The notes: generated from the letters alone by a model not told the origin. DNA of 56,729 nucleotides from Alphaproteobacteria bacterium (GCA_028278105.1 JANQEX010000091.1:1-56729); one strand, 5' to 3'; positions 1 through 56,729 are shown, counted from the first letter of the stretch. Numbers and translations: made by a program.

Positions 1-105
1 GCCTCCGCAAAGCTTCGGCGCGACGGGTGCGCCAAGACCTCGGCGGTGCCGCAGGCGAAGCCGGGCGCGGGAATGTTCGTGTTGGTCATTGTCCATTGAA
101 CCTGG
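1..105. mobile_element. Right part of a MITE/REP composite (family 1) with a nested palindromic insert
   Basis: Ends in ATTGTCCATTGAACCTGG, matching the ends at 2203-2220 and, inverted, 50977-50994; nt 1-68 match the insert also seen at 963-1030, 2101-2170, 7217-7283. Confidence 0.7.
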
Positions 106-261
106 GGTTTGGCCCCTAACAAAAGCTGAAACTGTCACTTGGTGACCGGCAATCAAGGTGGGAAGGCAACAGAAAAAAGGCTATGCTGATCGAAACATTG
201 AAAATCACGGGACATTCTGATATGCTGCTATTTGCTGTTAATTCGCACATTACGGTTTGAC

Positions 262-555
262 ATGATCAACCTGCAGGACATCCATTCGCTCACCGATTTT
301 GCCCGCAACACGAAGAATTTCGCGCGCCGCCTGAAAAAAACGGGACGCCCGGCCATTCTTACGGTCAATGGACGCGCCGAGTTTGTCGTGCAGGAGGCGT
401 CATCCTATCAGCGCCTGCTGGATCTCGCGGTGCTGACCGAGAGCAAGCAGAAGCTTGACCGCAGCCTGGACGATCTTGAATCCGGTCGCACGCATGATTT
501 TGAAAAGACAGTAGCAAAATTAAAGGCCAAACGCTCCGGCAAATCCGCGAAGTAA
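262..555 (+). CDS. Phd/YefM family antitoxin
   Basis: IHSLTDFARN...GRPAILTVNGRAEFVV is the Phd/YefM N-terminal pattern; stop overlaps the toxin start (TAATG); ATG at 262 preferred over TTG at 232. Confidence 0.85.
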   Translation: MINLQDIHSLTDFARNTKNFARRLKKTGRPAILTVNGRAEFVVQEASSYQRLLDLAVLTESKQKLDRSLDDLESGRTHDFEKTVAKLKAKRSGKSAK

Positions 556-863
556 TGGCGATGAATTTCCGTATCTGCCTGACGGGCGAAGCCGTTCACG
601 ATCTTGAAAGCATTATGGATTATATTGCCCGCGACGCACCCAAGCGGGCGGAAGCGCATGTTGATGCGCTCTTGGGTAAAATCCGTAGCCTGAAATCCAT
701 GCCCAGGCGGTGCGCGCATGCGCCGGAGAACGGGTGGCGTGGTTACGAGTTGCGGCATCTGATTTACGGCGATTACCGGATTCTGTTCACGCTTGCGGGT
801 GAGACTGTAACGGTGTTACGGATCATTCACGGAGCAAAAATGCTCGATTATCCGGGAAATTAA
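555..863 (+). CDS. RelE/ParE family toxin
   Basis: 102 aa; A..DLE.I..YIA.D.P..A and YRILF...V.VLRIIHG pattern; coupled to the antitoxin. Confidence 0.85.
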   Translation: MAMNFRICLTGEAVHDLESIMDYIARDAPKRAEAHVDALLGKIRSLKSMPRRCAHAPENGWRGYELRHLIYGDYRILFTLAGETVTVLRIIHGAKMLDYPGN

Positions 864-901
864 CTCCTTCTCCGCAAGGTGCATGGATTATAACCGTGCC
901 C

Positions 902-1050
902 ATTCATATCCATTCACGTCATTCCAGCCAGGCGAGCCCCGCTCCCGTTGGAGTTTACCTCTGCGCCCGGCTTCGCCTGCGGCATCGCCGAGGTCCTGGC
1001 GCACCCGTCGCGCCGAAGCTTGCGGAGGCGGAAAAGCGGGGCGGGAATGC
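902..1050. repeat. REP-like composite palindrome
   Basis: GGAGTTTACC..GCGCCCGGCTTCGCC...GCGGGAATG nearly identical to 2088-2191; 902-940 resembles the reverse complement of about 7385-7421. Confidence 0.7.
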
Positions 1051-1106
1051 GCATATGGGAAATTTCCATACGGAAATTATTGGTTTTGCTATAGTTGGAG
1101 AGGCCC

Positions 1107-1676
1107 TCACAAAAACGACCCCGGTCCGGCGCGGCGTTGATAGGCGGCGATGGCGGCGTCGTATTGCCGGTCGGAAAGGGACGGGGGCGCGCCGCCCGCA
1201 TCTGTGGACGTTTCCTGCAACACGAGCGGCGTGGCAAGGCCCACGGCATAGCTGCGCCCGTCGGGACCGGCCTGATAGACGAAAGTAACGCTGTTTTTGT
1301 CGCCCTGTTCCCTGCGGCTTTCGATTTCCTTTTTTACCACGTCTTCACGGGCGCGAAGATGCTCCACCTGCGCGCGCTCAAACGGCGGCAGCAGCCCGTC
1401 GGGCGTGATGAAGCGCGCCGATGCGCCGGAAGTTTGCACGCCGGAAGATGCGTTTTCGAAAGCTTCGGAAAAACCTGGCTCACGGCTTGCCGGATTGTTT
1501 GCGCCCGGCGAGGAATGCGCCGCGCGGCGCGAGGACGCCTCGTCGCGGATCTGCACGACATTCGCGCCCGCATTCTTCGGAGTACGCGACGGCGGCTCAG
1601 CCTGCGGCGTTCCCGCAGCTTGCGTAAACTGTGGATAAATGACGGGCGCGGTCGGCCTCATACTAAGCAGTTTCAA
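1107..1676 (-). CDS. SprA-related family protein
   Basis: VEHLRAREDVV...FVYQAGPDGRSYAVG motif and C-terminal P.SLSDRQ...A pattern. Confidence 0.65.
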   Translation of the reverse strand: MKLLSMRPTAPVIYPQFTQAAGTPQAEPPSRTPKNAGANVVQIRDEASSRRAAHSSPGANNPASREPGFSEAFENASSGVQTSGASARFITPDGLLPPFERAQVEHLRAREDVVKKEIESRREQGDKNSVTFVYQAGPDGRSYAVGLATPLVLQETSTDAGGAPPSLSDRQYDAAIAAYQRRAGPGSFL

Positions 1677-1743
1677 AGGCCAATTCTTACCCGAAAGTTA
1701 AGAAACGCTTTTTTAAGAGATTGGGATTCCCGCCGCGGCAAAC

Positions 1744-1758
1744 GCGAACCGCATGCCA
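1744..1758 (-). promoter_or_regulatory. Possible sigma54 -24/-12 promoter
   Basis: Minus strand reads TGGCATGCGGTTCGC, with GG and GC at consensus spacing (TGGCACGNNNNTTGC). Confidence 0.4.
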
Positions 1759-1894
1759 GTTTTCCGCCGGGAAAATTTTCAGGCCGAATCGATGGGTTTC
1801 CGCTCTTCAGCAAAATCGCTTAGCGCGTTGATTTGAATCACAAACCGTCCTTGCGAGGAGGCCGAAGGGCTGACGAATCAATCCAGAAATATCT

Positions 1895-2070
1895 AATACC
1901 AGCGGTCTTATGAAATAACTCATCCCGAAAGCACGGACCGTCACCCCCGCGACGGCGGGGGTCTACGCTTTAAAACTTTTGTTTTGGTGGTTTTTTAGCG
2001 TGGATGCCCGCCTGCGTGGGCATGACGGTTCTTCCTATGGGATGGATCAGTTTATAAGGCCGTTGGTATT
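1895..2070. mobile_element. MITE (family 3) carrying a REP doublet
   Basis: Terminal inverted repeats AATACCAGCGGTCTTATGAA and reverse complement of TTTATAAGGCCGTTGGTATT; internal GTCACCCCCGCG..GCGGGGGTC and GGATGCCCGCCTGCGTGGGCATGAC hairpins. Confidence 0.7.
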
Positions 2071-2071
2071 T

Positions 2072-2220
2072 AAACTGGATTCCCGCTGGAGTTTATCCCC
2101 GCGCCCGGCTTCGCCTTCGGCTACGCCGAGGTCCTGGCGCATGTGTCGCGCCGAAGCTTTTGCGGAAGCGGACAAGCGGGGGCGGGAATGTTCGTGTTGG
2201 TAATTGTCCATTGAACCTAG
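2072..2220. mobile_element. MITE/REP composite (family 1) right part, ending in the purB stop codon
   Basis: CTGGATTCCCGC[insert]GCGGGAATGTTCGTGTTGGTAATTGTCCATTGAACCTAG; last 37 bp match 67-103 with one mismatch. Confidence 0.7.
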
Positions 2221-3509
2221 CCCAACACCCGCTCGAAAATCATATCCACGTTTTTGGTGTAGGTTGATTCGTCGAAAAGGGATTCCAGTTTTTCGCGGCC
2301 AAGCGCCTTGACGATGGCGGCATCGTCCAGAAGACAGTCGCGGAACAGCCCGCCTTTTTCCCAGACCTTCATCGCCGCCGCCTGAACCTTTTTATAGGCG
2401 TCTTCCCGGCTGACGCCGCCTTGCGTGAGGGCCAGAAGCACGCGCTGGGAATGGATCACGCCGCCCAGCGCATCAAGATTCTTGCGCATGCGTTCAGGAT
2501 AAACCACAAGCTCCCGCACCAGTTTTTCCAGCCGCGCGAGGGCGAAATCCAGCGCCAGGGTGGCGTCGGGCGCAAACACGCGCTCCACCGCCGAATGGGA
2601 AATATCGCGCTCGTGCCACAGCGCCACGTTTTCCATGGCCGGGATCACCGCCGCCCGCACGATGCGCGCGAGCCCCGTCAAATTCTCCGACAGGACCGGA
2701 TTGCGCTTGTGCGGCATGGCGGAAGAGCCTTTCTGGCCGCTGGCGAAGGGTTCTTCGGCTTCACGCAATTCGCTGCGTTGCAGATGGCGGATCTCAATGG
2801 CCAGGTTTTCGATGGACGCGGCGATGACGCCCAAGGTGGCGAAGAAAGCCGCATGCCGGTCGCGCGGAATGACCTGCGTGGATACCGGCTCCGGCCTCAA
2901 GCCCAGCTTTTCCGCGACATGTTTTTCAACGAAAGGGTCGATGGTGGCAAACGTGCCCACCGCGCCCGATATGGCGCAGGTGGCGATATCGTTCCTTGCC
3001 GCGGCGAGCCGCTCCCGGTTGCGGGCGAAGGCGGCGTAATGGCCCAGAAGCTTCAGGCCGAAGGTCGTCGGCTCGGCATGAATGCCGTGGCTGCGGCCGA
3101 TGCAAAGGGTGTTTTTATGCTCCAGCGCCCTTTCTTTCAGGGCATCCAGCAGCCGGTCCAGATCTTCCAGCAGGATATCGGATGCCTGCCTTAGCTGAAA
3201 GGCAAGGGCCGTGTCCAGCACGTCGCTGGACGTCATGCCCTGATGCACAAAGCGGGCTTCATCCCCCACATGCTCGGCAAGGCTGGTGAGGAAGGCCAGA
3301 ACGTCGTGGCGCGTTTCCTGCTCGATTTCGTCGATGCGGGCGATATTGAAGCCGCCGCGTTCGCGCACGGCCTTTGCCGCCTCCTTGGGGATCACGCCAA
3401 GCTCGGCCTGCGCCTCGCAGGCGGCGGCCTCAATCTCAAGCCAGATGCGAAACTTGTTCTCAGGCTCCCAGATGCGCGCCATTCCGGCGCGGCTGTAACG
3501 CGGGATCAT
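2217..3509 (-). CDS. purB: Adenylosuccinate lyase
   Basis: MIPRYSR start, GRSHGIHAEP and signature GSSAMPHKRNP. Confidence 0.97.
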   Translation of the reverse strand: MIPRYSRAGMARIWEPENKFRIWLEIEAAACEAQAELGVIPKEAAKAVRERGGFNIARIDEIEQETRHDVLAFLTSLAEHVGDEARFVHQGMTSSDVLDTALAFQLRQASDILLEDLDRLLDALKERALEHKNTLCIGRSHGIHAEPTTFGLKLLGHYAAFARNRERLAAARNDIATCAISGAVGTFATIDPFVEKHVAEKLGLRPEPVSTQVIPRDRHAAFFATLGVIAASIENLAIEIRHLQRSELREAEEPFASGQKGSSAMPHKRNPVLSENLTGLARIVRAAVIPAMENVALWHERDISHSAVERVFAPDATLALDFALARLEKLVRELVVYPERMRKNLDALGGVIHSQRVLLALTQGGVSREDAYKKVQAAAMKVWEKGGLFRDCLLDDAAIVKALGREKLESLFDESTYTKNVDMIFERVLG

Positions 3510-4039
3510 GGATAGCGCTGCCTTGCCTGCGGCCCCGTGGGCTCTTCCTCGTCCACCGGATTATAGAGATAGGGGTTCTGGTAGGGATAGGAGTCGGGGT
3601 ACGACACCACATCGCCCGTGGCCAGCGCACAGGTGGTTCCGCCCGGCGTATTCAGGCGGCCGGAGCAGCTTGTGGGCTCCCAGCCCCGCGCGCGCATGCA
3701 TTCGATCAGCACGCCTTCGGGCGAGGTCAGGCACCCGGTTTGCGTGTCGATCTTCGTGGCGCTGGTCTCGGCCAGACGCCCCAGATCAGGCTGCATGACC
3801 GCCGCTTCGCTATGCGGGTAGTTCATGGGGTAGTTGCTGCAACGGCATTGGGCCAGGTCGTGGTTCAGCTTGGTCTGCGCCTGACTCTGCGGCATGAAAA
3901 CATTCGGGTCGCTGATGGGCCGCCAATAGCTGAACGCCGTGAGATAGATGCTGGGCTTCCAGTCATCATCGCCGTTGCTGCAGGCCGTGGCCAGCAGGAC
4001 AAGGCCGGCGAGAAGAGCCAAGAGAAAGGGGCGGACCAT
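3506..4039 (-). CDS. Cys-rich lipoprotein of unknown function
   Basis: Start reassigned to MVRPFLLALLAGLVLLATAC (lipobox); ECMRARGW motif; stop overlaps the purB start. Confidence 0.7.
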   Translation of the reverse strand: MVRPFLLALLAGLVLLATACSNGDDDWKPSIYLTAFSYWRPISDPNVFMPQSQAQTKLNHDLAQCRCSNYPMNYPHSEAAVMQPDLGRLAETSATKIDTQTGCLTSPEGVLIECMRARGWEPTSCSGRLNTPGGTTCALATGDVVSYPDSYPYQNPYLYNPVDEEEPTGPQARQRYP

Positions 4040-4124
4040 GAAAAATCCTTTTGCTTCAGGGCTTTCAGAATAATGCCGGGTTTTCCCATGGTCCAGCCCT
4101 ATCACGGGGGCCGAATCCGCCGGG

Positions 4125-4194
4125 GAAGGGGCAAAAGGGTCACGAGGGTCAACGGGGTCAACAAAAAAGACCCTCATAACCTTTCCAGCCCTCA
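4125..4194. repeat. GGGTC/GACCC 9-bp-period palindromic array, copy A
   Basis: gaaggggca-aaagggtca-cgagggtca-acggggtca, spacer, gaccctcat-aacctttcc-agccctca. Confidence 0.75.
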
Positions 4195-4893
4195 CAGCAG
4201 CCCTTGTTCCTTGAAGCTGACATGCCGCCCGTTGCCGATCACGATATGGTCATGCAGCACGACGCCGACGGATTTCGCCGCCACGGCCAGATCACGGGTC
4301 ATCACGATGTCGTCCTTGGACGGGGTTGGATCCCCGCTGGGATGGTTGTGCACGAGAATGATCGCGCCCGCGCCCAGATCCAGCGCGCGCTTGATGACCT
4401 CCCGCACGTAAACGGGGGTGTGGTCGATGGTGCCGCGCTGCTGCAACTCGTCGGCGATCAGGCAGTTCTTGCGGTTGAGAAACAGAACGCGAAGCTGCTC
4501 GCGCGTTTCGTGCCCCAAAACGGCAAAGCAGTAATCAAGGATTTTCTGCCAGTTGCTCAAGACCGGGCGGTCCATGATTTCCGCGCGGCCGATGAGCAGA
4601 TGCGCGGCCGCGATGGCCTTCAGCAGCGCCACGACGCCGTCACCCAGCCCGAATTCGCGCAAGGCGGCCTGCTCGGCCATCAGCACGCCTTTCAGCCCCG
4701 AAAAGCGGGCAAGAAGCTGCTTGGCCAGCGGCTTGACGTCGCGCTGGGGGATGGCGGCGAACAACAGCAATTCCAGCAACTCGTATTCCTGCAGCGCGTC
4801 CGTCCCGCCAGAAAGAAACCGCTCGCGCAAGCGCCGGCGGTGGCCGGCGTAATGGGGCGGGGATTTTTCTTTTGTTGAAGCAGACTGCGTCAT
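4192..4893 (-). CDS. radC: RadC family JAB-domain protein
   Basis: GHRRRLRERF, ELLELLL and HNHPSGDPTPS.DD...HDH motifs. Confidence 0.95.
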   Translation of the reverse strand: MTQSASTKEKSPPHYAGHRRRLRERFLSGGTDALQEYELLELLLFAAIPQRDVKPLAKQLLARFSGLKGVLMAEQAALREFGLGDGVVALLKAIAAAHLLIGRAEIMDRPVLSNWQKILDYCFAVLGHETREQLRVLFLNRKNCLIADELQQRGTIDHTPVYVREVIKRALDLGAGAIILVHNHPSGDPTPSKDDIVMTRDLAVAAKSVGVVLHDHIVIGNGRHVSFKEQGLL

Positions 4894-5729
4894 GCCTGCG
4901 GCGCGGGGTAGGGCGGGGCGGCATGGCCCGCGGGGGAGAGCGTGAAAATCTCGTGGCCGGTTTCCGTCACCCCAATCGTATGCTCGAACTGGGCGGAGAG
5001 CGAGCGGTCGCGCGTGACCGCCGTCCAGCCGTCGGAAAGAACCTTTATCTCATGGCGTCCGGCATTGATCATCGGCTCCACCGTAAAGATCATGCCCGGT
5101 TTCAGCGTCATGCCGGCGCCCGGCTTGCCATAATGCAGCACTGATGGCGGCTGGTGAAAGACCAGTCCCACGCCATGCCCGCAAAAATCGCGCACCACCG
5201 AAAAGCGGTTGGCCTCGGCATGGGCCTGGATGGCGTGGCCGATATCCCCCAGGGTGGCCCCCGGCTTCACCTGTCCGATGCCCTTCATCATGCAGGCATA
5301 AGTCACGTCCACCAGCTTGCGGGCTTTTAAAGGCGGGGTCCCCACACAGAACATGCGGCTGGTGTCGCCATGCCAGCCGTTCAAGATAACGGTAACGTCG
5401 ATATTGGCGATATCGCCATCCTCCAGCTTTTTGTCGCCGGGAATTCCGTGGCACACCACGTGATTGGGCGAGATGCAGGTCGCCTTGGGAAAGCCGCGAT
5501 AGCCCAGGGGGGCGGGGCTGGCGCCATGGTCGCGCATAAATTCCTCACATAACGCATCCAGCCTTCCGGTTTCCGCGCCGGGTTGAACATGCGGCGTGAT
5601 ATAGTCAAGCACCTCCGCCGCCAGGCGGCCGGCCTTGCGCATGCCTTCGAAAGCGGCGTCATTATGGATGACGACCTTCTCCGCCTCATGGGCGAATTCG
5701 GCGTAATCGTCGAAGCTGCCTTCTTTCAT
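4890..5729 (-). CDS. map: Methionine aminopeptidase type I
   Basis: VCHGIPG, NIDVT..GWHGDTSR, GHGVG..FH, FTVEPM, AQFEHT; start placed at MKEGSF (uncertain). Confidence 0.95.
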   Translation of the reverse strand: MKEGSFDDYAEFAHEAEKVVIHNDAAFEGMRKAGRLAAEVLDYITPHVQPGAETGRLDALCEEFMRDHGASPAPLGYRGFPKATCISPNHVVCHGIPGDKKLEDGDIANIDVTVILNGWHGDTSRMFCVGTPPLKARKLVDVTYACMMKGIGQVKPGATLGDIGHAIQAHAEANRFSVVRDFCGHGVGLVFHQPPSVLHYGKPGAGMTLKPGMIFTVEPMINAGRHEIKVLSDGWTAVTRDRSLSAQFEHTIGVTETGHEIFTLSPAGHAAPPYPAPQA

Positions 5730-5808
5730 CACTTCTTGCCCGCCGGCGCGGCCTTGTCCGGTGAAAACCATAAAAATCAAATACGTACCATAGGGCAAGC
5801 GTCTCCAC

Positions 5809-5837
5809 TTGCCGCATGGAAAAAACTGCTTTAGCAT
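5809..5837 (+). promoter_or_regulatory. Putative sigma70 promoter for greA
   Basis: TTGCCG-17 bp-TAGCAT about 105 bp upstream of the greA ATG. Confidence 0.45.
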
Positions 5838-5855
5838 CTTTTTTCGAAGGATGCG

Positions 5856-5895
5856 CGCCCGCCCTTTTCCGAAAGGCCGGGGCGTTTTTTTGTTT
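5856..5895 (+). terminator. Terminator-like hairpin in the greA leader
   Basis: Imperfect GC stem CGCCC..CCTTT/AAAGG..GGGCG followed by TTTTTTTGTTT. Confidence 0.5.
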
Positions 5896-5942
5896 CAAAA
5901 ATCAAAGACTTAACCGTAACTGCTTTCAGATCAGGGGCAGAC

Positions 5943-6416
5943 ATGGAAAAGATTCCCATGACGCGGGGCGGATACGACCGCCTGAGCGAGGAATTGAAGG
6001 AATTGAAATCAACGCAGCGTCCGGCGGTAATCCGGGCGATTGCCGAAGCGCGCGAGCAGGGCGACCTATCGGAAAACGCCGAATACCACGCCGCGCGCGA
6101 GCGTCAGGGCTTCATTGAAGGCCGCATTAGCGAGTTGGAAGACAAAATTTCCCGCGCCGAGGTCATCGACGTGGAAAGCCTCTCCGGGAAAACCATCAAG
6201 TTCGGCGCGACGGTGACGCTGGCCGACGAAGACACCGGCGAAAAAGTCACCTACCAGATCGTGGGACAGGACGAAGCCGATATTAAAAAAGGCCTGCTTT
6301 CCATCACCTCGCCGCTGGGACGGGCGCTGATCGGCAAGTCCGTGAAGGACGGAGTGGAAATCAACACGCCCGGCGGCACCAAGGCCTATGAAATTTTGAA
6401 GGTGGCGTTCAAATAA
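5943..6416 (+). CDS. greA: Transcription elongation factor GreA
   Basis: [18 protein letters not shown] and [13 protein letters not shown]. Confidence 0.97.
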
Positions 6417-6476
6417 TTCGGGTATAAGAACCCCTCCGGCCATGATTCCGCCGGGAAGCCGGGCTATCGCCGTTCC

Positions 6477-7121
6477 ATGCAACACGTCGCCACCCTCGCA
6501 GACCTTTGGCAGGCCGTCGTTCTCTTTTTCGAGAATGTCGATATCTACGAGCTGATCCAGCGGCACGGCACGTGGTTTTACACCATCACGTTCGTCTGGG
6601 CCTTTCTGGAGGGCGAGACCTTCCTGATCTTCGCGGGCGCGGCGGCGGCGCAGGGCGCGCTTGACGTATGGATTCTGATGCTGTGCGCGGCCACCGGAAC
6701 CTTTTGCGGCGATAACGTCTATTTCCTTCTTGGCCGCCGCTTCGGCCATGCCCTGCTCAACAAAAATCCCAAACGCAAGCGCGCGGCCGAAAAGGTTTTC
6801 GAGCTTCTGCGCAAATACGACGTGGCTTTCATTCTCGCCTATCGCTATCTCTACGGCGTGCGGATGATCAGCGCCTTCGCCATCGGCATGAGCGGAATGG
6901 ATTTCGGGAAATATGCGTTCTGGAACGGCGTGGCCTCGGCGCTGTGGGCGTTCAGCTTTGCCATGACCGGCTATCTGTTCGGCGAGGTGCTGGAAAACGT
7001 GATGGGCGACATCCATTACGTGATGATCGGCCTGGTGGTGGCGGTGGCGGGTTTCTTTGCCGTGAAAGCGCTGATCAAGAAATTCCGCCACCACCGGCAT
7101 AAATGGCCGTGGAGCCGCTAA
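6477..7121 (+). CDS. DedA family membrane protein
   Basis: FLEGET, GDNVYFLLGR and RYLYGVR motifs. Confidence 0.9.
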   Translation: MQHVATLADLWQAVVLFFENVDIYELIQRHGTWFYTITFVWAFLEGETFLIFAGAAAAQGALDVWILMLCAATGTFCGDNVYFLLGRRFGHALLNKNPKRKRAAEKVFELLRKYDVAFILAYRYLYGVRMISAFAIGMSGMDFGKYAFWNGVASALWAFSFAMTGYLFGEVLENVMGDIHYVMIGLVVAVAGFFAVKALIKKFRHHRHKWPWSR

Positions 7122-7165
7122 TGACAAAATCAACACACAGTAACACGCTGAAATATCATGTTTTT

Positions 7166-7461
7166 CTAGGGTCTGAACTCAATTTAACCAAATGTCATGC
7201 CTGCCCCGGCTTCTCCGCCTCCGCAAACTTCGGCGCGACGGGTGTGCCAGGACCTCGGCGTAGCCGCAGGCGAAGCCGGGCGCAGGGGCAGGCTCCAGCC
7301 TTTAGTCCCCGCGAAAGCGGGGATCACATCCAGAAAATTCAAACGGTTAAACTGGATTCCAGCTCGCGCTCGCCCCGGCTCCCGCCGGGGTACGCTTGGC
7401 TGGAATGAGGTGAAAGTGAATCTTTTCAAGGGGCAATTCTTAAATTGAGTCTAGACCCTAA
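7166..7461. mobile_element. MITE (family 2) with internal REP hairpins
   Basis: TAGGGTCTGAACTCAATTT at the left and AAATTGAGTCTAGACCCTA at the right (19 bp inverted, 2 mismatches); left end repeated at 56630. Confidence 0.75.
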
Positions 7462-7530
7462 AAACACTTTTAGGGCTTGTAAACCATTTCACTTTATACA
7501 CCGTATATAGATTAGCATAGGATGGCCTAA

Positions 7531-7815
7531 ATGAAAAACCTCAAGCCCATCGAAGAAATTGTAAAAGAAACCCTCTCGGGCCATTTTGATCACATCCGCA
7601 TATTAAAAATTGATGTTCAAAAAGATGTCGATGCCGATGGTGACGATGTGTTGCTGATTAATGTGATATTTGACGGCTCCCCCAAGGATCTGGACGCCGA
7701 GAAACTGTCCGGCCTGACAAGATATCTGCGTCCCGAACTGGACAAGATTCACGAGTCCGGGCTTCCTCTCCTGTCCTTTATCTCAAAAGCAGATTACGAA
7801 GCCCGTGCTTCCTGA
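7531..7815 (+). CDS. Small acidic protein, probable partner of the HEPN protein
   Basis: 94 aa, AT-richer, overlaps the HEPN gene start; DVDADGDDVLLINVIF acidic strand but no clear GS nucleotidyltransferase motif. Confidence 0.6.
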   Translation: MKNLKPIEEIVKETLSGHFDHIRILKIDVQKDVDADGDDVLLINVIFDGSPKDLDAEKLSGLTRYLRPELDKIHESGLPLLSFISKADYEARAS

Positions 7816-8281
7816 TGATCTACTAAAAACCGCAGCCTTTCTGGTTCATTCTGGGTCCAATCGCCCCAGACAAGCGGATTTGCGCCGTGCAGTCAGCACG
7901 GCATATTATGCAATGTTCCATGCTTTGGCCAAATGTGGCGCAGACTCACTTGTCGGAAGCGCCGGGGCGCAACGCAGTGACGAGGCATGGAAGCAGGCTT
8001 ACAGGGCCCTCGATCATGGTTTTGTCAGAAAAGCCTGCGACAAAAAGGATATATTCACCAAATTCCCGTCGGAGATTCAGGACTTTGCAAATTTGTTTCT
8101 GGAAATGCAGGTTAAAAGACATAAGGCTGATTATGATCCAAACGAAAAGCTATTCAAATCAGCCGTATTGGTCGATATTAACCGTGTTGAATCCGTTGTT
8201 GAAAAATTTAAAACTGCATCACTCAAAGATAGGCGGGCATTTGCAATCTTCGTTCTTTTAAGGCCGCCCCGTAAATTTTAA
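7805..8281 (+). CDS. HEPN-domain protein (UPF0332-like)
   Basis: RRAVSTAYYAMFHAL and RHKADY (RxxxxY) motifs; GTG start. Confidence 0.75.
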   Translation: MLPDDLLKTAAFLVHSGSNRPRQADLRRAVSTAYYAMFHALAKCGADSLVGSAGAQRSDEAWKQAYRALDHGFVRKACDKKDIFTKFPSEIQDFANLFLEMQVKRHKADYDPNEKLFKSAVLVDINRVESVVEKFKTASLKDRRAFAIFVLLRPPRKF

Positions 8282-8296
8282 CAAGCGCTCCCATGC

Positions 8297-10087
8297 TCAC
8301 GCCCGGAACTGCATCCGCGCCAGTTTGGCGTAGAGCCCGCCGCGGGCGATCAGTTCGTCATGCGTACCGCTGTCGGCGATCAATCCGCCCTCCAGCACGA
8401 CGATACGGTCGCAGTTGCGGATGGTGGCAAGGCGGTGCGCGATAATCAGCGTGGTGCGGTCATGCATGAGAGCCGCCAGGGCTTCCTGCACCGCGCGCTC
8501 GCTTTGGGAGTCCAGCGCCGAGGTGGCTTCGTCCAGCAGCAACAGGGGAGCGGCGCGCAAGGCCGCCCGCGCAAGGCCGATGCGCTGGCGCTGGCCGCCG
8601 GAAAGCCGCACGCCCTTTTCGCCCAGATAGGTGCGGTAGCCTTGCGGCAGGGCGGCGATGAATTCATGCGCGTTGGCGGCCCGGGCGGCGCGCATCACCT
8701 CATCATCGCCGGCGTCCGGCCGGGCAAGGCGGATATTCGACATGGCGTCGGCCGAAAACAGCGTCACGTCCTGCGGCACCATGCTGATGAGCCGGCGCAA
8801 CGCCTTCGGGTCCATGTCGCGGATATCCACGCCATCCAGCAAGATGCTTCCCGCCTGCGGATCGTGGAAGCGTTGCAGAAGCTGGAACAGCGTGCTTTTC
8901 CCGGCCCCGCTTGGCCCCACAAGGGCCACCCGCTCGCCCGGCATGACGTGAAGGTGAAAATGGTCCAGCGCCGGCGGGCACGGACGGGCCGGGTAGAAAA
9001 AGCTTACATGGCGGAAATCCAGTTCGCCCCGCACCGGGAGGCGCGGCAGGGACGGCGACACAGGCGGCAGGATTTCCGGCTGAAGCGACAATATCTCGAC
9101 GATGCGCTCGGTGGCTCCCGCCGCCCGGTGCAATTCGCCCAGCACCTCGGTCACGGCGCCCATCGCGCCCGCCACCACCACCGCGTAGAAGATAAAGGCC
9201 GAAAGCTGGCCCGCCGTCATGCGTCCGTCCAGCACGTCGCGTCCGCCCAGCCACAAAACGCAGGCCACGCCGCCGAAGACCAGAAAGATCACGCAGGCCG
9301 TCATCCACGCCCGCGCCCGGATACGCCCCAAGGCCGCCTTGAAGGCTTCCTCCACCCGGCGGGTGAAATCGGCCTTTTCGTGCTCTTCCCCGCCGAAGGA
9401 CTGGATGGTGCGGATGCCATGGATGCCTTCATCCAGCCCCACGGCCACGCCCGCCAGCTTTTCCTGGCTGGCCCTGGACAAACGGCGCACATGCCGTCCA
9501 AACAGGATGATCGGCACGACCACCAGCGGCACCATGGCCAGCACAAGGCCCGAAAGGCGCGGGCTGGTGACGATCAGCAAGGCAAGCCCGCCCGCCAGCA
9601 TCAGCAGGTTGCGAAGGGCGATGGAGGCCGAAGATCCCACCACCGTTTGCAAAAGGCCCGTATCGGCATTGATGCGCGAAACAAGGTCGCCCGTGGGCGT
9701 ACTCTCGAAATAAGAGGGGCTAAGCTCCATGAGCCGGGCGAACATCTTCCCGCGCAAATCGGCCACCAGACGCTCGCCCAGCCAGGACACCAGGCTGAAA
9801 CGCGCAAACGTCGCCCCCGCCAGCAACAGGATCAGGCCCAGAAGCACCAGCAAGGTCGTGTTGAGATGCGCCGCGTCTCCGGTGGCGAAGCCTTTGTCCA
9901 CCACGGCGCGCAGCGCGCCGCCCATGGCCAGCACCGTGCCGCTGGCCACAACCAGCGCGGCCAAGGCGCCCCATATCTGCCGCCCGTAAGGCCGCATAAA
10001 AGGCAGCAATGCTCCCAGCACCTGCAAGCTCCGCGCGGGAGGGGGCTGGTTTTGCCCTTGCGAATCGGAAATTCCCGCCAAGGCCAT
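8297..10087 (-). CDS. ABC exporter, fused permease and ATPase (MsbA-like)
   Basis: Six transmembrane segments, GPSGAGKS, LSGGQRQR, LLLDEATSALD; start 10087 or 10120. Confidence 0.93.
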   Translation of the reverse strand: MALAGISDSQGQNQPPPARSLQVLGALLPFMRPYGRQIWGALAALVVASGTVLAMGGALRAVVDKGFATGDAAHLNTTLLVLLGLILLLAGATFARFSLVSWLGERLVADLRGKMFARLMELSPSYFESTPTGDLVSRINADTGLLQTVVGSSASIALRNLLMLAGGLALLIVTSPRLSGLVLAMVPLVVVPIILFGRHVRRLSRASQEKLAGVAVGLDEGIHGIRTIQSFGGEEHEKADFTRRVEEAFKAALGRIRARAWMTACVIFLVFGGVACVLWLGGRDVLDGRMTAGQLSAFIFYAVVVAGAMGAVTEVLGELHRAAGATERIVEILSLQPEILPPVSPSLPRLPVRGELDFRHVSFFYPARPCPPALDHFHLHVMPGERVALVGPSGAGKSTLFQLLQRFHDPQAGSILLDGVDIRDMDPKALRRLISMVPQDVTLFSADAMSNIRLARPDAGDDEVMRAARAANAHEFIAALPQGYRTYLGEKGVRLSGGQRQRIGLARAALRAAPLLLLDEATSALDSQSERAVQEALAALMHDRTTLIIAHRLATIRNCDRIVVLEGGLIADSGTHDELIARGGLYAKLARMQFRA

Positions 10088-10357
10088 GCCGCCTCTTTCT
10101 GCCGAATGCCTTGCGCGCACGAGAAGGGAACCTGTTAAGCTGCTGTTATTAAAAGAAATAATTGCGTTTTGACCTTCAGGGATATTCGGGGTTCAGGCAA
10201 GTTATCCACTGTCCGAAGCTTGCTCTTGACGGCGGAGCGTAAACCCACGCATATCATGTGGCCCTGCAAGGGTTACGGGCCGCGCCCGGCATCCCTTCGC
10301 CAGAGAGCAAACCATAACGTCTCTCCCCGTAAAGAGCCATAGAGGAAAGGTTTTCCA

Positions 10358-10600
10358 ATGAGCGATATCAACGCGCGCGTCAAAAAAATCATCGTCGAGC
10401 ATTTGGGCGTGGATGAGGCAAAAGTCACGGAAAACGCAAGTTTCATTGATGATCTCGGCGCCGACAGCCTTGATACGGTCGAGCTGGTCATGGCGTTTGA
10501 AGAAGAATTCGGCGTCGAAATACCTGACGACGCCGCCGAGAAGATTCTGACCGTCAAGGACGCGATTGATTTCATCAACGCCAAATCCAAGGCCGCGTAA
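10358..10600 (+). CDS. acpP: Acyl carrier protein
   Basis: [20 protein letters not shown]. Confidence 0.98.
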
Positions 10601-10660
10601 GCGCGGCCGGAAGCCGGAATAGGCTGATTTCAGACTTTTTTCTGACTTCTGGTTCCTGAA

Positions 10661-11938
10661 ATGCGCCGTGTCGTCGTAACCGGAATGGGTCTTGTCTCGC
10701 CTTTGGGTTTTGGCCTGAAGACGAATTGGGAAAGGCTGACCGCCTCAAGCTCCGGCATCCGCGCCATCACCCATTTTGACGCCAGCGACCTGGCTTGTCG
10801 CATCGCGGGGCTTATCCCGCGGGTCGCGCCGGAGACGCCCAATCCACCCGGCGCGTTCAATCCCGGTCTTCACGTTCCGCCCAAGGACCAGAAGAAGATG
10901 GATGATTTCATCATCTACGGCATGGCGGCGGCGGACGAAGCCATCATGGACAGCGGCTGGATCCCCTCGACGGACGAGGAGCGCGAACGCACGGGCGTGA
11001 CCATCGGCTCCGGCATCGGCGGGCTGAACAGCATCTATGAAACATCGCTCACGCTGAAGGAGAAGGGGCCCAAGCGCGTCTCGCCCTTCTTTATTCCGAT
11101 GAGCCTGATTAACCTGTGCTCCGGGCAGGTATCCATCAAATACGGCTTTACCGGGCCGAACCATGCCAATGTCACCGCCTGTTCCACCGGCGCGCATTCG
11201 ATTGGCGACGCGGCGCGCATGATCGTTTACGGCGATGCCGACGTGATGGTGGCGGGCGGGGCTGAATCCGCCGTGGGCCGCATCGGCATGGCGGGTTTCG
11301 CGGCGCTCCGCGCGCTTTCCACCGGTTTCAACGACAGGCCGCAAAAGGCCTCGCGCCCCTATGACAGGGACCGCGACGGCTTCGTGATGGGCGAGGGCGC
11401 CGGCATTGTGGTGCTGGAAGAGCTGGAGCACGCCAAAAAGCGCGGCGCGCGCATTTATGCCGAGCTGATCGGCTATGGCATGTCGGGCGATGCGTATCAC
11501 ATGACCGCGCCGCCCGAAGACGGCAACGGCGGCTATCGCGCCATGCGCAACGCCCTGAAGGATGCGAAGATTTCACCCGAAGAGGTGGATTACATCAACG
11601 CCCATGGCACGTCCACGCCGCTTGGCGACGAGATTGAACTGAACGCCATCCGGCAATTGTTCGGCCCGGCTATCGAAAACGTTTCCGTCTCCTCCACCAA
11701 ATCGGCCATCGGCCATCTGCTGGGCGCGGCCGGCGGGGTGGAGGCGGTTTATTCCATTCTGGCGGCGAAAAACAATCTGCTCCCGCCCACGCTGAATCTC
11801 GACAACCCGTCTGAAAACTGCGGCGGGGTGGATCTCGTCCCCAAAAAGACGCGCGAGAAAAACATCCGGGTTACGCTTTCCAACTCCTTCGGCTTCGGCG
11901 GCACCAACGCCTGCCTGATTTTCCGGGAGTGGGAGTAA
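10661..11938 (+). CDS. fabF: 3-oxoacyl-ACP synthase II
   Basis: TACSTG, NAHGTST, GHLLGAAG, SNSFGFGGTN. Confidence 0.97.
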   Translation: MRRVVVTGMGLVSPLGFGLKTNWERLTASSSGIRAITHFDASDLACRIAGLIPRVAPETPNPPGAFNPGLHVPPKDQKKMDDFIIYGMAAADEAIMDSGWIPSTDEERERTGVTIGSGIGGLNSIYETSLTLKEKGPKRVSPFFIPMSLINLCSGQVSIKYGFTGPNHANVTACSTGAHSIGDAARMIVYGDADVMVAGGAESAVGRIGMAGFAALRALSTGFNDRPQKASRPYDRDRDGFVMGEGAGIVVLEELEHAKKRGARIYAELIGYGMSGDAYHMTAPPEDGNGGYRAMRNALKDAKISPEEVDYINAHGTSTPLGDEIELNAIRQLFGPAIENVSVSSTKSAIGHLLGAAGGVEAVYSILAAKNNLLPPTLNLDNPSENCGGVDLVPKKTREKNIRVTLSNSFGFGGTNACLIFREWE

Positions 11939-12085
11939 TATCGAGAGAATCATGAAATGACTCACAAACCCAGTAATGTCACCCCCGCGAAGGCGGGGGT
12001 CTACGCTTTGAATCTATGGACTTTAAAGCGTGGATGCCCGCCTGCGCGGGCATGACGACTCTTCTTGCAGGATGGAGCAAGTCGT
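11937..12085. repeat. Degenerate family-3 MITE with REP doublet
   Basis: GTCACCCCCGCGAAGGCGGGGGTCTACGCTTT and GCGTGGATGCCCGCCTGCGCGGGCATGACG almost identical to 1940-2027; ATGAAATGACTCA at the left end. Confidence 0.7.
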
Positions 12086-12169
12086 AATTGGCCACAGGTT
12101 TCTTTAATAGTTGCTGGTTTCACCCCCATTCTCAATGGAAAACGGAGTCGATTTTTACGGAGACACATC

Positions 12170-12829
12170 ATGTTTTCAAGAATGATTGTAGCCTTCCTGA
12201 TCCTGCTCTTTTCGAATTCTGTGCAAGCCGCTCCGGTTAAAGACGCGCGGCCCAACCCTTTTCCCGCGCCGGAGATTGGCGGCGAAGGCAAATATGACGT
12301 CACCGAAGGCAATATCCGCGCCCTTCTGGACGAAAGCCGCGGCCGGGCGAAAGTGGAAGACACGGGCGGTCCGGCCGCCGGCCATCAGACGCCTGAGACC
12401 TATCTGGGCGCCGCGCGCGGCGCGCGTCATGCGCTGGAGCCCGGCGAAGGGAAGAACAGCTACACATTCGCCAAAAGCCTTGCGCCGGATCACTGGACCC
12501 TTTCGGGAAGCTGGAAGCGCTACCCCGAATATATCGAAACGCAAAAGGCCGGTGCGGCGCTGCGTCTGCGCTTTCGTGGCGGCAAGGTGTTTCTGGTCAT
12601 GGGCAGCACCACCGGCAAGCCCGTGAAGGCGCGCATACTCCATAACGGCACGCCGGTCGCCAACCACGGCGGGGCGGATGCGAAAACCGGCATCGTCACC
12701 GTGGACGATCACCGGCTATACGAGCTTTTGAACCGCCGTGTGCCGCGCATCGACAACGAAGCCGGCCTGATCGATATTCAGGCCCTCGGCCCCGGCTTGC
12801 AGGCCTATGTGTTTACGTTTGGGGGGTAG
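12170..12829 (+). CDS. Secreted protein with DipZ-type C-terminal beta-sandwich domain, no thioredoxin domain
   Basis: GGAG RBS, signal peptide ending VQA, GEG.Y..TE..IR.LL.E, TPETYLG, VFLVMG, LYEL, G..AYVFTFG; no CxxC. Confidence 0.7.
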   Translation: MFSRMIVAFLILLFSNSVQAAPVKDARPNPFPAPEIGGEGKYDVTEGNIRALLDESRGRAKVEDTGGPAAGHQTPETYLGAARGARHALEPGEGKNSYTFAKSLAPDHWTLSGSWKRYPEYIETQKAGAALRLRFRGGKVFLVMGSTTGKPVKARILHNGTPVANHGGADAKTGIVTVDDHRLYELLNRRVPRIDNEAGLIDIQALGPGLQAYVFTFGG

Positions 12830-12851
12830 GGCAAATTTCGCGCTTCTGATA

Positions 12852-13616
12852 TTACTCCACAAACTGCTCCTGGATCATTTTTTCGGCCAGGTTGTGTTTG
12901 GGATCGAACAGGATCTGGATGCTGACCGAGCGGTCTTCCTGAATGCGCACGCGGCGCAGGTTGCGCGCTTCGGTAAAATCGGCCGTGGCGCTGACGGGGC
13001 GCTTTTCGTGCTCCTGCACCTCAATATCAATCACCGCGCGCGCGGGCAAAAGCGCGCCTTTCCAGCGGCGCGGGCGAAAGGCGGCGATGGGAGTCAGCGC
13101 CAGCAGCGACGCCCCCAGCGGAATAATCGGTCCATGCACCGAAAGATTATAGGCCGTGCTGCCCGCGGGCGTGGCCACCATCACCCCGTCGCCATTTAGC
13201 GTGGACAGCCGCTCGATGCCGTCCACCGAAAGGCGCAGCTTGGCGCTTTGTCGCGTCTGGCGCAGCAGCGACACCTCGTTGAAAGCATAGGCACGCACCG
13301 TTTCGGTTTGCGTCACCGCTTGCATCACAAGAGGATGCAACTCCACCGGCTCGGCCAGAACAATATGTTCGATCAACTCCTTGTCGTCATACTCGTTGCA
13401 AAGAAAGCCATGCGCGCCGAGATTCAGGCCATAGACCGGCTTGCCGTATTTCATGACATGGTGAAGCGTGTGCAGCATGAACCCGTCGCCGCCCAGCGAG
13501 ACGATGACGTCGGCCTCCTCAATCGGTGCCGACCCGTAACGGGCGGCGATCTCTTTCTGCGCGTCTTGGGCGACGGAGGTTTCGGCAGCTAGAAAGGTCA
13601 GTTTGGGCTCGGCCAT
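12852..13616 (-). CDS. nadK: NAD kinase
   Basis: LGGDGFML, AFNEVSL, GDGVMVATPAGSTAYNLS. Confidence 0.95.
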   Translation of the reverse strand: MAEPKLTFLAAETSVAQDAQKEIAARYGSAPIEEADVIVSLGGDGFMLHTLHHVMKYGKPVYGLNLGAHGFLCNEYDDKELIEHIVLAEPVELHPLVMQAVTQTETVRAYAFNEVSLLRQTRQSAKLRLSVDGIERLSTLNGDGVMVATPAGSTAYNLSVHGPIIPLGASLLALTPIAAFRPRRWKGALLPARAVIDIEVQEHEKRPVSATADFTEARNLRRVRIQEDRSVSIQILFDPKHNLAEKMIQEQFVE

Positions 13617-13713
13617 TAAGGGTCCTTGACGGAAGACGGCAAACCGGTGGACTTCTTCAACCAGTATGATAGCAATTTTCAGTTCCTGTTACATACCGAT
13701 AATACGGTCTCAC

Positions 13714-14343
13714 ATGCTGCTCGACCTGCGAATCCTCGAACTTCTGGCCTCCAAGCTTTGTCACGACCTTATCAGCCCGGTGGGGGCGATCAACAACGGG
13801 GTTGAGTTGATTGAGGATATCGGCGCTTCCGTGACCGGCGACGCCATGAAGCTTATCGCGTCCAGCGCCCAACAGGCGGCGCGGCGGCTTCGGCTGTTCC
13901 GGCTGGCCTATGGACGGGCGGGAGCCGAGGGAGTGCCGCTGCACGATGCGCGCAATGTGGCGCGCGAATATCTTGCGCACGGCAAGACCAGCCTGAAATG
14001 GGATGAAAACCTTCCCATTTCCGGGTTTGCCGAGTTGAGAGGCGCGCTGAAAATTTTGCTGAACTGCATTGTGCTGGCCGAAGATTCACTCAGCCATGGG
14101 GGCACGATAACCGTTGAACCGGCCCCTTCGGGAAGCGCGGGCGTGTCGGTCACCGCCCATGGCAGTCACGCGCTTTTTTCCGATGCCGCGCGCGCCGCGC
14201 TGGCCGGAGAGACGCCCGTGGAAGAGGTGACGCCCCGCACCGTGCATGCCTATGTACTCCGCGGCTTCTCCGAACATTACGGGCTTAAAATAAGCGTGCA
14301 GCAAATTTCCGAAGAAAAGCTGAGTATTTTGGTTCTTCCATAA
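13714..14343 (+). CDS. chpT: Histidine phosphotransferase ChpT
   Basis: LASKLCHDLISPVGAINNGVEL and FRLAYG motifs; lies upstream of cheA near ctrA. Confidence 0.9.
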   Translation: MLLDLRILELLASKLCHDLISPVGAINNGVELIEDIGASVTGDAMKLIASSAQQAARRLRLFRLAYGRAGAEGVPLHDARNVAREYLAHGKTSLKWDENLPISGFAELRGALKILLNCIVLAEDSLSHGGTITVEPAPSGSAGVSVTAHGSHALFSDAARAALAGETPVEEVTPRTVHAYVLRGFSEHYGLKISVQQISEEKLSILVLP

Positions 14344-14421
14344 ACGCGATATTTCTGGCCGCGTCACGATCTTTTTGCTTCGACCACACGCCGGTATATT
14401 GATCACCGCGTCAGGACAGGG

Positions 14422-14436
14422 ATAACCGCTTATTAA
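14422..14436. promoter_or_regulatory. CtrA-box-like site upstream of cheA
   Basis: ATAA-ccgctta-TTAA, one mismatch to TTAA-N7-TTAA. Confidence 0.45.
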
Positions 14437-14504
14437 GCTTTGCGTTGAAAAATGATGCTCTTACAGTCGTAAGGCCGTCAACTCTCTCCCATCCTGCGCG
14501 CCCC

Positions 14505-17177
14505 ATGGATGAGCTTCTCCAAGACTTCCTGACCGAGACCAACGAAAACCTCGCCGTACTGGATAATCAGCTCGTCACGCTGGAGCAAAATCCGAACGAT
14601 CCCACGCTGCTGAGCAGCATTTTCCGCATTGTTCATACCATCAAGGGCACCTGCGGCTTTCTGGGGCTGCCGCGGCTTGAAAGCGTGGCGCATGCGTCGG
14701 AAAACGTGCTGGGAAAATTCCGCGATGGTCTTGTGCCGGTCAATGCCGGCGCGGTCAGCCTTATTCTTGAATCGCTGGATGCCATCAAACGGATCCTTGC
14801 CATTCTGGAGCAGACGGAAAGAGAGCCCGACGGCGACGATGTCGACCTCATCATGCGGCTCAACGCGCTGGCGGAAGGCGAGACCGTCGCTCCGGCCACC
14901 CCCGCGCCGGCTGCTCCCGACCCGGAGCCGGAAGCTCCAACCGTGGAATTCGAGCCTGAGCCGGAGCCAGAGCCCGAACCTGAATCCGGGTCCGAACCCA
15001 AGCCCGAACCCCCGGCGCGCGTGGAAGAAGACGCGCAAGCGGAAGAAGCGGTTTCCAGCGAAGCCGCCAAACCCGACCCCATGACCATCGGCGGCGCGGC
15101 GGATACAAAGGAGTCCGCCGTCGCCCATCAGTCAATCCGGGTCAATGTCGATCTTCTGGAAAATCTGATGACCACCATCAGCGAGCTGGTGCTGACGCGC
15201 AACCAGCTTCTGCAGATCCTGCGCACGCAAGGGGAAAGCGCCTTCACCGCGCCCTTGCAGCGCCTGAACCAGATCACTTCCGAGTTGCAGGACGGAGTGA
15301 TGAAAACCCGCATGCAGCCCATCGGCAACGCCTGGGCCAAGCTGCCGCGCGTCGTGCGCGACCTGTCGGTGGAACTCGGCAAGAAAATGGACTTGCAGAT
15401 GCGGGGCGCCGAGACCGAGCTTGACCGGCAGGTGCTTGAGCTTGTCAAAGACCCGCTGACCCATATGGTGCGCAATTCCGCCGATCACGGCATCGAAATG
15501 CCGGCGGACCGCGTCCGCGCCGGCAAGAACGAAACGGGCGTCATTACCCTGAACGCCTTTCATGAAGGCGGTCACATCATTATCGAGATAAAGGACGACG
15601 GCAAGGGACTGCCGGTGGAAAAAATCAAGAGCAAGGCCGTCGCCAGCGGGATGGCCAGCGCCCTCCAGCTCGCTTCCATGAGCGAGCAGCAGATCCAGCA
15701 ATTCATCTTCCGCCCCGGCTTTTCCACCGCTTCGGAGGTCACGTCCGTTTCCGGCCGCGGGGTGGGCATGGACGTGGTGAAAACCAATATCGAAAAAATC
15801 GGCGGCACAATCGAGCTTTTCTCGCAGGAAGGCAAAGGCTCGTGCTTCACCATCAAAATTCCCCTTACCCTGGCCATTGTCTCGGCCCTTATCGTCGAAT
15901 GCGCGGGCGAGCGCTTTGCCATTCCTCAAATCAGCGTCCTCGAACTGGTGCGCACCACCGCCACCAGCGAGCAGCGAATTGAGGAAATCAACACCACCCC
16001 CGTTTTGCGCCTGCGCAACCGGTTGCTGCCGCTGGCATTCCTGCGCCGCATCCTCGACCTGGACGAGCCGGAAAAGAAACAGGAGTCCGCCTACATCGTG
16101 GTCACGCATATGGGCACGTCGGTATTCGGCCTTGTCGTCGACAAGGTCTATGACACCGAGGAAATCGTGGTGAAACCGGTCACCAGCCTGCTGCGCCACA
16201 TCGATCTTTATTCCGGCAACACCATCCTTGGCGATGGCAGTGTTATCATGATCCTTGATCCGAGCGGCATTGCCGCGCGCGTGGGTGAAATCCAGGGCGC
16301 CGCCAAGGAAGACAAGGCCCAGCAGAAAAAAGCCGGCGGCCGCGATGATGCCGCCACCTTCATGCTGTTTCGCGCCGGCGACGGCTCGCCCAAGGCGGTG
16401 CCGCTGTCCCTGATTTCGCGCCTGGAAGACGTTGACATGACCAAGGTGGAACACTCTTCCGGCCAGCGCGTCATTCAGTACCGTGGCAGGCTGATGCCGC
16501 TTCTGCCCATCAACGACAATTTCCCGATACCGGACGAAGGCAATATGCCGGTTCTGGTCTTTTCGGATCAGGGCCGCTGCATGGGCCTGATTGTCCAGGA
16601 AATTCTCGACATCGTCGAAGACAGGCTCCATGTCGACCTGCACGGAACAAGCCCGGACGGCAGCATACTGGGCAGCGCCATCATTGCCGGCAAGGCCACC
16701 GATGTCATCGACGCCGGCTATTATCTGACGCAGGCTTTCAGCGACTGGTTCAGCGTGCGGGATAACGCCGCCAATTTCCAGCAACCCGCCACGCGGCGGG
16801 TGTTGCTGGTGGACGACAGCGCTTTCTTCCGCAATCTGCTTGCCCCGCTGCTGAGCGTGGCGGGTTACGACGTGACCGCGGTGGAAAGCGGCGCGCAGGC
16901 GCTGGACCTGTGCACATCAGGCATTCTTTTTGACGTCATTGTCAGCGATCTTGAAATGCCGGGCATGAATGGATTCGAATTCGCCGCCAAGGCGCAGGCT
17001 TCGGAAAAATGGGCCAACACCCCCATGATCGCGCTTACCTCGCACAGCACGCCGAAAGATATCGAGCGCAGTCATGAGGCCGGGTTTGCCGATCATGTGG
17101 CCAAGTTCGACCGCGACCGGCTTCTGGCGACTCTCGCCCAGGTTATGTCCCGGAAAAACATGAGGAAATCCGCGTGA
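14505..17177 (+). CDS. cheA: Hybrid chemotaxis kinase CheA with two CheW domains and C-terminal receiver
   Basis: Hpt IVHTIKGTCGF, HMVRNSADHGIE, DDGKG, SGRGVGMDVV, terminal VLLVDDS...SDLEMP; Glu-Pro linker. Confidence 0.96.
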   Translation: MDELLQDFLTETNENLAVLDNQLVTLEQNPNDPTLLSSIFRIVHTIKGTCGFLGLPRLESVAHASENVLGKFRDGLVPVNAGAVSLILESLDAIKRILAILEQTEREPDGDDVDLIMRLNALAEGETVAPATPAPAAPDPEPEAPTVEFEPEPEPEPEPESGSEPKPEPPARVEEDAQAEEAVSSEAAKPDPMTIGGAADTKESAVAHQSIRVNVDLLENLMTTISELVLTRNQLLQILRTQGESAFTAPLQRLNQITSELQDGVMKTRMQPIGNAWAKLPRVVRDLSVELGKKMDLQMRGAETELDRQVLELVKDPLTHMVRNSADHGIEMPADRVRAGKNETGVITLNAFHEGGHIIIEIKDDGKGLPVEKIKSKAVASGMASALQLASMSEQQIQQFIFRPGFSTASEVTSVSGRGVGMDVVKTNIEKIGGTIELFSQEGKGSCFTIKIPLTLAIVSALIVECAGERFAIPQISVLELVRTTATSEQRIEEINTTPVLRLRNRLLPLAFLRRILDLDEPEKKQESAYIVVTHMGTSVFGLVVDKVYDTEEIVVKPVTSLLRHIDLYSGNTILGDGSVIMILDPSGIAARVGEIQGAAKEDKAQQKKAGGRDDAATFMLFRAGDGSPKAVPLSLISRLEDVDMTKVEHSSGQRVIQYRGRLMPLLPINDNFPIPDEGNMPVLVFSDQGRCMGLIVQEILDIVEDRLHVDLHGTSPDGSILGSAIIAGKATDVIDAGYYLTQAFSDWFSVRDNAANFQQPATRRVLLVDDSAFFRNLLAPLLSVAGYDVTAVESGAQALDLCTSGILFDVIVSDLEMPGMNGFEFAAKAQASEKWANTPMIALTSHSTPKDIERSHEAGFADHVAKFDRDRLLATLAQVMSRKNMRKSA

Positions 17178-17686
17178 GTTCCGAACTTGTCCCTGCCGCG
17201 GCGCCATCCATGAATGTCCAGTTCTTTACCGGACAGGCATCCGATCTGGTTACATTCATGCTTGGCGCGCAAACTTTCGGCGTTCCCGTCTTGCAGGTGC
17301 AAGATGTGTTGAACAACCAAAAAATCGCGCGCATACCCCTGGCGCCGGCGCAGGTCTGCGGCTCGATCAACCTGCGCGGCCGCATCGCCACGACGATCAA
17401 CGTGCGGCGTTGCCTGAACCTGCCGCCCAAAACCGGCTCCGCCTCCATGTTCATCGTCGTGGAAAACAAGGAAGAGCTATACAGCCTGATGGTCGACAAG
17501 GTTGGCGATGTGATGAGCCTGTCCATGACCGATTTTGAACCGAATCCGATCAACCTGGATCCCGCCTGGAAAGCCATCGCGGGCGGCGTTTTCCGGTTGA
17601 AGGACCAGTTGCTGGTAGTCCTCGACGTTCTGCGCCTGCTGAACCTTGTGCACATGCAAAGCGGCGGGGTATCTTCCAAGGCCTAG
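17174..17686 (+). CDS. cheW: Chemotaxis protein CheW
   Basis: IPLAP..V.GSINLRGRI and LMVDKVGDV; GTG start overlapping the cheA stop. Confidence 0.93.
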   Translation: MSSELVPAAAPSMNVQFFTGQASDLVTFMLGAQTFGVPVLQVQDVLNNQKIARIPLAPAQVCGSINLRGRIATTINVRRCLNLPPKTGSASMFIVVENKEELYSLMVDKVGDVMSLSMTDFEPNPINLDPAWKAIAGGVFRLKDQLLVVLDVLRLLNLVHMQSGGVSSKA

Positions 17687-17733
17687 GCCAATCAACTGTC
17701 TGATTGGTTACAACACCGTTGAAGGGTTGATAA

Positions 17734-18117
17734 ATGGCCGGGAAATCCTGCCTGATCGTTGAAGACAGCCGCGTCGTCCGCAAGGTGGCCCGTACGATCA
17801 TGACGGGCTTTCAATACGAATGCCGCGAGGCCGAAAACGGCCAGCTTGCCGTCGAGGAATGTGAAAAAGCCATGCCCGACGTGGTGCTGCTCGACTGGAA
17901 CATGCCCGTCATGAACGGGCTGGATTTCCTCCACAAGCTCCGCTCCATGCCCGGCGGCGACGCGCCGAAAGTCATTTTTTGCACGACGGAAAATGAAATG
18001 TCCCGCATTCAGGAGGGCATGGGAGCCGGGGCTGACGAATACATCATGAAGCCTTTCGACGGCGACATTATCCGTTCCAAGCTGGAAATGCTTGGTCTGA
18101 TCGAAGAAGGCGGCTGA
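17734..18117 (+). CDS. cheY: Chemotaxis response regulator CheY
   Basis: Single receiver domain LLDWNMP, FCTTE, YIMKPF in the che operon. Confidence 0.92.
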   Translation: MAGKSCLIVEDSRVVRKVARTIMTGFQYECREAENGQLAVEECEKAMPDVVLLDWNMPVMNGLDFLHKLRSMPGGDAPKVIFCTTENEMSRIQEGMGAGADEYIMKPFDGDIIRSKLEMLGLIEEGG

Positions 18118-18118
18118 C

Positions 18119-19252
18119 ATGACTTTCGGATCGCCGCCGCCTGTGGATTCCAAACGACCCGGCCATGAGCCGCGCATTTCCGTGATGGTTGTCGATGACT
18201 CCGCCGTGACGCGCGGCCTGATGACCCGCATGCTGGAGCGTGAGCCCGACATTACGGTCGCCATTTCCGCCGGTGACGGGCAAGGGGCTATTGCTTTTCT
18301 AAAACGAATGCCGGTTGACGTGGTGCTGCTTGATATTGAAATGCCGAACATGGACGGGCTGGAAGCCATACCAAAGCTTCTCCACATCAAACCTGATGTA
18401 AAAATCATCATGGTCTCCACGATCACCCTGCGGAACGCAAAGGTAAGCATGAAGGCGCTCAGCCTCGGCGCCGCCGATTATATTCCAAAGCCCACTGCCC
18501 TTAAGGACATCGGCAGCGGCATTGATTTTAATCGTGAGCTTCTGGAAAAAGTCAGGGCCTGGGGCCGCCGCCGCCCGCCGCCCGCGCAACTGTCCGGCAG
18601 GCAGGATTCCGCCGCGCCACATAAAACCGAAAGACCCTCCAGGCCGGTCGTCTTGCGCAAGACCCTGCTTTTCCGGCCCGACGCGATTGCCATCGCCAGT
18701 TCCACCGGCGGGCCGCAAGCCCTTTTCAGCCTGATGCCGCATTTCAAGGGAATCTCCCAGCCGGTATTCATTACCCAGCATATGCCCTCCAGCTTTACAA
18801 CCACTCTTGCCAGTCACATTACAGGGTTTGGCGCCAATCCCTGCGCCGAAGCCAAAAACGGGGACGTGATCAAGGACGGACAGGTCTATCTGGCCCCCGG
18901 CAACTTCCACATGACCGTGGCGCAGGAAGATGCGAACAGGGTTATCCGCCTTAATCAGGAGCCGCCGGAAAATTATTGCCGTCCGGCGGCCGATCCCATG
19001 CTGCGCAGCCTTTCCGCCGTTTATAAATCAAGGCTTTTGGTCGTTGTGCTGACCGGCATGGGCACGGACGGCTGCAAGGGCAGCAAGGTGGTCGTGGACG
19101 CGGGCGGCGGCGTGGTGGCGCAGGATCAGGCCACCAGCGTGGTCTGGGGCATGCCGGGCGCCGTGGCGGAGGCGGGGCTTTGCCATGCCGTGCTGTCCCT
19201 GGCGGAGTTGGGCCCTTACGTCATGAACATCGTGAAAAAAGGTGGCGCATGA
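18119..19252 (+). CDS. cheB: Chemotaxis methylesterase CheB
   Basis: Receiver plus ASSTGGP, TQHMP, LTGMGTDG. Confidence 0.95.
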   Translation: MTFGSPPPVDSKRPGHEPRISVMVVDDSAVTRGLMTRMLEREPDITVAISAGDGQGAIAFLKRMPVDVVLLDIEMPNMDGLEAIPKLLHIKPDVKIIMVSTITLRNAKVSMKALSLGAADYIPKPTALKDIGSGIDFNRELLEKVRAWGRRRPPPAQLSGRQDSAAPHKTERPSRPVVLRKTLLFRPDAIAIASSTGGPQALFSLMPHFKGISQPVFITQHMPSSFTTTLASHITGFGANPCAEAKNGDVIKDGQVYLAPGNFHMTVAQEDANRVIRLNQEPPENYCRPAADPMLRSLSAVYKSRLLVVVLTGMGTDGCKGSKVVVDAGGGVVAQDQATSVVWGMPGAVAEAGLCHAVLSLAELGPYVMNIVKKGGA

Positions 19253-20097
19253 AGGAAGAGGATTTCGATCTTCTCGCCCATCTGGTCAAGCAACGCTCCG
19301 GGTTGGTGCTGACGCGCGACAAGGCCTATCTGCTGGAATCCCGCCTGATACCGGTGGCGCGCAAGTTCGACCTGAAGGACCTCGACGATCTTGCCCGCGC
19401 CGTGCGCGACAAGCGCGACGAAAAACTGGCCACCGCGATCACCGAGGCGATGACCACCAACGAAACCTTCTTCTTCCGCGACCAGAAGCCCTTCGACCAG
19501 TTCCGGAAAATCATCCTGCCCCATATGCTGAAAGCGCGGGCCGCCAGGAAATCCTTGCGCGTCTGGTCGGCGGCCGCCTCAACAGGGCAGGAAGCCTATT
19601 CGCTTGCCATGATCCTCGCCGAGGAAGCGGCGAAGCTGCAAGGCTGGAAGGTGGATATTATCGGCACCGACCTTTCGGCGGAGGTGATCGAGAAAGCAAA
19701 AGAGGGATTCTATAACCAGTTCGAGGTGCAACGCGGCCTGCCCGTGACGATGCTGATGAAATACTTCAGGCAGGAGGGCGAAAAATGGCAGATCAGCGAA
19801 AAAATCCGCTCCATGGTGCAGTACCGCGCCATGAACCTGTTGGCCGACTGGGGCGGGATCGGCCCGTTCGACGTGGTGTTCTGCCGCAACGTGCTGATCT
19901 ATTTCGATCCGCCGACCAAAAGCCGCATGCTTGAACGCATCGCCGGGCTGATGCCGCCGGACGGCGTGCTGTTTCTTGGCGGGGCCGAGGCCGTGCTGGG
20001 CCTGACCAGCCGCTTCAAGAACATGGAAGGCGAAAAGGGCATCTACATTCCCGCCAGTTGCCCCGCCGATGCCTGGAAGGCCACCGCGGCGGCGTAA
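19249..20097 (+). CDS. cheR: Chemotaxis methyltransferase CheR
   Basis: TTNETFFFRD, WSAAASTGQEAYS, FCRNVLIYFD; ATGA overlap with cheB. Confidence 0.95.
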   Translation: MKEEDFDLLAHLVKQRSGLVLTRDKAYLLESRLIPVARKFDLKDLDDLARAVRDKRDEKLATAITEAMTTNETFFFRDQKPFDQFRKIILPHMLKARAARKSLRVWSAAASTGQEAYSLAMILAEEAAKLQGWKVDIIGTDLSAEVIEKAKEGFYNQFEVQRGLPVTMLMKYFRQEGEKWQISEKIRSMVQYRAMNLLADWGGIGPFDVVFCRNVLIYFDPPTKSRMLERIAGLMPPDGVLFLGGAEAVLGLTSRFKNMEGEKGIYIPASCPADAWKATAAA

Positions 20098-20115
20098 ATA
20101 AAATGGACAGATTTT

Positions 20116-20319
20116 CTATTTTTTGCGGCGCTTAAGGATATCTTCCAGCAGCAACCCGCCGCGCGCGAAATTGTGATCCTTGACATCGTGCCAGAATATT
20201 TCGACCAGATCAGCATCCTTGTTCAAAACGTTAACAAAAACGTCTGTAAGCTCCTTCGACAGTTTTCGCTTTTGTTCCTTCGACAATTCGTCGCGGTGGT
20301 GAATATGAATAACAGGCAT
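20116..20319 (-). CDS. 4-oxalocrotonate tautomerase family protein
   Basis: 67 aa starting Met-Pro (MPVIHI), SKEQKRKL..ELT, ARGG. Confidence 0.8.
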   Translation of the reverse strand: MPVIHIHHRDELSKEQKRKLSKELTDVFVNVLNKDADLVEIFWHDVKDHNFARGGLLLEDILKRRKK

Positions 20320-20338
20320 ACAGAATAGGCCTTGCTCC

Positions 20339-21064
20339 CTACGCCGTCGCCCTTGCCGCGGCTGCTTTCTGCTCGTCGTTGCTTTGCGCCACGGGATCGC
20401 GCAGCACATAGCCGCGGCCCCATACGGTTTCGATGTAATTGTCGCCGCTGGTGGCCGTCATCAGCTTCTTGCGCAGCTTGCACACGAACACGTCGATGAT
20501 TTTCAACTCCGGCTCGTCCATGCCGCCGTAAAGATGGTTCAGGAACATTTCCTTGGTCAGGGTCGTCCCCTTGCGCAGCGACAGCAACTCAAGGATACCG
20601 TATTCCTTGCCCGTCAGGTGCAGGGGCTGGCCTTCCACCTCCACGGTGCGGGTATCGAGGTTCACGGTCAGCTTGCCGGTGCGGATCACGCTGTCCGAAT
20701 GGCCCTTGCTGCGGCGGATGATCGCGTGGATGCGCGCCACCAGCTCGCGCCGGTCGAAGGGCTTGGTCAGGTAGTCGTCGGCGCCGAATCCAAGGCCGCG
20801 GATCTTGTTATCAAGCTCATTCAGGCCGGAGAGGATCAGAATAGGGGTGTTAACCTTTGCCTGTCTTAGCCGGCGCAATACTTCATAGCCGTCAATATCG
20901 GGCAGCATCAGGTCAAGGATAATGATGTCATAATCGTAAAGCTTGCCGATCTCCAGGCCATCCTCGCCGAGATCGGTGGTATCGACGATGAATCCCTCGG
21001 CTTGCAGCATCAACTCAATGCTCTTGGCGATTGAGCTATCGTCTTCGACAAGCAATACGCGCAT
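20339..21064 (-). CDS. ctrA: Cell-cycle response regulator CtrA
   Basis: [60 protein letters not shown]. Confidence 0.97.
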
Positions 21065-21222
21065 GGCATCCCTCCTTCGAGGATTCCATAATTTAACCTA
21101 TTTCCTTAACGTCCCTCGCGCCATTTGACTTATTAACGAGGCCCGTTAGGAAAAGTTACCTTAATTAACCCTAACAGGCATTAAAATTTGGTAAAAAAGT
21201 TAACGCCGCGACGCGAATAGAG

Positions 21223-21237
21223 TTAAGCCTTTGTCAA
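21223..21237. promoter_or_regulatory. CtrA-box-like site in the ctrA/fliI divergent promoter region
   Basis: TTAA-gcctttg-TCAA; several further TTAA/TTAAC half-sites at 21093-21203. Confidence 0.5.
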
Positions 21238-21275
21238 ACATTGGAATTTGACAATGGCAGAGTCTGGTTACGCCC

Positions 21276-22604
21276 ATGAAATTCAAACGACTTCTGGCCG
21301 ATCTGGAGGCGATTCCACCCATACGCCATTACGGGCGTGTGACCGCCGTGCTTGGCCTGCTGGTGGAGATCGCGGGCGTTGAGCGCCGTCTTTCGGTGGG
21401 AAGCCGCTGCCATCTGATTGCGCAGGATGACCGCCGGGTTCTTTCGGAAGTTGTGGGTTTCCGCAATGGCAAGGCCCTGCTGATGCCCTTCGGCACGCTG
21501 GACGGCATCGGCCTTGGATCAAAAGCCGAACTGGCCGAGGCGCAGGCCTTCGTCACGCCGGGCGACAGATGGCTGGGGCGGGTGATTAACGCGCTGGGCG
21601 AGCCGATTGACGGCAAGGGTCCTCTGGACCAGGGCGACGCCATCGTTCCCATCCGCAACACGCCGCCGCCCGCCAATGAGCGGCAAAGGGTGGGGGGCAA
21701 GATCGACCTTGGCGTGAAAAGCATCAACAGCTTCGTGACCTGCTGCAAGGGCCAGCGCATGGGCATTTTCGCGGGTTCGGGCGTGGGAAAATCGGTGATG
21801 ATATCGATGATTGCCCGCTATACTTCGGCCGACGTCACCGTGATCGGCCTTGTGGGCGAGCGCGGCCGCGAGGTGCAGGAATTCATCCATGACGATCTGG
21901 GGGAGGAGGGCCTGGCCCGCTCGGTGGTGGTGGTGGCCACGTCCGACGAGGCGCCGCTGATGCGAAGACAGGCGGCCTACATGACCCTGTCGGTCGCCGA
22001 ACATTTCCGCGATCAGGGCAAGAATGTCCTGTGCCTGATCGACAGCATCACGCGCTTTGCCACGGCGCAGCGCGAAATCGGCCTTTCGGCGGGCGAGCCG
22101 CCCACCACCAAGGGTTATCCACCCTCCACCTTTGCCGAACTGCCAAGGCTTCTGGAGCGCGCCGGGCCGGGCCGGGCAGGGGCCGGGACCATCAGCGGCC
22201 TTTTCACGGTTCTGGTGGATGGCGACGACCATAACGAGCCCATCTCCGACGCCGTGCGCGGCATTCTGGACGGGCATATCGTGCTGAGCCGAAGCATTGC
22301 CGAACGCGGGCGCTATCCCGCCATCGATGTTTTGAAAAGCATCTCGCGCACCATGCCCGCCTGCAACAATGACGAGGAAAACAGCGTCGTCTCCCGCGCG
22401 CGGCAGTTGATGGCGGCGCATGAGAACATGGCCGAGATGATCCGTCTTGGCGCCTACCGCCGCGGCAGCGACCCGCTGACCGACGAAGCCATCCATTACC
22501 ACCCCGCGCTGGAAGCCTTTCTCTCGCAGACAAAGGAGGAAAGCAGCACCCTTGCCGAAGGCCATGCCCGCCTTGCCGAGGCTCTGGACATGGGGAAGAA
22601 GTAA
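21276..22604 (+). CDS. fliI: Flagellar export ATPase FliI
   Basis: [27 protein letters not shown]. Confidence 0.96.
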
Positions 22605-22605
22605 A

Positions 22606-22690
22606 CAAGGGTCAAGAGGGTCGAAAAGGGGCACAAGGGTCTTTGACCCTGATGACCCTTGCGACCCTTTTGATCTCCTCTTGACCCTTA
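22606..22690. repeat. GGGTC/GACCC 9-bp-period palindromic array, copy B
   Basis: Four AGGGTC-type units then five TGACCC-type units filling the fliI-fliJ gap. Confidence 0.85.
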
Positions 22691-22696
22691 TCTGTC

Positions 22697-23119
22697 ATGC
22701 CCGACGTCACCACCCTCATCAAAATGCAAAAGCTGCTCGTGGACGACCAGCGGCGCGTCCTGGCCGCGCGTCAGGCCGAGGTGGACCGCATTGAAAACGA
22801 CCTCCGCGTCCTGCGCGAGGGGCTGGAGATGGAAAAGCACAATCCGGCGGCTCTGGAAGAGGGAGGCTACATGCTTGGCCCCTTCATCCAGGCCGAGCTG
22901 GAGCGCGAGGAAGACTTAAAGGAAAAACTGGTCTCCGCCGTCAAGGTCATGGAAGCCGAACGCGAAAAGCTGGCCACGCTGTTCGAGGAGTTGAAGCGCT
23001 ATGAAATCGTTCAGGAAAACTGGGAGGCCGAGCAGGAAGCCGGGCGCAGCCGGACGGAACGCATCACCTATGACGAGCAGGCCGGTGTGCAGCACCGGAG
23101 ACGGAAGGATGATACATGA
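22697..23119 (+). CDS. fliJ: Flagellar export protein FliJ-like
   Basis: 140-aa coiled coil directly after fliI; F.ELKRYE..Q and terminal DE motif. Confidence 0.75.
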   Translation: MPDVTTLIKMQKLLVDDQRRVLAARQAEVDRIENDLRVLREGLEMEKHNPAALEEGGYMLGPFIQAELEREEDLKEKLVSAVKVMEAEREKLATLFEELKRYEIVQENWEAEQEAGRSRTERITYDEQAGVQHRRRKDDT

Positions 23120-23211
23120 TTAAGGCCAAGCTCATTTGATTGCCTGAGGAGTCTGGACTCAATTAAACAGGTTTTGCATTCAAAAAACAGTTTCTCACCC
23201 CGGCCCCCGCT

Positions 23212-23455
23212 TCCCTGCTTCGCCTTCGGCTTCGCAGGGCGAGCTTGCAAAATACATCTCCCCTCCCCTTGAGGGAGGGGTTGGGGGTGGGGTGGAGCGT
23301 GGGAGCTTCAAAGCCTCACCGTTTACGCGAGAGGCAGCCATAAGACCCCACCCCTTGATCCCCTCCCTTCCGCCTCCGCTCGGCGAGCTTTGGCAGACGA
23401 ACTTCCTTCAAGGACCTCGCCATAGCTTTAGCGAAGGCGGGCAAGGAGAGGGGAG
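23212..23455. repeat. Cluster of nested REP-like palindromes
   Basis: CCCTCCCCTTGAGGGAGGGG..GGGGTGGGGT / ACCCCACCCC..CCCCTCC pair with inserted hairpins; 23212-23252 is an exact inverted copy of 34922-34962. Confidence 0.7.
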
Positions 23456-23480
23456 TTATGCCACCCTGATCTGACAGGTT

Positions 23481-23562
23481 GCAGGGGCGAGAGGGGCATA
23501 AGGGTCAAGAGGGTCGAAGACCCTCATGACCCTTTCGCCCCTCAAGACCCTTTTGACCCTTA
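23481..23562. repeat. GGGTC/GACCC 9-bp-period palindromic array, copy C
   Basis: gcaggggcg-agaggggca-taagggtca-agagggtcg-aa-gaccctcat-gaccctttc-gcccctcaa-gaccctttt-gaccctta. Confidence 0.85.
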
Positions 23563-23569
23563 TCAAATA

Positions 23570-25129
23570 TCAAACCTCGCGTCCCATCGTGGTGCGGGCC
23601 TTGTCGAGGATGGTCACCCAGCCCATGCGGTTGGCGGAAAACGCAAGGCTGCCGTCATAGCGCACTTCTTCCAGCGCGCGCTGGAAATGGGTCAACAGTT
23701 CGGCGCGCAAACCGGCGGCGAAGGGCCGGTCGGTGCGCACCACAAGGTCGAGCTTCTTCCTGTGCACAAGCCCGTCAAGCTGCACCGGGCCAAGGCGGCT
23801 CAGCGACACGTCGATCACGAAGCGCCGCGCCAGGTTCGGATCGCGCGGCTTTCCGTTCCGCTCATGCGGATCGTATATGTAAAAGCGGAACAGGTGCATC
23901 CTGTCCTGCTCGAAGAGCGGCACGCTCAGGCCGCGCCACGGCCCGCCGGGGCCTTCGCAATCGCGGCTGGCGTGTTCTTTCCACTGTTCCTGGATAGTCT
24001 TTACAAGGTCGTCCTTGCCGAGATCGCGCAGGCGGCGGACAAAATCTTCGCCCAGCCACTGGACGGGGTTGCCCTTTAAAGCCTCGAAAAAGAACAGCAG
24101 CGCGCCGGCAAGTTGCGCGGGCTTCGGCTGGGGCAGGCGGGCCTGCGCGAATTCGGCAAAGGCCGCGGGCGATTGCGCGGCAAAGGCCGCGAGCGCCTGC
24201 CGCAGGCCTGTCCAGGCGCCGTCATCCATAACTTCAGGCGGCCGGTCCACCACCAGCCCGGCCAGGGGCCCCATGGAAATCAGGAGTCTTGTATTCACCG
24301 GCCAGTTCTGCGCGCCCTGCACCGCCACCATCTGTCCGCCCACGCTCAGGACCGGCTGGCCGGAAGGCATGTTGCCCAGCACGATGGCAACTTCGGAATT
24401 CGGAATGGCGGGCGGCGTGCTGTTCGGAGCCAGGATTCCAAGGATTTTTATCGAGGTTGCCTGCGGCGCGGCCGCCGCGCTGGTGGGCGCGGCCTGCTGT
24501 TGCCGTCCGGCGGGAGGCGCATCGGGCCGCTTGATGATTTCGGGCGTTTTCCGCGCCGCTTCGATTTCCGGCGCATTCATGTTCAGCATGCCGATGTTCG
24601 CATGGGATTTCGCCGCGGCGGTTTTGATGAATTTCTCCGGCGCATGCGGGGAAAAGAGGGACGAGGGCAACACCAGCGCCGGATGCACCTTGCCGATTTT
24701 GGGAATTTCGGCGGTCTGCGTCTGGGAAAAGGCGCTCATCGACGAGCCAGAGGCCGAGCTTTCAATCGGCTTTTCCGGCATGAGGGTCTTTCCTCCCACC
24801 ACCAGCACGGCGGCCAATCCTTGCAGGCCGGGACGAATCTGCAAAAAAACGCGGGCAGGCAGCAGATTGGCGATATCCTGATTTTGCATCTGCTGGACCT
24901 TCAACAGCATTTCGCCCATGGCGGTGCGCATGACAAGCTGGTCCAGCCCCTGCAACACCGCCGTGCCTTCCAGCGTCACGGGACGCAGCAGCGTTGAGGG
25001 ATTGATGGAAATGCTGGCGTTCTGGATGCTGACCGGAAAACTGTATTGCGCGGCTTCCTGCGAGCCCTTCTGGGCCTGCTGCAGGATCGCGTTGGCGGCG
25101 GCAAGCTGATCGGGAGTTTGGTCCGCCAC
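23570..25129 (-). CDS. Flagellar-cluster protein with FliK-like C-terminal domain
   Basis: Pro/Ala/Gln-rich body, C-terminal RFVIDVSLSRLGPVQLDGLV..KLDLVVRT; GTG start just after flhG. Confidence 0.65.
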   Translation of the reverse strand: MADQTPDQLAAANAILQQAQKGSQEAAQYSFPVSIQNASISINPSTLLRPVTLEGTAVLQGLDQLVMRTAMGEMLLKVQQMQNQDIANLLPARVFLQIRPGLQGLAAVLVVGGKTLMPEKPIESSASGSSMSAFSQTQTAEIPKIGKVHPALVLPSSLFSPHAPEKFIKTAAAKSHANIGMLNMNAPEIEAARKTPEIIKRPDAPPAGRQQQAAPTSAAAAPQATSIKILGILAPNSTPPAIPNSEVAIVLGNMPSGQPVLSVGGQMVAVQGAQNWPVNTRLLISMGPLAGLVVDRPPEVMDDGAWTGLRQALAAFAAQSPAAFAEFAQARLPQPKPAQLAGALLFFFEALKGNPVQWLGEDFVRRLRDLGKDDLVKTIQEQWKEHASRDCEGPGGPWRGLSVPLFEQDRMHLFRFYIYDPHERNGKPRDPNLARRFVIDVSLSRLGPVQLDGLVHRKKLDLVVRTDRPFAAGLRAELLTHFQRALEEVRYDGSLAFSANRMGWVTILDKARTTMGREV

Positions 25130-25134
25130 CCGGC

Positions 25135-25917
25135 TTACTCCAGTATCCTGTTGGCCAGCGCCTCGATATCGGCGGCGGCGGCGCAACCGGGATAGCGCGT
25201 GAGCAGCGATGTTTGCGCGCGAATGGCGTCGCGCACCCTGGCGTCGCGCCGCACGACGCCCCAAAGCGGCGGGTCGTAATCAAGGAATTTCCTGCAAACC
25301 GTTTGAATGGTCTCATAGGTCTTGTGGCCGTCCGCGGCATTCGCCGCCATGTTGACGACCACGCATGGCGCCGCGGCGGGATTGGCCTTGACGGTCACCT
25401 TGATGAAGGCGTATGCGTCGGTGAGCGAGGTGGGCTCGTCGGTCACGATCACGAGGACGCGGGCCGCCGGTCCCGCCATCACGCGCACCGCGCGGTCGAT
25501 CCCCGCGCCCAGATCCACCACCACCTTGTCATAGGCGGCGGCCAGCTTGATCAGGTCGTTGCGCAACTCGGCCACGCGCTGCGCGGGCAGGCTGGCCAGA
25601 TTGCCCGAACCGGACCGTCCGGCGACGATATCGAAATCGCCTTCCCTGAAAGGGGTCACGGCTCCCGCCAGCGGCATGCGGTCCTCGATCACGGCGCCGA
25701 GATCCTTCTCCGGCGTCAGGCCAAGCTGGATGTCCACATTCGCCAGGCCCAGATCGCCGTCGAACAGCAAAACGCGCGCGCCGGATTTTGCCAGCGCATG
25801 GCACAAGGTGGCGGCCAGCCAGGTCTTGCCCACGCCGCCCTTGCCGCTGGCGATGGCGATCATGTTCGGGCAGGCGAGGAGGGCCGGGGCGTTCATATTG
25901 GCGGTGGCTTCATTCAT
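25135..25917 (-). CDS. flhG: MinD/ParA family ATPase FlhG
   Basis: IASGKGGVGKT, DGDLGLANVD, EPTSLTDAYA; follows flhF. Confidence 0.88.
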   Translation of the reverse strand: MNEATANMNAPALLACPNMIAIASGKGGVGKTWLAATLCHALAKSGARVLLFDGDLGLANVDIQLGLTPEKDLGAVIEDRMPLAGAVTPFREGDFDIVAGRSGSGNLASLPAQRVAELRNDLIKLAAAYDKVVVDLGAGIDRAVRVMAGPAARVLVIVTDEPTSLTDAYAFIKVTVKANPAAAPCVVVNMAANAADGHKTYETIQTVCRKFLDYDPPLWGVVRRDARVRDAIRAQTSLLTRYPGCAAAADIEALANRILE

Positions 25918-25929
25918 GAGAGAACTCCA

Positions 25930-26952
25930 TCAGGCGGTGGCGCGGTGCTTCAGGGCGCGAGCCACGATTTCAGGGGGAAGGAAAAGCCGGGCGAAGGTCA
26001 CGGCATTGGCGGGTTGCAGCGGGTCGGTGACCTTGGGCGAAAGGCTCATGTCGCTGACGGCGATGCGCGTCTCGCGCAGCATGGCCAGAAGACTGCCCAG
26101 CCGCCGCGCGAGATCGATTTTGCTGATGATCAGCTTTTTCACGCCAAGATCCGCAAAGGCCCGCACCTGATCGCAGGCTTCCTGCACATCAAGGCCGGCG
26201 GGCATCACCAGCACCGGCTCCACGCCGAGTTCCAGCAATCCGCCGAGCGTCTTCATCTCGCCCGCGTGAAAGGGATTGCGGCCGGAACTGTCCACCAGCA
26301 CCACCTCGCCGGGCGGATGGGATTCCAGCGCGTCCTTCAACCCGTTCGCATCCTCCACCTCGAACAGGCGCAGCTTCATGATGCGGGTGTAGGCGGCCAG
26401 TTCCTCCACCGCGCCGGGGCGCGTCATGTCGGTTGTGATCACGCCCACGCTTTTACGGTTCAGGGCGCGTTGCGCCGCGATTTTCGCCATGGCAAGGGTT
26501 TTGCCGGCCCCCGGCGACCCCACCAGGCAGACGGGACGGGGCGGATCGTCAAACAGCGGCGCGAAGCGGAAGAACCTGTCCATCGCCGCGCCCAGGGCGA
26601 TCAGCGCGTCGTGATCGGAAAAATGCGTGACCACGTCCATCATTTTTTCCGAAAGCATCATGGGCAGCCCGTGACGCATCAGGCAATCGGCCACCAGCTC
26701 GGCCACGTCACCGGTATCAACCGGCGGCGGCAAGGACGGGGGAGGGAATGGCGGCGGCGCGGGCGTGGATGGCGCGGAAGCGGAGAGCGGCGCCGAGGTG
26801 TCGACCGGCGTGTCTTCCACGGCCGCCGTCACGCGCACGCCGCCCATGTCGTCGTCGCGGGTGGCGACGATAACCGCGTTCATGCCCAGGGCCTCGCGCA
26901 CCTGCCGCATGGCGTCGTTCAGGTTCTGGCCATGGAAGGAGCGAAGGCGCAT
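25930..26952 (-). CDS. flhF: Flagellar SRP-type GTPase FlhF
   Basis: MRLRSF..A...VR..LG..AVIV N-terminus, GSPGAGKT, DSSG, SKID. Confidence 0.88.
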   Translation of the reverse strand: MRLRSFHGQNLNDAMRQVREALGMNAVIVATRDDDMGGVRVTAAVEDTPVDTSAPLSASAPSTPAPPPFPPPSLPPPVDTGDVAELVADCLMRHGLPMMLSEKMMDVVTHFSDHDALIALGAAMDRFFRFAPLFDDPPRPVCLVGSPGAGKTLAMAKIAAQRALNRKSVGVITTDMTRPGAVEELAAYTRIMKLRLFEVEDANGLKDALESHPPGEVVLVDSSGRNPFHAGEMKTLGGLLELGVEPVLVMPAGLDVQEACDQVRAFADLGVKKLIISKIDLARRLGSLLAMLRETRIAVSDMSLSPKVTDPLQPANAVTFARLFLPPEIVARALKHRATA

Positions 26953-27019
26953 GGATCAGGCTCCTTTTCCAACCCAAAGTGCCGGTAATGCTTCCAGGCA
27001 AAGGCCATTCCTATAACAG

Positions 27020-27085
27020 GCATTCCCGCGAAAGCGGGAATCCAGTTTTATAAAACAAACTGGGTCCCCGCTTTCGCGGGGACGC
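27020..27085. repeat. REP doublet
   Basis: CATTCCCGCGAAAGCGGGAATCCAG and CTGGGTCCCCGCTTTCGCGGGGAC in inverted arrangement. Confidence 0.8.
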
Positions 27086-27122
27086 AAGAATAGGAAGAAA
27101 TTGTTGTTTTCAAACTGCATGG

Positions 27123-29273
27123 CTACACCTGCCCCAGCGTCTTGATGCGGGCGCGGGGATGGATTTCGTTTTGCGACAGGACGGGCGTCGCGGGCCGGAA
27201 GCGCTCGATGATCGAGCGCACATAGGGGCGGATGGCGGGCGAGGTGAGCAGCACCGGCGTTTCGCCCATCAGCGCGTGGCGGTCGAACACCTGCCGCACA
27301 CCGTTGATGAATTGTTGCAGGCGCGAGGGACTCATGGCCAGTTGCCTGTCTTCGCCCTCGCCGATGATGGATTCCGCGAAGGCCTGCTCCCATTCCGGCG
27401 AAAGGGTGATGAGCGGGATAAAGCCGGTCTCGCGGGTATGCGCCTCGGAAATCTGGCGGGCCATGCGCGCCCGCACATGCTCGGTGATGCTGGTGATGTT
27501 GCGCGTGACCGCCGCGGCCTCGGAAATGCCTTCCAGAATGGTCGGCAGGTCACGGATCGAGATGCGCTCGGCCAGCAGGTTTTGCAAGACGCGCTGCAAC
27601 CCGCCGATGGTGATCTGCGAGGGGATCACGTCGGCCACCAGCTTCTGGTGCTCGCGGTCCAGTTCGTCGACCAGCTTTTGCGTTTCGGCGTAGGACAGCA
27701 TTTCGGGCATGTTGTCCTTGACCACCTCGGTCAGATGCGTGGTGACCACCGTGGGCGTATCCACCACCGTATAGCCCTTGAACAGCGCCTCTTCGCGGTA
27801 AGAGGGGTCGGACCATACGGCGGGCAGGCCGAAGGCGGGCTCGGTGGTGGGCTCGCCGGGAAGGGAGATGGTTTCGCCCTTCGGGTCCATCACCAGCAGC
27901 ATGCCGGGGCGCAGCGTGCCGCGCCCGGCCTCGATCTCCTTCACCCGGATCACATAGGCGTTCGGAGCAAGCTGTAAATTGTCCTGAATGCGCACCGCCG
28001 GCAGGACGAAGCCCATTTCCGAAGCCAACTGGCGGCGCAGGCCCTTGATCTGGTCGGTGAGGCGCTGCCCGGCCTCGGTGTTGACCAGCGACAGAAGCCC
28101 GTAACCAAGCTCGATGCGCATGATGTCGATGGCCAGCGAGCGGTTGATGGGCTCTTCCGCCACCTCAAGGGGAATTTCCTCCCTTGCGGCGATTTCCTTC
28201 GCCTCGGCCATGCGATGCGTCTGCCGCATGCGCCAGGCGAAAAAGCCGATCACCCCCGCCAATCCCCAGAAGGGAAGTTTGGGAATGCCGGGCATCAGGG
28301 ACATGGCGCCCAGCAGGAAGGCGGTCATGCCAAGGGCGGCAGGATAGCCGCCTATCTGGGTCACCATGCCGGCCTGCGCCGTTTCCGTCGTGTTGGTCTT
28401 GGTGACAAGGAATCCCGCCGCCACGGAAACGATCAGCGCGGGCACCTGCGTGGCGAGCCCGTCGCCAATGGTCAGGCGGATATAGCTGTTGGCCGCTTCC
28501 ATAAAGGGCATGTCATGCATCACCATGCCGACCACCGTGCCGCCCACGATGTTCACGAAGGTGATGACCAGGCCGGCAATGGCGTCGCCGCGCACGAATT
28601 TGGAAGCGCCGTCCATCGAGCCGAAGAAATTGCTTTCCTGCTCCAACTCCTTGCGGCGGCGGCGGGCGTCTTCCTCGTTGATGAGGCCGGAGGACAGGTC
28701 GGCGTCAATCGCCATCTGCTTGCCGGGCATGGCGTCCAGGGTGAAGCGCGCCGCCACCTCGGCGATACGGGTCGATCCCTTGGTGATGACCACGAAATTG
28801 ACGATGGTCAGAATGGCGAAGACGATGATGCCGATCACGAAACTGCCGCGCATGATGAAGCCGGAAAAGGCCTCCACCACATGGCCGGCGGCATCGGCCC
28901 CTTCGTTGCCCTTGGAGAGGATCAGGCGCGTGGTGCCCAGGTTGAGCGCAAGGCGCAGCAACGTGGCGATCAGCAAAATGGTGGGGAACGAGCTAAGCTC
29001 CAGCGGCTTCTTGATGAACAGCACCGTCATCAGCACCGTCACCGAAAAAGTCAGCGACGCGGTGAGGCCGAAATCCACAACGAGCGGCGGGACCGGCAGG
29101 ATCATCATCATCAGGATGGCCACCAGCCCGACCGCCATCCAGACGTCGGAACGCTGGAACAGCCGGTTGATCTCGGCCATCTCGTCCGGCATGGCAAGGG
29201 GCTTTCCGCCGCCCCCTTCGGGGGCCGTGGGAGGCGAAGCCTCTTCAGTCGTGGTGGGCAGGGCGTTGGTCAT
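27123..29273 (-). CDS. flhA: Flagellar export gate FlhA
   Basis: RIAEVAARFTLDAMPGKQMAIDADL, FFGSMDGASKFVRGDAIAG. Confidence 0.97.
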   Translation of the reverse strand: MTNALPTTTEEASPPTAPEGGGGKPLAMPDEMAEINRLFQRSDVWMAVGLVAILMMMILPVPPLVVDFGLTASLTFSVTVLMTVLFIKKPLELSSFPTILLIATLLRLALNLGTTRLILSKGNEGADAAGHVVEAFSGFIMRGSFVIGIIVFAILTIVNFVVITKGSTRIAEVAARFTLDAMPGKQMAIDADLSSGLINEEDARRRRKELEQESNFFGSMDGASKFVRGDAIAGLVITFVNIVGGTVVGMVMHDMPFMEAANSYIRLTIGDGLATQVPALIVSVAAGFLVTKTNTTETAQAGMVTQIGGYPAALGMTAFLLGAMSLMPGIPKLPFWGLAGVIGFFAWRMRQTHRMAEAKEIAAREEIPLEVAEEPINRSLAIDIMRIELGYGLLSLVNTEAGQRLTDQIKGLRRQLASEMGFVLPAVRIQDNLQLAPNAYVIRVKEIEAGRGTLRPGMLLVMDPKGETISLPGEPTTEPAFGLPAVWSDPSYREEALFKGYTVVDTPTVVTTHLTEVVKDNMPEMLSYAETQKLVDELDREHQKLVADVIPSQITIGGLQRVLQNLLAERISIRDLPTILEGISEAAAVTRNITSITEHVRARMARQISEAHTRETGFIPLITLSPEWEQAFAESIIGEGEDRQLAMSPSRLQQFINGVRQVFDRHALMGETPVLLTSPAIRPYVRSIIERFRPATPVLSQNEIHPRARIKTLGQV

Positions 29274-29330
29274 TGCTGTCCTGAATGGTTCAACTCAACA
29301 AGCTTCATCGAAGGATACCTTGTCTGTATC

Positions 29331-29407
29331 CGGGTCGAGGGGGCGGAAGGGTCGAAAGGGTCACATTAAAAGACCCTCTCGACCCTTATGACCCTATAGA
29401 CCCTTCA
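29331..29407. repeat. GGGTC/GACCC 9-bp-period palindromic array, copy D
   Basis: cgggtcg-agggggcg-gaagggtcg-aaagggtca, spacer, gaccctctc-gacccttat-gaccctata-gacccttca. Confidence 0.85.
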
Positions 29408-29408
29408 A

Positions 29409-30791
29409 TCACGCTCCCGTAGCCTGGCTTGCCTCGCCGCCCGGCGTGGGCACGCTGACGCCCCGGTCGGAATATTCCTTCAGCTTGTTGCGCAGCGTGC
29501 GGATCGAAATGCCAAGAATGTTCGCGGCGTGGGTGCGGTTGCCAAGGCAATGCTGGAGCGTTTCCAGGATAAGGTCGCGCTCCACGTCGGCGACGGTGCG
29601 GCCCACCATGGCGCCGGGCACGTAATTGGCATTGGCCACCGACTGGCCGACCTTCGCCGCCGTGCCCATGGGCTGGCCGCCTTGCGCGGCCTGCCCGCCG
29701 GAAAGCACGATGGCGGAATCGTCAATCTCCTCGCCCCGCGCCATCAGCACCGCGCGGTGGATGCAGTTTTCCAGTTCACGCACATTGCCGCGCCAGGCAT
29801 GCGCCTGCAAAAGCGGCAGCACGTTTCCGGCCAAGGGCTTCACCGGCAGGCCGTTGGCTTCGGAAAACTTGGCCACGAAATGCTCGGCCAGCGGTTTCAT
29901 GTCCAGCGGGCGCTCGCGCAGGGACGGCAGGCGGATCGCCATCACGTTCAGGCGGAAGTAAAGGTCTTCGCGGAAACGCCTGGCGCGGACTTCCTCTTCC
30001 ATGTTGCGGTTGGACGTGGCGATGATGCGCACATCCACCTTGATGGGCTGGCTGCCGCCCACGCGGTCGATCTCGCGTTCCTGCAGCACGCGCAACAGCT
30101 TGGCCTGAAGGCGCAGGTCCATCTCGGAAATTTCGTCCAGCAGGATGGTGCCGCCCGAAGCCTCCTCGAACTTGCCGATGCGCCGCGCCACCGCGCCGGT
30201 GAAGGCGCCTTTCTCGTGGCCGAACAATTCGGATTCCAGAAGCTGGTCGGGAATGGCGGCGCAGTTGACCGCCACGAAATTCTGCGCCGAACGCGGGCTC
30301 TTGCGGTGAATATACTGGGCCAGAACCTCCTTGCCCGTTCCGGACTCGCCGGTCACCAGCACCGAGGCCACGCTGGGCGCCACCTTTCCGGCAAGCTCCA
30401 CGGCGGCTTTCATCGCGGGATCCGCGGCGATCAGGGCATGGCTTTCGGCCGTCACGGCCTCCAGCACCGCGGCGATCAGTTCGGCATCGGGGGGCAGGGG
30501 GATGTATTCCTTCGCTCCGGCCTTGATGGCGCGCACCGCGGCGTCGGCATCGTTGCCGAGCCCGCAGGCCACCACCGGCACGTTGATGCGCTCGGCCTTG
30601 ATCTGGTTGATCAGATCGCCCACCTCGCTTTTCACGTCGACCATGACCAGATCAATGCCCGCGCCCGAACGCAACACGTTCATCGCGCCGGAAACCGTGT
30701 CGATGTGCGACACTTTCGCGCCGCGCTGATGCGCGATCTTGCCCGCGACCGCGATGGGGCCCTGCATGGCGCCGATAATCAGAAGCCGCAT
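29409..30791 (-). CDS. flbD: Sigma54-dependent flagellar activator FlbD
   Basis: MRLLIIG receiver, GESGTGKE, GAFTGA, C-terminal GNRTHAANILGISIRTLRNKL. Confidence 0.92.
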   Translation of the reverse strand: MRLLIIGAMQGPIAVAGKIAHQRGAKVSHIDTVSGAMNVLRSGAGIDLVMVDVKSEVGDLINQIKAERINVPVVACGLGNDADAAVRAIKAGAKEYIPLPPDAELIAAVLEAVTAESHALIAADPAMKAAVELAGKVAPSVASVLVTGESGTGKEVLAQYIHRKSPRSAQNFVAVNCAAIPDQLLESELFGHEKGAFTGAVARRIGKFEEASGGTILLDEISEMDLRLQAKLLRVLQEREIDRVGGSQPIKVDVRIIATSNRNMEEEVRARRFREDLYFRLNVMAIRLPSLRERPLDMKPLAEHFVAKFSEANGLPVKPLAGNVLPLLQAHAWRGNVRELENCIHRAVLMARGEEIDDSAIVLSGGQAAQGGQPMGTAAKVGQSVANANYVPGAMVGRTVADVERDLILETLQHCLGNRTHAANILGISIRTLRNKLKEYSDRGVSVPTPGGEASQATGA

Positions 30792-30840
30792 GATGTTTCC
30801 TTTCCATAAACCGTGAATGATCCAAATCCTTCAAACCCTG

Positions 30841-31170
30841 CTAACCCTGGCCCTGCCGTTCGGCCTTGATGATTTCCGTCATGGTGATGCCCAGGCGGTC
30901 TTCCACCACCACCACCTCGCCGCGGGCGACAAGGCGGTTGTTGACGTAAATATCGATGGCCTCGCCGACTTTCCGGTCCAGCTCCACCACCGCGCCACGG
31001 CCGAGCTTGAGCAGGCTGGACACCGGCATGGTGGCCTTGCCCAGAACGGCGGCCACTTCGACCGGCACGGCGTAAACCGCGTCAAGCTGGTCCACGGTCA
31101 CGTGCGCGCCTTCGGGCGGCGGCGCGCCGCCATTCAACTCGCTGAGGGTGAGGGATTCCTTTTCTGACAT
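30841..31170 (-). CDS. fliN: Flagellar motor switch protein FliN
   Basis: LLKLGRGAVVELDRKVGEAIDIYVNNRLVARGEVVVV. Confidence 0.95.
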   Translation of the reverse strand: MSEKESLTLSELNGGAPPPEGAHVTVDQLDAVYAVPVEVAAVLGKATMPVSSLLKLGRGAVVELDRKVGEAIDIYVNNRLVARGEVVVVEDRLGITMTEIIKAERQGQG

Positions 31171-31185
31171 GACGCTACTCCTTTT

Positions 31186-31881
31186 TTAAACGGCGATATC
31201 GGTTGTGGAAGAGGGGGCCTCTTCCGGCGCGGGCGCGACGGGCGGCGCGGGAAGGGGAACCTGGCCATCATGGCGAATGATCTGGCGCTCGGCCTCCGAC
31301 CAGACCAGCCCCACATTGCGCTCCATGCCGCCATCGGCCCATTCCAAGCGGCAATCCTGCTCGCCCAGCGCATTGTCGGCCAGCACGATGATCTTGCCGG
31401 CAAAGCCAAGGCGGGAGGTGATGTCGCCCAGCGGCGCGCCGATGTTGTCGAAAAGCGAGTCATGCACGCGCAGCACAAGGCGCGGCTCGTTGATCATCTC
31501 GGCAATGCTGGATTCAATCGCGGCGTTGATTTCGGAAAGGGCGTTTTTGCGCGCGGTCTCAGGCAGGATCTTGCGCGCCACGGTCAGCGCGATGCCGCAG
31601 GCGGCGTGCTTTTGCTGGTCATAAACACTCCACACGTCGCGGGCCAGGTTCGAAAGAAGTCCTTCAATATTCTGCAAAACGGCCGCCTGCTTCTGCGCGA
31701 TATCCTGCAGGGCCGCCTGGCGGCCCTCGGTCCGGCCTTCCTCGCGCCCGGCCTGCCGTGCCGCGGCGACATCGGCCTCGCTGAAAACGGGCGCGGCGTC
31801 CTTCTCTTCCTTCTTCCTCAGAACCGAAGGATCGAAGGACTGGTCGAACAGGAATGGCTTGCGGGAAGCGTCGGTCATCAA
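31186..31881 (-). CDS. fliH: Flagellar assembly protein FliH
   Basis: FLFDQSFD start, GxxxG repeats, [13 protein letters not shown]; between fliG and fliN. Confidence 0.88.
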
Positions 31882-32900
31882 TAAACCATCTCCTCCTCTT
31901 CGCCGCCGCGCGTGATGTTGATTTCGCCCTTGGCGGCAAGATCCTTGGCGTTAACGACCAGCGCGGCCTGCGCCTCGTCCACGTCGCGCAGGCGCACGGG
32001 GCCGAGGCTCGCGATTTCTTCCTTGAGCAGCTTGGAGGCGCGTTCCGACATGTTGCTGAAGAACAGGTCGCGCAGGGTTTCGGACGCGCCCTTCAGGGCG
32101 GGCGGCAGCTTGGCCTTGTCCACCACCCGCAGCAGGGCCTGGATGCCGGCGGGATCGAGGCGGCCAAGGTCCTCGAAGGTAAACATGAGGTTCTTGATTT
32201 TCTCGGAGGCGTCGCGGTTGCGTTCCTCAAGGGCGCTCAGGAACTTGGCTTCGGAGGAGCGGTCGAGATTGTTGAAGATTTCCGCCATCATTTCATGCGC
32301 GTCGCGGCGGTTGGTGCGGGCGAGGTTGCTCATGAACTCGGTGCGCAGCGTGCGCTCGATGTCGTCCAGCACGTCCTTTTGAACGGATTCCATGCGCAGC
32401 ATGCGCATGATGACTTCCATGGCGAAGCTTTCGGGCAACTGGCCCAGAACCCGCGCGGCGTGGTCCGGCTTGATCTTGGACATGACCACCGCCACCGTCT
32501 GCGGATATTCGTTTTTCAGATAGTTGGCCAGAAGGCTTTCATTGACGTTGGCCAGCTTGTCCCACATGGTGCGGCCGGCCGGGCCGCGGATGTCTTCCAG
32601 AATATTGTCGACCTTGCCGCGGTCCAGCACCTTCATCAGCAGGCGCTCCGTGGATTCCAGCGAGCCCATCAGCGCGCCGGTGGACGACATCTGCTCGGCG
32701 AACTCCATGAACAGCTTTTCGACGAGGTTCGAGGAAATGTTTCCAAGGTTCGCCATGACCTGCGAGATTTCCTTGATCTCGTCATCGCTCATCAGCGAGA
32801 AAAGCTTGGAGGCGTTCTCCTCGCCCAGCGACAGGATCATCACCGCCGCCTTTTCGGCGCCGCTGAGGGCGCGCACATCTTCACGAACGCGGGTCGCCAT
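31878..32900 (-). CDS. fliG: Flagellar motor switch protein FliG
   Basis: [42 protein letters not shown]. Confidence 0.96.
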
Positions 32901-32903
32901 GCA

Positions 32904-34589
32904 TCACGTCTCCTGATAGATCCAGTTGCGCAGGATGGACACGGCCTCTTCGGGATGCTTTTCCACGATTTCGCCCACCTTGCGCACGCTGGAAGCCTTC
33001 ACCCGGCCTTCCACGCGGGAAATGTCGATCATTTTTTCAAGCTGGTCGTCTTCCTGCTCGGCTTCCGCCGAAAGCTGGGTGGAAAGCGCGCCGCCCGGCG
33101 GCGGCAGCTTGGCCGGGCCGCCCGCGGGCACGCCGGCCGCGCTGGTCAGAAGATTGCCCGTCCCGCCGCCGCCGGCAATCGCGCCGCCGGTCGCGCCCAC
33201 CGCGCCTTCCAGCACCTGGCGCAGGATGGGCCGCACCACCAGCAAGACGGCCAGCAGTCCCACCACCGCCATGATGACCGATTCCATCATGCGCATGATG
33301 TCGGCAACCGGCAGACCCATCAGGCCTTCGTCGTCCTGCATCGCGCCATCCATGGCCGACAGGAACCGCATGTTGACCACTTCCAGCGTGTCGCCGCGCG
33401 CCGCGTCGATGTTGACCGCGCTGCGAACCAGCGCCCGGATCTGGTCCATCTCCTCCTTGCCACGGGGCTTGTAGGTTTCCTTGCCTTCGCCGTCCTTGTC
33501 GTAGATGCCGTCCACCAGCACCGCGACCGTCTGCTTGCGGATATTGCCGCTTTCGCGCACCTGGTTGCGCACCGTTTTGTTGATTTCGTAATTGACGGTT
33601 TCTTCCGTATGGCTGCTCTTGTTGGAATTGCCGCCGGACGCCGCCACATCCTGCGCGGAGGGCAGGTTGTTGGCCAGGCTCACGCCGCCGCCCGCGGATT
33701 CATTGCTGGTGTCTTCGCCGGAAATGGTTTGCGTGGACCGCACCACCTGGCCGTCGGGGTCATAGATTTCCGACTGGGTGCTGACCTTGTCGAAATCCAT
33801 CTCCACCGACACCTGCGCCCGCACCTTGCCATACCCCAGCGAGCGCGAAAGCAGTTCTTCAATCTTCTTGGCCTGCCTCCTTTCGTAATTCGCGCGCATT
33901 TCCTCGCGGTTGCCGGTTTCCATCCCGTCGCCTTCGACGCCCGCCGTGCGGGCCAGGAGATTCCCGCGATTGTCAACCACCGAGACGCTTTCGGGCATCA
34001 GGTTCGGCACGGCGGCGGAAACCAGTTGCCGCACCGACGCCACCTGCTCCTTGGAAAGGCTGGCGCCGCCGCGCATCTTCACGAAGACGCTGGCGGTGGA
34101 TTTTTGCTCGGTCCGGCTGAACATTTCGCGCCGGGGCAGAACCAGATGCACCCGCGCCGCCTGAACGGGAGCAAGGGTGCTGATGGTGCGGGCCAGCTCG
34201 CCCTCCAGCGCGCGCAAATGGTTGATGTTCTGCACGAAGCTGGTGGTGGAGAATCCGTCTTTCTGGTCGAAAATCTCGTAGCCGATTGATCCGCCGCGCG
34301 GCAATCCGGCCTGCGCCATTTCCATGCGCAACTGGCCCACCACGTCGCTTGGAACCTTGATGCTGGAGCCGCCCGAACCCACTTCGTAGGGAATTTTCCT
34401 GGCCTCAAGCTGGCTGATGATCGCCCCGCCGTCCGAAGGATCGAGGTTGCTGTAAAGCAACGCCATCGGCCCCGTCGCCATTTTGGTCGTGAGAAATCCG
34501 AAAAAAATCACCACGGTCAGAACCAGACCGGCCAGCGCCGCGAGGCGGACGGGACCCATGCCCCTCAGGGTTTGAACGAGTTGATTCAC
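32904..34589 (-). CDS. fliF: Flagellar MS-ring protein FliF
   Basis: GYEIFD, RALEGELARTI, ARVHLVLP, ASVFV, NYEI; GTG start at 34589 chosen. Confidence 0.95.
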   Translation of the reverse strand: MNQLVQTLRGMGPVRLAALAGLVLTVVIFFGFLTTKMATGPMALLYSNLDPSDGGAIISQLEARKIPYEVGSGGSSIKVPSDVVGQLRMEMAQAGLPRGGSIGYEIFDQKDGFSTTSFVQNINHLRALEGELARTISTLAPVQAARVHLVLPRREMFSRTEQKSTASVFVKMRGGASLSKEQVASVRQLVSAAVPNLMPESVSVVDNRGNLLARTAGVEGDGMETGNREEMRANYERRQAKKIEELLSRSLGYGKVRAQVSVEMDFDKVSTQSEIYDPDGQVVRSTQTISGEDTSNESAGGGVSLANNLPSAQDVAASGGNSNKSSHTEETVNYEINKTVRNQVRESGNIRKQTVAVLVDGIYDKDGEGKETYKPRGKEEMDQIRALVRSAVNIDAARGDTLEVVNMRFLSAMDGAMQDDEGLMGLPVADIMRMMESVIMAVVGLLAVLLVVRPILRQVLEGAVGATGGAIAGGGGTGNLLTSAAGVPAGGPAKLPPPGGALSTQLSAEAEQEDDQLEKMIDISRVEGRVKASSVRKVGEIVEKHPEEAVSILRNWIYQET

Positions 34590-34728
34590 GAAACGACTCC
34601 GGATGAAGCAGGAAAATCTTGATATATCGAGGGACAAACCGAAGATCGGACGCGGCGGACAGGCTTGACGGGGGATTGTTGCGCTGGCCACCACAACCGT
34701 GTGTGAGACCAATTAGAGGCCGGTTTTA

Positions 34729-34765
34729 TGAAAAGTTTCTTAACGCAACCGGCAAAATTTTCCCC
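34729..34765 (-). promoter_or_regulatory. fliF promoter region: CtrA-box-like site next to an ftr-like site
   Basis: Minus strand TTAA-gaaactt-TTCA (34729-34743) beside CCGGCAAAATTTTCCCC (34749-34765). Confidence 0.45.
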
Positions 34766-34877
34766 GCTGCCCGTTAGTCAGCAAATATTTTCGAAACTTG
34801 AACAAACCAGGAGAATCCATGAAACAGTTGAGCCTGTTCCATTATTGCGAAGATGCTGAAACAGGCCAAAAAATAAC

Positions 34878-35082
34878 CCGTCATGCCCGCGACCCGTCTT
34901 CGCTAAAGCTACGCCGGGCGGTTTTGCAAGCTCGCCCTGCGAAGCCGAAGGCGAAGCAGGGAGGCGGGCATCCACGCTTGAAATCTAAATAAATCAAAAG
35001 ATTATAAGCGTGGACTCTCGCCGGAGCCTGTCCTCGCGCAGGCGGGGACGGGGGTGGCGGTCCATGTTTTCGGAATGAGTCT
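34878..35082. repeat. Inverted family-3 REP doublet with nested inserts
   Basis: CGTCATGCCCGCG[inserts]GCGGGCATCCACGCT; GGTCCATGTTTTCGGAATGAGT resembles the reverse complement of 1918-1940. Confidence 0.65.
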
Positions 35083-35100
35083 CCTCAACGGCCTCTAATC

Positions 35101-37164
35101 ATGAGATTTCCCTTTTTTTCCAGCGCCCCGCCGCCGCTTTTCCCGAAAAGCCCCTTGGCTTGGGCGGTATTCGGCGCAACGCTGGCAATGATTTTATTTT
35201 ACGCCTGGTCGGCGGGGACCGTTCTTGTCCTGCCCGACGTTCTTTATTTCGCCGACCGGGCCCGGCATTTGCTGGAAGAGGGGACTTTCGCCCAAAGCGC
35301 TTTCTATCCCTCCGTCCCGCCGCTTTACGGCCTGCTGCTTCTGCCGGTTTATATTTTTGAAAACCTGAAAACCGGCCATGCGCTGCTGGTGGTGGTTCAA
35401 TCCTTGCTGCTGGCCTCGGCCTGGTTTCCGTTGCGCGGGCTGATCCTGAACAACGGCGCGGAAGACAAGGCCGCGGCGAGCTTTCTGGCCGGACTTGTTC
35501 TGCTGTTGCCGGCTTTTGCCTCCTACGCGCCGCTGACGACGCCGGAAGCCCTGCTGATCCCGCTGCTGATATACGCGGTTTATTTTCTGGACCGGATTTT
35601 TTCCCAAAAAGCGGACGCCGCGGCAGGGTGGGGGGCCGGACTGTTCCTGGGCCTCGCCGCCCTGACGCAACAAAGTGCTTCGGTCATATGGCTCGCCGCC
35701 GTTATCAGCCTTGCCCTGACTCGTCCGTTCAAGTCCGGCGCGAGGGAACGCCGCGCGGTCCTGACGGTGGCGCTGCTTCCCCCTCTTCTCTGGCTGGCAT
35801 GGCGGGGAATGTCTTTCCTGATGGGCGAGGCCGTGGATCAGCCTTTTGCCTTCAACAACGCGCTGGCGCGATTCAACTTCGTCAAGAACGCCCTGCTTTA
35901 CATCTGCTACGGCGGCGCGCCTTTGGCGGGACTGGCGCTGGTCCTGGCCGGGCTGATGAAGGGAAAATCCTTCTGGCGCGAGCCGTTCTTCCGCTTCAGC
36001 TTTCTGGCGCTGGCGGGCGTTGCGCTTTACGCCGCCTTCACCAACGACGTGATCGTCGCCAAAAAGCTGGATTACATCACCAACCGCGTGATCGAGCCTT
36101 ACCTGTTCCTGCCGCTGATCGTGTTTTTGCGGCTGGACGGCGGCACAAGGCGCGAAATCCTGACCAACGGGCTGATGATCCTGTTCGTGCTGATGGTTCT
36201 TGGCCTGCCGGGCGCGCTGAATCTGGATTTCATCAGCGGCTTCGCCTTTTTCACGGGGACGGCCCTCACCCCTGCTGGCGTTCTGACGCGCAACGTGCTG
36301 TATCTGGCGCTGGCCGCCCTGCTGGTGCTGGCGCTTTATCTGCGCCCCAAATCATTCCTTCCGGTCTATGCGCTTGTGCTGCTTTTCGTGACGGGCGCGG
36401 GGCTGACCGCCGCGTCGGGCTGGTGGCGGGGACAGGATGACGCGCAGTTCGCCGCGATGCCGGCGCAAGCCTTCGCCCGGAACCCGGAGTTCCGCGCAGC
36501 CGGAAAAATCTATCTCGACACGCGCTGCAAGGAAGGCCGGAGCAGCGACGTGGCCTATCTCTACGGCTGTTTCGACATGAGCAAATCGGCCTATTTCCTG
36601 CCCAAACCGCCAAAACCGCTCCGCGCGGCGCAGATCGCGGAACGGCCGTTTGAGGAAATCGACGGCGCGCTTTTCGCTTCCACCGAAAATGACAACCGCC
36701 TCGGCCCCACCGTGGCGCAGGCGGGGATGACCCGTTTCGTGCGCCTGTCGAAAGACAGCTTGCATGAACTGAAAACAACGCCCCTTGTCCAGATCACGGG
36801 CATCAAAGGGCTGCGCCAATACATCAACATTCCCGTCAGGGGCCGTCTGCGGCGCATGACCATGCTGGACCAGGAATCCTCTTTCACGCTCAGGGCCAGC
36901 CGGACGGGCTGCTCGCGTTTTTCAGCGCTGCTGTTTGCCGACGACCATCCCCGCAAGCTGGCGTTTCGCCTCAACGACGGCAGAACGCGGACAATCCGCG
37001 TGCCCGTGCTTGGCCACGGGCCGCAACGCCCCGCCTCAATAACGCTGCGTTTGCCGGAAGGGGAGTCGGTGCTGCACCTCAGCTATGGCGGCAAGGATGA
37101 TTTGCCGCAAATCCGTAACCTGATCCTGTTCGAGAAACCTGTTTTCGAAAGCTGCGGACGTTAA
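35101..37164 (+). CDS. Polytopic membrane protein, possible GT-C fold glycosyltransferase
   Basis: About 12 hydrophobic segments, PD..Y in the first loop, PPLY and PEAL..PL motifs, soluble C-terminal domain. Confidence 0.55.
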   Translation: MRFPFFSSAPPPLFPKSPLAWAVFGATLAMILFYAWSAGTVLVLPDVLYFADRARHLLEEGTFAQSAFYPSVPPLYGLLLLPVYIFENLKTGHALLVVVQSLLLASAWFPLRGLILNNGAEDKAAASFLAGLVLLLPAFASYAPLTTPEALLIPLLIYAVYFLDRIFSQKADAAAGWGAGLFLGLAALTQQSASVIWLAAVISLALTRPFKSGARERRAVLTVALLPPLLWLAWRGMSFLMGEAVDQPFAFNNALARFNFVKNALLYICYGGAPLAGLALVLAGLMKGKSFWREPFFRFSFLALAGVALYAAFTNDVIVAKKLDYITNRVIEPYLFLPLIVFLRLDGGTRREILTNGLMILFVLMVLGLPGALNLDFISGFAFFTGTALTPAGVLTRNVLYLALAALLVLALYLRPKSFLPVYALVLLFVTGAGLTAASGWWRGQDDAQFAAMPAQAFARNPEFRAAGKIYLDTRCKEGRSSDVAYLYGCFDMSKSAYFLPKPPKPLRAAQIAERPFEEIDGALFASTENDNRLGPTVAQAGMTRFVRLSKDSLHELKTTPLVQITGIKGLRQYINIPVRGRLRRMTMLDQESSFTLRASRTGCSRFSALLFADDHPRKLAFRLNDGRTRTIRVPVLGHGPQRPASITLRLPEGESVLHLSYGGKDDLPQIRNLILFEKPVFESCGR

Positions 37165-37356
37165 AAAAACAGGCCTCCCCGCAAAAGCGGGGATTTCCGG
37201 GCGGGCTCACGCGATGAGACGCCGCGCGAAGGGACGTGGATTAACCTTGTAAGGGAAAACGCGCGCAGGACGGTTTTTCACGCGGTTGCGTGGGAAAAAA
37301 CTGTTTCCTGCAATAAAAACTTCTGATAGTTCATTGCCTTTCCGAGTAAACCAAAT

Positions 37357-37431
37357 GCTGCCGTAGCTCAGGGGTAGAGCACGTCCTTGGTAAGGACGGG
37401 GTCGGAGGTTCAATTCCTCTCGGCAGCACCA
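37357..37431 (+). tRNA. tRNA-Thr(GGT)
   Basis: Acceptor GCTGCCG/CGGCAGC, anticodon arm CGTCC-TTGGTAA-GGACG, GGTTCAATTCC T-loop, encoded CCA. Confidence 0.97.
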
Positions 37432-37631
37432 CCGGATTTTCCCGGCAAGGCGAAGCCGGGCCCTGGAAAATCCTATGTCCACCGTAGCCTTGGCGAAGGT
37501 GGGCTGGTTTCTTTTGTATGCTTCATCTGGGCCCCCGCTTTCGCGGGGGCGCAAGTTTTTCTAAACTCGCAAGCTCGTTAAGAAAAACTATGCGGTTCAT
37601 GCCAAGGCGTTCATAGTATTATGCGAGCGAA

Positions 37632-37666
37632 ATGCTACTTATAGACTGTCGCACTATAAGTAGCAT
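37632..37666. promoter_or_regulatory. C-box operator of a restriction-modification controller gene
   Basis: ATGCTACTTATAG-actgtcgca-CTATAAGTAGCAT, perfect 13-bp inverted repeat, 35 bp long, 17 bp before the HTH gene. Confidence 0.8.
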
Positions 37667-37683
37667 CGCAATAGTATAATCGC

Positions 37684-37905
37684 ATGCATAACTCTCTCAT
37701 TGAAATACTCGCTAAAAATGTTCGATTGCACAGAAACCGGCAATCTATGTCCCAAGATGAACTCGCGGATAAAAGCGGTTTGCATCGTACATATATCGGC
37801 GGGATAGAACGAGCTGAAAGAAATATTACCCTTCATTCTCTTGAGAAAATTGCCACCGCTCTAAAAGTATCCCCAAAAAGGTTAATTGATGACAGCAAAA
37901 ACTAA
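37684..37905 (+). CDS. XRE HTH controller (C) protein
   Basis: SQDELADKSGLHRTYIGGIERAERNITL; preceded by the C-box, overlaps the nuclease gene. Confidence 0.88.
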   Translation: MHNSLIEILAKNVRLHRNRQSMSQDELADKSGLHRTYIGGIERAERNITLHSLEKIATALKVSPKRLIDDSKN

Positions 37906-38581
37906 AACCAATAAAAAAAGTGCACAGGGTGTCGTAAGCAAGAATGATGCAGAAGCTGTTGCTGCAAGAGAGCGTGTATTGTCAATGATAGATGCTATTT
38001 CGGCAGAAGATTTAATTAAATCAATTAAACGGGCCCCCAGCCTTCGAGGGATGATTCTTGGCTATATAGCCGAGGAAATGTTTGAGAAACATCTATTCGA
38101 TGAATACAAAATTTCTCCCGATAATATTCAAACGCACGATGATCATGATCGAGGAGTCAATAAATCTGATAGAACAGTGAAATATGGAGGGCGCGTATAT
38201 GGCATACAACTGAAATCTATGCAGACTAACAGCATTGGAAAAAATACGATCACTCAAGCATTACAAGCAGATATTCAAAATGATGCTTCTGATGCACGGA
38301 CGGTCATCTTGCCCAATGGCTCTAGAGTGATGACAACCTGCTATAAACGTGGCGAATACGATATACTTGCAGTTCCTCTTTTTCCGTTTACCGGCAAATG
38401 GAATTTTGCCTACAAAAAAAATGTGGATTGCAGGGCAACAACCTCAAAAAAATATACGGAATATCAAGCAAAGTACCTGCTCGCCTCCACCGAAAAAATT
38501 ACATGGCCCTTATCCAAAGAATGGTCAACCGACCTGAGAATAATCATGACCGATTTAATCGGCTCAATCATTTCCTCTTAG
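37886..38581 (+). CDS. Putative type II restriction endonuclease
   Basis: AT-rich; E...SD...QLK pattern compatible with a PD-(D/E)xK variant; position between C gene and methyltransferase; exact start uncertain (TTG 37886 or ATG 37889). Confidence 0.7.
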   Translation: MMTAKTKTNKKSAQGVVSKNDAEAVAARERVLSMIDAISAEDLIKSIKRAPSLRGMILGYIAEEMFEKHLFDEYKISPDNIQTHDDHDRGVNKSDRTVKYGGRVYGIQLKSMQTNSIGKNTITQALQADIQNDASDARTVILPNGSRVMTTCYKRGEYDILAVPLFPFTGKWNFAYKKNVDCRATTSKKYTEYQAKYLLASTEKITWPLSKEWSTDLRIIMTDLIGSIISS

Positions 38582-39427
38582 CCAATCAGAGAAGTTTGTA
38601 TAATCTATTTTTTTCCTATGATCTTGACGCTCAAAAACAAGAAAATAAGAATGATTTTTTCTCGCGTGTTTCTGCTGCAGCAGCCGAGAAATAATGGGAG
38701 CGTTCTTTCTCACAACCACGAAAACATCTTTGCAATAGAACATTTGATGCTCATATGCCCATACTAGTTCAATATGAGTTAGCTTTTGTCTATTCGCGGA
38801 CACTTCATCTTGGCATTTTACTATGAACTTCCCGGATGGCTTTAAAATTCGTTTAACCTCGGTAAGAACTGATAGATACGTCTCAAGAACAGCGTCGTGA
38901 TACTTGCGCTCTGCTTTTGCTGGAGTCGTGATTCCACTAGAATATGCCTTCTGAAAAGATTCATGGCTACCAGATCCCGCAAGAGCCTGCCTTGTTTTCC
39001 GATAGAGGCCTTCCATATAAGGAGGATCAAACACGACTGCATCTACCGAATTATCGTCATAAGGAAGCCGCTTCCAGCATTGCCCTAACTTTAGGTCAGA
39101 GGCCAATAGTTGATAATCCGATTTGCTTACATTTCTCCAAAAAACTCCAAGGCCATAAGTTATATCTGCAACAACTGCACCCTTTTTTACGTGCAACGCA
39201 AGGATCTGGGGGAAGACAATAGAATTATCCGCAGTATGCGCGGACATAGTGACGTCACTTGTCGCAATGCCCCTCGCTTTGCGTTTTTTGCCAGCAGTCC
39301 CTGCAAATCCCTGTTCTTGTTTCAAGACAAAAAGGCCGTGCAATGTTAAACTCCCGTTATGATACGTATAGTCATCATATTGGTATAGACTGTTTCCGTC
39401 AAGCTCAAAATGAAAGGTAGAAAACAC
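38564..39427 (-). CDS. Amino (N4-C or N6-A) DNA methyltransferase
   Basis: ADITYGLGVFW SAM-binding motif followed by VVFDPPY; convergent with and overlapping the nuclease; true start probably downstream of 39427. Confidence 0.8.
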   Translation of the reverse strand: MFSTFHFELDGNSLYQYDDYTYHNGSLTLHGLFVLKQEQGFAGTAGKKRKARGIATSDVTMSAHTADNSIVFPQILALHVKKGAVVADITYGLGVFWRNVSKSDYQLLASDLKLGQCWKRLPYDDNSVDAVVFDPPYMEGLYRKTRQALAGSGSHESFQKAYSSGITTPAKAERKYHDAVLETYLSVLTEVKRILKPSGKFIVKCQDEVSANRQKLTHIELVWAYEHQMFYCKDVFVVVRKNAPIISRLLQQKHARKNHSYFLVFERQDHRKKIDYTNFSDWLRGND

Positions 39428-39536
39428 TCTAAAAACGGTAGTGTCTCAGTTTGAAAAACATCATGCCCGCGAAGCCGAGTCCCACTTTTATAGGAACCAA
39501 AAAACTTTCGCTGACATGATGTTCCGCCAAATTAAG

Positions 39537-40001
39537 TCAGGCCCCAAACAAATCTGACAAGTACTCCCTGGATGGCTTTGCCTCTGATTGAAACCGCTCA
39601 ATCCGGTAACCGGCAGAACGAAGAAGCGCATCTCTTTTTCGGTCTTCTTCTTTAACATAAGTTCTGTCGTCTAACTCCACGATTGCCACCACATCAAAAG
39701 TATCGGGATGACAGATCACAAAGCCCGCATATTTTTGGCAATACTGGTTAGGAAGTGAGCCTTGTTCACCACACGGAACGGACTTGAGCAAGGCATCAAA
39801 TGATACTTGCGGAAAAACATGACAATCCGGCAGCGCCCTGCGCAACCGGTGATAAAATTCCCGTTCATCCAATGTAAAAATTGGCTTGCGCCACAACGCC
39901 GGTTCACACTCCGTTGACCCGCTCCATGTCATCCTTAGCGCCACGCCAATAAAACACAAGCCGCCCAACAGGAGAAACAAGCCGGTAATCTGATTATCCA
40001 T
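39537..40001 (-). CDS. DUF2726 family protein
   Basis: N-terminal TM helix, E..FY..L, VFPQV, IVELDD..., RDALLRSAGYRIERF. Confidence 0.8.
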   Translation of the reverse strand: MDNQITGLFLLLGGLCFIGVALRMTWSGSTECEPALWRKPIFTLDEREFYHRLRRALPDCHVFPQVSFDALLKSVPCGEQGSLPNQYCQKYAGFVICHPDTFDVVAIVELDDRTYVKEEDRKRDALLRSAGYRIERFQSEAKPSREYLSDLFGA

Positions 40002-40064
40002 GCCATGATTTTTGTTGCTTTAAAGCGGTTGGTCAATAGGCAACAATCGGCTTGGCTTTTCCGT

Positions 40065-40292
40065 ATGAACTTACGGGAAATTTTCGCAACCAACCTGCGC
40101 CGCCTGCGTCACAAATCGGGATTGTCGCAGGAAGAACTGGCCCATGAAGCCGCCATAAACCGGACCTATGTCAGCAAGCTTGAAAAGGGCGTCAGCTATC
40201 CGGGGCTTGAAATTATCGGAAAGCTTGCGAAGGTTCTTAGAGTTCTGCCGGCAGAATTGTTAATCCAACAAAAACCGGTCCGCAGGAAATAG
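40065..40292 (+). CDS. XRE family HTH regulator
   Basis: FATNLRRLR..GLSQEELA....NRTYVSKLEKG. Confidence 0.88.
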   Translation: MNLREIFATNLRRLRHKSGLSQEELAHEAAINRTYVSKLEKGVSYPGLEIIGKLAKVLRVLPAELLIQQKPVRRK

Positions 40293-40317
40293 TGGTGGGA
40301 CGCCAAATGCAGCGCCA

Positions 40318-41052
40318 TCACTCCACCCGCCCATACACCGCCTGTAGCTGCTTTCCTTCTTCCGCCGCAAGCCAGGCCCATATCTGGTCGCCGTAGGAGA
40401 AATGCCACCATTCGCCGGGGTGGCAGCGGAAATCCTGCGCAGACAAAAGATTGAACAAAACCCCGCGGTTGGCGGCGTATCTTAAAGCATCCGCGCCCAG
40501 CCGCCCGTCAAAAAAACCCGACGCGGATTCCGGCCCGATGAAATCAATGGGCGAGCCCATGTCAATCTCGTTCCCCTTTTCATCTTCCAGCGTGCAATCC
40601 AGCGCAGCGCCCGTGCTGTGCGGCGGCGGTGCGGCCGGGTCTTCGCTGGGCGGCGCCCAGAATTGATAAACCTCTTGCAGCAATCCGTCTTTTTGCGCGT
40701 CCGAAAGCGCAAGGGGATCAAGCCCCCGTTTTTTCGCGTGATGATAAAATTCATGCGCGACCATGAATTCCTGCACGGCAAGGGGGCGATAGGCATCGAA
40801 CACGCGAATGCGCCAGTCCGGACGCGCCGCGCTCAACCGGTCTTGCGCCGCTTTCAGCCGCGCCGCCACGCCGTGGCGCAAAAAATAGGGGCCGCGATTG
40901 CCATAGGGCGCGCCGAAAGCCGCGTAGGCGGGCGGGGAGGGCAGGGCAAGGCCCATCCCCTCCAGCGTCACCAGGGCCTCCCCGCATTCCTTTATGGTAA
41001 ACGCGCTCCAGGGCCTTGCAAGCCCCGCGCCCTTGCGTTTGACCTCCGGCAC
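40318..41052 (-). CDS. D-Ala-D-Ala dipeptidase, M15D (VanX/DdpX-like)
   Basis: FDAYRP, PHSTGAALD, EWWHFSYGD; start uncertain (GTG 41052). Confidence 0.88.
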   Translation of the reverse strand: MPEVKRKGAGLARPWSAFTIKECGEALVTLEGMGLALPSPPAYAAFGAPYGNRGPYFLRHGVAARLKAAQDRLSAARPDWRIRVFDAYRPLAVQEFMVAHEFYHHAKKRGLDPLALSDAQKDGLLQEVYQFWAPPSEDPAAPPPHSTGAALDCTLEDEKGNEIDMGSPIDFIGPESASGFFDGRLGADALRYAANRGVLFNLLSAQDFRCHPGEWWHFSYGDQIWAWLAAEEGKQLQAVYGRVE

Positions 41053-41074
41053 AAGGCGGGTTATTTCCTCCGTG

Positions 41075-41281
41075 ATGGATGACAATAAAACCCCTCCGCC
41101 AAAACCGGACGCCGCGCGCCTGCAACGCGAGGCCGAAGCCTTGCGCCAGAATCTTCTCCGCCGCAAGGAGCAGCAACGCCAACGCGAGACGAAGCAGGAA
41201 AGCCCGGACAAGGATAATACAAATTCCCCTCCCACCGGGAGGGGTTCTGCGAAAGGGTCGGGAGGGTCGGAAGGGTCATGA
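41075..41281 (+). CDS. Small basic hypothetical protein
   Basis: EAEALRQNLLRRKEQQR motif of a small protein I recall near murA in alphaproteobacteria; not verified. Confidence 0.55.
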   Translation: MDDNKTPPPKPDAARLQREAEALRQNLLRRKEQQRQRETKQESPDKDNTNSPPTGRGSAKGSGGSEGS

Positions 41282-41331
41282 GAGTCTTTTATGCTGACCC
41301 CATGGACCCTTCCGACCCTCAATGACCCTTC
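41252..41331. repeat. GGGTC/GACCC 9-bp-period palindromic array, copy E
   Basis: aaagggtcg-ggagggtcg-gaagggtca-tgagagtc, spacer, tgaccccat-ggacccttc-cgaccctcaa-tgacccttc. Confidence 0.85.
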
Positions 41332-41352
41332 CAAAAATTACTCCCAAAACTA

Positions 41353-41382
41353 AAAAGCCGGGAGCAGGCGCTCCCGGCTTTT
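41353..41382. terminator. Bidirectional intrinsic terminator
   Basis: AAAAGCCGGGAGC-aggc-GCTCCCGGCTTTT between convergent genes. Confidence 0.8.
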
Positions 41383-41400
41383 GACTTCAACGCAATACGC

Positions 41401-41718
41401 TTATCTACGGGGAGCCGGGTTGGCCAGCGGCGCGCGCATTTTTCTGTACTTACGGTGATGGCGCTTCTTCTTGTACTTCTTCACGGGCTTCATAACCTTT
41501 TCTTCCATCACCGGAGAAGCCCACCTGGCCTTGCGGCCGGGCGCCGCGGCGCGCGACCAGGTAGCCGCGCCCTTGGGCGGCTTCACGCTTGAAGAAGGAG
41601 GGGCCGAGTGAAACCGGCCCTGCTCATCAACCGCAAAGCCGAAAACTTCCGGGGCGTCGGCAAAGGCAGGCGCCGCGGCCAGAGCCGCCACGGCGGCCGT
41701 CAACAGGATCTTTTTCAT
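41401..41718 (-). CDS. Small exported protein with highly basic tail
   Basis: MKKILLTAAVAALAAAPAFA signal peptide; KKYKKKRHHRKYRK; followed by the terminator. Confidence 0.7.
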   Translation of the reverse strand: MKKILLTAAVAALAAAPAFADAPEVFGFAVDEQGRFHSAPPSSSVKPPKGAATWSRAAAPGRKARWASPVMEEKVMKPVKKYKKKRHHRKYRKMRAPLANPAPRR

Positions 41719-41980
41719 GCTTGAACTCCTTGGATGCCGCGGATATGCGGAACAGGTGGGGGGCGAAAGAGGAAAACCGTCCCGCTTTCGGGCCGCATCA
41801 TTGGGGGCCAATTCGGGCAAGCTAAAGGCAAAAATCCGCCAGGACAACCCGCCAAAAGCACAAACAGCCGATGATGCCGCCGGACAACAAGGTGAGGGGA
41901 ACGCCCTTGCGTTGCAAGGTGGTTGTTTCGGAGTCTTCTTTTCTGTAGTTATCAAGACTTTACAGGAAAGCTTTCGGCAA

Positions 41981-43267
41981 ATGGACAGCATACGCATCCG
42001 GGGGGGAAACCCGTTAAAGGGCAGAATTGTTATCGGCGGCGCAAAGAACGCGGCGCTGCCGCTTATGTCGGCCGCCTTGCTGACCTCCGATCCGCTGCAT
42101 CTGGATTATATTCCCGGTCTTGCCGATATCGCCACCATGGGCGAGTTGCTGGGCGTGCTTGGCTGTTCCTTTTCGGTGCGGAAAAACGGCGGCGGCGCGA
42201 ACATCGCCCGCGGCACGCTGGCCACGCCCGCGATCAAAAACATCACGGCGCCTTATGATCTCGTCCGCAGGATGCGGGCCGGCATTCTGGTGCTGGGCCC
42301 GCTGCTGGCCCGCTGCGGCAAGGCGCGGGTATCCCTGCCGGGGGGCTGCGCCCTCGGCCCGCGCCCCGTGGACCTGCACATCATGGGCTTGCAGAAAATG
42401 GGCGCGCGGATCGACCTTGCCGGCGGCTATATCGTCGCCGAAGCGCCGGGCGGATTGAAGGGGGCCGAGATCGTGTTCCCGCAGGTCACGGTCACCGGCA
42501 CCGAGAACCTTCTGATGGCCGCGTGCCTGGCCAGGGGCGATACGGCACTCGTCGGCGCCGCGCGCGAGCCGGAGGTGACCGACCTTGCCGAATGCCTTGT
42601 AAAAATGGGCGCGGAGATCGAAGGCATCGGCACCGATACCTTGCGCATCACCGGGAAAACAGAATTGCATGGCGCCACTCACCGCATCGTCGCCGACCGC
42701 ATCGTGACCGGCACCTACGCCATGGCGGCGGCCATGACCGGCGGCGAGCTGGAGCTGATCGGGGCGCATCCAGAGCATGTCCAGGCGGCTGTTGATTATA
42801 TGAGACAGGCAGGCATCGGCATCACGTCCGCTGGCAACGGCATCTTGGCGCGCCGGGGCGCGGACGGCATCCGCAGCGTTGACGTGACCACCGCGCCTTA
42901 TCCCGGCTTTCCCACCGACCTCCAGGCACAGGCCATGGCGCTGATGTGCCTGGGCGACGGCTCGGCCACGATTAACGAAACCATATTCGAGAACCGCTAC
43001 ATGCATGTGCCCGAACTGAGCCGCATGGGGGCCGACATCACCGTCAACGGCTCCATCGCCGTCGTGCATGGCGTGGACACGCTGCGCGGCGCGCCGGTGA
43101 TGGCCACCGACCTGCGCGCCTCGGTCTGCCTTGTGCTGGCGGGGCTCGCGGCGAAGGGGGATACCGTCATCAGCCGCGTTTATCATCTGGACCGCGGCTA
43201 TGAGCGGGTGGAGGAAAACCTGGCCGCCTGCGGCGCGGAGATCGAGCGGCTGAAGGAGGCCGCATGA
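41981..43267 (+). CDS. murA: UDP-N-acetylglucosamine 1-carboxyvinyltransferase
   Basis: GAKNAALP, LPGGCALGPRPVDLH, PGFPTDLQAQ, HLDRGYE. Confidence 0.97.
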   Translation: MDSIRIRGGNPLKGRIVIGGAKNAALPLMSAALLTSDPLHLDYIPGLADIATMGELLGVLGCSFSVRKNGGGANIARGTLATPAIKNITAPYDLVRRMRAGILVLGPLLARCGKARVSLPGGCALGPRPVDLHIMGLQKMGARIDLAGGYIVAEAPGGLKGAEIVFPQVTVTGTENLLMAACLARGDTALVGAAREPEVTDLAECLVKMGAEIEGIGTDTLRITGKTELHGATHRIVADRIVTGTYAMAAAMTGGELELIGAHPEHVQAAVDYMRQAGIGITSAGNGILARRGADGIRSVDVTTAPYPGFPTDLQAQAMALMCLGDGSATINETIFENRYMHVPELSRMGADITVNGSIAVVHGVDTLRGAPVMATDLRASVCLVLAGLAAKGDTVISRVYHLDRGYERVEENLAACGAEIERLKEAA

Positions 43268-43917
43268 GCGGCAACACAGGCATTCTGCTGGCCCTGCCCA
43301 GGGGCCGCATCCTGCGCGAGTTCATGCCCATATTGCAGCGGGCGGGAATCGAGCCTGAGCCGGATTTTGAAAACGAAAAAAGCCGCAAGCTTTTGTTCGC
43401 CACCAGCGAGCCGGGTCTGTCGCTCGTGCGCGCGCGGTCTTTCGACGTGGCGACTTTCGTGGCGCTGGGGGGCGCGCAACTTGGCGTGGCGGGCAATGAC
43501 GTGCTGATGGAGTTCGACTATCCCGACATCTACGCCCCGCTGGACCTGAACATCGGCCATTGCCGCCTCAGCCTGTGCCACCGCGAGGACCTGCCGTCGC
43601 CGGACCTTTCGCGCTACAGCCATTTGCGGGTGGCAACCAAATTTCCCAACGCCACGCGGCGCTGGTTCGCGGGGCGCGGCATTCAGGCCGAATGCATCGA
43701 GCTAAGCGGCGCGATGGAGCTTGCGCCGCTTCTGGGCCTGGCCCCCTTCATGGTCGATCTGGTGGCCACCGGCGGCACGTTGAAGGCCAACCGGCTGGTG
43801 GAGACAGAGAAAATCGCCGATGTCTCCTCACGCCTGATTGTTAACCGCACCGCCTATAAAACGCGGGGGAGCGAACTGGACGGCTGGATCAGCCGCCTGC
43901 GCGCGGCCGTGCGCTGA
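43264..43917 (+). CDS. hisG: ATP phosphoribosyltransferase, short form
   Basis: LALPRGRI, GVAGNDVLME, VATKFPN, GAMELAP, VDLVATGGTLKANRL. Confidence 0.95.
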   Translation: MSGNTGILLALPRGRILREFMPILQRAGIEPEPDFENEKSRKLLFATSEPGLSLVRARSFDVATFVALGGAQLGVAGNDVLMEFDYPDIYAPLDLNIGHCRLSLCHREDLPSPDLSRYSHLRVATKFPNATRRWFAGRGIQAECIELSGAMELAPLLGLAPFMVDLVATGGTLKANRLVETEKIADVSSRLIVNRTAYKTRGSELDGWISRLRAAVR

Positions 43918-44074
43918 TCCATTACAATGGCAATGACATCCGGCGTCCCCGCTTTCGCGGAAATACCTGTCCTTGCCTGGGGAAATACAAGAGTCCCTTG
44001 ACCGAGCCCTTTAAAACGGGCATTTTCCCGCGCCTGACCCGGCGGCAGGGCCGCCCCATATCAAACGGAACCTT

Positions 44075-44293
44075 ATGGCCAAGGACGACGTCATCGAATT
44101 TTCCGGCGCGGTGCTTGAACTGCTGCCCAACGCCATGTTCCGTGTGCGTCTGGATAATGGTCACGAAATCATCGCGCATACGGCGGGCCGCATGCGCAAG
44201 AACCGCATCCGCGTGCTGGCCGGCGACAAGGTGACGGTGGAAATGACTCCCTACGATCTCACCAAGGGCCGCATCAGCTTCCGCCATAAGTAG
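44075..44293 (+). CDS. infA: Translation initiation factor IF-1
   Basis: [32 protein letters not shown]. Confidence 0.98.
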
Positions 44294-44614
44294 AGCAGGG
44301 ATGCTGATGTCCGGTCCAGGCAGAACGGGGCAAGAAACAAGGCTTAGCTGCTAATTGTCGCAGCTAAATTTGCCTTACGCTTGCTGAGAAGGTGGCCAAC
44401 AGGGCTGCATTCAGGAAGTTCTTTATGAAAATCCATAAATCCGCGCTTGCCCCTTTCAATACCTGCCTCGCGCTTCCAGTCACCAACAGCTTCGCGCGCC
44501 GCCGAAAATCTATCATCAATTTCCATATTATACCGCCATTAAAATAATGTTCGAATTGTACAGGATGAAACTTTTCCGGTCAATCTTTCGTTATCGTTAA
44601 CAGAAGAAAATCCC

Positions 44615-45193
44615 ATGTCGTCCTGCTTCGTCCTTGCCTCCACATCGCCCAGAAGGCTTGAACTGCTGAAGCAGATCGGCATCACGCCCGGTCGCGTGGA
44701 AGCGCCGCAAGTAAACGAACAGGCGTTGAAAGGCGAACTCCCGTCCGCCTTCGCGCGGCGCATGGCGGAAGAGAAGGCGAAAGAGGTCTCGGCCCGTTTT
44801 CCGCAAGCCGTCGTGCTGGCGGGCGACACGGTCGTGGCCTGCGGGCGGCGCATCATGCCTAAATGCCGGGATGAAGAAGAAATCAAGCGAAGCCTTGCGC
44901 TGCTTTCGGGAAGGCGACATCGTGTTTACGGCGGCGTGGCGGTTATGGCGCCCGGCGGGCATTGCCTTTCCCGCCTTGCGCAAAGCGCCGTGACCTTGCG
45001 CCGCCTGAATGAAAAGGAAATCAACGCCTACGCCGCCACCGGCGAAGGTCTGGGCAAGGCCGGCGGTTATGCGTTGCAGGGCCGGGCGGCGGCGTTCATT
45101 CGCTTCACCTCCGGCTCGCCCTCGAACATTATCGGCCTGCCGCTTTACGAAACGGCGCATCTGTTGCAGCTTGCGGGGTATGGCAGCTCATGA
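44615..45193 (+). CDS. maf: Maf family nucleotide pyrophosphatase
   Basis: LASTSPRRLELL, AGDTVV, GKAGGYALQG, NIIGLPL. Confidence 0.93.
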   Translation: MSSCFVLASTSPRRLELLKQIGITPGRVEAPQVNEQALKGELPSAFARRMAEEKAKEVSARFPQAVVLAGDTVVACGRRIMPKCRDEEEIKRSLALLSGRRHRVYGGVAVMAPGGHCLSRLAQSAVTLRRLNEKEINAYAATGEGLGKAGGYALQGRAAAFIRFTSGSPSNIIGLPLYETAHLLQLAGYGSS

Positions 45194-46308
45194 CCAGCAC
45201 TCTTTACTACGACCAGCATGAAGGCCTTGCCCGCGCCATTGTCAAAACGAACGGCGCCGTGGCGGAATGCTTTTTCGCTCCGCAGACGCAGGCCGCGCAG
45301 ACGGGCATGATCTGCCTCGCCACGGTCGACCGTCTTTTGCAGGGGAACCGCCACGCCTTCCTGCGTCTGCCTGACGGTTCGACCGGCTTCCTGAACGATG
45401 CCGAAGACCTGCAAGGCGGCGACGAGGTTCTGGTGCAGATCAAGTCGGAATCCCGCGGCAACAAGGGACCGGGACTGACCCGCAACATCTCGCTGCCGGG
45501 CGTTTATTTCATTCACCAGCCCGACGGGGAAGGGGTTTCATTCTCGCGCCGGCTGGACGAAGCCGGGCGGCGGCATGTCGGCCCCGATATTCTGGCCATG
45601 GCCGAGGCGCAGCCGGGTGGCTGGGTGCTGCGCAAATCCTGCCGGAACGCGAAGCCGGAGGCGCTGGAGCGCGAAATTGCCGGGCTTGCCGCTTTCGCGG
45701 AGAAGCTTGACGGCGATCCTGATGCAAACGGCATTTTTCTTCCGCCCCCTTCGGCATTCGAGCAAGGGCTGATTTCCGCCGCCGCCGAAGAAAGTTTTGA
45801 AATTGTGGTGGAGGAAGGGATTGACCTTCACGCGCAGCTTGACAACCTGTCGCGCTTATGTCCCGCCTGGACAGCGGCGCTAAAGCCGCGCCTTGCGCCC
45901 CACGCTTTCGACGAGGGTGATCTGGAAAGCTTTTTCCATGCGCTTTTGCAGGAAAAGCTTCCGCTGCCGCAAGGCGGAAGCGTGGTCTTCGCCCGCAACG
46001 AGGCGCTGAACGTGATTGACGTGAATGGCGGCGAGCGCAACCGCGGCGCCGAGGTCAATCATGACGCCGCAAGGCTGATTATGGAGCAGATCCGTTTTCG
46101 CAATATCGGCGGGCTGATCGTGATCGACTTCCTGAAAATGAAATCCCGCGACGAGCGCGACGCGCTGACCGGCGCCATCATGAATCTTGCCTCGCGCGAT
46201 GCGCATGCCATGGATGTTTACGGCTTCACCCGCATGGGACTGTTTGAAATCAGCCGCGCCCGGCGGGGCTTCGCGCTGGACGAGGTGATGAACGGGCGGG
46301 ATTCATGA
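45190..46308 (+). CDS. Ribonuclease E/G family protein
   Basis: [32 protein letters not shown]; between maf and yacG. Confidence 0.88.
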
Positions 46309-46481
46309 AAAAACTCTGCCCCATCTGCGAAAAACCGGCGGAGGATGCATTTGCGCCCTTCTGCTCGCAGCGCTGCGCCGATATCGACCTGCACCGCTGG
46401 CTGGGCGGTTCTTACCGCATTCCCGTGCGCGAGGACGAAGACGAGGACGGCTCGAAGGAATCAGGAGGAAATCTGCAATAA
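46305..46481 (+). CDS. yacG: DNA gyrase inhibitor YacG (missing from the ORF track)
   Basis: Translated by hand: [40 protein letters not shown]..., 58 aa, ATGA overlap with the RNase gene. Confidence 0.93.
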
Positions 46482-46569
46482 TTGGGGGTTTCCCCGCCCG
46501 GATCGCGCCCACAGGGCACTGGACAAACCGGCGAACAAAACCTATACCCACTACCGTTTTGATGGGTAC

Positions 46570-46645
<76 letters not shown>

Positions 46646-46875
46646 TTAGCTTTGCCTGGCGAACGAAGTGAGCCTTGGCAAAGCTTATGTCCGCTAATGA
46701 ACGGACGTGGTACGAGTACCTTCAAAGTGATTGGAAGGCCGCTGATGATTGTCTCAAAGACATCATCCAAATCGCCAGAAAAGACCTTAAAACATAAACA
46801 TTTATTTCGTCCTTGTTGCCGGGAGAATAGTCTTGCAACCTGTGGGGCCCCGACAAATTACGGATTCCCTCCAGC

Positions 46876-49800
46876 ATGTTGAACGGCCGCTTATACGCCC
46901 AGGATTTTCTGCTTGATGGAATTACAAGGCTCCCCGAATGGGCCGCCATTAGCGATGGTGCGATTGCGGAGTTTCAAAACTCCCTGAAAGCGATTTATAA
47001 GCCGTTTCTGAAATCGGCCGGGCCCAAGGAAGGCGTAACCGAGCAGGATTGCATTTACAAAATAATCTCTTTGCTGAAATGGGAATACCTGACCCAGCAA
47101 GTAGCGGCTGAAAGGGCACGGGATGTTCCCGATGCCCTGCTGTTTGCATCAGCCGAAGAAAAGGGCAGGGCCGCAACTCTGCAAAAACAGCAAGACCGCT
47201 ATCGCCTTGGCCTCGCCATTCTGGAAAACAAGGCGCGGGACATGCCGCTTGACCGCGCCACCGGGCGGGAGGAAGCCCCCTCAACCCAAATTCTGCGTTA
47301 TTTAACGACGGCGGAAATTCAGTCCGACCGGAAAATCCGCTGGGGACTGTTAACGGATGGCTGTGTGTGGCGGCTTTATTTCGCCCATGCGCGTTCGCGT
47401 TCGGAAGACTTTCTTGAAATTGACCTGCCCGCCGTTCTGAAAATGCCGGGGCGCGAGAATCTGTTTGTTTCGGCGCAGCCTGCCACCCACTGGTTAAAGG
47501 TATTCCTTCTGTTTTTCAACCCCGGCGCATTTACGGCAAGCGGGCCGGAGGCAAGCTGCCTGCATGACCGCGCCCTGACCGAAGGCCGCTTGTGGGAAGC
47601 GCGTGTTGCCAAAACTCTTTCCGACCTTGTGTTCAACGACGTTTTCCCGCTGCTGGTGAACGGCCTTTATGAAAATGATGACAAACGCCCGGCGCGGCCT
47701 GACGACGCCTATCTGATGCAGGTGAAGCAGGCCGCTCTGGTTTTGCTCTATCGGCTGCTTTTCCTGCTTTACGCCGAAGACCGCGACCTGCTTCCGGCAT
47801 CCGACAACCGCTATGATGACTATGGCTTGCGCAAGCCCGTCCGGGACGAAATCGCCCGACGGGTTGATACCAACGACACATTTTCGGAAAAAAGCGCGAA
47901 GTTCTTCAATCACCTGAAAGAGCTTTTCGGCATTGTCGGTCAGGGCGATGCCAGCCTTGGCATTCCGCCCTACAATGGCGGCTTGTTTTCCGCAGAAGCG
48001 GCGCCTGTGCTGGAAAGAAGCAAATTGCCTGATAGCGTGATGGCCGTCGTTATCGACACGCTGGCGCGGCGCGAGGAAGGGGGGCGCAAGGTCTACATCA
48101 ATTACCGCGACCTTTCGGTTCAGCAGCTTGGCTCAATTTACGAAAGGCTGCTGGAGTACGATATAAAGCTGGATGAGGGGCATCCTGTCGTCGCGCCCAA
48201 CATTTTCGCCCGTAAGGGCAGCGGCAGCTATTACACGCCCGATGAACTGGTGCGGCTGATTATTGAACGCGCCATTGGGCCGCTTATTAACGAGAAGCTC
48301 GAAGCGTTTGAAGCCTTGCTAGGAAAAGCAACAGAAGCAAAAGGCAAAATCCGCAAGGCGGATCTGGAAAAACAAGACCCGGCCTCCGCCATTCTCGAAT
48401 TAAAAATCTGCGACCCGGCCATGGGCAGCGGGCATTTTCTTGTCTCCATGGTTGACTATCTGGCGGATAGGATTCTGGTGGCCATGTCATGGGCCGAAAA
48501 TACCGGCGCGGAACATGATTATGTTTCCCCTCTGGCGGCGCGGATAGAAGCCATCCGCGAGCATATTCTGGCCGCCGCCGAAAAGAACGGATGGGTTGTG
48601 AAGGAAACCCAGCTTGAAGACCGTATGCTGGTAAGGCGCATGATCCTCAAGCGCGTGACCCATGGCGTGGATAAAAATCCCATGGCGGTGGAACTGGCCA
48701 AGGTTGCCCTGTGGCTGCACACCTTCACGGTGGGTGCGCCGCTTTCTTTCCTTGACCATCATTTGCGCTGTGGCGACAGCCTGTTCGGATCATGGGTCAA
48801 CCCGGTGATGAGTGACCTTGCCAGCCGCGGCGGACTGCTTCTTCATACAGAGGTTACGAAGCTCCGCACGGCGGCGGCCGAAATGGGCATGGTGGAAAAC
48901 CTGACGGACGCCGATATTACGGAAGTGCGCCAGTCCGCCGGCACTTTTGCCGATATTTCCAAACGCACCGCGCCACTGGACAGGCTGCTTACGCTTTATC
49001 ACGCGCTGAAATGGGCCGTGGATGACGGCAGGCAAAAGCGCCTTGCCGTGAAGGGTTTTTTTGAGGGGACCAATGGCGACCCGCTGCCGGTGCTCATGGG
49101 CAGCGCCAAGCCTTCCGTTCCTAAAAAGCTGGACGGCCAATCCCGGTCTTCGGCGAGAATGGCCGCCGTCGCCGAGGCCGCAGGCCTGTTCCCTGACCTG
49201 CTGGCCCGCGCTGAAGCCATTGCCGAAGAGCAAAAATTCCTGAACTGGCAGGTGGCCTTTCCCAATGTATGGACGGATTGGGAAAGCGCCGAGCTGAAAG
49301 GCGGCTTTGATGCCGTTATCGGCAACCCGCCATGGGACAGAATAAAGCTGCAAGAGGTGGAATGGTTTGCCGCCCGCAAGCCCGAAATTGCCATGCAGCA
49401 ACGCGCCAGCGACCGCAAGAAAATGATCGCGGCTCTTGAAAGGGCCAAAGACCCGCTGGCAAGGGATTACGCCTACGCGGCGGGAATGGCCGAGGCCGCC
49501 TCCCGCGTGGCGCGGGCCAGGGAAGAAAAGGGCAGGGGTGATTATCCGCTTCTGTCGGGCGGCGATACAAACCTTTACAGCCTGTTTGTTGAACGCGCAT
49601 CCCGGCTGGTGAATGCAAGGGGCATTGTGGGGTTGCTGGTGCCGTCCGGCATTGCATCCGACCTTGGCGCGAGCGAGTTTTTTAGATCCGTCGCCACCAC
49701 GGGCCGCCTTGCCGCGCTGATAGATTTTGAAAACCGGCGGGGCAGGGGGAGTGATGATTTTTTTCCTGATGTGCATAGCTGTTTCAAATTCTGCATCTTC

Positions 49801-50997
49801 GCTTTCGGCGGCAGGGCGCGGAAATTCAATCACACCGATTGCGCTTTCTTTGTTCATGATCCCGAAGAACTGAATGACGCAGAGCGCAGGTTCACCCTGA
49901 CGGCGGATGATTTTTCCACCGTCAACCCCAATACCGGCACCGCGCCCATTTTCCGCCGCCGGCGCGATGCCGAACTCACCAAACGCATCTACGCCCGGCA
50001 CCCGGTTCTGGTGCGGCGTGAGGGGGATAAAGAAACAAGGCTTTACCCGGTTAAGTATTTCCGCATGTTTGACATGACCAATGACGCCGGCCTTTTCAAG
50101 AAACGCGAGGAATTGGAAAAGGAAGGCTTCTATCCGGTTGAAGGCAACCGGTTGAAAAAGGGAGAAGCGGAATATGTCCCGTTATACGTTGGAAAGATGA
50201 TCTGGCATTTCGATCATCGGGCATCTTCTGTAAGCGTTAGTCAAGAAGCCATACATGTTGCTGCCGGAAGCGACAATACCACCATCGAACAACACGAGGA
50301 TCAGAATTTCTATCCTGCCGCGCAATTCTGGGTGCCCACAAAAGAAATTAGGTGGAATTCAAAAACAAAATGGCTCCTTGGTTTCAGGGATATTACGAAC
50401 CCTACAAATGCAAGAACCGCTGTATCGGCAATCATTCCTTATTCTGGTGTTAATAACAAACTTCCATTGCTCTTGCCAGTTGATAAAACCATCTATGCAA
50501 AACTTGCGCCCATTCTTTTAGCAAATATAAACGCCTTTTGTTTTGATTATGTGGCACGGCAAAAAATCCAATCCACAAGCCTTAACTGGTATATTTTTGA
50601 ACAACTCCCCTTCATCAAACCTGAAACTTTCAAGACCAAGAAAATCGGCAAGGTAACGGCGGAAGAAATTATCCGCGATGAGGTGCGGACCCTTACCTAC
50701 ACGGCCAACGACATGGCCCCCTTTGCCAAGGATATGGGCTATGACGGCCCGCCCTTCAAATGGGATGAAGAAGACCGCCGCCACCGCATGGCGCGGCTGG
50801 ATGCGCTGTTTTTCATCCTTTACGGCCTGAACCGTGACGAGGCCGATTATGTTCTCTCCACATTCCCCATCGTGAAAAAGCACGATGAAGAGGAATTTGG
50901 CCGTTACCTGACCCGCGACCTGATCCTCGGCTACATGGCTGCCTTCGAGGCCGGGGATAGTGAAAGCCGTGTTTCACTAGGTTCAATGGACAATTAA
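46876..50997 (+). CDS. Fused restriction endonuclease-methyltransferase (type IIG/Eco57I-like)
   Basis: N-terminal PDALLF...ENK nuclease, GLLTDG..WRLY, GSYYTP, CDPAMGSGHFL (motif I), GNPPW (motif IV), C-terminal recognition region. Confidence 0.88.
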   Translation: MLNGRLYAQDFLLDGITRLPEWAAISDGAIAEFQNSLKAIYKPFLKSAGPKEGVTEQDCIYKIISLLKWEYLTQQVAAERARDVPDALLFASAEEKGRAATLQKQQDRYRLGLAILENKARDMPLDRATGREEAPSTQILRYLTTAEIQSDRKIRWGLLTDGCVWRLYFAHARSRSEDFLEIDLPAVLKMPGRENLFVSAQPATHWLKVFLLFFNPGAFTASGPEASCLHDRALTEGRLWEARVAKTLSDLVFNDVFPLLVNGLYENDDKRPARPDDAYLMQVKQAALVLLYRLLFLLYAEDRDLLPASDNRYDDYGLRKPVRDEIARRVDTNDTFSEKSAKFFNHLKELFGIVGQGDASLGIPPYNGGLFSAEAAPVLERSKLPDSVMAVVIDTLARREEGGRKVYINYRDLSVQQLGSIYERLLEYDIKLDEGHPVVAPNIFARKGSGSYYTPDELVRLIIERAIGPLINEKLEAFEALLGKATEAKGKIRKADLEKQDPASAILELKICDPAMGSGHFLVSMVDYLADRILVAMSWAENTGAEHDYVSPLAARIEAIREHILAAAEKNGWVVKETQLEDRMLVRRMILKRVTHGVDKNPMAVELAKVALWLHTFTVGAPLSFLDHHLRCGDSLFGSWVNPVMSDLASRGGLLLHTEVTKLRTAAAEMGMVENLTDADITEVRQSAGTFADISKRTAPLDRLLTLYHALKWAVDDGRQKRLAVKGFFEGTNGDPLPVLMGSAKPSVPKKLDGQSRSSARMAAVAEAAGLFPDLLARAEAIAEEQKFLNWQVAFPNVWTDWESAELKGGFDAVIGNPPWDRIKLQEVEWFAARKPEIAMQQRASDRKKMIAALERAKDPLARDYAYAAGMAEAASRVARAREEKGRGDYPLLSGGDTNLYSLFVERASRLVNARGIVGLLVPSGIASDLGASEFFRSVATTGRLAALIDFENRRGRGSDDFFPDVHSCFKFCIFAFGGRARKFNHTDCAFFVHDPEELNDAERRFTLTADDFSTVNPNTGTAPIFRRRRDAELTKRIYARHPVLVRREGDKETRLYPVKYFRMFDMTNDAGLFKKREELEKEGFYPVEGNRLKKGEAEYVPLYVGKMIWHFDHRASSVSVSQEAIHVAAGSDNTTIEQHEDQNFYPAAQFWVPTKEIRWNSKTKWLLGFRDITNPTNARTAVSAIIPYSGVNNKLPLLLPVDKTIYAKLAPILLANINAFCFDYVARQKIQSTSLNWYIFEQLPFIKPETFKTKKIGKVTAEEIIRDEVRTLTYTANDMAPFAKDMGYDGPPFKWDEEDRRHRMARLDALFFILYGLNRDEADYVLSTFPIVKKHDEEEFGRYLTRDLILGYMAAFEAGDSESRVSLGSMDN

Positions 50998-51133
50998 ACT
51001 CAAGTCATTGAAAAGACGAGATGAACATTCCGGGCAAGGTTGCGCGGCAACCGCGACCCGGAATCCAGTTTGTTCCTGAAAACAAATGGGATTCCCGCTT
51101 TTCCTCCTCCGCAAGCTTCGGCGCGACGGGTAC

Positions 51134-51137
<4 letters not shown>
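50977..51137. mobile_element. Left part of a family-1 MITE, truncated at tRNA-Phe copy 2
   Basis: Begins CTAGGTTCAATGGACAATTA; internal hairpins match 53866-53946; nested insert breaks off at GACGGGTACGCC. Confidence 0.75.
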
Positions 51138-51209
<72 letters not shown>

Positions 51210-51357
51210 TATTTGATGTCACGACTGGACCCCGTGTCGCGCTCGCAAGGCTCGCTTGCACGGGGCGCAGGTTTTTCTAAACTCGCTGCGCTCGTTAAGA
51301 AAAGCCCTGCGATTCTGCCCCTTCCTGAATTACAGGCAAGCCGCTTAAATTGCATCC

Positions 51358-52347
51358 TTAATCCGTTGCCAGCTTTTTTCTTACCTCTTCGAGAGACAGT
51401 CTTTTTTCCTGCAACGCGCGGATATGTTTGGCGCGGGCGAGCATGGTCTTGTCGAAAAGCTGGTAGCCCGCCCTGGTGCGCCGTGCCACGTCAATCAAGC
51501 CCTCCTTCACCCAGAAGCGGATGGTGGGGACGCTTTCCCCCGCCTGTTTGGCAAGTTCCCCAATTTTGAGCAGCTTGCCTTGCCGCGCATCCAGCCGCAC
51601 GGGCGCTTCCTCTTCATGCAGGGCTTTCAGATAAAGATCAAGGGAGCGTTCCACCGCCTTGCCGATCAATTCCTCGAAGTCATCAAGGGCGCCGCCTGTT
51701 TGGGCCTGTTCAAGGCTATTGATATAGAATGCGCGGTCCTGGGTGCGGATGATGGCGGGTGGATAGCCCGACTGAATCAGGACGAGGTTCATCAGCAGCC
51801 GCGCCGTGCGGCCATTGCCATCGCTGAAAGGATGGATGGTGACAAGCCGGTAATGCGCCTGGGCGGCAAGTTCCGCCGGGTGCAGCTTGGGTTTTCCTGC
51901 CAGCCAGCCGGCAAACGCCTGCATCAACGCCGGAACCTTGGCCGCATTGGGCATAAGGGCGCTGGAACCGGCAATACGCACCGGCACGCGGCGGTAATGT
52001 CCGGCGTTTTCATCGTCAATGCCTTTCAAAACCATGCCGTGGACTTTGAGAATGACACTTCCATCAATGTCATGGGGTTTCTTTTTGACCAGCGTTTTAA
52101 TCCAGTCATAAGCCGCCGCATGGTTGGATGCTTCCAGATGGTCCTTAAGCGGCTTGCCCGCGATGGTCAGGCCCTTTTCAAGAACGATGGCCGTTTCCGC
52201 CCGCGTGAGGGTATTCCCCTCAATGGCATTGCTGGTATAAGTCAACTCGACGCGTAGCCACGCGTCCAGATTGGCAAGGACAGCCAGAGGCAGGGGCCGG
52301 GCTTGTTGCAGTTCCTTGAATTTGCGGGCTAACCGGGCCGTATTCAT
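51358..52347 (-). CDS. Fic domain protein fused to a C-terminal MerR-type HTH
   Basis: Canonical HPFSDGNGRTAR, N-terminal SNAIEGN inhibitory motif, C-terminal LKIGELAK.AGESVPTIRFWVKEGLI...GYQLF; start 52347 or 52353. Confidence 0.9.
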   Translation of the reverse strand: MNTARLARKFKELQQARPLPLAVLANLDAWLRVELTYTSNAIEGNTLTRAETAIVLEKGLTIAGKPLKDHLEASNHAAAYDWIKTLVKKKPHDIDGSVILKVHGMVLKGIDDENAGHYRRVPVRIAGSSALMPNAAKVPALMQAFAGWLAGKPKLHPAELAAQAHYRLVTIHPFSDGNGRTARLLMNLVLIQSGYPPAIIRTQDRAFYINSLEQAQTGGALDDFEELIGKAVERSLDLYLKALHEEEAPVRLDARQGKLLKIGELAKQAGESVPTIRFWVKEGLIDVARRTRAGYQLFDKTMLARAKHIRALQEKRLSLEEVRKKLATD

Positions 52348-52383
52348 AACCATAAAGTATCACTTTATGGTTTATAGTTCAAT
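52348..52383 (-). promoter_or_regulatory. Promoter with overlapping dyad operator for the Fic-MerR gene
   Basis: Minus strand TTGAAC-17 bp-TACTTT-6 bp-ATG; perfect 11-bp inverted repeat AACCATAAAGT-atc-ACTTTATGGTT at 52348-52372. Confidence 0.65.
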
Positions 52384-52681
52384 AACGGCTTTGGCGCCAT
52401 TCCTGCGCAATTGCGCCGGGAAAATGCGGATTTTTAGGACAAAGAAAAACCCCGGCATCTGATCACTGTCTTGCGACAGGGGAAGAAAGCCGGGGCATCC
52501 GCAGTGAGTATATTTTGTATTCGTTAAAGGAGCAACAAGATTTTTAGTTTCCACAACAAGCGGCGCATATATAATTGATCCTCATGGAAGGATTACGTTC
52601 GTTTTTCTCGCCCAGCCGTCCGGGTAAATACATGCTTTCAGGAGAAAGTTTCGAACAGGCCTTTGCGCGCTACGTATTATC

Positions 52682-53824
52682 ATGATCGTCATGCTGACCT
52701 GCCAGTACACCGAAATCCTGGGCGGCGCGGAAAAGCAATGCGCCACGCTGACGCAGGCGCTGCGCAAGGCGGGCGAGGATGTTTTTGTGATTACCAGCAG
52801 GGTGGGAAGGCAAACATTTCCCGATGACCCGCCTTTCGTCAAAAGGTTCTGGACCTATGCGCCGCCCAATCTGGCGGGACGTTATTTGCCGGCCTCGTTC
52901 ATCTGGGCCGTGCAGGTGCTGGGCTGGATTGCGCGGAACCGGTGCAGGATCAGTGTGCTTCACTGCCACCAGATGCGCATTCATGCCTATGTGGCCGCGC
53001 TGGCGCATGCGCTGTTCGGCATTCCCACGGTGATGAAACCGGGAGTGGGCGGCGCGCGCAATGATTTTGTGGTTATCGGCCAGCGAAAATATCTTTTTGG
53101 AAAGGCGGGGGCGCGTTTTGTCGCGCGGCATACCAGCGCCGTGATCGCCACTTCGTCGCAAATCGCGGAGGACGCGCTTGCCCATGGCATTCCGGCGGAG
53201 CGGATTCACCGCATCCCGAACGGCGTGGACCTTTCGCAAATAAAAGGCGCGGGCAATGCGGCAAGGCTGGAAGATTATGATACGGCCGCGCAGTTCGCCT
53301 TTGTGGGGCGGCTGTCGGCCGAAAAAAACATCTTGCAGATCGTGGATGCTTTTTTGTCCCTGAAGCACGGCAAGAAAATCGTGCTGAACATCATTGGCGA
53401 CGGACCGCTGAAAGACACAATCACCGAAAAATGCCGCCGGACGCCGGCCCATGTTTCCATAATGCTGCACGGTGAGCGGAAAGATATCTTCGCCCTTCTG
53501 GAAAAAATGCACTTTCTGGTGCTGGTCTCGGTTTGGGAAGGCCTGTCGAACGCGCTGCTGGAAGCCGCCTCCGCCGGTCTTGTTCCCGTGCTTTCCGATG
53601 TCAGCGGCAACAGGGACGTCGTGGATTTTCCCGGCTATCCGCTCTTTGTGGAACAGTCCGATGCGTCCGGCATCGCTCATGCGCTGGAAGCCGCAAGACG
53701 CATGGAAAAACCCGTCTGGCAGGAATGGTCGGCGCGTCTTGCCGCCAGCACCCGCGCCCGGTACGGCATTGCGGCGGTGGCCGCGCAATATCCGCCGCTC
53801 TACAAGAGACTGGCCGGAAGGTAA
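52682..53824 (+). CDS. Glycosyltransferase family 4
   Basis: GGAEKQ, IPNGVD, FVGRLSAEKN, WEGLSNALLEA (EX7E). Confidence 0.93.
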   Translation: MIVMLTCQYTEILGGAEKQCATLTQALRKAGEDVFVITSRVGRQTFPDDPPFVKRFWTYAPPNLAGRYLPASFIWAVQVLGWIARNRCRISVLHCHQMRIHAYVAALAHALFGIPTVMKPGVGGARNDFVVIGQRKYLFGKAGARFVARHTSAVIATSSQIAEDALAHGIPAERIHRIPNGVDLSQIKGAGNAARLEDYDTAAQFAFVGRLSAEKNILQIVDAFLSLKHGKKIVLNIIGDGPLKDTITEKCRRTPAHVSIMLHGERKDIFALLEKMHFLVLVSVWEGLSNALLEAASAGLVPVLSDVSGNRDVVDFPGYPLFVEQSDASGIAHALEAARRMEKPVWQEWSARLAASTRARYGIAAVAAQYPPLYKRLAGR

Positions 53825-53987
53825 TGAGTCCATCGATAATCAGGCTCAAGCTGTTGAACTTGTTCAGTGGACATTCCGGGCAAGGCTGCGAAGCAGCCGC
53901 GATCCGGAATCCCACTTGTTTTTGAAATAAAATGGGATTCCCGCTTACGCGGAAATGTTCGTATTGATAATTGTCGATTGGCCCTGG
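53823..53987. mobile_element. Complete but degenerate family-1 MITE with REP doublet
   Basis: Left end resembles 50977-51030, right end AATGTTCGTATTGATAATTGTCGATTGGCCCTGG resembles 2187-2220. Confidence 0.65.
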
Positions 53988-53997
53988 CTGCTTTCTT

Positions 53998-55491
53998 ATG
54001 ACCAAAACATCCCTTACCGGCACAAAAGCCGTTTTTGCGGGCATGGCGTGGCTGACGGGTGGACGCCTCGCCGCGATAAGCCTCAGCTTTGTTTCAATCG
54101 CCATTCTGGCGCGCCTGCTGTCGCCCGCCGATTTCGGCGCCATGGCCGCCGCCATGCTGGTGATCGAGCTTGCCGGCGTGATCTTCGAGGGCACGCTGGC
54201 CGCGAACATTGTCCAGAAAAAGATTGTCAGCCGCCGTTATATCGCCAACGCCTTCTGGCTTGCCGCCGGGATGGGCGTCTTGCTGATGCTGCTGGCGATG
54301 CTTTTGGCGCCGCTGATCCAGCGTTTTTTTGGCTTTCCCTCGCTTGCCGCCATGATCACGGTGGCCTCGCTTTCCCTGCTGCCGAGGGGATGCGCAAGCA
54401 TCTCGGCGGCGCTGCTGCGCCGGCGCGGCGCGTTCAGCACCGTGGCCCGGACCAGCCTGCTTTGCAATCTGCTGGCCTATGCCGTCATCGCCAACGGCCT
54501 GGCCTTTGCCGGATTTGGCGTGTGGTCGCTTGTGATGGGCGCGCTGTGCGGCACGGCCTTCGAGAGCCTGGCGAATATTTGGCTGGCGCGAATCCCGCTG
54601 AAGCAGAAATTCTCGTTCCGGCTTGCCCGGATGATTTTCACAAGCGGCGGCTATTTCTTTCTGATGCAGCTTTGCAACTGGGCCGCACGGACCGGCGCGA
54701 ACATGGTGATCGGCCACCGTCTGGGCGCCGGGCCGCTTGGCATTTACTCGCGCGGCTGGCGGCTGATGGACCTCATCACCTCGGCCACCGCCGCGCCGAT
54801 GCAAAACGTGCTGTTTCCAAAATTCTCGCGCATGCAGGATGACGCGCCCCGTGCGCGCGCGGCCTTTTCAAAGGCGCTGGCCGTCGCGGTTCCCTTTTTC
54901 GCGGTGCTTTCGGCCTATGTCTGCATCCATGCCAAGGCCATCGTGCTGATCGTGCTTGGCCAAAAGTGGCTGGAGACCGCGGATGTGGTGCAGGTGCTGT
55001 TTCTCGCGCTCATGCCGCGCTGCTGCTACAAGATTGCCGAGAGCGTATCGCTGGGCTTCGGCCATGCACGGCAGGCCGCCGCGCGACAGGCGGTCTTTGC
55101 CGTAATGATGATCGGCGGCGCCATGCTGGGGGTAGGGGGAGGGCCTGCCCAGGTCGCCCTGTATATTTCGATTGCCGTGGCTATTTACTACTTCATGACC
55201 ATCGTGGCGGCGGCGCGCGCCGTTAACCTGTCTTTTGGCAAGGTCGCGGCCATCCATTTGCGGGCGCTGGCGGCATTCATCATTGCCGGCGCGCTGGATT
55301 ACGCGGTGATGGCGCTGTTTCCCGGAGAATGGTTCTGGATTTCGCAATCTGCCGGGGGAATTGTGTCGCTGCTTCTGTCCACCACCCTGTTTGCCGTGAT
55401 CCCGGCACGGTGGATCGGCGATGATATGGCTCCCCTGCGGGAAAAGCTTTTTTCATATTGCCGGAATTTCATGCGCTCCAAAAGCGCATGA
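53998..55491 (+). CDS. Polysaccharide flippase (Wzx/WzxC-like)
   Basis: ILARLLSPADFG, LG...LGIYSRG, VLFPKFSRMQDD, IVLGQKW; many TM helices. Confidence 0.9.
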   Translation: MTKTSLTGTKAVFAGMAWLTGGRLAAISLSFVSIAILARLLSPADFGAMAAAMLVIELAGVIFEGTLAANIVQKKIVSRRYIANAFWLAAGMGVLLMLLAMLLAPLIQRFFGFPSLAAMITVASLSLLPRGCASISAALLRRRGAFSTVARTSLLCNLLAYAVIANGLAFAGFGVWSLVMGALCGTAFESLANIWLARIPLKQKFSFRLARMIFTSGGYFFLMQLCNWAARTGANMVIGHRLGAGPLGIYSRGWRLMDLITSATAAPMQNVLFPKFSRMQDDAPRARAAFSKALAVAVPFFAVLSAYVCIHAKAIVLIVLGQKWLETADVVQVLFLALMPRCCYKIAESVSLGFGHARQAAARQAVFAVMMIGGAMLGVGGGPAQVALYISIAVAIYYFMTIVAAARAVNLSFGKVAAIHLRALAAFIIAGALDYAVMALFPGEWFWISQSAGGIVSLLLSTTLFAVIPARWIGDDMAPLREKLFSYCRNFMRSKSA

Positions 55492-55633
55492 GCAACATTC
55501 GCTCTTAAAATAAAATGTTTTTTTGACCCCGTCCCCCGCCATGGCCTATTGACATTGACAGGGCGGAGCCATGCCCGCACCTGTTCGCGCCGCGGGCCGA
55601 CGCCGGAAATCTACCAACATCTTGGGAGAACAC

Positions 55634-56569
55634 ATGAGCAGCCTTCTGCTATTGCTCAAGGACGACAGTCCCGCGCTGGATTTATCCTTCACCGGCGGCT
55701 CCTTGCCCGCCGGATGCAGCTTCGCGCGCGCGAGCGACGGGACCTATTATAATTCCAGCGGGATTCTTACGACGGCCTCAACCGGCGCCCCGCGCTTCGA
55801 CCACGACCCCGTCACGCGCGCCCCGCGCGGCATCCTGATCGAGCCGCAACGGGAGAACTCCTATACGAAATCGAATACGTTTTCGGTCCCTTCATATTTT
55901 TATAACAACAATACCCAAACACTTGACGCCGCGACCGGAATCGAAGGAACGCAAAACGCCCGTCTGTGGGCGGCGAAATCAATATACGGCGCTCACGGCG
56001 GTGAAGAAGACTGGCCGCGAATAAGTGTCACGACCGGCGTGGTTTATACCACTTCGCTGCACCTGAAAGCCGCCGGATACCGCTACGCCAAGGTTGCTCT
56101 TGGCGGAACGCCATTTAGTTATGGAGAGATCATTGTTGATTTGCAAAATGGGGCGGTGCTTTCTTCCGGAGGCTCCCTGCTCGATTATTCGGTGCTTCCC
56201 GCCGGAAACGGTTTCTACCGCGCCACTCTCACGAAAGCCGCCACGGCGACAACGACCGCGCGGGCGTGGAGTGTGGGCTATGGCCCAAATTCCAACATGA
56301 GCAACTACACGGGCGATGACGCAAGCGGAGTTTATCTGACCCAGGTCCAGATTGAGGAAGGATCCATGCCGACTTCCCTGATTGAGACGACCGGGTCCGC
56401 CGTCACGCGCGCGGCCGACCAGCTTTCCCTCACCATTCCTTCGGGCGTTAACAAGCTCCGCTACACCTTCGACGACAACAGCACGCAGGACGTGAGTGTT
56501 TCGCCCGGAGCCTACACCGTGCCGACCGGCCTTGACCGGGCGTGGGTGAAGAGAATAGAGGGAGTTTAG
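55634..56569 (+). CDS. Protein resembling phage spike/fibre carbohydrate-binding proteins
   Basis: GGAG RBS; F.RAS..TY...G.L......PRFDHDP....RGILIE...N and Q.EEG..PTS.I.T.G.AVTRAAD motifs. Confidence 0.55.
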   Translation: MSSLLLLLKDDSPALDLSFTGGSLPAGCSFARASDGTYYNSSGILTTASTGAPRFDHDPVTRAPRGILIEPQRENSYTKSNTFSVPSYFYNNNTQTLDAATGIEGTQNARLWAAKSIYGAHGGEEDWPRISVTTGVVYTTSLHLKAAGYRYAKVALGGTPFSYGEIIVDLQNGAVLSSGGSLLDYSVLPAGNGFYRATLTKAATATTTARAWSVGYGPNSNMSNYTGDDASGVYLTQVQIEEGSMPTSLIETTGSAVTRAADQLSLTIPSGVNKLRYTFDDNSTQDVSVSPGAYTVPTGLDRAWVKRIEGV

Positions 56570-56629
56570 CGCGGCGGAGGTGGGCAAGCGGGAGCGGGCA
56601 TGACGTGATTTTTACGGCCAGCATCTGCT

Positions 56630-56729
56630 CTAGGGTCTGAACTCAATTAGAAATGAATCAAACCAAACAGATAACTGCTCATTCCGGCCCCCGCCTTCGC
56701 GGGGACAGGCTCCAGCCGGAATCCAGCAA
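56630..56729. mobile_element. Left part of a family-2 MITE running off the window
   Basis: CTAGGGTCTGAACTCAATT identical to 7166-7184, followed by REP hairpins. Confidence 0.7.

Follow-up and report, generated by a model that had tools for sequence, protein, structure and literature searches.

Paired arrays of a 9-bp GGGTC unit, often directly behind stop codons, in a repeat-laden alphaproteobacterial genome

Five mirror-image arrays at the locus

The stretch of DNA that was analysed (the window, 56,729 nt) is contig C27 of an assembly of 2.05 Mb (G000), which consists of 119 contigs, has a G+C content of 61%, and is reported to be 100% complete. The source is labelled as a coral metagenome. 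The window contains five elements that share one layout: an array of short units with a G-rich core is followed by a short loop and then by an array of units with the complementary core. This design and the five positions had been proposed from the sequence alone (the sequence-only reading), and all five elements were re-found in the sequence. The elements, for which no strand is given, and the genes and features around them are the following:

4125..4194: element 1; units with the cores GGGGC, GGGTC, GGGTC and GGGTC, loop AACAAAAAA, a single intact GACCC unit, decayed right arm
4192..4893, minus strand: radC (NCBIfam RadC, E 7e-63); stop codon at 4192-4194
21276..22604, plus strand: fliI (NCBIfam FliI_clade3, 648.8 bits, above the cut-off); stop codon TAA at 22602-22604
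22606..22690: element 2; four G-core units, TTT, three GACCC units, one degenerate unit and a final GACCC
22697..23119, plus strand: fliJ-like gene (NCBIfam FliJ, E 5.9e-9, below the cut-off); start 7 nt past element 2
23260..23291, plus strand: module of three blocks (C-run/G-run/G-run) that belongs to a neighbouring mosaic repeat
23481..23562: element 3; four G-core units, GAA, five C-core units
23570..25264, minus strand: 564-aa ORF, earlier called FliK-like; no NCBIfam or Pfam match
27123..29273, minus strand: flhA (NCBIfam FlhA, 890.5 bits)
29331..29407: element 4; four plus four units, loop ACATTAAAA, in the spacer that separates the flbD stop from the start of flhA
29409..30791, minus strand: flbD (NCBIfam FlbD, Caulobacter type, 739.6 bits versus a cut-off of 750)
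40318..41334, minus strand: longest ORF with a Peptidase_M15 domain (residues 138-318; Pfam PF01427, E 2.5e-26)
41252..41331: element 5; three to four plus four units

The pattern GGGTC-N4-GGGTC had 16 matches in the window compared with 0.11 expected matches. None of 100 shuffles reached this number, and all 16 matches were located within the five elements. An Rfam scan of the window matched three tRNAs alone, and no family reached the gathering score for the elements.

Four of the five elements (elements 1–4) adjoin or overlap a stop codon, at distances of 0–10 nt. Element 1 overlaps the stop codon of radC, element 2 fills the spacer between fliI and fliJ and is 1–4 nt away from the fliI stop codon, element 3 is separated by 7–10 nt from the stop codon of the 564-aa ORF on the minus strand (23570-23572), and element 4 lies 1–5 nt from the flbD stop codon (29409-29411). 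The claim that each copy is anchored at a stop codon was thus correct for these four genes, but not for element 5. The ORF on the plus strand to which element 5 had been assigned (40994-41281) is antisense to the ORF with the Peptidase_M15 match, and therefore element 5 is not regarded as stop-anchored. Instead, two gene starts face this element, and the true start of the Peptidase_M15 ORF is probably located downstream of it. A hairpin module, CCCCTCCC-N3-GGGAGGGG, is found 5′ of element 5 (41226-41244).

A high-copy family in the genome

Arrays were detected genome-wide by chaining the cores GGG[GT]C or G[AC]CCC at steps of 8–10 bp, and at least three units were required. This resulted in 93 G-core and 98 C-core arrays, compared with 7 and 5 arrays for the control with reversed, non-complemented cores. 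A G-core array and a following C-core array within 80 bp were paired to form one element. The genome turned out to contain about 88 elements with the G-core array first (F>R), versus 3 with the opposite order (R>F). The description as a five-copy family is therefore adequate inside the window, but the genome contains many more paired elements.

The elements are 60–110 bp long, with tandem arrays as arms. The commonest architecture was 4+4 units (24 of the 88 elements), followed by 3+4 (18) and 4+3 (11). The loops are A/T-rich and mainly have a length of 3 nt (AAA/AAG) or 9 nt (AAYAAAAAA). Counted separately for G-core and C-core arrays, 40 and 28 arrays had three units, 51 and 62 had four units, and 2 and 8 had more than four units.

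The density is about one element per 23 kb throughout the whole genome. This scattering removes the link to the flagellar gene cluster that the sequence-only reading had pointed out, and nothing ties the elements to flagellar genes. The triple-core pattern had 139 matches in G000 and none in 40 relatives, which included one genome of the same genus (G001, 89% complete) and six genomes of the same family. Among these relatives, the GGGTC family is restricted to the lineage of G000.

Unit profile, relation of the two arms and predicted folding

The unit logo is RNRAGGGTC, and the same profile was obtained for both arms (336 + 373 units). Position -1 is an A in 85% and position -2 a purine in 86% of the units; positions -3 and -4 are variable. 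The 100% conservation of the core cannot be used as evidence because it was required by the detection rule. The G-rich strand of 188 of the 709 units contains TAA, TGA or TAG.

The complementarity of the filler across the arms was quantified for 186 mirrored unit pairs. In register 0, positions -4, -3 and -2 were complementary at frequencies of 0.35, 0.25 and 0.41, compared with 0.36, 0.31 and 0.43 for the null, and pairing in the registers -1 and +1 was no better than in register 0. Fully complementary fillers were depleted (3 observed versus 9.6 expected). These results are in agreement with two earlier claims, i.e., that the filler is not complementary across the arms and that a periodic core is conserved rather than a perfect palindrome. 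As the filler complementarity is at chance level, neither arm is a copy of the other, and fold-back copying of one arm to make the other was ruled out. Conservation of core and phase together with free filler is not predicted by simple neutral decay, but fits recognition of the units by something.

One candidate for such recognition is a protein, and the sequence-only reading had proposed a cooperative binding array, in which a protein would recognize AGGGTC at a 9-bp phase in head-to-head arrays. The equal conservation of the core and of positions -1 and -2 in both arms, the variation of positions -3 and -4 without co-variation across the arms, and the fixed polarity are all consistent with this proposal. 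Ribbon-helix-helix proteins bind iterated sites of 7–9 bp. However, a phase of 9 bp does not hold the sites on one face of B-DNA, and the core conservation is in part a product of the detection rule. Further evidence that bears on this proposal comes from the other array families and the other phyla (see below).

Although the filler pairs at chance level, hairpins of high stability are predicted from the AGGGTC/GACCCT blocks alone. For four of the five window copies, very stable bulged hairpins were predicted on either strand, with folding energies of -45 to -68 kcal/mol and z-scores of -6 to -9. The predicted RNA folds had energies of -49.2/-56.2 kcal/mol for element 2 (z -6.8/-8.6), -52.5/-53.5 kcal/mol for element 3 (z about -7.1), about -45 kcal/mol for element 4 (z about -6.1), and -64/-68.3 kcal/mol for element 5 (z -6.6/-9.0). 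The predicted fold of element 1 was weak, with z-scores of -1.8 for the plus strand and -4.3 for the minus strand. The canonical quadruplex motif (G3+N1-7, four tracts) was counted, as a sequence motif, on at least one strand of 80 of the 88 elements and on both strands of 42. The arrays hold 148 of the 487 quadruplex motifs of the genome, and shuffled genomes contained about 310.

Two possible functions of the RNA were rejected. The elements do not represent intrinsic terminators, as a U-tract is absent and a consensus scan of the region 21000-30500 yielded 12 terminator-like sites, which did not include elements 2–4. A Shine-Dalgarno-like holding of ribosomes after termination was also rejected, because the predicted pairing of all 16 unit dimers tried with an anti-SD motif remained within the range of same-letter shuffles; a 16S tail was not found in the assembly.

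Position of the elements relative to genes

Genes were predicted with a crude caller, which scores ORFs by hexamer log-odds, selects them greedily (77% coding), and gives exact stops and unreliable starts. The great majority of the elements (84 of 88) were located outside the called ORFs. Placement in spacers was achieved for 77 elements, with 51 in tandem, 13 in convergent and 13 in divergent spacers, a distribution close to the null of random insertion (15.3±3.5 expected for divergent spacers).

The distances to the neighbouring genes were compared with a null in which each element was randomised within its own spacer. Among the 64 elements that face a stop codon, the distance to it was at most 20 bp for 34, compared with 21.1±2.5 expected, and none of 5000 shuffles reached 34. 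For a limit of 10 bp, the respective values were 21 and 14.9±2.3 (60 of 5000 shuffles). The same randomisation revealed no enrichment of start-facing flanks near start codons.

The 88 elements differ in their flanks: G-run/C-run modules are present on both sides of 21, on one side of 18, and on neither side of 49 ('naked' arrays). The naked arrays are found in short spacers (median 161 bp), and 30 of the 41 that face a stop codon were located within 20 bp of it, compared with 18.0±2.1 expected (0 of 5000 shuffles). The 21 mosaic-flanked copies occupy long spacers (median about 640 bp), and of the 11 that face a stop codon, none was located within 20 bp of it. The proximity to stop codons, which had been noticed for the window copies, is therefore a genome-wide property that exceeds the spacer-randomised null. 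At many junctions, the stop codon is found inside or directly against the filler of the first unit. Unpaired GGGTC arrays beside a stop codon (within 40 bp) also showed a strand preference, as the G-rich strand was the sense strand in 13 cases versus 3.

Acquisition of the arrays at orthologous junctions

Two junctions from the window were compared with their orthologs. The fliI-fliJ spacer of G001 contains a different palindromic element that begins a few bases past the stop codon, and that of another genome (G002) consists of plain A/T-rich sequence. The C-terminus of FliI has a nearly equal length in G000 and G001, and thus the array is located behind the native fliI stop codon. The flbD-flhA spacer has a length of 135 nt in G000, compared with about 15 nt in G001 and, in a further genome (G003), about 27 nt. 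The spacer of G000 is made up of element 4, which begins 5 nt past the stop codon, and of 58 nt that are unique in the genome. The comparison of orthologous junctions for empty sites, which the sequence-only reading had called for, thus revealed that the arrays are missing from both junctions examined. The arrays were acquired in this lineage and were not inherited. With both sites empty in the orthologs, the arrays may be footprints of a repeat-propagating system, which had been one of the earlier suggestions.

Contigs of two DNA runs (X2 and X3) span element 2 without differences, and no variation in presence or absence or in unit number was found at four window elements in three DNA runs of one study, which carries the label coral metagenome.

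Subfamilies and mosaic flanks

When the 88 elements were sorted by their loops, two subfamilies became visible, in each of which filler and flanks are conserved. The first has the frame GGGGAGGG...CCCTCCCC and the second the frame GGGGTGGGG...CCCCACCCC. Their outer flanks often contain CCCCTCCC-N4-GGGAGGGG hairpins and a 'GCTCGTCCGCCGAAGCTCGCAGAGCG...' module. Alignment of the two subfamilies, 36 of the 88 elements in all, gave best pairwise identities of 0.82–0.87 and medians of 0.66–0.70. The spread of the family is not recent, since near-identical copies at unlinked sites were not found among these 36 elements. The characterization as 'neither MITE nor simple hairpin' was overstated, because the subfamilies arose by descent, with common filler and G-run/C-run flanks and identities of up to 87%, and because a bulged hairpin is the predicted fold of four of the five window copies.

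The outer modules consist of three blocks: a C-run stem is followed, after a loop, by a G-run stem and, after another loop, by a second G-run block. In G000, 102 of them were found. Modules of the type at 23260..23291 also lie beside many GGGTC elements in other parts of the genome. The mosaic modules frame other cargo as well, e.g., in the window at 23259-23454, a repeat with about 70 matches in G001. G001 itself is devoid of GGGTC arrays. Some of the GGGTC elements have other MITE-like elements nested in their loops. The long 'loops', in which the sequence-only reading had suggested looking for cargo genes, contain such nested MITE-like repeats, not genes. The ends of the elements are fuzzy, and inspection of the alignments by eye revealed that the flanks are often TTAA or TAA. 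Other MITEs are abundant in G000.

A search for a partner protein yielded no match in G000 for Y1_Tnp/RAYT, RVT_1, rve, DDE_3, OrfB_IS605 and DDE_Tnp_Tn3, and a 100-aa fragment alone for DDE_Tnp_1. As the assembly has 119 contigs, insertion sequences are perhaps unassembled. Multi-copy proteins were considered as hidden transposases and were rejected, as they turned out to be BNR-repeat proteins and a repeated protein of 430–445 aa without a Pfam match. By eye, the latter has the look of a tail-fibre or surface protein.

These results bear on the question of whether the elements are classical MITEs, that is, derivatives of an insertion sequence with GGGG[A/T]GGG...CCC[T/A]CCCC terminal inverted repeats that would have been moved in trans, with the naked arrays as eroded copies. 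The terminal modules on both sides of 21 and on one side of 18 elements would fit, as would the frequent TTAA or TAA flanks, the DDE_Tnp_1 fragment, and the abundance and nesting of other MITEs. However, the 49 copies without modules are the stop-anchored ones, the same modules flank other cargo (23259-23454) and look like separate pieces of a mosaic, and an intact transposase was not found among the families searched in G000. We therefore give a classical MITE only a slim chance.

Other array families in the genome

The genome was surveyed for further arrays with Tandem Repeats Finder and a phase scan of all 5-mers. Five major families of short arrays were found:

GGTTC core: period 8 bp, 146 triple hits
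GGGTC core: period 9 bp, 139 triple hits
TCAGA core: period 7 bp, 123 triple hits
GTGAA core: period 7 bp, 89 triple hits
CTAGG core: period 7 bp, 55 triple hits

The five families follow the same polarity rule. The G/purine-rich array came first in all of them, with ratios of 51:2, 16:1, 9:1, 10:0 and 7:0 versus the opposite order. Unpaired arrays at most 40 bp from a stop codon had the G-rich strand as the sense strand at ratios of 13:3, 4:1, 10:0, 8:1 and 5:1, which amounts to 40 versus 6 in total. G001 also carries arrays of the GGTTC and TCAGA families, and the TCAGA family is present in a small number of genomes from the order. GGGTC is the most restricted of the five families.

GGGTC arrays in other phyla

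A total of 185,579 species genomes, with the own genome excluded, were scanned for three GGGTC units, a gap of 1–20 nt and two GACCC units. The scan yielded 49 loci, in which core and period are fixed by the pattern. The loci were labelled as Hydrogenedentales, Binatia, Acidobacteriota, Bacteroidales and relatives, Fimbriimonadaceae, Ardenticatenales, Chthoniobacteraceae, Actinomycetota and others. The filler is lineage-specific, with TTATGGGTC, TATAGGGTC and TTTAGGGTC as examples. A few of the actinomycete matches resemble coding repeats.

Many arrays were found in three of five genomes tested, with 253, 64 and 37 triple hits compared with 0–8 for the controls. The G-first order was present in the five genomes, which had been picked for having it, and the opposite order had no match. 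Four loci from Binatia (L015, L032, L042 and L052) were compared by eye and apparently represent the same stop-to-start spacer with differing unit numbers. A long open frame ended beside the array at 35 of the 49 loci, a count that lacks a proper control. The strand test of the open frames (48 versus 46) was uninformative because high-GC flanks are open on both strands.

If a protein recognized the units, unrelated phyla would also be expected to have this core and this period in common but to differ in the filler. However, GGGTC was the one core that the scan across phyla covered, and it was fixed by the pattern. In addition, the other unit families of G000 have the same architecture, and each of them would need its own protein. 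Taken together with the phase of 9 bp, this makes a cooperative protein-binding array quite improbable.

Relation to known repeats

REP, BIME and REPIN sequences are abundant imperfect intergenic palindromes that are often located past gene ends, occur in mosaics and form hairpins at mRNA 3′ ends. REPs have a length of 20–40 bp, are tagged with GTAG or CGTC, and are accompanied by a RAYT gene. The G000 elements are similar in being abundant, intergenic, located behind gene ends, imperfectly palindromic and arranged in mosaics. They differ from REPs and REPINs in their length of 60–110 bp, their tandem-array arms and the lack of a GTAG/CGTC tag in the alignments. The Y1 (RAYT) transposase, PF01797, had no match in the 119 contigs of G000, and the control genomes matched.

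The Foldback transposons of Drosophila have inverted arms of short tandem units with variable arm length; they are eukaryotic, of kilobase scale and linked to a transposase. Their arm layout is similar to that of the G000 elements, but there is no homology and no sign of a common mechanism.

STRRs are short tandemly repeated repetitive heptamers of heterocystous cyanobacteria. The likeness to STRRs that was seen in the sequence-only reading was apt, and the nearest class on record is that of the G-rich short tandem repeats which Rehm et al. (2015, PMC4692102) described for Xanthomonas and Nostoc. The unit is the heptamer GGGAATC in the two Xanthomonas genomes of that study and GGGGA(C/T)T in Nostoc, and both repeats are quadruplex-forming. 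Each Xanthomonas genome has about 180–185 arrays, about 90% of which are intergenic, and 70–75 convergent pairs of arrays on opposite strands. The arrays mostly have four units, which the authors connect with the four G-tracts of a quadruplex. The mean distance is 28 nt to the upstream ORF versus 160 nt to the downstream ORF, and the arrays are mostly found within 50 bp of a stop codon and on the coding strand, with some overlapping the stop codon. The repeats are rare between divergent genes, and a function was not found for them (PMC4692102).

The G000 arrays resemble the class in having tandem units in which a G3 tract is conserved and the other positions vary, in their preference for four units and for convergent pairs (88 F>R versus 3 R>F), and in being intergenic and near the stop codon, with the G-rich strand as the coding strand. 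They differ in having a unit of 9 bp (RNRAGGGTC) with a G-tract spacing of 6 nt instead of a 7-bp GGGNATC, in that divergent spacers are not clearly depleted (13 versus 15.3±3.5), and in that C-run/G-run modules form a mosaic around many of the copies. Literature searches with the 9-mer strings yielded nothing relevant, and searches for papers following up the Xanthomonas repeats yielded typing papers alone. Because the 9-mer strings were unmatched in the literature searched, the family was filed as a new 9-bp member of the class of Rehm et al. with a different sequence. A match to a described repeat family would thus be correct for the class, but not for the sequence family, which is built from a 9-mer and not from a heptamer.

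TAACTGA heptamer arrays, according to MacGregor (2015, PMC4679880), are common to Beggiatoaceae, Cyanobacteria and Bacteroidetes and have no evident vector. They are direct repeats (169 direct sets and one indirect) located just upstream of start codons (PMC4679880). Like these and the STRRs, the arrays studied here are short and intergenic, are very numerous in some lineages and missing from close relatives, and have one unit in distant phyla without a known vector. Unlike the TAACTGA arrays as portrayed there, those of G000 form convergent pairs just downstream of stop codons. A further likeness concerns the flanks of the mosaic copies and not the GGGTC arrays: the flanking modules have the same three-block layout as the BoxC / TM_ECO triplex motif in the description given by Holder et al. 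(2015, PMC4666352). The TM_ECO pattern in the form printed there had no match in G000, compared with 102 blocks of the local analogue.

Origin and possible role of the arrays

A class of G-rich tandem arrays behind stop codons is therefore already in print for Xanthomonas and cyanobacteria. What is new here is a family with a 9-bp unit, found in a small genome laden with repeats, empty orthologous sites as evidence of acquisition, a polarity rule in five array families (G-rich array first, sense strand past the stop codon), and a GGGTC 9-mer that is common to unrelated phyla. These results make two questions testable, i.e., what generates the arrays and how important the G-rich-first orientation is for transcripts.

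On balance, we favour the interpretation that the elements are lineage-specific, high-copy repeats of the Rehm class that persist behind stop codons and have a REP-like side effect at 3′ ends. A typical copy consists of about four RNRAGGGTC units, an A/T-rich loop of 3 or 9 nt and about four units on the opposite strand, and the family has diversified by descent into subfamilies, some of them inside the mosaic of G-run/C-run modules. The arrays may persist mainly directly behind stop codons because insertions would be harmless there. They would then be transcribed as parts of 3′-UTRs or of intercistronic RNA, which could fold into long hairpins of AGGGUC/GACCCU helices of 6–7 bp with small internal loops between them, or alternatively into G-quadruplexes. 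The main effect might be REP-like, that is, a barrier to 3′ exonucleases and a punctuation of decay, and this effect would be a by-product of a selfish or neutral repeat rather than the task of a dedicated regulator.

The same folds could also have been selected. An adaptive hairpin in the 3′-UTR or between cistrons, or a switch between hairpin and G-quadruplex, might tune operons such as fliI-fliJ and flbD-flhA, and it would set mRNA 3′ ends, protect the upstream cistron or shield the transcript from Rho. Several observations point in this direction, i.e., the strong predicted hairpins, the sense orientation of the G-rich strand beside stop codons in unpaired arrays of five families (40 versus 6), the four-unit preference, the stop-to-start spacers of Binatia, which are seemingly the same loci in four species records, and the depletion of fully complementary fillers, which fits a bulged rather than a perfect stem. 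The four-unit preference could also have another source, namely copying from 4+4 founders. However, the arrays are missing from the same-genus genome and from the junctions compared in relatives, which argues against a conserved function at these genes. In addition, the 21 mosaic-flanked copies are far from stop codons (0 of 11 within 20 bp), decayed copies exist, and the U-tract is absent. We consider a selected RNA element unlikely.

A long shot is that the arrays are written and not merely copied, by an activity that would add G-rich units of 7–9 nt to DNA 3′ ends in a telomere-like manner. If two such written ends were joined head to head, the G-rich array would always be 5′ of its complement, the junction would be short and A/T-rich, and the two arms would have independent unit numbers and non-complementary filler. 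The idea would also fit the retention of core and phase beside free filler and the recurrence of one 9-mer core in distant phyla. However, a reverse transcriptase was not found in G000. If the idea were true, bacterial repeats of a kind that has lacked an explanation since the description of the STRRs would be accounted for by one shared mechanism, which generates repeats in connection with the 3′ ends of genes.

The rule that the G-rich array comes first extends over the five unit families of G000, the GGGTC 9-mers in several phyla and the Xanthomonas heptamers. Two minor observations concern the handling of such repeats. They can mislead ORF callers into running genes across arrays, and perfect tandem arrays at contig ends indicate that such arrays can break assemblies; in G000, perfect arrays of about 94 bp that belong to other families terminate several contigs.

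Repeats in gene spacers of other genomes

In the sister species of the same genus (genome G001, contig C219; locus L054), a palindromic element other than the GGGTC array, TGTCATCCCGG...CCGGGATGACA, occupies the fliI-fliJ spacer directly 3' of the fliI stop codon; two repeat families arrived independently at the position behind this stop codon. Mirror arrays of GGGTC/GAGTC 9-mers were found by eye in an apparently identical stop-to-start spacer in four separate species records of the Binatia (L015, L032, L042, and L052, from the scan of 185,579 species), and the pairs L011/L031 and L016/L049 likewise each appear to share such an array-bearing spacer. By eye, the unit number varies between these species records at apparently the same spacer, and therefore the arrays can persist past speciation at these loci.

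Within the sequenced material, 9 bases were missing at window 40896, outside the GGGTC elements, in one low-depth contig of X3, one of the three DNA runs of a single study whose contigs cover these elements.

Other repeats in the window and the genome

The window also contains a mosaic repeat, which has about 70 matches in G001, a genome itself devoid of GGGTC arrays, and several families of MITE-like palindromic repeats, the arms of which are 85-97% complementary between copies. One of these MITE-like families, with TAGGTTCAATGGACAATTA ends, is nested within the loops of GGGTC elements outside the window.

23200-23460, mosaic repeat: hairpin CCCCTCCCC-TTGA-GGGAGGGG, then GGGGTGGGG ... CCCCACCCC around unrelated cargo
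10-71, 943-1041, 2081-2160, 7205-7299, 51094-51139, MITE-like palindromic repeats of several families
27020-27088, 51022-51100, 53868-53946, further MITE-like palindromic repeats

Besides the GGGTC elements, four more families of short tandem arrays occur across the window's own genome (G000), with no copy in the window. Mirrored pairs with the G-rich arm leading are frequent among these further families, and perfect arrays of about 94 bp from these families often stand at contig ends of G000.

GGTTCGRA, 8-mer, genome-wide
TCAGARR, 7-mer, genome-wide
AGTGAAG, 7-mer, genome-wide
CTAGGAG, 7-mer, genome-wide
TTAGGGT-like, minor 8-mer in addition to the four families
Example arrays (contig:positions): C39:79460-79629, C42:9087-9249, C68:11743-11836, C3:17286-17360

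Repeated genes and gene calls

A tRNA gene is duplicated together with its flanks (window 46561-46646 and 51125-51210), the copies being 98% identical and separated by 4.6 kb. The only multi-copy protein genes found in G000 encode BNR-repeat proteins and one repeated protein of 430-445 aa, which had no match in Pfam. On visual inspection, this protein resembles a tail-fibre or surface protein. Contig ends hold several of these genes.

C46:4186-5478, C6:2-1339, C38:2-421, copies of multi-copy protein genes
C25:10595-12319, C64:3582-5294, C104:50004-51740, copies of multi-copy protein genes

With a crude gene caller, no confident ORF was obtained at window 37164-40005 and 25264-25930, and the genome-wide coding density of G000 was just 77%, which may be caused by the repeat load, by pseudogenes, or by the gene caller itself. 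In the longest ORF for murA (window 41717-43267), 88 N-terminal residues precede the family match; the true start is probably near 41981, and this ORF is probably a further example of over-extension into a repeat-rich spacer.
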